From the NCBI RefSeq assembly GCF_963510575.1, contig NZ_CAUPFR010000006.1, forward strand, positions 3,119 to 27,118: a DNA stretch of 24,000 nucleotides, written 5' to 3'. This DNA comes from an uncultured Anaerococcus sp. Its GTDB lineage: Bacteria > Bacillota > Clostridia > Tissierellales > Peptoniphilaceae. This document shows, piece after piece, positions 1-24,000 of this stretch; positions within the stretch are counted from its first letter, which is position 1, and every line of letters begins with the position of its first letter. The notes beneath the pieces were generated by a model. That model was not told the origin of the DNA, did not search any database, and was given only the letters and a program-made list of their open reading frames with translations. Position numbers and translations under genes: made by a program.

Positions 1-1
1 T

Positions 2-961
2 TTGGGAATTGCAACAAGCCGTGACCAAGCCATGCAAGGATCAGAACTAAATGATAAGACCCACGAGGAAATCAGGGAAATCGTCAAAACCAAGAGGATT
101 TTCGCCAGGGTTTCTCCAGAAAACAAGGTCCAACTTGTTAAGGCCCTAGAAGCCAATGACAATGTAGTAGCCATGACTGGTGACGGAGTAAATGACGCTC
201 CTGCTATCAAAAACGCTGACATAGGTGTGGCTATGGGTATTACAGGTACAGACGTTGCCAAAGACGCTTCAGATATGATTCTGGTTGACGATAACTTTGC
301 AACCATAGTAAATGCAGTTGAAGAAGGAAGAGTGATCTTTTCAAACATCAAAAAGTTTGTATCCTTCCTCCTATCATGTAACATTGCAGAAGTTTTGATA
401 GTTTTCCTATCAATTTTAATGGGACTTCCTAGTCCACTTACCCCAATCCAACTACTTTGGCTAAACCTAGTCACAGATGCCTTCCCAGCCCTAGCTTTAG
501 GTGTTGAACCAGCAGAGCCAGGCCTCATGGAAGAACCACCAAGGGACCCAAGAGAATCAATTATCTCTGGCGATATCAGAACAAATCTAATTAGCCAGTC
601 AATATTTATAACACTCGCAGTCCTTGCTTCTTATATAGTTGGCCTAAAATGGATTTTCCCTGACTCAATCGAAGGTGCCCACACAATGGTATTTGCAACC
701 CTAATCACATCAGAACTACTAAGAGCCTTCTCAGTAAGGAGCACAAAATACACCCTAAAGGAATTAGGATTTGGATCAAACCCACACCTAATCAAGGCGG
801 TAATCCTATCCTTTGCCCTACTATTAGTTGTAATGTACGTGCCAATTTTGACAAAACTCTTTGAAGTCGTATCCCTAACATGGGAATGGATTCCAGTTCT
901 AATCCTCGCTTCAATCCCACTTGTATTCGGGGAAATCAGCAAGACTATAAGAAGAAAATAA
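2..961 (+). CDS. P-type cation-transporting ATPase (Ca2+-ATPase-like), C-terminal part; 5' end outside window
   Basis: ORF is open at the window edge. It has the hinge motif 'MTGDGVNDAPAIKNADIGVAMG' (GDGxNDxP of P-type ATPases) followed by several hydrophobic TM segments. Confidence 0.85.
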   Translation: MGIATSRDQAMQGSELNDKTHEEIREIVKTKRIFARVSPENKVQLVKALEANDNVVAMTGDGVNDAPAIKNADIGVAMGITGTDVAKDASDMILVDDNFATIVNAVEEGRVIFSNIKKFVSFLLSCNIAEVLIVFLSILMGLPSPLTPIQLLWLNLVTDAFPALALGVEPAEPGLMEEPPRDPRESIISGDIRTNLISQSIFITLAVLASYIVGLKWIFPDSIEGAHTMVFATLITSELLRAFSVRSTKYTLKELGFGSNPHLIKAVILSFALLLVVMYVPILTKLFEVVSLTWEWIPVLILASIPLVFGEISKTIRRK

Positions 962-995
962 GCTAGAAAAAATTTAGAAAAGTAAAATAAAAAAA

Positions 996-1030
996 TTCCC
1001 AGAATCCAAAAGGACTCTGGGAATTTTTTT
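996..1030. terminator. Bidirectional rho-independent terminator between the convergent ATPase and chromate-transporter genes
   Basis: Stem TTCCCAGA (996-1003) pairs with TCTGGGAA (1016-1023). A-run upstream, T-run 1024-1030 downstream. Confidence 0.7.
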
Positions 1031-1077
1031 GCCTATTTTTATAAATTAGAAACCTTCCTTAAATATAACTTTATTAA

Positions 1078-1638
1078 TTACAAGCCCAAAACCACTCCAA
1101 TTCCTGCACCTGCTACTATTATCCAAAGAGGACTGAGCTTTTTGAATTTGAATAAAACCAGAGTAAAGACTGCAAAAAGGCCTATTGGGATTGGTCTTAA
1201 TAACAAAAGTAGCTCGCCTGTTTGGGCAAAGGTCTCTGTATCAAAAAGGGTAAGGACAAGGACTGTTGCCATAGCGCCAAGGATTAGGCCAGCTGTGGCT
1301 GGTCTTAAGGTGGTAAAGGCATCAGCAACTAATTTTGAATTTTTAAAGGCCAAAATCATCCTTGCTATTATGAGGATAATTATAATGGGACCTGTAACCA
1401 AGGCGAGTGTAGCGAGGATTCCCCCGATTGGACCGTAAGCCTTGATACCGGCATAGGTTGCCATATTTATACCTATAGCGCCTGGAGTCGACTCAGAAAC
1501 AGCAATCATATCCAAAAGCTCTTGGCTAGTGAAATATCCATATTTTTCTCCCATAGCTTGGAGGAAGGGGATAGTTGCCATACCACCTCCCACGGCAAAC
1601 AAACCTGCCTTGAAAAATTCCCACATCATCCTAAGCAT
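1078..1638 (-). CDS. chrA: Short-chain chromate ion transporter (CHR family), second half of a split pair
   Basis: 186 aa polytopic membrane protein. 'FKAGLFAVGGGMATIPFLQ' and 'STPGAIGINMATYAGI' match the CHR signature (FGGG...P, PGP/PGA). Its start overlaps the upstream gene's stop by 8 nt. Confidence 0.8.
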   Translation of the reverse strand: MLRMMWEFFKAGLFAVGGGMATIPFLQAMGEKYGYFTSQELLDMIAVSESTPGAIGINMATYAGIKAYGPIGGILATLALVTGPIIIILIIARMILAFKNSKLVADAFTTLRPATAGLILGAMATVLVLTLFDTETFAQTGELLLLLRPIPIGLFAVFTLVLFKFKKLSPLWIIVAGAGIGVVLGL

Positions 1639-2167
1639 TTCTAATCCTCCCTAAAATAATTCCTAAAAGCCCAACACCTATTACAATTATCACTGGCGAA
1701 ATTTTAAAAACTGCTATAGCTAAAAAAGTTAAGAAAAATACAGAAAATTTTCCAACTGTATTAGCATTTTTCTTTAGCATTTTTATGACCGAATACAAAA
1801 CCAAGGCACATACACCAATCCTAATGCCTGCAAAGGCGTGGCCTATAGCTGCTATGTGGGAAAAATTTTTCAAAAAACTAGATATGATAGTAATTATGAT
1901 AATAGATGGGGTTATAAAACCCAGACTTGCCACCACTCCTCCCATATTTTTTGCCAACTTGTAGCCACAAAAGGTCGCTGTATTTATGGCTATAATCCCA
2001 GGTGTGGATTGACCTATGGCGTAATAATCTAAAATCTCTTCACTAGTCGCCCACTTTTTCTTATCGACGACTTCTCTTTCGAGAATTGGGAGCATGGCGT
2101 AGCCTCCTCCAAAAGTCATTAAGCCGATTTTGACAAAAGTCGTATATAATTCCCATAAAATATTCAT
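1631..2167 (-). CDS. chrA: Short-chain chromate ion transporter (CHR family), first half of a split pair
   Basis: 'FVKIGLMTFGGGYAMLPILEREVVDKKKWAT...QSTPGIIAINTATFCGY' is the typical CHR domain. I chose the internal ATG at 2165-2167 (MNILWELY...) because it follows the RBS AGGGGAGA (2172-2179, minus strand). The 30-codon 5' extension in the ORF track has no RBS. Confidence 0.8.
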   Translation of the reverse strand: MNILWELYTTFVKIGLMTFGGGYAMLPILEREVVDKKKWATSEEILDYYAIGQSTPGIIAINTATFCGYKLAKNMGGVVASLGFITPSIIIITIISSFLKNFSHIAAIGHAFAGIRIGVCALVLYSVIKMLKKNANTVGKFSVFFLTFLAIAVFKISPVIIVIGVGLLGIILGRIRNA

Positions 2168-2342
2168 ACATCTCTCCCCTTCTAAGTTCTTTATAACTAT
2201 TATATAACAAAGTAAAAAATTAATAAAGCAAGGGCAGACAACCTTTTCCTCGAGCAATTATTTTCCATTCTTTAATCATAGTTACAAAAATAATACAAAA
2301 TAATCCTAGTTTTCCCAAATTAGCCAAGGATTTCCCGGATAA

Positions 2343-2359
2343 AGTAACAAATTCGTAAC
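2343..2359 (+). promoter_or_regulatory. Direct repeat AGTAAC-N5-CGTAAC, a candidate WalR-type (TGTWAH-N5-TGTWAH) response-regulator box
   Basis: Two GTAAC(A) hexamers start 11 bp apart (2343-2348, 2354-2359) and end 7 bp upstream of the -35 box. Each matches 5/6 of the WalR half-site consensus. Confidence 0.3.
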
Positions 2360-2366
2360 ATTTTTG

Positions 2367-2395
2367 TTGACAAATTAGTAAAATTGGGTTAGAAT
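2367..2395 (+). promoter_or_regulatory. Sigma-A type promoter of the glucosaminidase-like gene
   Basis: TTGACA (2367-2372), 17-nt spacer, TAGAAT (2390-2395). Lies about 30 nt upstream of RBS AAGGAGA and ATG 2425. Confidence 0.6.
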
Positions 2396-2424
2396 ATAAA
2401 ATGTCATAAAGAAAAGGAGATAAA

Positions 2425-3267
2425 ATGAAGAATTTTAAATATATATTAACCGGACTTTTTACTGTGTCGGCTTTGGCTATGGCAAGCCCATCCCTAGCAG
2501 CAGAAGAAGTTTCAAATGAAAATACAGAATCAGTTGAAAGCCAAGTTGTTGAGTACAAGGCTTTTGACCTCGATGAGACTTTGGGTCTTAAAAAAGGAGC
2601 TGACCTTCCTCACAAAAAGACTGAAATCAAACAAACTTCTTACAAGACAGCTAACAAGCTTGAAGCAAATAACGAAAATGCTCACCCAGACCGTGTTGCC
2701 ATCAAAGGCTCTAATAGGAATGCTACAGGTACAACTACAGAACCAGGCGCCCTTTCTTGGAGAAATTACAGACAAGGCGACCTCGCTAATTTTGACATAA
2801 GAACCAAAAACCCAGATCATATTAACGGTGCTTACATAGATAGGTTTCTAGAAAAGCGTGGCCACTATACTCCACTTAAGGGTTATGGAAATACCATCCT
2901 AAAGTTTTCAAACAAATATGGTATCAACGTAGGTATCTTTATGGGTCAAATCGCCAAGGAGACTACTTTTGGTATGAATGCTGGCGTTGGCAAATACAAT
3001 TTTGGTTGCATCCGTTATTACAAAAACGGTGTTGGTGGCAACTGGGCACCAGCCTACTCATCAAGAGGAGCTGCTTGGGTAAATCCACCTACAGTTGAAG
3101 ATGGAATCGAAGTTGTCTTTAAACTAATGAGAGAAGCCTATGCTAACAAGGGTTATACAACTTATAAAGCTTTTATAAACCGTTATTCACCAGCTTTTGA
3201 GAATAACCATAGGTCTTTTGAGCAACTCGCAGCTGGAACTATGAACGCCTTAAATATAGCATATTAA
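2425..3267 (+). CDS. Secreted protein with a C-terminal glucosaminidase/GH73-like (peptidoglycan hydrolase) domain
   Basis: Signal peptide MKNFKYILTGLFTVSALAMASPSLA|AE. 'YGINVGIFMGQIAKETTFG...YNFGCIRY' resembles the 'AQAxLESGWG...NNxFGIK' glucosaminidase-domain pattern, with the catalytic Glu retained. Strong RBS. Confidence 0.5.
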   Translation: MKNFKYILTGLFTVSALAMASPSLAAEEVSNENTESVESQVVEYKAFDLDETLGLKKGADLPHKKTEIKQTSYKTANKLEANNENAHPDRVAIKGSNRNATGTTTEPGALSWRNYRQGDLANFDIRTKNPDHINGAYIDRFLEKRGHYTPLKGYGNTILKFSNKYGINVGIFMGQIAKETTFGMNAGVGKYNFGCIRYYKNGVGGNWAPAYSSRGAAWVNPPTVEDGIEVVFKLMREAYANKGYTTYKAFINRYSPAFENNHRSFEQLAAGTMNALNIAY

Positions 3268-3272
3268 TAGGG

Positions 3273-3303
3273 AACAGTCTAATTTATTTAGGCTGTTTTT
3301 TTT
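3273..3303 (+). terminator. Rho-independent terminator
   Basis: AACAGTCT (3273-3280) pairs with AGGCTGTT (3290-3297), one G-U pair, followed by a T-run to 3303. Confidence 0.6.
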
Positions 3304-3373
3304 GACCTTTTCTTTGCCTTTGCCATAAAAATATTATAAAATATAAGTATAAATATAAAACAAGGAGAAATTT

Positions 3374-4342
3374 ATGAAAAAACTTTTATTGACCCTAGCT
3401 ATCAGCTTAAGCGTCATAGGCACTTCTTACGCAAGCGAAAGTAAGCCTATTATTTACTATGACGCCTTTGACCTAGACCTTAAGTGCGGGCTTAAGGCTA
3501 CAAATAAAATCACTTCAAAAGACGAAACTTCAACCCCTAAAAAAGAAAGCAAAAACTTCACCAAGGCTAAGATAGTATCTGTAATTGACGGTGATACTGT
3601 TACAGTAAAAGTAGGTTCTACAACAACCAACCTTAGGATGATTGGAGTTGACACACCAGAAACAGTCCACCCATCAAAACCTGTAGGATTTTTTGGCAAA
3701 GAAGCCTCTGATTTTACCAAGAAAAACCTCACGGGCAAGGTGGTTTACCTCGAAAAAGACGTTTCAGAAACAGATAGGTATGGTAGATCTCTTAGGTATA
3801 TTTGGCTTAGCCTACCAAAAGACCCAGCAAATCCAACCTACGAAGAAATAAGAGATAAGATGTTTAACGGCATCCTCCTCCGTGATGGCTACGGAAGTCT
3901 AGCCACCTTCCCACCAGATGTGAAATACCTTGACCAATTTAGGAAAATCGCCAAAACTGCCCAAGAAAAAGACCTTGGCCTCTACAACGAATCTGCAAGG
4001 GCAAATTTTGAAGCAAAGGCTCCTTCTAGTAAGGCTGAAAATATTACCCCAACCACAAAAAAATCAGAAAAACCAACCACAAGCAAGGTTAAAGCAAAAA
4101 AGACAGTTCGTCTTGGCAAGGGTGACCTCCCAATTGTAAACCAAAAAACTGCCAGAATCTCAAGCAAAAAAGGCACATATTTGGCAGATGTAACCAGGGG
4201 TCCAATAAAGGCAAATATGTCCTCAGGCAAATACCACCGACCAGGCCAACAAGGTTACAACAAAATAAGCGTAAACAATGTAACTTGGTTTTCAAGTGCC
4301 AAGGCAGCAGAAAAAGCCGGTTACAAACCTGCAAAAAGATAA
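3374..4342 (+). CDS. nuc: Secreted thermonuclease (staphylococcal nuclease/SNase domain) with a Lys/Thr/Ser-rich linker and a short C-terminal module
   Basis: Signal peptide MKKLLLTLAISLSVIGTSYA|SE. 'VIDGDTVTV...LRMIGVDTPETVHPSKPV..FGKEASDFTKKNL.GKVVYLE.D....DRYGR.LRYIW' is the canonical SNase core. Confidence 0.85.
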   Translation: MKKLLLTLAISLSVIGTSYASESKPIIYYDAFDLDLKCGLKATNKITSKDETSTPKKESKNFTKAKIVSVIDGDTVTVKVGSTTTNLRMIGVDTPETVHPSKPVGFFGKEASDFTKKNLTGKVVYLEKDVSETDRYGRSLRYIWLSLPKDPANPTYEEIRDKMFNGILLRDGYGSLATFPPDVKYLDQFRKIAKTAQEKDLGLYNESARANFEAKAPSSKAENITPTTKKSEKPTTSKVKAKKTVRLGKGDLPIVNQKTARISSKKGTYLADVTRGPIKANMSSGKYHRPGQQGYNKISVNNVTWFSSAKAAEKAGYKPAKR

Positions 4343-4357
4343 AAAGAAAGGTAGAGA

Positions 4358-5017
4358 ATGAAAAAACTAATATTTGATGTTGACGGGACAATTTTAGATT
4401 CTATGCACATTTGGATAAAACCACAAAATGAACTCTTCGCCAAATACGGATATAGCTTTACAGAACTCTCCAAAGAAGAAAAAGGCAAAATCGAAGCCCT
4501 TTCAATCGATGATATGTGCCACTATATAGCAAATGAAATCGCCACAGACATGACCTTTGAAGAGGTTATGAAATACTTTGAAGATGTAATTTACACTGGC
4601 TACAAGGACGAGCTTGGTCCCAAACCGGGCAACCTTGAAATCCTAAAAAAATTAAAAGATGCAGGCTTTTCCATGTCGGTAGCCTCATCTACCCCTTATA
4701 AATACTTGGAAATGGCCCTTAAAAGGCTGGGAATTTACGATTACTTTGATTTTTTTGCCACTCCTGAGCTTTTAGGTATGAAAAAATCTGAACCAGGCTA
4801 TTGGCAATACTCCATCAAAAAACACGGAGTAGACCCAGAAGCTTGCGTGCTTTTTGACGATGCCCTCTATGCCATAAAGGCCGCCAAAAAAGAAGGAATC
4901 ATCACCGTAGGCCTCAAAGACTTCCCATGGAATCAAAACGAATGGGACCATATCAAAGAAGAAGCAGACATGACCCTAGAAAAAATCTCCGGTATGGATA
5001 TAGAAAAATTTATGTAA
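4358..5017 (+). CDS. HAD-superfamily hydrolase (subfamily IA phosphatase / beta-phosphoglucomutase-like)
   Basis: Motif I 'FDVDGTILDS', motif II 'SVASST', motif IV 'LFDDALYAIKAAKKEG'. Starts 15 nt after the nuclease stop, so probably co-transcribed. Confidence 0.75.
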   Translation: MKKLIFDVDGTILDSMHIWIKPQNELFAKYGYSFTELSKEEKGKIEALSIDDMCHYIANEIATDMTFEEVMKYFEDVIYTGYKDELGPKPGNLEILKKLKDAGFSMSVASSTPYKYLEMALKRLGIYDYFDFFATPELLGMKKSEPGYWQYSIKKHGVDPEACVLFDDALYAIKAAKKEGIITVGLKDFPWNQNEWDHIKEEADMTLEKISGMDIEKFM

Positions 5018-5037
5018 TAATTTAGGACAAAAGAAGG

Positions 5038-5055
5038 CCCCCAAAATTTTGGGGG
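5038..5055. terminator. GC-rich palindrome, probable bidirectional terminator between the convergent HAD and larA genes
   Basis: Perfect palindrome CCCCCAAAATTTTGGGGG, followed by TCTCTTTG. No better hairpin lies downstream of larA. Confidence 0.45.
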
Positions 5056-5193
5056 TCTCTTTGTAAGTTAAACATATTTTAATTTGGAAATTTAAGAATA
5101 AATCATTTTTAAGGACAGGCTTGAGAAAAATCTATTTTCACTTTGTTTTAAAAAATATTTTCTATTAGTCTTAGCCTTTTTTTATTTTAATCC

Positions 5194-6471
5194 TTATTTT
5201 TTCTTATTTACAATTACAGATACACCATCTGGAACAAAGGCAACCTTAGCATCTTCGCCCTTGATTTCCTTAGCCATTCTTAAAGCTTCTTCTAGACTTT
5301 CAGCGTAGGTCATGTGCATATCTTCGATTAGTTGTCTATTTTCTGGATCAGTTACAAAGATAACTTTATGACGTACAAGGATTCTTGCAAGAATTTGGAT
5401 TTCCCATTGGTCAGCAATTGTTTCTTCCATTGGAATTTGGAGAATCCTATCTTCAACGTCCTTTGGTGTAGCAGCTTCCTTGAATGTTCTGTAGAAACTT
5501 TCTCCACCGTGACCATCATCACATCTAGAAACTTCAATGATTACACCATCATCAGCTACTGCTGCTTCTGCTGCTGTCATTGATTTTACTGATTGATATA
5601 CGTTTTGATCTAGTGGGTAACCACCGTTACTTGTTACAGCTATATCTGCATTTACACCCTCAACAGTTGATAGGCCTCTAACAAATTCAGTACCTTCAAA
5701 GTGAGCTTTTACCCTGTGACCTGCAAAGGCATTGATAATCTTCTTATCAGCGTCAATTACAACGTTTAGGATAAAGGCAAGTTTTGCTTGTTCAGCTGCA
5801 AATTCCATGTCCTTGTGGATTGGGTTTTCTACTAAGATACCTGTTCTTGAATAATCACTTGCTATGAATTTAGAGCAGTGGTTGGCAAGAACTGTTTTTT
5901 CGCTTGCTATACCTGGAAGAACTGATTTTCTACCACCAGAGAAACCTGCGAAAAAGTGTGGTTCAATAAAGCCTTCAGCTATTAATAAGTCAGCATTTAC
6001 AGCGTGCTTGTTTAGTAGAAGTCTTCCGCCTGATGGAAGGGTATCAAGCTCAACCATGTCTTCATCTACGCCAGATTTGTGGACAACGATATTTTCATTG
6101 TCAACGATTTCTTGACCGTATTTAGCAACTAATTCTTCATGGGTAGTTGGTCTGTGGAAACCTGTTGCAATAAGAATGGTAATCTCTGCATCTGGGTTTG
6201 TTGACCTAATTTCCTCTAGAAGGATTGGCATGGTTATAGCAGATGGTACTGGTCTTGTATGGTCAGATGAAATTATTGTAATGGTTTTCTTACCCTTTAC
6301 GAGTTCAGATAGTTTCTCTGTACCAATTGGATTAGCTAGAGCATCCCTAACGAGGTCTTCTTGGCTTTTTGCTGCCTTAAAATCATGCGCCTTGCTCTCA
6401 AGAACGGCTACATCATCGCCCACTTCTAGTTCAACGAATTCTTTGCCATAAGGCAATCTTACTTGTTTCAT
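5194..6471 (-). CDS. larA: LarA-family nickel-pincer-cofactor dependent 2-hydroxyacid racemase/epimerase (lactate racemase homolog)
   Basis: 425 aa. 'SSDHTRPVP', 'ATGFHRPTT', 'EPHFFAGFSGGRKSVLPG' (cofactor-tethering Lys context) and 'LANHC' match LarA N-terminal domain landmarks. RBS AAGGAGAG. Confidence 0.8.
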   Translation of the reverse strand: MKQVRLPYGKEFVELEVGDDVAVLESKAHDFKAAKSQEDLVRDALANPIGTEKLSELVKGKKTITIISSDHTRPVPSAITMPILLEEIRSTNPDAEITILIATGFHRPTTHEELVAKYGQEIVDNENIVVHKSGVDEDMVELDTLPSGGRLLLNKHAVNADLLIAEGFIEPHFFAGFSGGRKSVLPGIASEKTVLANHCSKFIASDYSRTGILVENPIHKDMEFAAEQAKLAFILNVVIDADKKIINAFAGHRVKAHFEGTEFVRGLSTVEGVNADIAVTSNGGYPLDQNVYQSVKSMTAAEAAVADDGVIIEVSRCDDGHGGESFYRTFKEAATPKDVEDRILQIPMEETIADQWEIQILARILVRHKVIFVTDPENRQLIEDMHMTYAESLEEALRMAKEIKGEDAKVAFVPDGVSVIVNKKK

Positions 6472-6502
6472 ATTTACTCTCCTTTTCTTCTCTCTCTTAT
6501 AT

Positions 6503-6530
6503 TTTATAGTATATTCTTAATTATTGCAAA
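6503..6530 (-). promoter_or_regulatory. Possible larA promoter
   Basis: On the minus strand: TTTGCA (6525-6530), 16-nt spacer, TATAAA (6503-6508). Confidence 0.3.
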
Positions 6531-6545
6531 CACTTTCATAAATAA

Positions 6546-6567
6546 AAACTCTTCCGAAGAAGAGTTT
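6546..6567 (-). terminator. Rho-independent terminator of the MATE gene
   Basis: AAACTCTTC (6546-6554) pairs with GAAGAGTTT (6559-6567) around a 4-nt loop. T-rich tail on the minus strand. Overlaps the stop codon by 2 nt. Confidence 0.6.
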
Positions 6568-7909
6568 ATCCTTGCATATATTTTTTTATCTTCCTATAAA
6601 TAAGTGTCATTGCCACAATCCCCTTCATAATAGAAGTAGAACTCATCGCAATCCACACCCCGTAGACGCCAACAAAAGGCATCAAAACAAGGGCTATAGG
6701 TATCCTCAAGAGATTGTTGATCACGCCAAGGGCAGCAGGAGTCTTTGTATCGCTCATCCCATTAAAACAGCCAGCCAAACCTATCTCAATCGCCATAAAG
6801 CCTTGGGAAAGACCCAGGATAAAGAGATAATTTGCCCCAAGTTTTATGGCCTCTTCGCTCTCTGGAGTAAAAAGCTCAAAAAGTTTGTGCCTAAAAATAA
6901 TCAAAACCAAAGTCGCAATAATACCGATAAGGGCTACTAGCCTAAAGGCTTCCTTAATAGACTCCTTGACCCTCTTTTTATTCTCAGCCCCAAAATTTTG
7001 GGCAACAAGGGCTTGGATACCAACCTGGATACCCTCAGTAGTATTCCAAGAAATCGACTCAAGTTGACTTCCTATAGCGCAAACAGCAACAGGTGTTGGA
7101 CCGAAAGCTGACATAAACCTATTCAAAACCATAGAAATTGACGCATGGAAACCTGATAATAAAGCCGCAGGCAAACCAAGCTTAAAAATTTCTAGCTGCC
7201 AATTTTCCCTATAATCAATATAAGAAATAGCAGACTTAATAATCCCGTCCTTAGAAATCACAAGCAAAAAGTAAAGCAAAACAACTATAAATTGGCTAAT
7301 AATCGTAGCCAGAGCTGCTCCTTTTGCCCCCATATGTGGAAAAGGACCAAGACCGAAAATTAAAACCGGGTCTAAAACCATATTGAAAAAAAGACCCACA
7401 GCATTAATCACAAAAGGCGTAAAAGAATCCCCAAGAGATGTAAAAGACTGGGTAAACATAGGCCCTAGGAAAAAGAAAATCATCCCCAAACTTACCACAA
7501 AGAAATAATCCTTGGCAGCCATTTCAGCCTCATGGCCCAAATTATAAAATTCTATAAAAACATTTTTTACAATAAGGCAAAAGGTTGTAAAAAACAAACC
7601 GATGACAATAGCCTGGATAAAACCATTATTAATAATCATCACCGTTTCCTTCTCATTTTGCGAACCAAAAGCCTGGGAAGCATAAACTCCCATGCCAACC
7701 TTAGGTATAAGGACAAGGGAATTGCCTATCCAAAAAATAAAACCAGCTATCCCAACCCCTGCCATAGCCTTGGTGCCCAACCTTGCAATCCAAATAGTAT
7801 CAACAAAGCCATAGGCAATCTGGATAAAGGCTGTAAGGGCCAAAGGAAAAGACAGCTTCAAAAGCGTGCTCCTAATATTTCCATGCAATAAATCTATTTT
7901 CCTATTCAT
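6566..7909 (-). CDS. MATE family efflux transporter
   Basis: 447 aa with about 12 TM segments. The N-terminus 'LLKLSFPLALTAFIQIAYGFVDTIWIARLG' is the typical MatE repeat signature. Confidence 0.85.
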   Translation of the reverse strand: MNRKIDLLHGNIRSTLLKLSFPLALTAFIQIAYGFVDTIWIARLGTKAMAGVGIAGFIFWIGNSLVLIPKVGMGVYASQAFGSQNEKETVMIINNGFIQAIVIGLFFTTFCLIVKNVFIEFYNLGHEAEMAAKDYFFVVSLGMIFFFLGPMFTQSFTSLGDSFTPFVINAVGLFFNMVLDPVLIFGLGPFPHMGAKGAALATIISQFIVVLLYFLLVISKDGIIKSAISYIDYRENWQLEIFKLGLPAALLSGFHASISMVLNRFMSAFGPTPVAVCAIGSQLESISWNTTEGIQVGIQALVAQNFGAENKKRVKESIKEAFRLVALIGIIATLVLIIFRHKLFELFTPESEEAIKLGANYLFILGLSQGFMAIEIGLAGCFNGMSDTKTPAALGVINNLLRIPIALVLMPFVGVYGVWIAMSSTSIMKGIVAMTLIYRKIKKYMQG

Positions 7910-7994
7910 AAAGACTCCTATATAAGTTATAACCTTATTATTCTACTAATATTTTACGAATTGTCATTTAATTTATCAAAAGTATATTGAATAT

Positions 7995-8597
7995 ATGAAA
8001 AACTACGAAAACCTAAAAGCAGGCAAACTATTTAAGACAGACGCCTACCTAGTTGAAAGGCTCACAGCCTGCTGGGAAAAATTAGTAAAATTGAACATGA
8101 CCATAGACAGAAAAGAAAGAAAGGAAATCTGCCAAGAACTCTTTGGATCCTTCGGCAAATCAACAGTCCTTTCACCCTTCAGATGTGACTATGGGGACAA
8201 TATCCACATAGGAGATGGGTCTTTTATAAACTTCAACGTCTCCATGGTAGATTTGGGAAAAATAGAAATAGGAAATAGGGTCCTCATAGGCCCTGGGACA
8301 GGCATCTTCACAGCCATCCACCCCACAGACCCAGAAATAAGAGCCACAGGCATAGAAAAAGGAGCAGATATAAAACTAGAAGATGATGTCTGGATAGGAG
8401 GCAACGTAACAATCCTCCCGGCAGTTACAATCGGCAAAGGCTCTATAATCGGAGCAGGCTCAGTTGTAACCAAAGATATACCTGAAATGTCAATCGCTGT
8501 AGGAAACCCTGCCAAGGTCGTAAGGGAAATAACAGAAGAAGACAAAATTTATTGGCAAGGTGAATACGAAAAATATTTAGGAGAAATGGAAAAATAA
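7995..8597 (+). CDS. maa: Sugar O-acetyltransferase (maltose/galactoside acetyltransferase family, left-handed beta-helix)
   Basis: 200 aa. Hexapeptide repeats ('IGNRVLIGPG', 'VWIGGNVTILPAVTIGKGSIIGAGSVV') plus the Maa/LacA N-terminal region ('FRCDYGDNIHIGDGSFINFN'). Confidence 0.8.
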   Translation: MKNYENLKAGKLFKTDAYLVERLTACWEKLVKLNMTIDRKERKEICQELFGSFGKSTVLSPFRCDYGDNIHIGDGSFINFNVSMVDLGKIEIGNRVLIGPGTGIFTAIHPTDPEIRATGIEKGADIKLEDDVWIGGNVTILPAVTIGKGSIIGAGSVVTKDIPEMSIAVGNPAKVVREITEEDKIYWQGEYEKYLGEMEK

Positions 8598-8626
8598 ATT
8601 TTAAATCTTAAATCTTTGCAAAAAAA

Positions 8627-8651
8627 AGAAATCGAATAGGTTTCTTTTTTT
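8627..8651 (+). terminator. Rho-independent terminator after maa
   Basis: AGAAATC (8627-8633) pairs with GGTTTCT (8639-8645), followed by T-run 8646-8651. Confidence 0.6.
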
Positions 8652-8727
8652 ATTTCAAAAAGTAAATCTAAACTATAAAAATATTTCAAAGCAAAGACCT
8701 TCCACAAAGCTAAGGAAAATGTTTGTG

Positions 8728-8756
8728 TGGACCTTATTTCTATTCTCTACTATAAT
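8728..8756 (+). promoter_or_regulatory. Candidate promoter of the regulator/PTS operon
   Basis: TGGACC (8728-8733), 17-nt spacer, perfect TATAAT (8751-8756). Lies 20 nt upstream of ATG 8776. Confidence 0.4.
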
Positions 8757-8775
8757 AAAGATACAAGGTGGTTAT

Positions 8776-10653
8776 ATGATTGAAACAAGATTAAAACAAA
8801 TATTTGACTACCTAACTCTTGACTACGACTACCATACGTCAAAAGAGATAGGAGAAGTAATGGAATTATCTTCTAAAACCATAAGAAAGGAGATAAACCT
8901 ACTAAATTCAGCTATAAAAGATAAGGGAGCCTTTATAGAATCCAGGCCAGGAAAGGGTTTTATTTTTATCATCAATGACAAGGACAAATTCAAACTGTTC
9001 TTGAAAAACGATTGGCACAAATATGCCTACTACCAAGAAGAAGACGGGGACAAAAACCTTAGGTATGTAAACATCCTAAAGACCTTCTTATTCTCAAACT
9101 CCTATATCAAACAATTTGAACTAGCCGAAACCTTTCACGTAAGTGAATCACAAATCAACAAAGACTTGCCCCTAATAAGGCAAATCCTAGAAACCTATAA
9201 CCTAGACCTTGTAGCAAAACCCTACTACGGCATGAAGGTAGAAGGAAGTGAGAAAAATATCAGGCTAGCAATCAAAAATGAAATAGGAGAAGATCCCCTA
9301 ATTTTTGAAGGCGACAAGGATAAGGACTTATTTGGCAAAATCCAAGAAATCATAGAAAATATTGACTTCGGCGAATCTTATTTCATGCCCTATGTGAGTT
9401 TCAAAAACCTAGTCATCCACATCTATATATCGATTTTAAGAATAAGGCAAAAAAAATATATCAGCCTGGCAAAAGATTTTGAAAAGAAAATCGAAACCTA
9501 TAAAGAATATAAGTTAGGCAAAAATATTGTAAACGAACTAGAAAAAAACCTAGACCTACAAATCCCAAAAGAAGAGCTAGTCTACATCACCATGCACCTA
9601 ATAGCCAAAAATACAATAAGGGACCAGGAAAAAATATCAACAGAAATCCTCGAACTATCACAAAGTATAATCGATGAAATCTACAAGGTCTCCAAATACG
9701 ATTTTAGGGCAAATATAGACTTCTACTTCTCCCTCGCCATCCACCTCAGCCCCTTAGCAAATAGGATAAAATACGGTTTTAACATGAAAAACCCCATCCT
9801 AGATGACATCAAAGAAAACAAAATATCCTACCTTTTGGCAACAATCGGGGCAAATGTAATAAACGAAAAATACCAAACAAAATTATCAGAAGACGAAATT
9901 GGCTACATAGCCCTCCACATAATGGCGGCTATGAATTCTAACTCAGTAAACCAAAAGAAAATCCTTATAATCTGTGGTTCAGGCAACTCCTCAGCCCAGA
10001 TAATGAAAGCCCAGCTAAACAGGCAATTTAAGGAAAAAATAGACAGCCTAGACACAACTGACCTAAGGAGCCTAAAAAACTTAGACCTAAAAAATTATGA
10101 CCTGGTCATTTCATCAATAAAACTAGACTACGACCTAGAAATCCCTGTGGTTTATGTTGATATAATATTTTCTAAAAATGACTTGGATAACTTAAAACTC
10201 GCCTTTGAAGATAAGAGACTGGCAAAAATCTACGACTTGTTCAACAATTCTATCTTCATAAAGACTAGTCAGTTTAAAAACAAGTTAGAAATCCTAAAAT
10301 ATATTTCAGAATGTATAGAAGAAAAATCTGCCATGAACAAAGACCTTGCCCTTAAACAATTGAAACAAAGGGAAGATATGGGTTATACCTTGTTTAACCA
10401 AATAGCCATCCCCCACATCCTAGACCAGGTTGATGGAGATTCCTACTCTATAATTATCGTCTTAGACAATCCTGTAAAATGGAACGAAACAAGCGCCAGA
10501 CTAGTTTATTCCCTAATCATAGGCAAGGAACTAGCTGATATGAGCCTATATTACGAAAAACTCGGCTTGTTTTTATCAAGCCACAAGTCAGTCACCAGGG
10601 CTCTTGAAGCAAATAATCAAATGGACTTTATGAACATATTCTTGAACGTTTAA
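8776..10653 (+). CDS. PRD-domain transcriptional regulator (MtlR/LicR/ManR class: HTH + 2 PRD + EIIB-like + EIIA-like)
   Basis: Start moved to ATG 8776 (MIETRLKQIF...), which follows the RBS AAGGTGG. N-terminal HTH ('TSKEIGEVMELSSKTIRKEINLL'). PRD His contexts 'LVIHIYISILR', 'ITMHLIAK', 'LAIHLSPL', 'IALHIMAA'. EIIB-like 'ILIICGSGNSSAQIM'. EIIA-like 'IAIPHI'. Confidence 0.8.
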   Translation: MIETRLKQIFDYLTLDYDYHTSKEIGEVMELSSKTIRKEINLLNSAIKDKGAFIESRPGKGFIFIINDKDKFKLFLKNDWHKYAYYQEEDGDKNLRYVNILKTFLFSNSYIKQFELAETFHVSESQINKDLPLIRQILETYNLDLVAKPYYGMKVEGSEKNIRLAIKNEIGEDPLIFEGDKDKDLFGKIQEIIENIDFGESYFMPYVSFKNLVIHIYISILRIRQKKYISLAKDFEKKIETYKEYKLGKNIVNELEKNLDLQIPKEELVYITMHLIAKNTIRDQEKISTEILELSQSIIDEIYKVSKYDFRANIDFYFSLAIHLSPLANRIKYGFNMKNPILDDIKENKISYLLATIGANVINEKYQTKLSEDEIGYIALHIMAAMNSNSVNQKKILIICGSGNSSAQIMKAQLNRQFKEKIDSLDTTDLRSLKNLDLKNYDLVISSIKLDYDLEIPVVYVDIIFSKNDLDNLKLAFEDKRLAKIYDLFNNSIFIKTSQFKNKLEILKYISECIEEKSAMNKDLALKQLKQREDMGYTLFNQIAIPHILDQVDGDSYSIIIVLDNPVKWNETSARLVYSLIIGKELADMSLYYEKLGLFLSSHKSVTRALEANNQMDFMNIFLNV

Positions 10654-10680
10654 GGTAAATATAATCTAAAAGGAGGACTT

Positions 10681-11658
10681 ATGTACGCTTTAATTGGAAC
10701 TTGGAGGATGTCCCTCGAAGGCATAGAAAAAAGCCTAAAAGATTTGGCAAATGGCAAAAGTGCAGCAGACGCCATGACCCAAACCATAAAAGAAGTCGAA
10801 AACTTTCCCTATTTTAAATCTGTAGGCTATGGTGGCCTACCAAATGAAAATATGGAAGTTGAACTAGATGCAGCCTTCATGGACGGAAGTAATTTTAACT
10901 TCGGCGCTGTTGCAGGAGTCAAAAATATTAAAAACCCAATCGCTGTCGCAAGAGACTTGTCAAAATTTGATGCCAACAACTTTTTGGTAGGACCAGGTGC
11001 AGAAAAATACGCCGACCAAAACGGTTTTGAAAGGGTAAACATGCTCACAGATAGGGCAAAAATCCATTACAAAAACCGTCTCTACCAAGAAAAAAAATTA
11101 TCCATGGAAAGAGACCTAAAACCCTATATAGGTCACGATACTGTTGGAGTTTGTGCCCTTGACAAGGATGGCAACATCGCCTGTGGCACATCTACAAGTG
11201 GACTTTTTATGAAAAAGCCAGGCAGGGTTGGCGATAGTCCTGTAATTGGATCAGGTCTTTATGCGGACAGTGAAGTTGGAGCTGCCACTGCTACAGGCCT
11301 TGGGGAAGACCTCATGAAAGGTTGTATCTCCTACGAAATCGTAAGGCTAATGAAAGAAGGATACCAGGTCCAAGACGCCTGTGATCAGGCAGTAAACAAT
11401 TTGGATAAAATCCTAAAGAAAAAAAGGGCTAAAAGTGGTGACCTATCGGTAGTAGCCATTGACAAGGACGGAAATTTTGGCGTAGCAACCAACATCGACG
11501 GCTTCTCCTTTGTTTATGGAGGCGAAAACCAACCAGCCAAGGTTTATCTCTGCTACAGGGAAAATGACAAAACCCTCTACAAAGAAGCAAGCTCCGACTG
11601 GCTTGATGACTATATGAAAACCAGAACTGCACCACTAAAATTATTAGAAGAAGAATAG
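10681..11658 (+). CDS. Ntn-hydrolase of the Asparaginase_2 family, glycosylasparaginase type (N4-(beta-N-acetylglucosaminyl)-L-asparaginase); cytoplasmic
   Basis: 'GHD|TVGVCALDKDGNIACGTSTSGLFMKKPGRVGDSPVIGSGLYADSEVGAATATGLGEDLM'. The His-Asp-Thr autoprocessing site (Thr codon 11140-11142) and 'GAATATG' resemble the human AGA and flavobacterial enzymes more than the EcAIII-type 'GTVG...VSCTGTGE'. The N-terminus 'IGTWRMS' starts directly, with no signal peptide. Confidence 0.7.
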   Translation: MYALIGTWRMSLEGIEKSLKDLANGKSAADAMTQTIKEVENFPYFKSVGYGGLPNENMEVELDAAFMDGSNFNFGAVAGVKNIKNPIAVARDLSKFDANNFLVGPGAEKYADQNGFERVNMLTDRAKIHYKNRLYQEKKLSMERDLKPYIGHDTVGVCALDKDGNIACGTSTSGLFMKKPGRVGDSPVIGSGLYADSEVGAATATGLGEDLMKGCISYEIVRLMKEGYQVQDACDQAVNNLDKILKKKRAKSGDLSVVAIDKDGNFGVATNIDGFSFVYGGENQPAKVYLCYRENDKTLYKEASSDWLDDYMKTRTAPLKLLEEE

Positions 11659-11666
11659 GAGGAAAT

Positions 11667-11987
11667 ATGGAAGATTTAGAATTGATTTGTTTTCAAATCA
11701 TCTCACACGCAGGCACAGCCAAATCAAACTATATAGAGGCTATGGCCAAGGCAAGGGAGGGTGATTTTAAAAGAGCTTCAGAACTAATTGAGGAGGGTGT
11801 AAAGTCCTACAGACTTGCCCACAAGGCCCACTCATCCCTAATTACAGAAGAAGCATCTGGCAACAAGGTAGAAGTAGGTCTTTTACTAATGCACGCCGAA
11901 GACCAACTAATAACAACGGAGGTGATAAAATTAATGGCTGAAGAAAATATTCAGCTAATAAAAGAAATTAGGAAAATAGATGAGTAA
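11667..11987 (+). CDS. PTS lactose/cellobiose-family EIIA component
   Basis: 106 aa three-helix EIIA: 'IISHAGTAKSNYIEAMAKAREGDF' and the phospho-His context 'LLMHAEDQL'. Confidence 0.85.
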   Translation: MEDLELICFQIISHAGTAKSNYIEAMAKAREGDFKRASELIEEGVKSYRLAHKAHSSLITEEASGNKVEVGLLLMHAEDQLITTEVIKLMAEENIQLIKEIRKIDE

Positions 11988-12564
11988 AAAATCTAAAATA
12001 AAAATAGAGGAAAACACAAAAACTGGATATTTTATTAAAAGAGTCTTTGCTTATATGATAGACTGGTACATCTCCTCTGTCCTTTTAAACTTAGCCATAA
12101 GGCTATGCTTGATTTTTACTGGACTTGGAGATAAGTACGGAGCCATAGTTATTAAAAGTAATAAGGCAGATGCTATAATAATTCTTATGTCACTATTAAT
12201 AGCCTTTAGCTACTATGTACTAATCCCTTATACTTCAAAAACTACTGCCACCCTAATGAATAAGGTTATGAAGCTTGAAATAGTTAATATGGACGGAAGC
12301 AAACCTAGTCTTATGACCCTAACAAAAAGGTATTTTCTAGGATGTTTCCTCCTCCAAGGTATTTTGTATTCGCCTTTTAACACTATCATCCAAACCATAT
12401 TTCAACACATAAACCCTAGTGGTGCAAAGAGCTTTGATATCATTTTAGCCTCAACCATGGCCCTTATAATAGCTTATTCATCTTTTAAAGCCCTCAAAGA
12501 TAAGAAAACTCATCAAGCACTTCAAGATGCGATTTCAAACACTTATGTAAGAAAAAGGAAGTAA
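11980..12564 (+). CDS. RDD-family integral membrane protein
   Basis: 194 aa with about 3-4 TM segments. 'KRVFAYMIDWYISSVLL' and 'LEIVNMDGSKPSLMTLTKRYFLG' fit the RDD pattern (R..A..ID ... DG..P). The ATG overlaps the EIIA stop by 8 nt. Confidence 0.6.
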   Translation: MSKKSKIKIEENTKTGYFIKRVFAYMIDWYISSVLLNLAIRLCLIFTGLGDKYGAIVIKSNKADAIIILMSLLIAFSYYVLIPYTSKTTATLMNKVMKLEIVNMDGSKPSLMTLTKRYFLGCFLLQGILYSPFNTIIQTIFQHINPSGAKSFDIILASTMALIIAYSSFKALKDKKTHQALQDAISNTYVRKRK

Positions 12565-12566
12565 TT

Positions 12567-12893
12567 ATGAAAAAATTTTATTTATTTTGCAACGCCGGTA
12601 TGTCCACAAGCCTACTAGCTAGCAAAATGCAAAAAGTAGCCAACGAACACAACTTGCCTATAGAAGTAAAGGCCTTTCCTGATTCTGAAATGGATACAAT
12701 AATAAATTCAGAAAATCCAGACGCCATCCTCTTAGGCCCACAAGTACGCCACATTTATGAAAAAACAAAAGAAAAATACGGCAATCTTGGAAAGGTTATC
12801 ATGCCAATAGATCCTGATGATTATGGCACAATGAACGGCGAAAGAGTTCTAAAAGCAGCTATCTTAGAATACAAGAAAAACGGAGGTAAATAG
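12567..12893 (+). CDS. PTS lactose/cellobiose-family EIIB component
   Basis: 108 aa. The N-terminal 'FYLFCNAGMSTSLLASKMQ' has the active-site Cys in the canonical CxAGMSTS loop. Confidence 0.85.
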   Translation: MKKFYLFCNAGMSTSLLASKMQKVANEHNLPIEVKAFPDSEMDTIINSENPDAILLGPQVRHIYEKTKEKYGNLGKVIMPIDPDDYGTMNGERVLKAAILEYKKNGGK

Positions 12894-12895
12894 AA

Positions 12896-14248
12896 ATGTT
12901 AAAAAAACTAGATTCGTTCCTATCCCCAATAGCTAACACCTTATCAAAAAACAAAATATTAAGTGCGATTAGAGATGGTTTCTTAATTACAACCCCAATT
13001 GTAATTATCGGCTCCCTATTTTTATTAATTGCCAACTTCCCAATCAACGGCTACGAAGAATTTATGGCTGGTATTTTTGGAGAAGGTTGGGATGCTTATC
13101 TTGGCAGAGTAACAGCCATAGCCTTTGACTGTATAGCCCTCCTAGCATCATTTTCTATTGGTTATTGCTATGCTCGTGAAAAAGGACTAGCTGATAAGGT
13201 ATCTGCTGCTGCAGTTGCCCTAGTATCCTTCTTGATAGTAACACCTCAAAAACACCCAGACTTTGTAAATATAGAAGATTCCGAAAAAGTATTCCGTGGA
13301 TTCTCCTTTGGAAACTTTGGTACAGCTGGTATCTTCCTATCAATGATAGTAGCAATCATATCTGTAAGCATTTTTGCTTGGGCAGTCAAAAGAAAACTTG
13401 TAATCAAACTACCTGATGGAGTTCCTCCAGCAGTAATGGATTCTTTTGCGGCCCTAATCCCTGCAGCCCTATCAATGGTATTCTTCTTTGTGATAAATAT
13501 AATTATTTCACATACATCTTATGAATACCTCCACAACCTAATTTACCAAGTTCTCCAAGCACCACTTGTTGGTCTAGGAAGATTTGCCCTATTTGAAGTT
13601 ATATACCAATTCTTATCAACCCTCTTCTGGTTCTTTGGTATAAACGGCCCTGCTGTTACAAATACAGTATTCTCACCAATCCACAAGGCTCTTACACTTG
13701 AAAACTACGAAGCAGCTCAAGCTGGTCTAAAGATGACAAACATCTTCACAGCTGGATTCTCAGATTTCTTCTGCAACTTCGGTGGTGGTGGATCAACACT
13801 AGGTCTTGTAATAATGATGTCATTCCTAGCCAAATCTGAAAGAATGAAAGTTTTAGGTAGATTATCTCTTCCTGCAGGCATCTTTGGAATTAACGAACCA
13901 ATCATCTTTGGTCTACCAATAGTATTAAACCCAATCATGATTATTCCATTTATCCTATCACCTATTGCAAATACAGTTATAGCTTACCTTGCAACTATCA
14001 CAGGCTTTATCCCTGTTACATCTGGTATCCAACTACCATGGACAACCCCAATAGGATTCTCAGGCTACCTCATCACAGGTACCTTCTCTGCAGTAATCTT
14101 ACAGCTAGGCCTACTTGCCCTAAACATGGCAATCTACTACCCATTCATGAAATTACTAGATAAGCAATACCTAGAAGAAGAAAAGAATAAGGTAGAAGAA
14201 GTTGACGAAATAGACTCCCTATCATTTGACGATTTAAGCCTAGATTAA
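12896..14248 (+). CDS. PTS lactose/cellobiose-family EIIC permease
   Basis: 450 aa polytopic protein. 'AIRDGFLITTPIVIIGSLFLLIANFP', 'GINGPAVTN', 'GGGGSTLGL' and 'INEPIIFGLPIVLNP' are typical of Lac/Chb-family EIIC. Confidence 0.85.
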   Translation: MLKKLDSFLSPIANTLSKNKILSAIRDGFLITTPIVIIGSLFLLIANFPINGYEEFMAGIFGEGWDAYLGRVTAIAFDCIALLASFSIGYCYAREKGLADKVSAAAVALVSFLIVTPQKHPDFVNIEDSEKVFRGFSFGNFGTAGIFLSMIVAIISVSIFAWAVKRKLVIKLPDGVPPAVMDSFAALIPAALSMVFFFVINIIISHTSYEYLHNLIYQVLQAPLVGLGRFALFEVIYQFLSTLFWFFGINGPAVTNTVFSPIHKALTLENYEAAQAGLKMTNIFTAGFSDFFCNFGGGGSTLGLVIMMSFLAKSERMKVLGRLSLPAGIFGINEPIIFGLPIVLNPIMIIPFILSPIANTVIAYLATITGFIPVTSGIQLPWTTPIGFSGYLITGTFSAVILQLGLLALNMAIYYPFMKLLDKQYLEEEKNKVEEVDEIDSLSFDDLSLD

Positions 14249-14268
14249 TTTTTAGAAAGAAGTGACAA

Positions 14269-14781
14269 ATGAAAGTATTAATGATCTTTGATCAGGGTTT
14301 GGCTGGTGCTGGCGGAAAATCAAATCCCAACCAAGAACTAGCTATAGCAAAGGGCGGAATTGGTTCTGCCCTTATGCTAAAACCCCATTTTGATAAAATT
14401 TCCGCAAGCATTGTAGCCACCTTATATTGTGGCAACGAATATTTTCTAAACCACCAAAAAGAAGTAGTAATAAAAATGACCAAGATGGCAGAAAAGATAA
14501 AACCAGACCTAGTTGTCTGTGGGCCATGTTTTAACTTTGAAGACTACGCCCTAATGTCTGCTGAAATTGCCCTAAGTATAAAAGAATACACCGATATCCC
14601 TGTACTAGCCATGATGTCCAAAGAAAACGAAGCTACTATCTCTAACTTTAAGGACAAGATAGACATCCTAAAGATGCCAAAAAAAGGTGGCACAGGGCTT
14701 AGCGAAAGTTTTGACAACCTAGCTAACTATATAGATAGGAAGGTCAATGGTGGAGAAATAAATAAGGACCACTTATATTAA
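14269..14781 (+). CDS. Stand-alone protein resembling the N-terminal domain of the glycine/sarcosine/betaine reductase component B (GrdB) family; function unknown
   Basis: 170 aa. 'KVLMIFDQGLAGAGGKSNP', 'VATLYCGNEYF', 'KPDLVVCGPCFNFEDYALMSAEIA' and 'IPVLAMM' line up, from memory, with GrdB 'VVHYxNQFFAGIGGEEKA...VICGDxYF...PDLFIAGPAFNAGRYGxACG...IPVxTGM'. It lacks the C-terminal Sec-containing region. Confidence 0.4.
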   Translation: MKVLMIFDQGLAGAGGKSNPNQELAIAKGGIGSALMLKPHFDKISASIVATLYCGNEYFLNHQKEVVIKMTKMAEKIKPDLVVCGPCFNFEDYALMSAEIALSIKEYTDIPVLAMMSKENEATISNFKDKIDILKMPKKGGTGLSESFDNLANYIDRKVNGGEINKDHLY

Positions 14782-14786
14782 AAATT

Positions 14787-15785
14787 ATGACAAAAAATAA
14801 AATCAAAGAAATCTACGATATTTATTCCGTATCCAGTTTTGAAAGACAAATCAGCGACTATCTCGAAAAAGCCTACCAAGCCTATGACTATAAAATAGTA
14901 AAAGATAAGCTAAACTCAGTTTTTTTCAACAAGGCAAATCCCGGTCGTAAAAAAGTAATGATAGCCTTTCCCCTAGATGAATACGGATTAATGGTTAGAG
15001 AAATAGAAGATAATGGAAAAATAAGGTTCATCCTCCTAGAAGATATTTCTCCATTATCTTTTTTAAATCAAAGAGTAAATATAATCACAAGAAACAAAAA
15101 AAATATAAAAGGTATCGTAAAGGCAGATGTAAAATTTGCTGAAGATTCTAAGACAAATATTGGCGAAGATGATCTTTATATAGAAGTCTTAGCTCCTAAG
15201 GATAAGCTAAAAGAAAGTGTAAAAATAGGCGACCTTGTAAGTTTAGATTCGCCCTTTTATGAAGATGAAAACTTTATAATGGCAAGGTCTCTTAGCCAAA
15301 AAATCTACCAGTATCTTTCCATAAGCCTAGCCGAAAAAATCAAGGATAAGACCTATCCTTTTGATTTGTATGTTGGGGGTATATCCCAATCAACCATCGG
15401 TTTTAGGGGGACAAAAACTGCTACCTACGTAATAAAGCCAGACCTCGCCCTAGCACTCACAAGTTTTGAAACTAACGCCTCAAGCCCAAAAATTTCCCTA
15501 GGCGATGGCCTAATAGTCGGCAAATATGACAAGCAAATGCTACCCGATAGGAAACTTTTATCCTTTGTAGAAGACAGGTTTGAAGCTAAGGCCTACCTTG
15601 GTCTTAGGGGCAATGACGGATCTTTTATCCACAAAACTATTTCTGGAACCCCTTGCCTATCCCTAGGTCTTGCCACAGCAAATATCTCAACAGCCAATGA
15701 AATAATTTCTAAAACCGACATAGAAAAGCTAGAAAATTTCTTGATTGATTTCCTAGATCAAGTTGGCGAATTTTTAGGGGAATGA
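14787..15785 (+). CDS. M42-peptidase-fold paralog with all metal-ligand positions substituted (predicted pseudo-peptidase)
   Basis: Colinear with the next gene and with M42/TET peptidases. However 'AFPLDEYG' replaces 'AHxDEIG', 'MARSLSQKI' replaces 'xxDDR/DNRxx', 'ISQSTIGFRGT' replaces 'VQEEVGLRGA', 'ALALTSF' replaces 'AIDVT', and there is no 'RYxHS/T' His. Confidence 0.6.
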   Translation: MTKNKIKEIYDIYSVSSFERQISDYLEKAYQAYDYKIVKDKLNSVFFNKANPGRKKVMIAFPLDEYGLMVREIEDNGKIRFILLEDISPLSFLNQRVNIITRNKKNIKGIVKADVKFAEDSKTNIGEDDLYIEVLAPKDKLKESVKIGDLVSLDSPFYEDENFIMARSLSQKIYQYLSISLAEKIKDKTYPFDLYVGGISQSTIGFRGTKTATYVIKPDLALALTSFETNASSPKISLGDGLIVGKYDKQMLPDRKLLSFVEDRFEAKAYLGLRGNDGSFIHKTISGTPCLSLGLATANISTANEIISKTDIEKLENFLIDFLDQVGEFLGE

Positions 15786-15786
15786 T

Positions 15787-16848
15787 ATGGATGTAGGAAA
15801 ATTCAAAGACCTTGCAAGCCTTCCCGGCCTAAGCTCTTTTGAAGACAGGGTCGTAAATCATTTAGAAAAAAACCTAGATGCTAAGGACCTAGAAATTCAA
15901 AAAGACGGGATAGGTAGCCTAATTGTAAGAAAAAAACCTAGCCAAAGCCAAAATCCTCTAAAACTCATGTTTGCAACCCACATAGATGAAATTGGGTTTT
16001 TGGTAGAAGATTTTAGGGGCAATTTTTTGAAACTAAGGCCTGTTGGTTCTACCTGGACCCACTTAGTTGTTGGACAAATTTACCAATTGATCAATAAGGA
16101 TGGCAAGAGATATTTTGGAGTCATATCCTCTCCTGCAACCCACGGCAGGAGTGCGGAAGAAAAATCCAAAACCCTAAGCCAGGATGAACTCTACCTGGAT
16201 TTGGCTTTGGAAGATGGGGATTTTGAGAAATTGAATATAGGAATTGGCGATGAGGTAGTTCCCTATGCACCAGACCTTGACCTTGCTAATGATAAATTTT
16301 TCCTAGCCAAGGCCATAGACAACAGGATTTCTGCCTACCTTGGCGAAGAGATTTTAGCTGAGAAGCTTGCCAACAAAACCGACCTCTACTGGGCCTTTAC
16401 CGTCCAAGAAGAACCAGGTCTTAGGGGTGCTCGCACGGTTACAGATATAGTTAGACCAGACCTGGCCTTTGCCATTGACACCACCCTCGCAGGTGATACC
16501 GTCTTTGACAAAAACTCAGTCAAACTCGGTGGTGGCCTTGTCCTTTCCTTTATAGATTCAAACTCCATAGCCCACAGGGGACTCATGCGTTGGGTCGAAA
16601 ATTTGTGCGAAGCTAACAAAATAAAATACCAGTACGCAGTCTTTAACAAGGGTGGAACTGATTCTGGCAATATCCACAAATCCCTAGATGGAATCATAAA
16701 TATGACCCTATCCATCCCAGTAAGGTATATGCACACCAACCACACCCTAGCCAATACAGACGATGTAGACAATTGCCTAAGGCTGGTAAAAACAATTATC
16801 CAAAGCCTAGATGAAAAAGAATTTGAAAAAATTAAGGATTTGCAATGA
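15787..16848 (+). CDS. M42 family metallopeptidase (TET/glutamyl-aminopeptidase/FrvX-like)
   Basis: 'ATHIDEIGFLV', 'KAIDNRIS', 'FTVQEEPGLRGA', 'AFAIDTTLAGD' and 'VRYMHTNHT' retain all five canonical M42 metal-binding positions. Confidence 0.8.
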   Translation: MDVGKFKDLASLPGLSSFEDRVVNHLEKNLDAKDLEIQKDGIGSLIVRKKPSQSQNPLKLMFATHIDEIGFLVEDFRGNFLKLRPVGSTWTHLVVGQIYQLINKDGKRYFGVISSPATHGRSAEEKSKTLSQDELYLDLALEDGDFEKLNIGIGDEVVPYAPDLDLANDKFFLAKAIDNRISAYLGEEILAEKLANKTDLYWAFTVQEEPGLRGARTVTDIVRPDLAFAIDTTLAGDTVFDKNSVKLGGGLVLSFIDSNSIAHRGLMRWVENLCEANKIKYQYAVFNKGGTDSGNIHKSLDGIINMTLSIPVRYMHTNHTLANTDDVDNCLRLVKTIIQSLDEKEFEKIKDLQ

Positions 16849-17951
16849 AAGAAAAGATTGACCAAATGGTCGACTCCCTAAGAGACGACCTAATTTCGGA
16901 CCTAAGAGAAGTAATAAAAATCCCTAGCAAAAAAGGGGAAGCCACAGCTGATGCTCCCTATGGCCTAGCCTGCAAAAGGGTTTTAGAAAAAATAATCGAA
17001 ATCACTGGCAAAAAGGGTTTTGCCACAAAAAACGTAGACAACCACATGGCTTATTGTTCAATCGGCGAAGGTACTGACTATGTTTGCGCCATGGGCCACC
17101 TAGATGTGGTCGATGAAATGCCGGGTTGGAAATACCCTCCCTTTGCCGGAGAAATCCACGAAAACAGGATGTATTCTAGGGGGGCACTTGACAACAAGGG
17201 CCCAATCATGGCAGCATTTTACGGTCTATATGCCCTAAAGAAATTAGGTGTAAATTTCAACAAGGAATTTAGGATTGTCTTTGGCTCTGATGAAGAAAGT
17301 GGCATGGCAGACCTCAGCTATTATCTAACTAAGGAAAAACCACCTATCATGGGCTTTTCCCCAGACAATAAATTCCCAGCCATCTACGGAGAAAGGGCCA
17401 GAGCTAAGGTCGCCTTAAAAGGAGATTTTGAATGTTTTGAAAATTTCCTAAATAAAAAAATCTTTGCCGGCGACCCAATCAAAAATCTGGCTATAGACAT
17501 CAGTGACCAAGACTTCGGTAGGATGATTTTGAGGGGCAAGAAAATTTTTAGGGATAAAGATGAATATGGTATAGAATTTAGCCTATCCATGCCTATTTGT
17601 GATAAGGATTATGTCCTAAAACAAATCGAGGAAAACGCCCTCGGCCTCAAAGTAAGGCTAATATCCTACGAAGAAGCCTTCCTAGCAGATAAAAATTCTG
17701 CCCTAGTGGAGATTTTAAATGACGCCTACAATGATTATCTAGGGGCAAATGAAAAACCAACCACAACCACAGGCATGACCTACGCCCATTTTTGCCCAAA
17801 TATAATCCCCTTTGGTCCATCATTCCCAGGACAAAACGGGATTGCCCACCTCCCAAACGAATGGATGGACATAGACGATTTGATAAAATGCACAAAAATC
17901 TACGCCTACGCCTTTTATAAAATCAACGAAAATTTCAATAAAGGAGAATAA
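16845..17951 (+). CDS. M20 family metallopeptidase (PepV/Sapep-like dipeptidase, short form)
   Basis: 'GHLDVVDEMPGWKYPPF', 'SRGALDNKGP' and 'FGSDEESG' are M20 metal-ligand motifs. The start overlaps the M42 stop (ATGA). Confidence 0.75.
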   Translation: MKEKIDQMVDSLRDDLISDLREVIKIPSKKGEATADAPYGLACKRVLEKIIEITGKKGFATKNVDNHMAYCSIGEGTDYVCAMGHLDVVDEMPGWKYPPFAGEIHENRMYSRGALDNKGPIMAAFYGLYALKKLGVNFNKEFRIVFGSDEESGMADLSYYLTKEKPPIMGFSPDNKFPAIYGERARAKVALKGDFECFENFLNKKIFAGDPIKNLAIDISDQDFGRMILRGKKIFRDKDEYGIEFSLSMPICDKDYVLKQIEENALGLKVRLISYEEAFLADKNSALVEILNDAYNDYLGANEKPTTTTGMTYAHFCPNIIPFGPSFPGQNGIAHLPNEWMDIDDLIKCTKIYAYAFYKINENFNKGE

Positions 17952-17952
17952 A

Positions 17953-18846
17953 ATGAAAAGATTAATAAGTTCTAATGCCTCAGACCTCTGTGCCTATTCT
18001 GCAAAAGAACTCAAACAAAGTATCAAGGCAAGCGAAGGCAGGACAGTCTGCGCAGAAAATGTTGCCGTCAGAGAAGCCTTCATAGGAGATATAACCGGAG
18101 CAGAAATCGCAAGAGCCTTTGGCGCTGACCTCATCCTCCTAAACGCAGTTGATGTCCTAGAACCAAAGCTTGCCGGCATCGAAAACCAAGCCGATTTTGT
18201 AAATGAACTAAAAAAACTTGTCGGTAGACCAATCGGAGTTAACCTCGAACCTGTAGACCCAAATGCCAAAATGATGGAAAACACCCTAGCTATTTCTAGG
18301 GGCAGGACAGTCAATGAAGACAGTTTGGCTGCCCTAGATAAGCTTGGCATGGACTTCTTGTGCCTAACAGGCAATCCTGGCACAGGAGTTACCAACAAAA
18401 CCATAGCCGAATCCATAAAACTAGCCAAGGAAAATTTCTCAGGCCTCATCATAGCAGGCAAGATGCACTCATCAGGTGTAGACGAACCTGTAACCAGCAA
18501 GGAAACCATAGAGACCTTCATCAAGGCAGGCGCAGATATAATCCTAGTCCCAGCAGTGGGTACAGTTCCAGGCTTTGACAGCGATGATCTCAAAGAAGCT
18601 GTAAAAGTTGCCCACGCCAATGACGCCCTAGTCATGACAGCCATCGGCACCAGCCAAGAAGGATCTAGCAAGGAAACCATCAGACAAATCGCCATAGCCA
18701 ACAAAATCTGTGGCGTAGATATCCAACACATAGGAGATGCCGGCTACGGAGGCCTCGCACCAGTAGAAAACATCTTCGAACTAAGCCTAGCTATCAGAGG
18801 CATCAGACATACTGTTTCTATGGTTGCTAGGTCCGTTAATAGGTGA
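17953..18846 (+). CDS. Uncharacterised protein, predicted (beta/alpha)8 TIM-barrel-like enzyme
   Basis: 297 aa with a regular series of short hydrophobic strand motifs: 'ADLILLNA', 'IGVNLEP', 'DFLCLTGNPGTG', 'LIIAGKMH', 'ADIILVPAVGTVPG', 'LVMTAIGTS', 'VDIQHIGDAG'. Last gene before the terminator. The long antisense ORF 17994-18731 is judged a shadow ORF. Confidence 0.35.
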   Translation: MKRLISSNASDLCAYSAKELKQSIKASEGRTVCAENVAVREAFIGDITGAEIARAFGADLILLNAVDVLEPKLAGIENQADFVNELKKLVGRPIGVNLEPVDPNAKMMENTLAISRGRTVNEDSLAALDKLGMDFLCLTGNPGTGVTNKTIAESIKLAKENFSGLIIAGKMHSSGVDEPVTSKETIETFIKAGADIILVPAVGTVPGFDSDDLKEAVKVAHANDALVMTAIGTSQEGSSKETIRQIAIANKICGVDIQHIGDAGYGGLAPVENIFELSLAIRGIRHTVSMVARSVNR

Positions 18847-18853
18847 GATTTTT

Positions 18854-18893
18854 CCCTAGGTCAATTTTTGATTTAGGGATTTTTTCTTTTTTT
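18854..18893 (+). terminator. Rho-independent terminator ending the PTS operon
   Basis: CCCTAGGTC (18854-18862) pairs with GATTTAGGG (18870-18878), two G-U pairs, then a T-rich run 18880-18893. Confidence 0.65.
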
Positions 18894-18925
18894 GTGGTAC
18901 ACTAAAACCAGAAAGTTGAGGTTTT

Positions 18926-19825
18926 ATGGGTGATTTTGAAAAGGACCTTTACCCTGATTTGGGGCTTGGGGATATTATTGAGATTTTGAGCAAGAAGGAT
19001 GAGGGGCGTTTGGCTTTGGAGGATTATTCTGGATTCGAGGGGGAAGTCTGGTCTGATTTGTCCTATAAAAATGACGGGGATTTTTACCATAATTTTGATA
19101 TTTATTATGGGAAATCTTTTGGAAATCTCCTCCCTACTGTGATTTATGTCCACGGTGGTGGCCTGGTTTATGGGACTAAGGAAGTTTGCAAAGCCGCCTG
19201 CCTAAGGCTGGCTAGTTTGGGTTTTAATGTAGCAAATATCAATTACAGACTCCTTCCTCATGTGACCCTGAGGGACCAAATCAAGGACGTCCTCGACGGT
19301 CTTACCTATATTTACGAAAATGCTCGCAGGTTTAATCTTGATCCCGACAAGATTTTTCTGACTTCCGATTCGGCTGGTTCTTTTCTAAGCCTTGCGGCTT
19401 TTGCCCTTATGAATGATGTAAATTTCGGGGAAATTTTTGGCATCCCTGCCAAAGACATTGATATCTCAGGTATGGCTTTGATTTCACCTATGACTGGCCT
19501 TTTAAAATCCGGTTCTCTTTCCCTCATAAATGAGCCTGCAAGATGTGGCCTTAGCAAGGACCAAGTCCCCTTTACAGATAATATCCTAAAGGCTCTTGCC
19601 ATTTTGCCTCCAACTTTGATTACCACTAGCGAGGAAGATTTTATCAGAGACCAGGCTCTCGATTTAAAAAAATTCCTAGCCGTAAAAGACCTGCCCCATC
19701 TTATATTAGATTTCAAAAAAACTCCTACACACCATCTAGGCCACAGCTTTGCCATCTCCCACCCAGACCTTGGCGAAAGTGGGCAAGTTTTTGTGGAAAT
19801 TAGGGATTTTTTCAAGAAATACTAA
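18926..19825 (+). CDS. Alpha/beta hydrolase, hormone-sensitive-lipase-like (family IV) esterase
   Basis: Oxyanion motif 'VIYVHGGGLVYG' (HGGG) and nucleophile elbow 'LTSDSAGS' (GDSAG-like). RBS GAGG 6 nt upstream. Confidence 0.75.
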   Translation: MGDFEKDLYPDLGLGDIIEILSKKDEGRLALEDYSGFEGEVWSDLSYKNDGDFYHNFDIYYGKSFGNLLPTVIYVHGGGLVYGTKEVCKAACLRLASLGFNVANINYRLLPHVTLRDQIKDVLDGLTYIYENARRFNLDPDKIFLTSDSAGSFLSLAAFALMNDVNFGEIFGIPAKDIDISGMALISPMTGLLKSGSLSLINEPARCGLSKDQVPFTDNILKALAILPPTLITTSEEDFIRDQALDLKKFLAVKDLPHLILDFKKTPTHHLGHSFAISHPDLGESGQVFVEIRDFFKKY

Positions 19826-19898
19826 GAAAATCATAAGGAAAAAATTCGTCATTCCAACAGACCGTCCGGAGAATGGGACGGGAAACCAATCGGATGTG

Positions 19899-19926
19899 GA
19901 CCCTGCACATGAGGGTCTCTTTTTTT
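19899..19926 (+). terminator. Rho-independent terminator after the esterase gene
   Basis: GACCCT (19899-19904) pairs with AGGGTC (19912-19917), then TC + T6. Preceded by a second hairpin, CCGTCC/GGACGG (19862-19881). Confidence 0.6.
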
Positions 19927-19982
19927 GTGGAGAAAAATTTTTTTGGGTAAAAATACTATATAAAATGCAAAGGAAGGCTCAT

Positions 19983-21461
19983 ATGACAAATACAATTTCT
20001 ACTGGCAAAAAATTTCAATTTCAAGACTTCAAGAGGGCAGACCTTGCCAACAAGCTTGGCAGGATGGCGAGGATTTGCTCTGATCTTAATATTCCAATTT
20101 TAATCATAGTTGACGGTTGGGAATCATCCGGCAGGGGCTTTGTCATCAAGGACCTGACCCGAGACTTCGCAGCCAAGGACTTTGACGTAGCTGTACCCGA
20201 CAAGGACGATAGTTGGGACAAATCCTACCCCTTTATCAGGAAATTTTGGGTAAATATCCCCAAAAAAGGCAAGGTCAAACTCTTTGACAGATCTTTTTAC
20301 TACAAGCTTTTTGAAAACCTAACCCTATCCGAAAAGGAAATAGCAACAAAAATCGCCTCCATCAAAAATACGGAAAAGGCCCTTTTTGACGACCAAACCA
20401 TCATCATAAAATTTTTCCTCAATATAGACAAGGACGTGCAAAAGGAGAGGATAAAAGAACTCAGAAACTCCATCAAGAAAAATTTCTATATAGACGGGAT
20501 GGACGATGCCCAACAGACCTCCTACCCAGCCTACGAAACCCACTTCAAAAAACTCCTAAAAGCCACCGACTTCCCCTACGCCCCATGGGACATAATCGAC
20601 TCCAACGATAGGAAAGCCGCCTCCAAAGAAGCCCTGGGCATAGCCATAGACAGGCTCAGCCAAGGCATAGAAAGAGTCATCAGACAAAGAAAGGAAAATG
20701 AAAACACCCAGAGATCCTACAAAAAAACCAAATCAATCCTCAAAAAACTCGACCTAAACAAAACCATAGACGAAGAAACCTACCAAGCAAAAAAGAAAAA
20801 ACTCCAAAAACAAGTCGCAGACCTCATGTACCAATACTACGAAAAAGGCATCAGCCAAGTCCTAGTCTTTGAAGGAGTAGACGCAGCCGGCAAAGACGGT
20901 GCCATAGAAAGACTCATCAAAGAAGTCGACCCTAGACTTTACACAGTCTACGGAATCTCCGCCCCATCAAAAGAAGAACTAGACCGCAACTATCTATGGA
21001 GATTTTATAGCAAACTCCCAAAAGACGGCTACGTCTCAATCTTCTCCCGCTCTTGGTATGGCAGGGTCATGGTCGAAAGAGTCGAAGGCTACGCCAAAGT
21101 CAATGAATGGGACAGGGCCTACGGAGAAATCACCAACATGGAAAAGGAAATCACCGACCACGGCAGTCTAGTCATCAAATTTTTCCTCACCATAGACAAG
21201 GACGAACAGCTAAAACGCTTTGAAGACAGGGAGAGAAATCCAGATAAGCAATACAAAATCACCGACGAAGACTGGCGCAACAGGCAAAAATGGGACGCCT
21301 ACCAGGAAGCCATGGACGAAATGCTAATAAGGACCAATTACAATCCCTGGGTCATAGTCGCCACCAACCAAAAAAAATATGCCAGAATCAAAGTCATGGA
21401 AGAATATATAAGACTAGCCAAAGACCATCTGGAAAAAATCCACCAAAAAACTCGAGCCTAA
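19983..21461 (+). CDS. ppk2: Two-domain polyphosphate kinase 2 family protein (polyphosphate:AMP/NMP phosphotransferase-like)
   Basis: Start set at ATG 19983 (MTNTIST...), which follows the RBS AAGGAAGG. The C-terminal domain is canonical ('VFEGVDAAGKDGAI', 'FSRSWYGRV'). The N-terminal domain is PPK2-like with a variant P-loop ('VDGWESSGRGFVI', 'FDRSFYYKL'). The upstream 78 codons of the track ORF overlap the esterase gene and terminator. Confidence 0.8.
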   Translation: MTNTISTGKKFQFQDFKRADLANKLGRMARICSDLNIPILIIVDGWESSGRGFVIKDLTRDFAAKDFDVAVPDKDDSWDKSYPFIRKFWVNIPKKGKVKLFDRSFYYKLFENLTLSEKEIATKIASIKNTEKALFDDQTIIIKFFLNIDKDVQKERIKELRNSIKKNFYIDGMDDAQQTSYPAYETHFKKLLKATDFPYAPWDIIDSNDRKAASKEALGIAIDRLSQGIERVIRQRKENENTQRSYKKTKSILKKLDLNKTIDEETYQAKKKKLQKQVADLMYQYYEKGISQVLVFEGVDAAGKDGAIERLIKEVDPRLYTVYGISAPSKEELDRNYLWRFYSKLPKDGYVSIFSRSWYGRVMVERVEGYAKVNEWDRAYGEITNMEKEITDHGSLVIKFFLTIDKDEQLKRFEDRERNPDKQYKITDEDWRNRQKWDAYQEAMDEMLIRTNYNPWVIVATNQKKYARIKVMEEYIRLAKDHLEKIHQKTRA

Positions 21462-21472
21462 GCTCGAGTTTT
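21447..21472. terminator. Hairpin terminator overlapping the ppk2 stop codon
   Basis: AAAACTCGAGC (21447-21457) pairs with GCTCGAGTTTT (21462-21472), loop CTAA. A-run and T-run flanks allow function in both directions. Confidence 0.6.
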
Positions 21473-21540
21473 GTAGTCAGATAAATTTGCGCAAATTATT
21501 TGTTGTAGGTTCGCCCTACATCACAAGCTAGTTAATTACT

Positions 21541-22728
21541 CTAGTTGTTTTTCTTTCTGGTTGCAACAATGCCAGCCATTGAGATAGCAAGTGTTGAAAG
21601 AACTGGAGCTACGCTTTCAAGACCAGTCTTTGGATTCTTGCGACCAGCTTGACGAGCAGGAGCTTGTTTCTTGTTTTCTGCTTCTACTACTTTTTTCTTG
21701 TTTTCTTTAGCTTTAGATTTTTCTTTAACTTCTGTAGTTTCTTTTTCTTTAGCTTCTTTTTCAGTTTCTACTTCTTTGCTTTCTTCTAGTTTAGGAAGAG
21801 TAACTTCTTCGTCAACCTTACCAGGTTTGATTAATGGGTATTCATAATCATAAGATGGAACTGGTTTAACATCTGGTTTAACATCTGGTTTAACATCTGG
21901 TTTCTTTTCTTCTTTTTCATTTATTTCTGGAACAAAGTAGTAATTATTATTTAAACCCTTCATAATTCTGAAAGAATTGAATTCAGGGTGTTTTTTAAGA
22001 TATGCTTTAGCTGCAATTTCAGCTTGTTCTCTACTGATGTATCCATCTTCAGAGTTTTTCTTGATTAGATAATCATCTATTGTAGTAGTTTTTTTATCTT
22101 TTTTTTCTACCTTCTTATCATCTTTTTGATTTTCAAGCCATTCATCAATTGTGACAAGTTTGTTCTTTTTGTTATATTCATCAATAGTCATTGAATTAGA
22201 CTTAAATTGATTTAGAAGCTTTTCTTTCATTTGATCTACATCATAAACAGAATCTAAGCCTTCAAGTCTTTTTAATACTTTTTCATTTTTAAGACCAGCT
22301 TTTCTCAATTCTTCTTTAGCTTTTTTAACTTCTGCTTCTATTAATGGAGCAACTCTTTCTTTTTCTTCTTTAGCTTTTCTAGCATCATCTTTTTCTTTAA
22401 ATGCTTTTTCTGCTTCTTTTACAGCTTTATCAGCATTAGTAACTTTAGTTTGTGCATTAGTTACAGCTTGTTTTGCTTGTTCTATAGCCGCATCATTATT
22501 TTCTTTTTTTTCTTCTTCAGCTTGTTTTGCTTTTGCATCAGCTAAATCTTTATTAGCTTTTTCCAAATCTTTTTTAGCTGCTTGAACATCTTGATCAAGA
22601 TCATAAAGTGTCTTTTCTGCTGGTGCTGGAGCAGCTGGTTGATTTCCTGCATCTTGAGCATGGGCAACACCACCTGAAAGGATAAGACCTGCAGATAAGG
22701 CAACTGCTAGTATTCTATTTGTTTTCAT
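21541..22728 (-). CDS. Cell-wall-anchored surface protein: signal peptide, Ala/Lys/Glu-rich coiled coil, GA-module-like segment, KPDV repeats, NPKTG sorting signal
   Basis: Signal peptide 'MKTNRILAVALSAGLILSGGVAHA'. The C-terminus 'NPKTG-LESVAPVLSTLAISMAGIVA-TRKKNN' gives a sortase motif, a hydrophobic span and a basic tail. RBS GGAGAT. Confidence 0.8.
   Translation of the reverse strand: MKTNRILAVALSAGLILSGGVAHAQDAGNQPAAPAPAEKTLYDLDQDVQAAKKDLEKANKDLADAKAKQAEEEKKENNDAAIEQAKQAVTNAQTKVTNADKAVKEAEKAFKEKDDARKAKEEKERVAPLIEAEVKKAKEELRKAGLKNEKVLKRLEGLDSVYDVDQMKEKLLNQFKSNSMTIDEYNKKNKLVTIDEWLENQKDDKKVEKKDKKTTTIDDYLIKKNSEDGYISREQAEIAAKAYLKKHPEFNSFRIMKGLNNNYYFVPEINEKEEKKPDVKPDVKPDVKPVPSYDYEYPLIKPGKVDEEVTLPKLEESKEVETEKEAKEKETTEVKEKSKAKENKKKVVEAENKKQAPARQAGRKNPKTGLESVAPVLSTLAISMAGIVATRKKNN
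21861..21903 (-). repeat. 12-bp tandem repeat (3.6 copies) encoding (KPDV)n inside the surface protein gene
   Basis: CTGGTTTAACAT occurs three times, plus a partial copy CTGGTTT. All copies are identical. Confidence 0.9.
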
Positions 22729-22781
22729 AATAATATCTCCTATATTTTTAATTTGTTATTCTATGCTATCTGACTAAATAT

Positions 22782-22810
22782 ATTATATGACATTTTGAGG
22801 ATTTTTTCAA
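22782..22810 (-). promoter_or_regulatory. Sigma-A type promoter of the surface protein gene
   Basis: On the minus strand: TTGAAA (22805-22810), 17-nt spacer, TATAAT (22782-22787). Confidence 0.55.
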
Positions 22811-22894
22811 ATAATATGTAGAAATTTTGTGCTTTTTGTAAAAAATTTTGTGGGTAGGAAATATTTTTACAGGTCATAAAGAAAAAAATCAGAA

Positions 22895-23087
22895 TGACAC
22901 CCCACCGCTATTCCGAGGAAACTGGAGAAATCTCTCGCCATCAACTCCCCCTCGTCTCGAGCGAGCGGAGAACAAGCCCGTCGGCTCGGGGAGACTGGAG
23001 AGACCTCTTGCTATCAACTCCCCCCTCGCTTCGACCGAGCGGAGAACAAGCCCGTCGGCTCGGGGAGACTGGAGAAGTCTCTTTCCA
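22895..23087 (-). repeat. Three head-to-tail copies of the GC-rich repeat core (reverse orientation): 22895-22940, 22941-23013, 23014-23087
   Basis: Units 2 and 3 are 73 and 74 bp and mismatch at only a handful of positions (by-eye alignment). Read on the minus strand, each unit contains 'AGAGnnnTCTCCA', a hairpin insert and 'TCGARRCGAGGGG' (the last block is degenerate in unit 1). Confidence 0.85.
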
Positions 23088-23141
23088 TTTTTATAAAGCA
23101 AATATGGTAAAGGTGTCATGACCACCTAAAATCAAGAATAA

Positions 23142-23235
23142 TTTTACAACAAAATCCCAAGTCCATACCAGGGCCAATCCTAATTTGGTCCAGAGGTTTC
23201 TCCACTTCGGTCGAAACGAGGGTGGTGGGTTTGAG
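23142..23235 (+). repeat. Repeat copy A1: left arm plus core (short hairpin variant)
   Basis: 'TTTTACAACAAAATCCCAAGTCCATACCAGGGCCAATCCTAATTTGGTCCAGAGGTTTCTCCA-CTTCGG-TCGAAACGAGGGTGGTGG'. Confidence 0.85.
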
Positions 23236-23293
23236 TTTGCTTTGAAGATTAAAATTGCTGTTATTTTGAAAATTAATTTCTTTTATAAAAGTG

Positions 23294-23398
23294 AAATCCC
23301 AAGTCCCGACCAGAGCCAATCCTTAGTTGGTCCAGAGATTTCTCCATGCGTTCGTTTCACTCACTTAGTCGAAACGAGGGGTGTGGTGTCGGGATTTG
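23294..23398 (+). repeat. Repeat copy A2: left arm plus core (7-bp stem insert)
   Basis: 'AAATCCCAAGTCCCGACCAGAGCCAATCCTTAGTTGGTCCAGAGATTTCTCCA...TCGTTTC/GAAACGA...GGGGTGTGGTGTCGGGATTT'. The ends are partly complementary (TCCCGAC/GTCGGGA). Confidence 0.85.
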
Positions 23399-23454
23399 TT
23401 CACCTCCCCCCCTCGTCTCGACCGAGCGTAAGCGAGTGGAGAGATCTCTCGCCA
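23399..23454 (-). repeat. Repeat core R3 (reverse orientation), abutting A2
   Basis: The reverse complement reads 'GGCGAGAGATCTCTCCA-CTCGCTTACGCTCGG-TCGAGACGAGGGGGGGAGGTG', colinear with the A2 core. Contains the perfect 12-nt palindrome GAGAGATCTCTC (23439-23450). Confidence 0.8.
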
Positions 23455-23508
23455 CCTTTATATAATTTATATGGTAAAGGTGTCAAGTTATTTTAAAAGC
23501 AAGGTTCA

Positions 23509-23549
23509 TTTTACAAACAAAATCCCAAGTCCCTACCCCAACAATCCCC
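23509..23549 (+). repeat. Repeat copy A3: left arm only (truncated), overlapping the 3' end of the GIY-YIG gene
   Basis: 'ATTTTACAAACAAAATCCCAAGTCCCTACCCCAACAATCC' matches the A1/A2/A4 left arms, then similarity stops. The GIY-YIG stop codon (23533-23535) lies inside it. Confidence 0.7.
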
Positions 23550-23823
23550 AATATAAATCTATCCATTTTGGGTTCATTTTACTTATTATTTTATCTTTCT
23601 TTTTTCTAGACCATTTACCAACTTGGTGTTCCCTTGCTCTTGCGCTTTGGATATCATCATAGCATTCATAATATATCAACCTTGTCACATTGTATTTGTC
23701 AGTGAAGCTATCTTTCAATAGGTGTTCCTTATGCTCGTAGATTCTTCTGATTAAGTCGGTTGTTGAGCCTTTATATAATACTTCGTTTGTTTCATTTGCG
23801 AGCATATAAAAATAAGCTGCCAT
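23533..23823 (-). CDS. Small stand-alone GIY-YIG nuclease family protein (URI-domain only)
   Basis: 96 aa. 'YFYMLANETNEVLYKGSTTDLIRRIYEHK' carries the GIY and YIG elements plus the conserved Arg. 'ARAREHQVGKWSRKKK...MNPKW' carries the catalytic Glu region. RBS AAGGAGA. Confidence 0.8.
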   Translation of the reverse strand: MAAYFYMLANETNEVLYKGSTTDLIRRIYEHKEHLLKDSFTDKYNVTRLIYYECYDDIQSARAREHQVGKWSRKKKDKIISKMNPKWIDLYWGLLG

Positions 23824-23848
23824 AACTTCTCCTTCATATTTATTAATA

Positions 23849-23876
23849 TTTATATACCCAATATTTTGTTTGTCAA
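23849..23876 (-). promoter_or_regulatory. Near-consensus promoter dedicated to the GIY-YIG gene
   Basis: On the minus strand: TTGACA (23871-23876), 16-nt spacer, TATAAA (23849-23854). Confidence 0.5.
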
Positions 23877-23888
23877 AATTTTAAATTT

Positions 23889-24000
23889 AATTACAAAAAC
23901 ATCCCAAGTCCCAACCAGAGCTAATCCTTTGTTGGTCCAGAGATTTCTCCATAGTTTACCTCGAGCGTAGTCGAGAGGAAACAAGGGGTAGTGTTTGACT
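23889..24000 (+). repeat. Repeat copy A4: left arm plus core (long hairpin variant), cut by the window edge
   Basis: 'ATTACAAAAACATCCCAAGTCCCAACCAGAGCTAATCCTTTGTTGGTCCAGAGATTTCTCCA', then an imperfect hairpin GTTTaCCTCGA/TCGAGaGGaAAC (23954-23982), then 'AAGGGGTAGTG'. Confidence 0.8.

Follow-up and report, generated by a model that had tools for sequence, protein, structure and literature searches.

An ega-type operon in Anaerococcus predicted to serve PTS-dependent uptake and cleavage of GlcNAc-asparagine

The window analysed here, a 24,000-nt stretch of an Anaerococcus contig, contains eleven genes between positions 8776 and 18846, all co-directional on the + strand in the ORF listing (Table 1). 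The junctions calculated from the ORF coordinates are, in order, +27, +8, -8, +2, +2, +20, +5, +1, -4 and +1 nt, reproducing the compact arrangement (-8 to +27 nt) described in the first-pass annotation, and its domain calls for all eleven genes were confirmed by Pfam and NCBIfam profiles.

Table 1. Features of the operon and its boundaries, with positions in the window
Feature	Position	Strand	Evidence
A/U-rich hairpin, 3′ of upstream acetyltransferase gene	8621..8651	+	-11.7 kcal/mol, z -3.1
Sigma-70-like promoter TGGACC-17-TATAAT	8728..8756	+	10/12 matches; 20 nt 5′ of ATG 8776
PRD-containing transcriptional activator, HTH_11-Mga-PRD-PRD-EIIB-like-EIIA_2, LicR/MtlR type	8776..10653	+	Pfam
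Cytoplasmic glycosylasparaginase, Ntn hydrolase, EgaG/AsnA2-like	10681..11658	+	Asparaginase_2 5e-71
PTS EIIA, lactose/cellobiose family	11667..11987	+	PF02255 4e-31; PTS_IIA
RDD-family membrane protein, conserved accessory	11980..12564	+	PF06271 3e-12
PTS EIIB, lactose/cellobiose family	12567..12893	+	PF02302 3e-15; PTS_IIB
PTS EIIC, ega-type subgroup of lac/cel family	12896..14248	+	PTS_EIIC, TIGR00410 402 bits
GrdB-N-terminal-like protein without selenocysteine, EgaD-like	14269..14781	+	GRDB N-terminal half; NF041545 (GrdB_like_no_Se) 231 bits, cutoff 175
Pseudo-M42	14787..15785	+	Peptidase_M42; metal ligands and catalytic Glu all replaced
Active-type M42 (TET-like) aminopeptidase	15787..16848	+	PF05343 6e-71
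Short-lid Sapep/PepV-type M20 dipeptidase, EgaP/PepV-like	16845..17951	+	Peptidase_M20; TIGR01887 293 bits
DUF7916 TIM-barrel protein	17953..18846	+	PF25509 436 bits
Intrinsic terminator, 12-bp stem and T-run	18853..18893	+	Consensus scan

The ATG at 8776 lies behind a GGTGG ribosome-binding site and is the likely start codon of the PRD regulator, within a longer ORF that runs from 8719. The operon had been described as bracketed by terminators. Downstream this was borne out by both the scan and folding, in which the 18853-18879 hairpin and its T-run gave -17 kcal/mol (z -4.6). The upstream hairpin was left unflagged by the consensus scan, which requires three G-C pairs; it is probably a bidirectional-looking terminator that insulates the operon, and plausibly a weaker one than that at 18853-18879.

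The Ntn hydrolase is predicted from its sequence to self-cleave at HD|T154. Its best PDB match was the Elizabethkingia glycosylasparaginase, at 194 bits versus 147 bits for EcAIII, and it keeps W8, T154, T172, R182, D185, T205 and G206, which include the sugar-stacking Trp and the catalytic and Asp-binding residues. NCBI gives homologues of 60-70% identity the name N(4)-(beta-N-acetylglucosaminyl)-L-asparaginase, and no signal peptide was found in the enzyme. The PDB scores, residues and homologue names therefore indicate a signal-peptide-less enzyme of the glycosylasparaginase type, as had been proposed, and not of the isoaspartyl-peptidase type.

In the lac/cel-family PTS, the EIIB N-terminal sequence LFCNAGMSTS contains a Cys that, as in ChbB-type EIIB, is probably the phosphoryl-accepting residue. 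EIIC is 42-57% identical to GrdB-adjacent EIICs outside Anaerococcus, compared with 30-39% for other lac-family EIICs of the same loci, and was therefore assigned to the GrdB-adjacent group; it is predicted to be the GlcNAc-Asn permease. The GrdB-like protein gave a flavodoxin/CheY-like fold in a single-sequence AF2 model (pLDDT 73).

Glycosylasparaginases require free α-amino and α-carboxyl groups (PMC6960285), which gives peptidases an obvious role. The operon encodes an M20 enzyme and an M42 pair, of which the first had been called dead. Its metal and catalytic positions confirm this: it reads P, S, S, T, a gap and S where the live copy has H65, D178, E208, E209, D231 and H316, and in other lineages every M42 pair has an upstream copy degenerate in the same way. 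In several lineages such a pseudo/active pair again lies between the GrdB-like and M20 genes. In a Sapep alignment inspected by eye, the M20 enzyme keeps the motifs that were read as holding the metal ligands of PepV/Sapep (GHLDVV, RGALDNKG, GSDEESG, SPDNKFP and GIAHLPNE), and has a 65-aa gap relative to the 433-aa E. raffinosus enzyme.

The last protein, previously only called TIM-barrel-like, proved to be DUF7916. Its AF2 model is an eight-stranded barrel (pLDDT 88), for which Foldseek returned phosphate-binding barrels only, at TM about 0.5, and no glycosidase. The hhalign probability was 85% for CutC and 1-7% for MupG, and K170 aligned with the catalytic K66 of NanE. These weak affinities, to NanE, DHDPS, DERA and CutC, are all to sugar-phosphate barrels with Lys chemistry, and DUF7916 holds the slot usually taken by CutC. 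It is thus probably a sugar-phosphate enzyme, a phosphate-binding barrel remotely like CutC and NanE. Minimal PTS cassettes (EIIC-DUF7916-EIIB-EIIA) beside a divergent ROK regulator, in C. algidicarnis, C. tertium and another Clostridium, have DUF7916 as their sole enzyme. There is no asparaginase in these cassettes, so the substrate of DUF7916 need not be the asparaginase product.

Synteny was examined in 80 species-level Firmicute genomes with related clusters. M20 was a member in 65 of these, before or after the Ntn gene, followed by CutC (57), EIIA (54), EIIC (52), EIIB (50), the GrdB-like gene (47, after EIIC), RDD (34, mostly directly 3′ of the regulator), the PRD regulator (33, at the head of the cluster) and MupG (17). 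The dominant order is PRD regulator-RDD-EIIA-EIIB-EIIC-GrdB-like-Ntn-M20-CutC, with or without GH170 MupG, and in Allobaculum a NagB (glucosamine-6-P deaminase) gene adjoins the cluster. The Ntn gene is thus widely and tightly linked to lac/cel-family PTS and M20 genes. M42 pairs are confined to 4 of the 80 contiguous clusters; about a dozen loci have one within 10 kb. The same ten or eleven genes occur in the same order in loci whose Ntn enzymes are 85% (L001-L003), 97% (L010, Anaerococcus degeneri) and 70% (L004, an Anaerococcus MAG) identical to the one described here, indicating that the arrangement is not due to chance.

Profile searches found no glycoside hydrolase family in the eleven genes or the rest of the window. 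The earlier statement that there is no glycosidase thus holds for this operon and needs qualification for its relatives, since MupG/ChbE-type GH170 genes are present in 17 of the 80 clusters and DUF7916 occupies the glycosidase slot of the minimal Clostridium cassettes.

We consider it probable, at about 0.72, that this is an ega-type glycoamino-acid PTS operon for GlcNAc-Asn uptake and cleavage. The gene content, conserved active sites, homology with ega-like loci and broad synteny were observed here; GlcNAc-Asn is the presumed substrate by analogy with the E. faecalis homologues of the PTS and the asparaginase, for which the literature describes it. GlcNAc-β-Asn is the remnant of host or dietary glycoproteins after the action of endo-β-N-acetylglucosaminidase and protease. 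EIIC would import it, probably together with very short peptides that bear it, and EIIA and EIIB would phosphorylate it, presumably at O-6 of GlcNAc, as PTS chemistry suggests. The cytoplasmic M42 complex, with one inactive and one active subunit, and the short-lid M20 enzyme may then strip flanking residues until the Asn α-groups are free. The self-processed Ntn enzyme would split the β-aspartyl-glucosylamine bond to give L-aspartate and 1-amino-GlcNAc(-6-P), the latter decaying or being converted to GlcNAc(-6-P) and ammonia. DUF7916 would most likely act on the N-acetylhexosamine-phosphate product, a tentative assignment, and the PRD activator would tie expression to the PTS phosphorylation state. 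Counting against this reading, no NagA, NagB or kinase genes were found in the window by profile searches.

It is also conceivable, if unlikely, that a larger glycan-Asn (chitobiosyl-Asn or another sugar-β-GlcNAc-Asn) is imported, and that DUF7916 is a cryptic phospho-glycoside-cleaving enzyme in a MupG/ChbE-like role, yielding sugar-6-P and GlcNAc-Asn. MupG/GH170 in related clusters would fit, as would the requirement for ChbE, its L. paracasei homologue, in PTS-dependent diacetylchitobiose use. The Clostridium cassettes point the same way: DUF7916 sits in their normal phospho-glycosidase slot, secreted GH20 and GH16 enzymes flank the one in C. tertium, and the cassette EIIC is 40% identical to that of the Anaerococcus operon. 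However, no relation of DUF7916 to MupG was detectable by hhalign, glycosidases were absent from its Foldseek list, its affinities are not to GH barrels, hints of GH3 were at noise level (E 0.01-0.02), and C. neonatale carries DUF7916 on top of a full CutC cluster.

We similarly doubt that only free GlcNAc-Asn is used, as by ega, with the M42 pair and M20 doing another job, either general peptide turnover in a peptide fermenter or sugar deacylation. An L. casei pepV mutant shows no phenotype, growing normally on 6′FN-Asn; M42 pairs are optional; M42 genes without an explained role occur in unrelated E. coli PTS operons; and the M20 family comprises deacylases as well as dipeptidases (ArgE/DapE matches). 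The very tight M20-Ntn linkage nevertheless reaches the Lactobacillales, M42 pairs are inserted specifically between the GrdB-like and M20 genes, and the need for free α-groups (PMC6960285) suits peptidases. Salvage of β-aspartyl (isoaspartyl) peptides or peptidoglycan fragments, with an isoaspartyl peptidase as the Ntn enzyme and a PTS for MurNAc/GlcNAc-peptide or an unrelated β-glucoside, is highly improbable. Asparaginase_2 does include isoaspartyl peptidases, but the NCBIfam beta-aspartyl-peptidase model matches the Ntn enzyme at 154 bits, far under its cutoff of 567, glycosylasparaginases are its best structural relatives, and the sugar-stacking Trp does not vary. Although the MupG family was originally reported from the recycling of MurNAc-GlcNAc and the operon has three peptidase-fold genes, MurQ etherase is absent, and the Firmicute enzymes AsnA2 and EgaG are reported to be GlcNAc-Asn-cleaving glycosylasparaginases.

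The favoured reading, GlcNAc-Asn uptake and cleavage, has known counterparts. The E. faecalis ega locus reportedly provides PTS-dependent use of GlcNAc-L-Asn (Combret et al. 2023, Res Microbiol 175:104169). Published work describes import by a cellobiose-type PTS, with CelA1 as EIIA of 'the GlcNAc-L-Asn PTS', and a locus that encodes, besides the asparaginase EgaG and an EIIB and EIIC of lac/cel type, a GntR regulator, a dipeptidase and a GrdB-type 'oxidoreductase', whose gene is a pseudogene in OG1RF. On that account, the Anaerococcus operon shares with ega a cytoplasmic glycosylasparaginase, an M20 dipeptidase of Sapep type, lac/cel EIIB and EIIC, and a GrdB-like protein. EgaG and EgaC were linked to the Anaerococcus proteins as orthologues through this published gene content and the loci of E. 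raffinosus (GntR-Sapep-Ntn-EIIB-EIIC-EIIA) and L. curvatus (Ntn-GntR-GrdB-like-EIIC-Sapep). Identities to the former are 51% (Ntn), 47% (EIIC) and 30% (M20), and the GrdB-like protein is 38% identical to its L. curvatus homologue. Lactobacillales loci have a GntR regulator whereas the Anaerococcus operon has a PRD regulator, which counts against equivalence with ega.

The asnA2-pepV pair of the characterised alf-2 operon of L. casei (PMC6960285) recalls the Ntn and M20 genes of Anaerococcus: AsnA2, a glycosylasparaginase of the cytoplasm, has a genetic link to PepV, for which glycopeptide trimming ahead of AsnA2 has been proposed. With ega and alf-2 as characterised relatives, and homologues already named by NCBI, the first-pass claim that no characterised system has this composition does not stand. 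Its proposal of glycopeptide or GlcNAc-Asn uptake and catabolism is largely supported by the Ntn type, the PTS/M20 linkage and the homology to ega; the novelty claimed for it is not, as the GlcNAc-Asn function is already known from ega. What sets Anaerococcus apart, together with a small number of further lineages, is the pseudo/active M42 pair, the short-lid M20 and DUF7916 in the CutC slot, and the interest lies in the unexplained accessory genes, namely the GrdB-like, RDD and DUF7916/CutC genes and the M42 pair.

The operon consists of eleven co-directional open reading frames on the + strand, encoding in order a PRD regulator, an Ntn hydrolase, EIIA, an RDD protein, EIIB, EIIC, a GrdB-like protein, two M42 peptidases, an M20 peptidase and a DUF7916 protein, with junctions of +27, +8, -8, +2, +2, +20, +5, +1, -4 and +1 nt. 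The regulator most likely starts at ATG 8776 and not at 8719, because the former is preceded by a GGTGG ribosome-binding site. Pfam and NCBIfam searches identified a PRD/Mga-type regulator with EIIB-like and EIIA_2 domains, Asparaginase_2, RDD and two M42 proteins, placed EIIA, EIIB and EIIC in the lactose/cellobiose family and M20 in the Sapep family, and identified a protein previously described as TIM-barrel-like as DUF7916 (PF25509). All families named in the first-pass annotation were thereby confirmed, as was its description of an operon with no glycosidase: a Pfam search found no glycoside hydrolase domain in any operon ORF or elsewhere in the window, and the operon contains none of the phospho-beta-glycosidases (GH1, GH4 or GH170) expected of a lac/cel PTS beta-glycoside operon. 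The regulator domains are those of a PRD/Mga-type activator, and GntR regulators were seen only in Lactobacillales among the loci examined. No Rfam match to a regulatory RNA and no compositional sign of a foreign island were found in the window, and the flanking genes (MATE, maltose acetyltransferase-like, LarA-like, esterase and PPK2) have no glycan link.

The mechanically called PPK2 ORF and the esterase gene overlap at the 3' end of the latter; as the PPK2 family match begins at residue 92, translation probably starts near 19965-19983. The product is a PPK2 with two domains, of the polyphosphate:AMP phosphotransferase type.

Positions of features in the window and in related loci (L-handles are loci from other genomes, with positions in that locus)
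Feature	Position	Strand	Remarks
ORF, no significant Pfam family	2425-3267	+	280 aa
A/U-rich hairpin 3' of upstream acetyltransferase gene	8621-8651		fold -11.7 kcal/mol, z -3.1; missed by terminator scan
Sigma-70-like promoter	8728-8756	+	sequence scan
Operon, eleven genes	8776-18846	+	
Ntn hydrolase gene	10681-11658	+	
Upstream M42 gene	14787-15785	+	degenerate
Downstream M42 gene	15787-16848	+	active-type
M20 gene	16845-17951	+	
DUF7916 gene	17953-18846	+	
Intrinsic terminator, strong	18853-18879 + T-run	+	scan; fold -17 kcal/mol, z -4.6
Esterase and PPK2 genes	18926-21461		
PPK2 ORF as called	19749-21461		TTG start
Terminator-like hairpin inside PPK2 ORF	19898-19918		
ORF, no significant Pfam family	21541-22728	-	395 aa; sub-threshold DUF5633 match only
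M42 pairs	window 14787-16848; L015, L018, L023, L026, L047, L052, L063, L066, L070, L081		
Second PRD regulator, EIIA and EIIB, A. degeneri DSM 29674	L010:18413-20975		
DUF7916 PTS cassettes, several Clostridium species	L092:6659-9706, L093:6638-9694, L094:6625-9698, also L008:6928-10900		
CutC in Firmicute glycosylasparaginase clusters	loci L014-L089, e.g. L071:12074-12814, L061:12120-12851		'copper homeostasis protein'
YitT_membrane + DUF2179 protein after CutC	e.g. L061:12851-13720, L084:12804-13664, L071:12811-13686		about 289 aa
CutC adjoining glycosylasparaginase, Hymenobacter volaticus plasmid	NZ_CP095062.1, match 251211-252194		tblastn match H10

The best solved relatives of the Ntn hydrolase were the Elizabethkingia glycosylasparaginase precursors 1p4k and 9gaa (194 bits, E 4e-56), compared with 147 bits for EcAIII (2zak) and about 123 bits for human ASRGL1. 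By this sequence comparison the enzyme lies nearer the glycosylasparaginases than the isoaspartyl peptidases or the asparaginases of plant type, in agreement with the initial assignment. Alignment A6, with Firmicute homologues and the enzyme of Elizabethkingia, shows that it retains the nucleophile-bearing autoprocessing site H152-D153-T154, along with T172, R182, D185, T205-G206 and W8 of the sugar platform; all of these are invariant in 19 homologues. The reference sites we take to be T170, R180, D183, T203 and G204 in Elizabethkingia numbering, with Trp11 as the sugar platform and an H-D-T site providing the Thr nucleophile. Because the protein begins directly with the mature alpha-chain, it is cytoplasmic. 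Phe13 and Asn12 of the Elizabethkingia enzyme are replaced in the Ntn clade by invariant Met10 and Arg9 respectively, and the invariant arginine beside the sugar-stacking tryptophan could be a 6-phosphate contact. PTS-linked Firmicute glycosylasparaginases have an invariant T-W-R-M at residues 7-10, compared with T-W-N-F in the periplasmic Elizabethkingia enzyme, and are lengthened at the C-terminus by a conserved stretch of some 45 aa (residues about 280-325).

GrdB of glycine/sarcosine/betaine reductase is about 430 aa long and carries selenocysteine in its C-terminal half. The GrdB-like protein has 170 aa, matches positions 3-164 of 347 in the Pfam GRDB profile (the N-terminal half), scores above cutoff with NCBIfam NF041545 ('GrdB_like_no_Se') and lacks the selenocysteine-containing C-terminal half of genuine GrdB. 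It gave no PDB sequence match; a single-sequence AF2 model (pLDDT 73) compared by Foldseek has a flavodoxin/CheY-like fold, and this predicted fold neither supports nor excludes the label 'oxidoreductase'. The RDD protein is a small membrane protein.

The two-metal site of the downstream M42 protein is complete (HDEEDH). The upstream copy keeps the fold only, with P, S, S, T, a gap and S at the metal positions, and is predicted to be a pseudo-enzyme. M42 pairs recur between the GrdB-like and M20 genes in Allobaculum, Holdemanella, C. cadaveris, Tissierellaceae and others. Wherever two M42 genes adjoin in these clusters, the metal site of the downstream one is a full HDEEDH, and that of the upstream one has decayed in a way that differs between lineages (PSST-S, SNSV-G, NNKEDN, HNHEDQ or HEEEGY). 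Because every pair follows this pattern, their recurrence suggests a conserved heteromeric pseudo/active TET-like M42 complex. A literature search on M42 in PTS operons found nothing relevant. The M20 protein is Sapep/PepV-like and retains the metal-ligand motifs, as judged by eye in a Sapep alignment, with a lid domain about 100 aa shorter than that of Sapep.

The best genomic match was Anaerococcus degeneri DSM 29674 (Ntn 97%), in which a second PRD regulator, EIIA and EIIB directly follow DUF7916, at the place of the esterase and PPK2 genes of the window. Because of these differing genes 3' of DUF7916, the window comes from another strain or species despite the 97% identity of Ntn. Gene order is kept in metagenomic or MAG relatives (L001-L003, 85% identity), and in a distant Anaerococcus MAG (L004, 70%) in which the regulator alone is inverted. 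A scan of a species-level genome set with an Ntn alignment gave 587 relatives, and the ORFs of the best 80 of these 587 loci were searched with the window proteins and with MupG, CutC, NagB and ROK probes. The dominant arrangement was PRD regulator-RDD-EIIA-EIIB-EIIC-GrdB-like-Ntn-M20-CutC, found in Clostridium, Lachnospiraceae, Erysipelotrichaceae, Peptostreptococcaceae and Tissierellia; a YitT/DUF2179 membrane protein is often encoded next, and in some cases a GH170 MupG homologue. Counted within the contiguous cluster around the Ntn gene in these 80 loci, and as lower bounds because many contigs are truncated, M20 was present in at least 65, CutC in 57, EIIA in 54, EIIC in 52, EIIB in 50, the GrdB-like gene in 47, RDD in 34, the PRD regulator in 33, MupG in 17 and DUF7916 in 2. 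The neighbourhood is conserved, with PTS, GrdB-like, Ntn and M20 genes together. NagB adjoins the cluster in Allobaculum. The YitT_membrane + DUF2179 protein that recurs after CutC is absent from the window. MupG-carrying clusters may handle chitobiosyl-Asn too; GH170 is the family of ChbE, which is needed for diacetylchitobiose use.

DUF7916 proteins of Anaerococcus and Clostridium are 69-71% identical, and the family comprises 565 representatives at 50% clustering (E <= 0.001). An AF2 model predicts an eight-stranded TIM barrel (pLDDT 88, pTM 0.90), for which a Foldseek search of the PDB returned generic phosphate-binding barrels only (IMPDH, IGPS, PrpB, class I aldolases and OMPDC; TM about 0.5). 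Profile A7, which is deeper and draws on 52 diverse members, has weak similarity to DHDPS, the ManNAc-6-P 2-epimerase NanE, type I dehydroquinase and DERA. Four of the 52 members match Pfam NanE (best E 4.7e-6), and Lys170, conserved in an A-G-K-M-H motif, lines up with Lys66, the catalytic lysine of NanE from C. perfringens. Pfam CutC (PF03932) did not match the DUF7916 gene. On the 8% obtained by hhalign with a shallow profile, DUF7916 was dropped as a CutC; with A7 the probability was 85% (E 5.8e-6, 144 columns) and it was reinstated as a possible remote homologue. A hidden glycosidase was also sought by homology and rejected: hhalign gave 1-7% with MupG/GH170, no glycosidase was among the Foldseek barrels, and hints of GH3 were at noise level (5bza, E 0.022; Pfam GH3, E 0.011).

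At the 3' end of the Anaerococcus operon DUF7916 occupies the slot that CutC has in most other lineages, and C. neonatale has both. DUF7916 is also the sole enzyme of compact EIIC-DUF7916-EIIB-EIIA cassettes, with a divergent ROK gene beside them, in C. algidicarnis, C. tertium and another Clostridium; the EIIC of the Clostridium cassette is 40% identical to that of the window. Most likely, DUF7916 is a sugar-phosphate enzyme, probably acting on an N-acetylhexosamine-phosphate directly downstream of such PTSs. The C. tertium cassette is flanked by genes for a 1631-aa secreted GH20 and an LPXTG GH16 protein. A cutC gene lies within the Xanthomonas nix N-glycan cluster (PMC6718126). Because it is found there and near both Firmicute (57 of 80 clusters) and Hymenobacter glycosylasparaginases, CutC seems to be an enzyme that takes part in breaking down the N-glycan core.

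When N-glycoproteins have been deglycosylated and digested, the stub that universally remains is GlcNAc-Asn. Going by the literature on the homologous enterococcal system it would be the substrate here, and EIIC, EIIB and EIIA would import and phosphorylate it, possibly with very short GlcNAc-peptides. The M42 complex and the short-lid M20 would then free the Asn alpha-amino and alpha-carboxyl groups, and Ntn would split the amide bond to give Asp and 1-amino-GlcNAc(-6-P), which would yield GlcNAc(-6-P) and ammonia. The sugar-phosphate product would be processed by DUF7916, and through the PRD activator expression would depend on how active the PTS is. Observed here were the gene families and their active sites, the homology and the synteny, and we infer phosphorylation of the conjugate, trimming of peptides and the accessory roles. 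In the boldest reading, which we hold improbable, DUF7916 and CutC would be remote homologues in an unrecognised TIM-barrel class, acting on the N-acetylhexosamine(-6-phosphate) of glycoamino-acid catabolism, and the M42 pair and short-lid M20 would trim phosphorylated glycopeptides imported by the PTS; we put the probability of this combination at about 0.15. Candidate reactions for DUF7916 and CutC are conversion or deamination of 1-amino-GlcNAc-6-P, or a NanE-like proton transfer at C2. If true, this would be the first metabolic function for the 'copper homeostasis' CutC family, human CUTC included, and glycopeptide trimming would explain the M42 genes inside PTS operons.

That the substrate is a larger glycan-Asn and DUF7916 a cryptic phospho-glycosidase is suggested by genomic context, but we consider this improbable, DUF7916 having no detectable homology to MupG/GH170 at the hhalign values of 1-7%. 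That free GlcNAc-Asn is the only substrate, with the peptidases serving another purpose, seems to us equally doubtful. Salvage of beta-aspartyl peptides or muropeptides is very unlikely; on Ntn the NCBIfam beta-aspartyl-peptidase model scored 154 bits, with a cutoff of 567. A plain cellobiose or chitobiose PTS we regard as excluded, the conserved linkage to an asparaginase speaking against it.

The glycoamino-acid PTS interpretation of the first-pass annotation was right in substance, but the system is not without precedent. Because L. casei alf-2 and E. faecalis ega have been characterised and cover it, the core (sugar-amino-acid PTS, cytoplasmic glycosylasparaginase, M20 and GrdB-like protein) is of a kind already known. 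The remaining value lies in conserved, unexplained accessory genes and in connecting CutC and DUF7916 with the breakdown of glycoamino acids. To judge from the 587 relatives, Firmicutes of the gut and of wounds possess this core very widely, and its conserved gene set is richer than the enterococcal locus: YitT, RDD, a GrdB-like gene that is intact, and CutC or DUF7916 are added, and modules of GH170 or M42 are optional. The version in Anaerococcus, an anaerobe of wounds and skin that ferments peptides, is rich in peptidases. These genes offer testable candidates for the roles of GrdB-like proteins and CutC/DUF7916, for M42 in PTS operons and for PTS carriage of glycopeptides.

The E. faecalis GlcNAc-L-Asn locus, ega (for enterococcal glycosylasparaginase), reportedly contributes to infection, as the title of Combret et al. 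(2023/2024, Res Microbiol 175:104169) has it. As outlined in papers that cite the original work, a GntR regulator and a dipeptidase share one promoter (egaR-egaP), and a second promoter serves the N4-(beta-GlcNAc)-L-asparaginase EgaG, lac/cel EIIB and EIIC, and a GrdB-type 'putative oxidoreductase' (egaG-egaB-egaC-egaD). According to the same accounts, the ega PTS imports GlcNAc-L-Asn, the cellobiose-type EIIA CelA1 serves 'the GlcNAc-L-Asn PTS', and the GrdB-type gene is a pseudogene in strain OG1RF. Compared by description, ega and the window operon both cluster a cytoplasmic glycosylasparaginase with lac/cel EIIB and EIIC, an M20 dipeptidase of the Sapep type and a protein related to GrdB. 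Where ega has EgaR, a GntR repressor that responds to GlcNAc-Asn, the regulator of the window operon is an activator of the PRD type; the operon encodes its own EIIA whereas E. faecalis borrows CelA1, and has an intact GrdB-like gene in contrast to OG1RF. The RDD membrane protein, the pseudo/active M42 pair and DUF7916 go beyond ega.

A homologue search seeded with the Atopostipes enzyme gave no Enterococcus among the best 120 matches. Searching annotated plasmids and megaplasmids by tblastn yielded ega-like loci in E. raffinosus (GntR of the LSA1692 subfamily-Sapep dipeptidase-glycosylasparaginase-EIIB-EIIC-EIIA) and L. curvatus (glycosylasparaginase-GntR-GrdB family protein-EIIC-Sapep dipeptidase), which stand in for the E. 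faecalis sequences. Ntn is 51-54% identical to the enzymes of these loci (51% for E. raffinosus), EIIC 47% over its full length and M20 30% to the E. raffinosus proteins, M20 lacking about 65 aa of the lid, and the GrdB-like protein 38% to that of L. curvatus. As a control, the window EIIC was 42-57% identical to those EIICs of non-Anaerococcus species that have a GrdB-like gene next to them on the 3' side, a range that takes in the 47% for E. raffinosus, compared with 30-39% for other lac-family EIICs of the same loci.

The alf-2 system of L. casei/paracasei also pairs a glycosylasparaginase with an M20 peptidase: AsnA2 is cytoplasmic, and its gene is conserved beside the M20 gene 'pepV' (Becerra et al. 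2020; PMC6960285). In the model put forward by its authors, a glyco-amino acid or N-glycopeptide enters the cell, PepV does the trimming to GlcNAc-Asn and AsnA2 makes the final cut; a pepV mutant had no phenotype on 6'FN-Asn (PMC6960285). In alf-2 import is through the MFS permease AlfH, unlike the PTS of the window operon; the alpha-1,6-fucosidase AlfC is needed, the Asp decarboxylase AsdA and the kinase SugK are present, and GlcNAc-Asn itself is not used. Genes for AlfH, AlfC, AsdA and SugK are absent from the window operon. Diacetylchitobiose PTS operons (E. coli chb; L. paracasei chbRCDE/chbBA) share the PTS family and GlcNAc-containing, beta-linked, 'disaccharide-sized' substrates from the N-glycan core or chitin, and the GH170 enzyme ChbE is needed for PTS-dependent diacetylchitobiose use in L. 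paracasei (PMC12791066). Such operons depend on a phospho-glycosidase (GH4 or GH170), whereas the window has none and the bond would be cut by an amidase, the Ntn hydrolase.

The E. coli frv, sgc and ypd PTS operons encode the M42 homologues FrvX, SgcX and YpdE, and sgc also the TIM-barrel protein SgcQ. They belong to other PTS families and are not known to have an asparaginase or a pseudo-M42 partner; their likeness to the window operon is one of analogy only. A further counterpart is the consensus Clostridia/Erysipelotrichia cluster drawn from the 80 genomes, which shares the regulator type, RDD, the three PTS components, the GrdB-like protein, Ntn and a short M20 (about 370 aa). In Anaerococcus Ntn comes first, CutC and YitT are absent and DUF7916 lies at the 3' end; the M42 pair is present, as it is in Allobaculum, Holdemanella, C. 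cadaveris and some Tissierellia.

Follow-up and report, generated by a model that had tools for sequence, protein, structure and literature searches.

The repeat cluster at the end of the analysed DNA (hereafter the window, a stretch of 24,000 nt from an Anaerococcus genome) is a nest of insertion-sequence-like units built around a gene encoding a 96-residue GIY-YIG protein. The repeat is probably a new and more complex partner of an Ssn-type nuclease, i.e., an Anaerococcus-specific interspersed family whose full-length member carries the gene and whose cores would act as hairpins in single-stranded DNA (ssDNA). No cores, arms or other elements of the family are present within positions 1-22,800 of the window; at the other side, the cluster extends about 30 nt beyond the window end and stops at a serine dehydratase gene. 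A preliminary description of the same DNA had presented the region as an intergenic stretch, which it is not purely, since the GIY-YIG ORF lies in the middle of the cluster. This gene had been overlooked, and the closest known system, that of the Ssn nucleases and the hairpin repeats on either side of their genes (PMC11893778), was therefore missed. The cluster contains the following features:

22895..22940 (-): terminal degenerate core, with 5' block AGAGATTTCTCCA and the 3' block replaced by GGAATAGCGGTGGGG
22948..23008 (-): 61-nt core of a tandem unit, AGAGGTCTCTCCA ... TCGAGACGAGGGG, apical stem CCGAGC/GCTCGG
23022..23082 (-): 61-nt core, the first after the conserved box, AGAGACTTCTCCA ... 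TCGAAGCGAGGGG
23072..23142 (-): conserved 'R' left part, a spacer and box with ATGACA (23119-23114), 17 nt and TATAAA (23096-23091)
23145..23235 (+): unit end A1, with arm 23145-23204, 32-nt core 23192-23223 and tail GGTGGTGGGTTTGAG
23287..23398 (+): unit end A2, with arm 23287-23346, 48-nt core 23334-23381 (stem CGTTTC/GAAACG) and tail
23409..23449 (-): 41-nt core that closes the gene-bearing unit on its downstream side
23439..23511 (-): conserved 'R' left part directly 3' of the nuclease gene, with TTGACA (23486-23481), 18 nt and TATAAA (23462-23457)
23509..23533 (+): direct-repeat copy 1, TTTTACAAACAAAATCCCAAGTCCC, which is the truncated fourth arm and abuts/overlaps the ORF stop codon
23533..23823 (-): GIY-YIG nuclease gene, 96 aa, single domain, Ssn-family homolog by the tblastn criterion of PMC11893778
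23824..23888 (-): upstream region of the nuclease gene, with TTGACA (23876-23871), 16 nt, TATAAA (23854-23849) and RBS GGAGAAG (23833-23827)
23889..24000 (+): unit end A4, with direct-repeat copy 2 (23889-23912), arm 23892-23951 and 50-nt core 23939-23988, the 3' block of which is degenerate (ACAAGGGG); the tail continues beyond the window end

Read in the direction of the gene, a gene-bearing unit is composed of an inverted core, an arm, a direct repeat of ~24 bp, a promoter-like region with an RBS, the GIY-YIG ORF, the same direct repeat, a spacer with a conserved box (GACACC..ACCATAT..TATAAA) and a core. Gene-less units correspond to gene-bearing units minus the ~380-bp cassette located between the two direct repeats (family D5, spacing 379); ends and interior are common to both types, which align throughout and carry inverted cores at both ends, and the units are 200-300 bp long. 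In the window, A1 together with positions 23014-23142 forms one complete gene-less unit. The orientations and positions previously given for the reverse copies hold; these copies are the opposite end of the same unit. The left arm, formerly viewed as an appendage of the forward copies, turned out to be non-coding DNA that lies upstream of the nuclease gene and is retained in gene-less units.

The repeat observation itself was confirmed, all seven cores being found where the preliminary description had placed them. The block AGAGRNNTCTCCA has four exact matches on the minus strand (22923-22935, 22996-23008, 23070-23082 and 23437-23449) and three on the plus strand (23192-23204, 23334-23346 and 23939-23951); allowing up to one mismatch, the window contains 10 matches (the seven exact ones and three elsewhere) for a shuffle mean of 1.02, and no shuffle attains 10. 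The left arm does occur four times, as previously reported, with starts at 23156, 23298, 23524 (the truncated copy, which overlaps the end of the GIY-YIG gene at its stop codon) and 23903, against 0.02 expected from shuffles, and both direct and inverted repeat families were confirmed in the cluster. Two further ORFs lying over the repeats (22848-23096 and 23185-23496) have no Pfam match and were treated as spurious.

The cores follow the formula AGAG-[RYYTC]...[GARRC]-GAGGGG, with a basal helix between the two bracketed pentamers. They range in length from 32 to ~150 nt and have a swappable apex of 6 to >100 nt above this helix. The two variable bases of the first block and the two purines of the third are not free to vary; they are mutually complementary and form a helix that had gone unseen: 126 of 136 positions are complementary, compared with 79±5 in 5000 shuffles, and compensatory changes are present. 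In the class of 32-nt cores, three pairs change on both sides, and none of 500 shuffles attains the observed value. The covariation that the preliminary description had proposed to look for thus exists, in the basal helix and in one inner pair. The self-complementary insert described earlier is real in A2, A4 and the 61-nt tandem units, but thermodynamically unremarkable. Most cores fold with no more favourable energy than shuffled sequence (ssDNA folding z from +1.1 to -2.4, most values not significant), and we dropped thermodynamic stability as a hallmark of the cores, as it is not distinctive.

Since the observed complementarity fits DNA and RNA alike, the helix alone cannot tell which molecule folds, and it could also be read as the structure of an RNA. 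The units would then be small structured RNA genes, each R unit having a TTGACA-N17/18-TATAAA promoter for its transcription and some of them ending at a terminator-like hairpin, with the GIY-YIG gene as a neighbour or partner. Besides the compensatory base-pair changes in the cores, this reading could account for the -35/-10-like box that precedes each R core by 5-8 nt and for the GGGAC-GTAA-GTCCC hairpin with a T run, flagged as terminator-like by a scan, that follows some R cores. In the arm helix, which shows no both-side changes and whose shuffle control is uninformative, each change confined to one side leaves a G·U pair on one of the two strands. However, this wobble asymmetry is contradictory, as it points to the F strand in the arm, yet on that strand the basal helix begins with an A·C pair in 6 of 20 sequences, and folding energies show no asymmetry between sense and antisense cores (46 of 81 favour sense), being ordinary in any case. 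The promoter scan did not report the R box because its '-10' never ends in T, as in the copy at 23072..23142, which is promoter-like apart from this missing final T; other species have lost the '-35' TTG (TAGACA, AAGACA, CAGACT) but kept GACACC and ACCATAT, unlike what promoter conservation would produce. For these three reasons, we downgraded the promoter reading of the box. The F cores, which are antisense to the gene, have no promoter of their own. An Rfam scan gave no match at the gathering threshold, only microRNA matches at chance level (E up to 10), and SsnA does not interact with RNA (PMC11893778). Taken together, small RNA genes appear an unlikely explanation of the units.

The 96-aa protein encoded in the cluster contains a GIY-YIG domain (Pfam PF01541, residues 3-76, E 3e-13) and no other domain. 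It shares 42% identity over 95 of its 96 residues (99%) with a 94-aa ORF of Neisseria gonorrhoeae (pairwise BLASTP E 3e-28; tblastn E 2e-18 in a 7.3-Gb database), values within the published limits for an SsnA homolog, namely an alignment covering >75% of the length with E <1e-10 (PMC11893778). Ssn, a family of site-specific ssDNA nucleases, has SsnA as its type member (Chenal et al., Nat Commun 2025, PMC11893778). Our comparator for SsnA is this gonococcal ORF, from a gonococcal chromosome mislabelled among plasmids, and not the N. meningitidis protein CAX49033.1; we consider it the SsnA ortholog because it is surrounded by NTS-like copies (20 copies with at most 2 mismatches, in both orientations), as in the system of PMC11893778. 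Judged by homology, the 96-aa protein is thus a member of the Ssn family. Other searches were less specific: NCBIfam returned only a weak match to a group I intron endonuclease model, the relatives in the PDB are UPF0213 proteins (E 0.015), and a profile search of the protein family, which does not by itself settle Ssn membership, retrieved at least 8000 relatives, those listed being Legionella-like. A Legionella-type homolog with 56% identity has neither SRM, the repeat motif associated with Ssn genes, nor flanking repeats, and hence provides no link from the 96-aa protein to SRM-flanked genes.

Residues Y6, Y17, G19, R27, H31, E65 and N84 are invariant in an alignment of 11 sequences, and we take these positions to be catalytic by analogy with I-TevI. 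In the pairwise alignment with the gonococcal ORF, the first six of these residues face identical ones, and an N is found beside, not opposite, N84. The dN/dS ratio among paralogs is 0.06-0.13, a sign of purifying selection on the nuclease gene. Upstream of it, the non-coding DNA shares ~89% identity with the A. murdochii copy, compared with 70% at third codon positions, which points to constraint there too.

The family is not restricted to the window. Several Anaerococcus-like genomes carry related GIY-YIG genes (75-95% identity), at no fewer than six different loci, and the same cores flank all of these genes; cores were found on both sides of every retrieved GIY-YIG gene with at least 75% identity. 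The orientation is strict, R units being always co-oriented with the GIY-YIG gene and arms always opposite. Up to 6 R units occur on one 11.8-kb contig, and there are also solitary units with no GIY-YIG gene nearby. The Anaerococcus of the window is close to A. murdochii; three overlapping A. murdochii-type loci (18-21 kb) without the gene contain no repeat copies. No copy was found in viral contigs, plasmids or phages. The clusters adjoin surface-protein genes, like NTS clusters in Neisseria. A local duplication or an assembly artefact of one locus might have been suspected, as contigs often break inside the cluster and the left-arm pattern gave, in reference genomes, three listed matches in unrelated taxa that look like chance. 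This is refuted by the presence of the family at many other loci, in the isolate genome GCA_019957155.1 and in independent metagenomes, and such an origin can be dismissed with near certainty. The motif is therefore not confined to this locus, which the preliminary description had named as the outcome that would speak against its proposal; the family is dispersed, mosaic and variable in copy number between strains.

At the locus of the window, copy number varies among 10 metagenome contigs. The target-site duplications that the preliminary description had suggested searching for were not found at these strain differences; the polymorphic junctions lie inside shared blocks, a pattern consistent with recombination from copy to copy but no demonstration of transposition. 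No clean or orthologous empty site was found, and the syntenic region of A. murdochii offers none for comparison because synteny ends before the cluster. These observations bear on the possibility that a conventional transposon, with its transposase encoded elsewhere in the genome, gave rise to the repeats as its MITEs, the GIY-YIG cassette being a passenger or a homing-type selfish gene inserted between direct repeats in one MITE copy. Inverted cores at the ends, gene-less copies otherwise identical to the gene-bearing one, a cassette bounded by ~24-bp direct repeats, the solitary units and an IS110-type transposase gene on one retrieved contig would all agree with such an origin. We nevertheless regard it as rather improbable: in addition to the missing target-site duplication, no transposase is present inside or beside any unit in about 20 loci, the units are strictly oriented relative to the GIY-YIG gene and tightly clustered around it, and the architecture of gene plus repeat is the hallmark of Ssn systems (PMC11893778).

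The preliminary interpretation was apt in recalling REP/BIME clusters, MITEs and ssDNA hairpins, although it missed the GIY-YIG gene and the Ssn system. The clustered, GC-rich, imperfect palindromes in alternating orientation within intergenic DNA do resemble REP/BIME elements maintained by a RAYT. Yet no Y1 (HUH) transposase gene is present in any retrieved locus, the only repeat-flanked gene being that of the GIY-YIG protein; the units, with their 200-300 bp, have a non-palindromic interior, and the conserved GTAG-type head was not seen in the sequences read. Maintenance by a RAYT is thus very unlikely.

We favour the view that the repeat and the Ssn-type nuclease work as partners. By analogy with SsnA and NTS, the nuclease would bind the cores while the DNA is single-stranded (e.g., during replication, DNA uptake or repair) and nick beside them, and these nicks could drive recombination between repeat copies. 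Such recombination would account for the mosaic structure, for the expansion and contraction of the arrays and for the movement of whole modules to new loci. A stronger version of this scenario, which we consider possible but doubtful, is a family of autonomous and non-autonomous mobile elements, with MITE-like derivatives, in which the sole protein, the 96-aa Ssn-type GIY-YIG enzyme, would serve as a nickase of hairpin ends in single-stranded form. If true, the multiplication of Ssn-associated repeats such as NTS would find an explanation, one raised only as a hypothesis in the Ssn paper (PMC11893778). The shared ends of gene-bearing and gene-less units, combined with the copy-number differences between strains, open the way to a test of whether the nuclease is what spreads or reshuffles these repeats.

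The system provides a Gram-positive example of Ssn with a new candidate recognition element and possibly a new enzyme specificity, in an enzyme family under development as an ssDNA-cutting tool. The window and all the Anaerococcus-type loci lack matches to the SRM motif HGTCWYN(0-2)YYVSBRHN(0-5)WNVSBRGN(0-2)RNCYNB, of which the gonococcal control locus has 9. The Anaerococcus repeat being invisible to this search motif, motif-based surveys undercount the family.

Several known systems can be compared with the Anaerococcus units. Pneumococcal BOX elements (boxA-boxB(n)-boxC) are modular elements of a Firmicute with conserved ends and a variable number of middle modules, and can form hairpins, as the present cores may; the two are not known to be similar in sequence and, unlike the Anaerococcus family, BOX elements are not known to have an associated nuclease gene. 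With bacterial MITEs and their parent IS, the units share the coexistence of gene-bearing and gene-less versions with common ends and interior, the inverted ends and the strain-variable copy number. They differ in that no target-site duplication was found, the protein is no known transposase and the variation is explained by recombination between copies. As in REP/BIME with RAYT (the REPtron) and IS200/IS605, mosaic hairpin clusters in both orientations accompany a small nuclease gene flanked by its own repeats, with ssDNA as the presumed substrate; here, however, the enzyme is of the GIY-YIG and not the HUH/Y1 type, and the units are much longer, with a conserved non-palindromic interior. The Ssn systems are described mainly from Pseudomonadati, whereas the present one, known from sequence, belongs to a Gram-positive anaerobic coccus. 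SRMs are inverted repeats of 20-50 nt forming hairpins (PMC11893778). The Anaerococcus repeats fall outside the SRM consensus, and their units exceed SRMs by far in size and complexity: in place of a 28-nt hairpin, they combine inverted cores with an arm and a conserved box. In contrast to Ssn systems, their gene-less versions retain the non-coding flanks of the gene, the hairpin apex is modular and the orientation relative to the gene is strict. As in the Ssn systems (PMC11893778), a single-domain GIY-YIG protein of ~95 aa is encoded by a gene flanked on both sides by GC-rich repeats, which in Anaerococcus may likewise form hairpins and which also occur clustered or solitary, mostly in intergenic DNA, and the IS-like layout repeat-gene-repeat is common to both, as are clusters beside surface-protein genes.

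All seven cores and all four left arms of the preliminary description were recovered at the same positions by pattern matching in the window, and both families were also found by a repeat finder. The core block AGAGRNNTCTCCA has seven exact matches in the window, all within 22923-23951, and 10 if one mismatch is allowed (shuffle mean 1.02; no shuffle reached 10). The arm CCCAAGTCCCNACCAGAGC occurs four times (0.02 expected), and nothing resembling core or arm was found over the window's first 22.8 kb. The repeat cluster is thus confirmed and far from chance. The stretch, previously regarded as intergenic, is not entirely so, since it includes a GIY-YIG ORF of 96 amino acids (23533-23823, minus strand; Pfam GIY-YIG, E = 3e-13), whose stop codon is overlapped by the truncated fourth arm. 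A family search with two further ORFs lying over the repeats gave no match. The initial analogy with REP/BIME, MITE or ssDNA hairpin elements pointed in the right direction, but overlooked the GIY-YIG gene, which explains the cluster.

The mosaic was resolved by aligning gene-bearing against gene-less units. Along the gene direction, a unit consists of an inverted core (formerly 'forward', F), the arm, a repeat GGGACTTGGGAT...TTTTGTAA, a promoter-like region with a ribosome-binding site, the ORF with its TAG stop, a second copy of the GGGACTTGGGAT...TTTTGTAA repeat, a spacer, a conserved box (GACACC..ACCATAT..TATAAA) and a core (formerly 'reverse', R); the box and the core downstream of it are called R unit below. 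A gene-less unit is the same without the ~380 bp between both direct repeats. In all loci oriented by the gene, R units follow the gene direction and arms the opposite one.

Repeat features at the window locus
22895-23013: two additional tandem cores, extending the outer end of the gene-less unit
23014-23235: complete gene-less unit
23287-23398: extra arm and core
23399-24030: gene-bearing unit
23509-23533 and 23889-23912: direct repeats GGGACTTGGGAT...TTTTGTAA, spacing 379 (repeat finder)

Compensatory pairs, for which a covariation check had been proposed, were found in the cores. In a set of 68 distinct cores, complementarity between the two pyrimidines that follow AGAGR and the two purines that follow TCGA holds at 126 of 136 positions (79±5 in 5000 shuffles), the combinations being TT/AA, TC/GA, CT/AG and, rarely, CC/GG; a single core length class can hold several of them. 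Pair counting on twenty 32-nt cores (500 shuffles) detected both-sided changes at three pairs (6-25, 7-24 and 12-19) with zero unpaired cells, a covariation reached by none of the 500 shuffles, and pairing amounts to 93% in the proposed structure versus 32-54% in slid registers. Because of this complementarity and these pair counts, the positions first described as 'nn' and '(A/G)(A/G)' form one helix, RYYTC/GARRC, with a variable apex above it and the purine runs AGAG and GAGGGG on either side. The apical sequences fall into a few recurring modules common to F and R cores and to different species. A long apical module, CCTTCC-ATC-[stem-TTC-stem]-GGGATAGGGCTTCAGAAACGAGGGG, is present in part of the cores; its inner stems differ wholly in sequence between copies and keep their complementarity (CGTTTTT/AAAAACG, AATTTGAT/ATCAAATT, CCATCC/GGAATGG).

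Cores with the long apical module in three comparison loci
L014: 5155-5300, 10582-10689 and 11936-12059
L031: 1605-1699
L033: 1385-1530 and 1995-2130

The folding energies of the cores as ssDNA are ordinary (z-scores +1.1 to -2.4), folding differs little between the sense and antisense strands, and changes in the arm helix are one-sided and wobble-compatible only, all of which weighs against a strong structural claim.

Ssn proteins, whose type member is SsnA of Neisseria, are single-domain GIY-YIG nucleases of ~94 amino acids that cleave single-stranded DNA beside a hairpin repeat (NTS in Neisseria, SRM generally); such repeats lie on both sides of the ssn gene as well as scattered genome-wide, in an IS-like layout (Chenal et al., 2025; PMC11893778). 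A tblastn search of a plasmid collection matched a gonococcal chromosome region encoding a 94-aa ORF, which is identified as the gonococcal SsnA ortholog because it is surrounded by NTS-like copies (20, in both orientations, with at most two mismatches). The records providing this ortholog and the NTS control locus, NZ_CP119140.1 and NZ_CP119142.1, are two 2.17-Mb Neisseria gonorrhoeae chromosomes filed as plasmids. The window protein shares 42% identity with the ortholog over its full length (E = 3e-28), qualifies as a homolog according to the criterion of Chenal et al. (2025; PMC11893778) and contains the conserved GIY-YIG residues. The dN/dS among paralogs (0.06-0.13) corresponds to purifying selection. 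One contig with R units (L042) encodes a second, more distant GIY-YIG gene (7588-7872), 49% identical to the window protein and bracketed by two 85-nt direct repeats (7379-7963), which share 98% identity and belong to an unrelated GC-rich family, as if every Ssn-like gene had its own repeat.

As the preliminary description had suggested looking for, the family occurs beyond the window, in an A. murdochii isolate and in metagenome contigs. Exact-sequence look-ups assigned the window proteins to 'uncultured Anaerococcus sp.' and revealed close relatives of them in A. murdochii. The same locus is present on ten metagenome contigs with a different number of units: in some, 22967 is joined straight to 23408; others have extra units between the nuclease and serine dehydratase genes or downstream of the nuclease gene. 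In the isolate genome GCA_019957155.1 (A. murdochii), the family lies at another locus, with two tandem GIY-YIG genes and ~10 units, and solitary units are located several kb away. Four further loci, neighboured by FIVAR, TMEM164, transglutaminase-like and glutamate-symporter genes, harbour likewise core-flanked GIY-YIG genes with 75-81% identity. A metagenome scan with the R-unit pattern yielded 11 loci, 10 of them low-GC contigs in which the units are genuine; a GIY-YIG gene is present on several of these, and two hold five or six units each. A solitary R unit in one comparison locus (L016, 551-800) faces a tRNA gene from ~80 nt upstream. No copies were found in three overlapping A. murdochii-type loci without the gene (18-21 kb), nor in the viral contigs, plasmids and phages searched. 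The arm pattern, which fits every copy at the window locus exactly and the A. murdochii arms with one or two bases off, matched no Anaerococcus genome among 185,579 species-representative genomes (three chance-like matches in unrelated taxa); this absence may reflect sequence divergence or repeats missing from draft assemblies.

In the window species, each R core is preceded by TTGACA-N17/18-TATAAA and some are followed by a terminator-like hairpin, as would be expected if the units were small RNA genes. We consider this unlikely: the second hexamer never ends with T, so that a promoter scan ignores the box, other species replace TTG but keep GACACC and ACCATAT, and an Rfam scan gave no match. 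The region upstream of the nuclease gene (23849-23876, minus strand) and the R box (23457-23486, minus strand) share one unusual pattern, TTGACA, 16-18 nt and TATAAA, in which the second hexamer closes with A rather than T.

Adjoining the cluster is a gene (21541-22728, minus strand) for a protein of 395 amino acids. This protein combines a signal peptide and a long, charged, coiled-coil-like central part with a C-terminal NPKTG motif, after which come a hydrophobic stretch and a basic tail, and it resembles surface proteins anchored to the cell wall. Surface or cell-wall proteins (aRib, FIVAR, Amidase_5/SH3_5) are neighbours at other GIY-YIG loci as well. Further away, a long co-oriented gene set conserved in A. 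murdochii (8719-18846, plus strand) encodes a BglG/PRD-type antiterminator, an asparaginase_2 (glycosylasparaginase), PTS IIA/IIB/IIC, an RDD protein, a GrdB-like protein, two M42 peptidases, one M20 peptidase and a DUF7916 protein, and resembles an operon for the use of glycopeptides or amino sugars.

Our comparisons show a putatively functional Ssn-type gene that is embedded in a repeat unit and travels with it. The unit has inverted ends and covarying pairs, and its non-coding parts are 89% conserved, versus 70% at synonymous sites. By analogy with SsnA at NTS, the protein would bind the cores as ssDNA hairpins and nick close by, and the resulting breaks could promote recombination between copies. 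The junctions of strain differences fall inside shared blocks, e.g., TGGAGAAATCTCTGGAC or CCCCCTCGTCTCGA, which is consistent with such recombination. The many distinct genomic positions argue for mobility of the unit, with the nuclease as a candidate mover; neither a target-site duplication nor an empty site was found.

The published SRM motif has no match in any of the Anaerococcus-type loci, whereas the gonococcal control gives nine. Judged from sequence, the Anaerococcus protein is an Ssn member in each of the tests that were run, but the repeat fails the sole sequence test, the SRM motif, and is not part of the SRM repeat family as presently defined. The surface-protein neighbours of the Anaerococcus clusters recall the Neisseria NTS clusters near surface-protein genes, a likeness drawn from the loci inspected. 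The enzyme family and the layout are those of known Ssn-plus-repeat systems, whereas the repeat is distinct and more elaborate and the host group is new; the element is best classed as a new form of this arrangement.

What the first reader, a model, noticed from the sequence alone, without database searches (positions are those of the whole stretch)
23509..24000. GIY-YIG nuclease minigene with its own promoter, wedged between a truncated and a full repeat copy: a possible REPtron-like or homing unit
The 96-aa GIY-YIG ORF looks intact (GIY, YIG, Arg and Glu elements) and has a strong RBS and a near-consensus promoter (TTGACA-16-TATAAA, 23849-23876). This ~345-bp expression unit fills almost exactly the gap between the A3 left arm and the start of A4 (23889). 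A3 breaks off at ~23549 and supplies the gene's last codons and stop. In Proteobacteria, REP elements are propagated by a RAYT gene flanked by REPs. By analogy, a stand-alone GIY-YIG nuclease embedded in its own repeat family could be the nuclease that nicks the conserved GAGAnnTCTC palindrome. Alternatively it could be a selfish homing cassette that inserted into a repeat copy. Either would give this widespread but functionally obscure small GIY-YIG family a concrete DNA partner.
Basis: inference. Interest (0 to 1): 0.65.

Follow-up and report, generated by a model that had tools for sequence, protein, structure and literature searches.

The report
Ssn-type nuclease gene inside hairpin repeats
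The small nuclease gene is real, intact and tied to the repeats around it, but it belongs to the Ssn family of single-stranded-DNA nucleases with partner hairpin repeats described in Neisseria in 2025, so this is a new Gram-positive example with a divergent repeat, not a new kind of system.

Summary
It sits inside a copy of a ~210-bp composite repeat.

It is a full-length homolog (39-44% identity, E 1e-22 to 3e-25) of 94-aa Neisseria proteins embedded in canonical NTS arrays. That places it in the Ssn family of site-specific ssDNA nucleases (Chenal et al. 2025, PMC11893778), whose genes are flanked by hairpin repeats and which that paper already compares to REP/RAYT.

The repeat here does not match the published SRM search pattern. 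Its core is a co-varying hairpin: a 5-bp stem, a tandem GA, one closing pair and a 6-41 nt loop. The "GAGAnnTCTC palindrome" is the 3' half of that stem.

Linkage is strong but not absolute:
- Both Ssn-like genes in this genome lie within 200 bp of such modules (0.48% of the genome does).
- Nearly all homologs in the genus are flanked by them, and each paralog has its own repeat type.
- 30 of 32 gene-carrying genomes have at least 5 modules. So do 10 of 23 genomes without the gene.

The scan had already met Ssn-like cassettes on other DNA.

Verdict: new member of a known kind, moderate interest.

The parts
23533..23823 (-). Ssn-family single-domain GIY-YIG nuclease gene (96 aa)
   Evidence: Pfam PF01541 E=3e-13. 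39-44% identity over residues 1-95 to NTS-embedded 94-aa Neisseria proteins, E 1e-22 to 3e-25. AF2 pLDDT 94.5 with a GIY-YIG fold. 24 synonymous vs 3 nonsynonymous codon changes against the G004 ortholog.
23829..23834 (-). Ribosome-binding site AAGGAG, 5 nt before the ATG
   Evidence: Read directly from the sequence. GGAG is conserved before the start codon in orthologs.
23849..23876 (-). Promoter-like site TTGACA-16-TATAAA
   Evidence: Read directly from the sequence. Not listed by the consensus scan because the -10 hexamer ends in A. Only the -10 region is conserved in orthologs.
23893..23916 (.). Upstream copy of the ~25-nt direct repeat (ACAAAAACATCCCAAGTCCCAACC) that brackets the gene cassette
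23513..23537 (.). Downstream copy of the direct repeat (ACAAACAAAATCCCAAGTCCCTACC). It contains the stop codon.
23937..23988 (-). Hairpin module upstream of the gene (a variant with an inner CTCGA/TCGAG hairpin), followed by the right arm of the element
23408..23450 (+). Hairpin module downstream of the gene: CCCCCTC-GTCTC-GA-C...G-GA-GAGAT-CTC
23451..23512 (.). Central part of the composite element, with the conserved box TATGGTAAAGGTGTCA (23470-23485)
   Evidence: Aligns with gene-less copies on C30, C2, C20 and window 23084-23140.
23333..23382 (-). Hairpin module (28-nt loop) of a half element, with its arm at 23294-23332
23021..23224 (.). Complete gene-less A-type element: module 23021-23083 (+), central box, arm, module 23191-23224 (-)
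   Evidence: As ssDNA it folds with z = -3.3.
22917..23009 (+). A partial module (22917-22939) and a further module (22947-23009) at the edge of the mosaic

Best explanation
The ORF encodes an Ssn-family nuclease, a single-domain GIY-YIG enzyme of the kind characterised as SsnA in Neisseria meningitidis. The surrounding GC-rich repeats are its cognate recognition elements.

Each repeat module is directional: CC(C)-N1N2N3TC-GA-S...loop...S'-GA-GAN3'N2'N1'-CT. When single-stranded (during replication, transformation or conjugation), a module can form a 5-bp stem extended by a tandem G.A and one closing pair.

By analogy with SsnA/NTS, I infer that the protein binds this hairpin, together with its clade-specific 5' flank, on one strand and cleaves ssDNA nearby. 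I expect no activity on dsDNA or RNA.

Two modules in inverted orientation, plus conserved inner sequence, form a ~210-bp composite unit. The gene with its own promoter occupies the centre of one such unit, which is the NTS-ssnA-NTS type of architecture. Gene-less units look like deletion derivatives formed across the ~25-35-nt internal direct repeat.

Shown here: family homology, gene-repeat linkage, hairpin covariation, paralog-specific repeat types, and purifying selection. Inferred: ssDNA binding and cleavage at the modules, the biological role, and the origin of gene-less units by deletion.
For: Family membership:
- Full-length homology to Neisseria 94-aa proteins that sit in canonical NTS arrays.
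- 36-45% identity to proteobacterial homologs; most of the loci checked have canonical SRMs, in some cases directly beside the gene.
- The family's biochemistry and its repeat association are published (PMC11893778).
- Tyr6, Tyr17, Gly19, Arg27, His31 and Glu65 are conserved. The AF2 model is confident and Slx1/UPF0213/UvrC-like.

Linkage in this genome and genus:
- Both Ssn-like genes of G000 lie within 200 bp of modules. Only 0.48% of the genome does, so P is about 2e-5.
- The UPF0213-type paralog on C57 is operonic with no modules.
- In the 22 genus loci scanned with the module finder, 19 carry several modules around the gene, usually on both sides. L011 has only a doubtful hit, and L018 and L029 have none under this module definition. 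All three carry related GTCA-type hairpin repeats instead.
- 30 of 32 gene-carrying genomes have at least 5 modules.

Hairpin:
- 33 of 78 unbiased hits are fully complementary, against 0-5 in shuffles.
- The closing pair, which was not selected for, is CG 19 / GC 17 / AU 4 / other 4.

Specificity and selection:
- The module 5' flank tracks the protein clade. Paralogs within one genome each have their own type.
- 24 synonymous against 3 nonsynonymous codon changes versus G004.
Against: - The published SRM search pattern gives 1 hit in the genome (shuffles give 0-3) and none in the 29 GIY-YIG loci scanned. The repeat is therefore outside the definition used in the paper.
- Single modules are not thermodynamically better than shuffled sequence as ssDNA (z about 0). 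Some long-loop copies prefer an alternative internal pairing.
- Ten of 23 genus genomes without the gene still carry 6 to at least 120 modules. They include a 98%-complete genome in 5 contigs. The repeats therefore do not depend on the gene for persistence.
- No biochemical data exist for this protein.
- CDD cd10448 assignment could not be run.
- The Neisseria proteins were identified as SsnA by genus, length and NTS context, not by accession.
Confidence: 0.72

Rival explanations
1. The gene-bearing unit is an autonomous mobile element and the ~210-bp gene-less units are its MITE-like derivatives. In this reading the Ssn nuclease acts as the mobilising enzyme through single-strand hairpin recognition, functionally like RAYT/REP or IS200/IS605 TnpA. 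This overlaps with the best explanation: it adds propagation as the function.
For: - The gene lies in the centre of a unit bounded by inverted modules, for both paralogs, each in its own element type with gene-less copies alongside.
- Genomes hold from tens up to the ~120 count cap of modules.
- The same tRNA-upstream intergenic site holds an A-type element in G000 and a ~980-bp B-type array in G004.
- The 97%-identical gene of G004 lies in a different genomic context.
- The Ssn paper raises the same idea.
Against: - No target-site duplication or precise excision/insertion event was found.
- Strain-level differences are whole-unit gains or losses between repeated arms, as expected from homologous recombination.
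- Within the species the gene is always next to sdaAA.
- A GIY-YIG nuclease has no known strand-transfer chemistry.
- Repeats persist in genomes without the gene.
Confidence: 0.2
2. A selfish free-standing homing endonuclease cassette inserted by chance into one repeat copy, and the repeats are unrelated to it.
For: The cassette has its own promoter and is bracketed by a direct duplication of repeat sequence.
Against: - The protein is 96 aa and single-domain, with no DNA-binding module of the I-TevI/Seg type. The NCBIfam group I intron endonuclease model scores 18.8 bits against a 56-bit cutoff.
- The second paralog and most homologs in the genus are also embedded in cognate repeats.
- The repeat type co-varies with the protein clade.
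Confidence: 0.04
3. The neighbourhood is coincidental. The repeats are host REP-like regulatory or terminator elements that accumulate in permissive intergenic 'junk' regions, and the small gene simply resides there.
For: - Repeats are plentiful in genomes lacking the gene.
- The mosaic here is part of a 2.4-kb variable island.
Against: - Both Ssn-like genes lie within the 0.48% of the genome that is near modules.
- The same association recurs across the genus and, with different repeats, in Neisseria and Sphingopyxis.
- Repeat types are paralog-specific within one genome.
Confidence: 0.04

Closest known systems
Ssn family (SsnA of Neisseria meningitidis; CDD cd10448) with NTS/SRM hairpin repeats; Chenal et al., Nat Commun 2025, PMC11893778
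   Same: - Single-domain GIY-YIG protein of about 95 aa, homologous over its full length, with the same C-terminal K-W-x-R-x-x-K...N-P-x-W-x-D-L motif.
- The gene is flanked on both sides by directional hairpin repeats that also occur in many gene-less copies, mostly intergenic.
- The repeats form mosaics next to a surface-protein gene, as NTS clusters do in Neisseria.
- Some genomes have repeats but no gene.
   Different: - The repeat does not match the published SRM pattern.
- The hairpin has a short 5-bp stem with a tandem GA and a long variable loop, not an 8-bp GC stem with a 3-4-nt loop.
- In this clade the 5' flank is CCCTC, not GTCA.
- Modules are organised in ~210-bp composite units with conserved inner sequence.
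- The host is a low-GC Gram-positive genus.
- Two orthogonal paralog/repeat pairs coexist in one genome.
- No biochemistry exists for this member.
REP/BIME elements with RAYT (REPtrons)
   Same: A nuclease gene flanked by inverted copies of the hairpin repeat that is dispersed in the genome. The repeats cluster into mosaics.
   Different: The enzyme is GIY-YIG, not a HUH/Y1 transposase. A propagation role is unproven.
Neisserial intergenic mosaic elements (NIMEs: RS units separated by dRS3/NTS)
   Same: Arrays of ~50-200-bp units delimited by inverted hairpin repeats. Unit number varies between strains, and the arrays lie next to surface-protein genes.
   Different: Unrelated sequence and a different phylum.
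UPF0213 / YazA-YhbQ small GIY-YIG proteins (cd10456; PDB 1ZG2, 1YWL) and the Slx1 nuclease domain
   Same: Same fold and similar size; these are the best structural matches.
   Different: Only marginal sequence similarity (E=0.015). The UPF0213 paralog of this genome is operonic, is found in most genomes of the genus, and has no repeats.

Membership tests
Ssn nuclease family (cd10448) | Single-domain GIY-YIG protein of about 94 aa | tested here: met
   96 aa. PF01541 covers residues 3-76 and no other domain is found. The AF2 model is one compact domain, pLDDT 94.5.
Ssn nuclease family (cd10448) | Homology to Neisseria SsnA (the paper's criterion: tblastn E < 1e-10) | tested here: met
   39-44% identity over residues 1-95, E 1e-22 to 3e-25, to 94-aa proteins of 21/61 Neisseria genomes; all ten loci examined carry canonical NTS repeats around the gene. 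Caveat: these were identified as SsnA by context and length, not by accession.
Ssn nuclease family (cd10448) | Best CDD hit is cd10448 (GIY-YIG_unchar_3) | not testable with these tools
   No CDD/rpsblast is available. Indirect evidence: only E=0.015 to the UPF0213 protein BH0048, and no tblastn hit to the genome's own UPF0213 paralog.
Ssn nuclease family (cd10448) | Catalytic GIY-YIG residues present (two Tyr, Arg, metal-binding Glu) | tested here: met
   Y17, G19, R27 and E65 are invariant; Y6 and H31 are nearly invariant in alignment A1.
Ssn nuclease family (cd10448) | Gene flanked by SRM repeats as defined by the published degenerate pattern | tested here: not met
   1 hit in the whole genome (shuffles give 0-3) and 0 hits in the 29 GIY-YIG loci scanned.
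Ssn nuclease family (cd10448) | Gene flanked on both sides by directional hairpin repeats that are dispersed in the genome (the broad sense of SRM: 20-50-nt hairpin-forming repeats) | tested here: met
   Modules lie about 115 bp upstream and about 80 bp downstream of the gene, among about 30 in the genome. Covariation supports the hairpin.
Ssn nuclease family (cd10448) | Site-specific cleavage of ssDNA only, next to the repeat | not testable with these tools
   Needs purified protein and oligonucleotide assays.
REPtron (RAYT + REP) | HUH/Y1 transposase (RAYT) as the embedded gene | tested here: not met
   The embedded gene is GIY-YIG.
REPtron (RAYT + REP) | Gene flanked by inverted copies of the dispersed hairpin repeat | tested here: met
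   In several loci, such as C85, L012, L015, L016 and L025, the nearest upstream module is in + orientation and the nearest downstream module is in - orientation. In the window the upstream variant module was placed by eye and by pattern match.
GIY-YIG homing endonucleases (I-TevI, Seg) | Nuclease domain joined to a C-terminal DNA-binding region (about 250 aa), in an intron or free-standing in phage | tested here: not met
   96 aa. TIGR01453 scores 18.8 bits against a 56-bit cutoff. The context is chromosomal and intergenic.
MITE / IS-type transposable element | Terminal inverted repeats plus target-site duplication and insertion polymorphism | tested here: inconclusive
   Inverted modules bound the ~210-bp unit. 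No target-site duplication was recognised. The polymorphisms seen are whole-unit changes or different element types at one site.

The most novel reading that the evidence does not exclude
The ~210-bp composite units are non-autonomous mobile elements and the gene-bearing units are their autonomous forms. On this reading Ssn nucleases would be the mobilising enzymes of a transposon class that uses a GIY-YIG nuclease. This genome would hold two orthogonal nuclease/element pairs (A-type and B-type) that could be used to decode hairpin specificity.
Probability: 0.2. Interest if true: 0.7.

Novelty: new member of a known kind. Interest (0 to 1): 0.35.

Why it matters
It extends the Ssn nuclease/hairpin-repeat partnership to a low-GC Gram-positive genus, where the published SRM search pattern finds nothing. 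The reported 71% association is therefore probably an underestimate.

The hairpin here has a clearly different shape: a short stem, a tandem G.A and a long loop. The genome also offers natural specificity pairs. Two paralogs, each with its own repeat type, coexist in one genome, and the 5' flank tracks the protein clade. These pairs would help in working out how a 96-residue protein reads ssDNA, and in choosing new enzyme/site pairs for ssDNA tools.

It does not open a new category.

Tried and rejected
- Rfam scan of 22700-24000 at E<=1 gave only a chance mir-345 hit, so the repeats are no known RNA family.
- Literature searches for GIY-YIG with MITE or COG2827 found nothing relevant. The Ssn paper came as a lead from earlier scan notes.
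- The published SRM pattern gave no enrichment.
- The first two Neisseria genomes reached (N. lactamica NS19, N. mucosa) have NTS but no Ssn homolog. A genus-wide search was needed.
- Thermodynamic folding of single modules gave no support.
- No empty-site strain was found. Every contig with the identical nuclease, or with the two sdaAA variants tested, carries the cassette.
- No target-site duplications were recognised at the element ends.
- The reading of GAGAnnTCTC as a ds palindromic site was rejected. When the seventh base is C the palindrome breaks but the upstream partner is G, and the 'nn' bases are matched by bases 6-41 nt upstream.

Full report
**1. Observation**

The window ends in a GC-rich repeat mosaic (22890-24000) within an AT-rich genome of 1.70 Mb in 150 contigs (per-contig GC 31-39% in those checked; 83% complete).

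- The ORF 23533..23823 on the minus strand encodes 96 aa and matches Pfam GIY-YIG (PF01541, E=3e-13, residues 3-76).
- AAGGAG lies 5 nt before the ATG.
The consensus scanner omits it because its rule needs a T at the end of the -10 hexamer.
- Only the -10 part (GGGTATATA) is conserved in orthologs.
- The gene is functional by evolutionary criteria. Against the ortholog in genome G004 it shows 90.7% nucleotide and 97% protein identity, with 24 synonymous and 3 nonsynonymous codon differences.

**2. Anatomy of the repeat**

Alignment with gene-less copies on contigs C30, C2 and C20, and at window 23015-23240, shows a composite unit of about 210 bp. It reads: module L, a box GCCAyyTTTAT...TATGGTAAAGGTGTC, about 30 AT-rich nt, an arm AAATCCCAAGTCCnnACCAGAGCCAATCC...TTGGTCCAGAGnTTTCTCC, then module R in inverted orientation.

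The gene-bearing copy follows this order up to 23537, diverges into the 3' end of the gene, and rejoins at 23893. A ~355-bp cassette (promoter plus gene) therefore lies in the unit. It is bracketed by a ~25-nt direct repeat (23513-23537 and 23893-23916) that extends, more loosely, over the last codons.

The family-wide C-terminal motif D-L-Y-W-x-x-x is encoded there. I therefore infer that the arm of the gene-less units derives from the gene's 3' end, and that gene-less units arise by deletion between these direct repeats. This is inference only.

The second paralog (C85:292-576, 48% identity) sits in the same way in the centre of a different unit (B-type), next to a gene-less B-type unit.

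**3. The module is a hairpin, not a palindrome**

Modules read CC(C)-N1N2N3TC-GA-S...loop of 6-41 nt...S'-GA-GAN3'N2'N1'-CT.

- A pattern that fixes only the invariant letters finds 78 hits in the genome. In 33 of them all three free positions are complementary, against 0-5 of 49-59 hits in locally shuffled genomes.
- About 30 real modules lie in about 15 clusters.
- Stem variants across the genus include ATCTC/GAGAT, ATTTC/GAAAT, ATGTC/GACAT, ACTTC/GAAGT, ACCTC/GAGGT, GTCTC/GAGAC and ATATC/GATAT.
- In a MAFFT alignment of 44 modules, the extra closing pair beyond the tandem GA was not used to select the sequences. It is C-G in 19, G-C in 17, A-T in 4 and unpaired in 4.
- Long loops often carry their own co-varying inner hairpin.
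- As naked ssDNA the single modules fold no better than shuffles (z about 0). The support is therefore evolutionary, not thermodynamic. A whole 226-nt unit folds with z = -3.3 through pairing of its two ends.
- No Rfam family matches.

**4. What the gene is**

Earlier notes of this scan pointed to Chenal et al. 2025 (PMC11893778). That paper shows the following:

- SsnA of Neisseria meningitidis is a 94-aa single-domain GIY-YIG protein (CDD cd10448).
- It binds the NTS hairpin repeat and cuts next to it, on single-stranded DNA only and on one strand only.
- Homologs in many phyla are flanked by related hairpins (SRM).
- The NTS-ssnA-NTS layout resembles an IS and the REP/RAYT case.

I tested membership directly. 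A scan for the NTS pattern gave a Neisseria handle. A profile of 16 proteins of our type found 94-aa proteins in 21 of 61 Neisseria genomes. All ten loci examined carry canonical NTS repeats around the gene, in some as dense arrays, and our protein aligns to them over residues 1-95 at 39-44% identity, E 1e-22 to 3e-25.

Homologs in Sphingopyxis, Endozoicomonas and Cupriavidus (36-45% identity) mostly have canonical SRMs nearby, in some cases directly beside the gene.

By contrast, the protein hits the UPF0213 structure BH0048 only at E=0.015. It does not detect the UPF0213-type paralog of its own genome. That paralog is operonic, overlaps the preceding gene and has no modules.

The AF2 model (pLDDT 94.5) is a GIY-YIG fold closest to BH0048, Slx1 and the UvrC N-terminal domain. 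No Ssn structure is in the PDB.

**5. Linkage**

- In this genome, 0.48% of bases lie within 200 bp of a module, and both Ssn-like genes do (P about 2e-5).
- In the 22 genus loci scanned with the module finder, 19 carry several modules around the gene, usually on both sides. L011 has only a doubtful hit, and L018 and L029 have none. All three carry related GTCA-type hairpins that resemble the NTS even more.
- The five bases before the stem track the protein clade: CCCTC/CCCTT, CGCC, CACCC, xxxCC, TTGTC. Where one genome has two paralogs (G000, G004, G016, G014), each is flanked by its own type. The pattern is therefore not just a species effect.
- Across 55 genomes of the genus, a covariance model of the module (R1) and a profile of the protein give this table:

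| Genomes | With at least 5 modules | Notes |
|---|---|---|
| 32 with a full-length gene | 30 | |
| 23 without the gene | 10 | from 6 up to the 120-match count cap; includes a 98%-complete genome and one with only a gene fragment |

  The other 13 gene-less genomes have at most 2 modules.
- The link is strong but one-directional: the repeats outlive the gene. Kin are not independent, so I give no p-value.
- The published SRM pattern finds 1 site in this genome (shuffles give 0-3) and none in the loci. This genus would therefore have been scored as SRM-negative.

**6. Dynamics**

- In G016 the PPK2 and sdaAA genes are 180 bp apart with no repeats. In this genome they are 2.57 kb apart. The gap holds a surface-anchored coiled-coil protein gene (21541-22728), the mosaic and the nuclease gene.
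- In G004 the sdaAA site also lacks the cassette. The 97%-identical gene lies elsewhere, inside a conserved ~650-bp unit.
- Within the species the identical protein is on at least 15 metagenome contigs. Wherever upstream sequence is present, it lies next to sdaAA, but with different numbers of flanking units. One strain has a whole extra gene-less unit upstream of the gene, and another has a different mosaic downstream.
- A tRNA-upstream site holds one A-type unit here and a ~980-bp B-type array in G004.
- I found no target-site duplication and no precise insertion event. The changes seen fit recombination between repeated arms at least as well as transposition.

**7. Verdict**

It re-derives a system published in 2025, and this scan has already met Ssn-like cassettes on other DNA, mostly in CPR bacteria.

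What is new here is modest:
- a Gram-positive genus;
- a repeat outside the published SRM definition, with a distinct hairpin design and composite units;
- two orthogonal paralog/repeat pairs in one genome.

Whether the nuclease spreads the repeats remains open.

Noticed in passing
window 21462-24005: Relative to genome G016, where PPK2 and sdaAA are 180 bp apart with no repeats, this genome carries a 2.4-2.6-kb island. It holds a 395-aa signal-peptide/coiled-coil protein with a C-terminal membrane-anchor-like tail (only a weak DUF5633 hit), the repeat mosaic and the nuclease gene. This parallels the NTS clusters next to surface-protein genes in Neisseria.
   Followed up: partly
G000 contig C85:1-1100 (L026): A second Ssn-like paralog (94 aa, 48% identity) lies in the centre of a different (B-type) composite unit. 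It is bracketed by an inner inverted repeat GATGCATCG/CGATGCAT, and a gene-less B-type unit sits directly beside it.
   Followed up: partly
G000 C2:41084-41309 vs L182:2271-3250 (G004): The same intergenic site upstream of a tRNA gene holds one A-type unit in G000 and about 980 bp of B-type units in G004. The site looks like a hot spot for these elements.
   Followed up: partly
genus genomes G001, G012, G002, G110, G108: Near-complete genomes without an intact Ssn-like gene still carry 28 to at least 120 modules. G012 keeps only a 57-aa gene fragment. G007, G009, G123 and G134 have copies with an internal stop codon.
   Followed up: no
L054 / L097 (Neisseria lactamica NS19, N. mucosa): Both genomes contain canonical NTS repeats but no detectable Ssn homolog, even with a profile at E<=1. 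This is the same repeats-without-gene situation as in this genus.
   Followed up: partly
L015, L016, L028 modules: The long loops of one module type carry an inner hairpin whose sequence differs between copies while staying complementary (for example GAAGC-TTTT-GCTTC, AATCC-GGTAG-GATT, AAGCC-CTTA-GGCTT).
   Followed up: no
G000 C57:3102-3356 (L031:1501-1755): An 84-aa UPF0213-type GIY-YIG gene overlaps the stop of the preceding 202-aa ORF and has no repeats. Most genomes of the genus have a similar UPF0213-type hit.
   Followed up: partly
L188:966-1386: One strain of the same species has an entire extra gene-less unit (~237 bp) between sdaAA and the nuclease gene. The module next to the gene is a different variant there, which suggests recombination between units.
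   Followed up: yes
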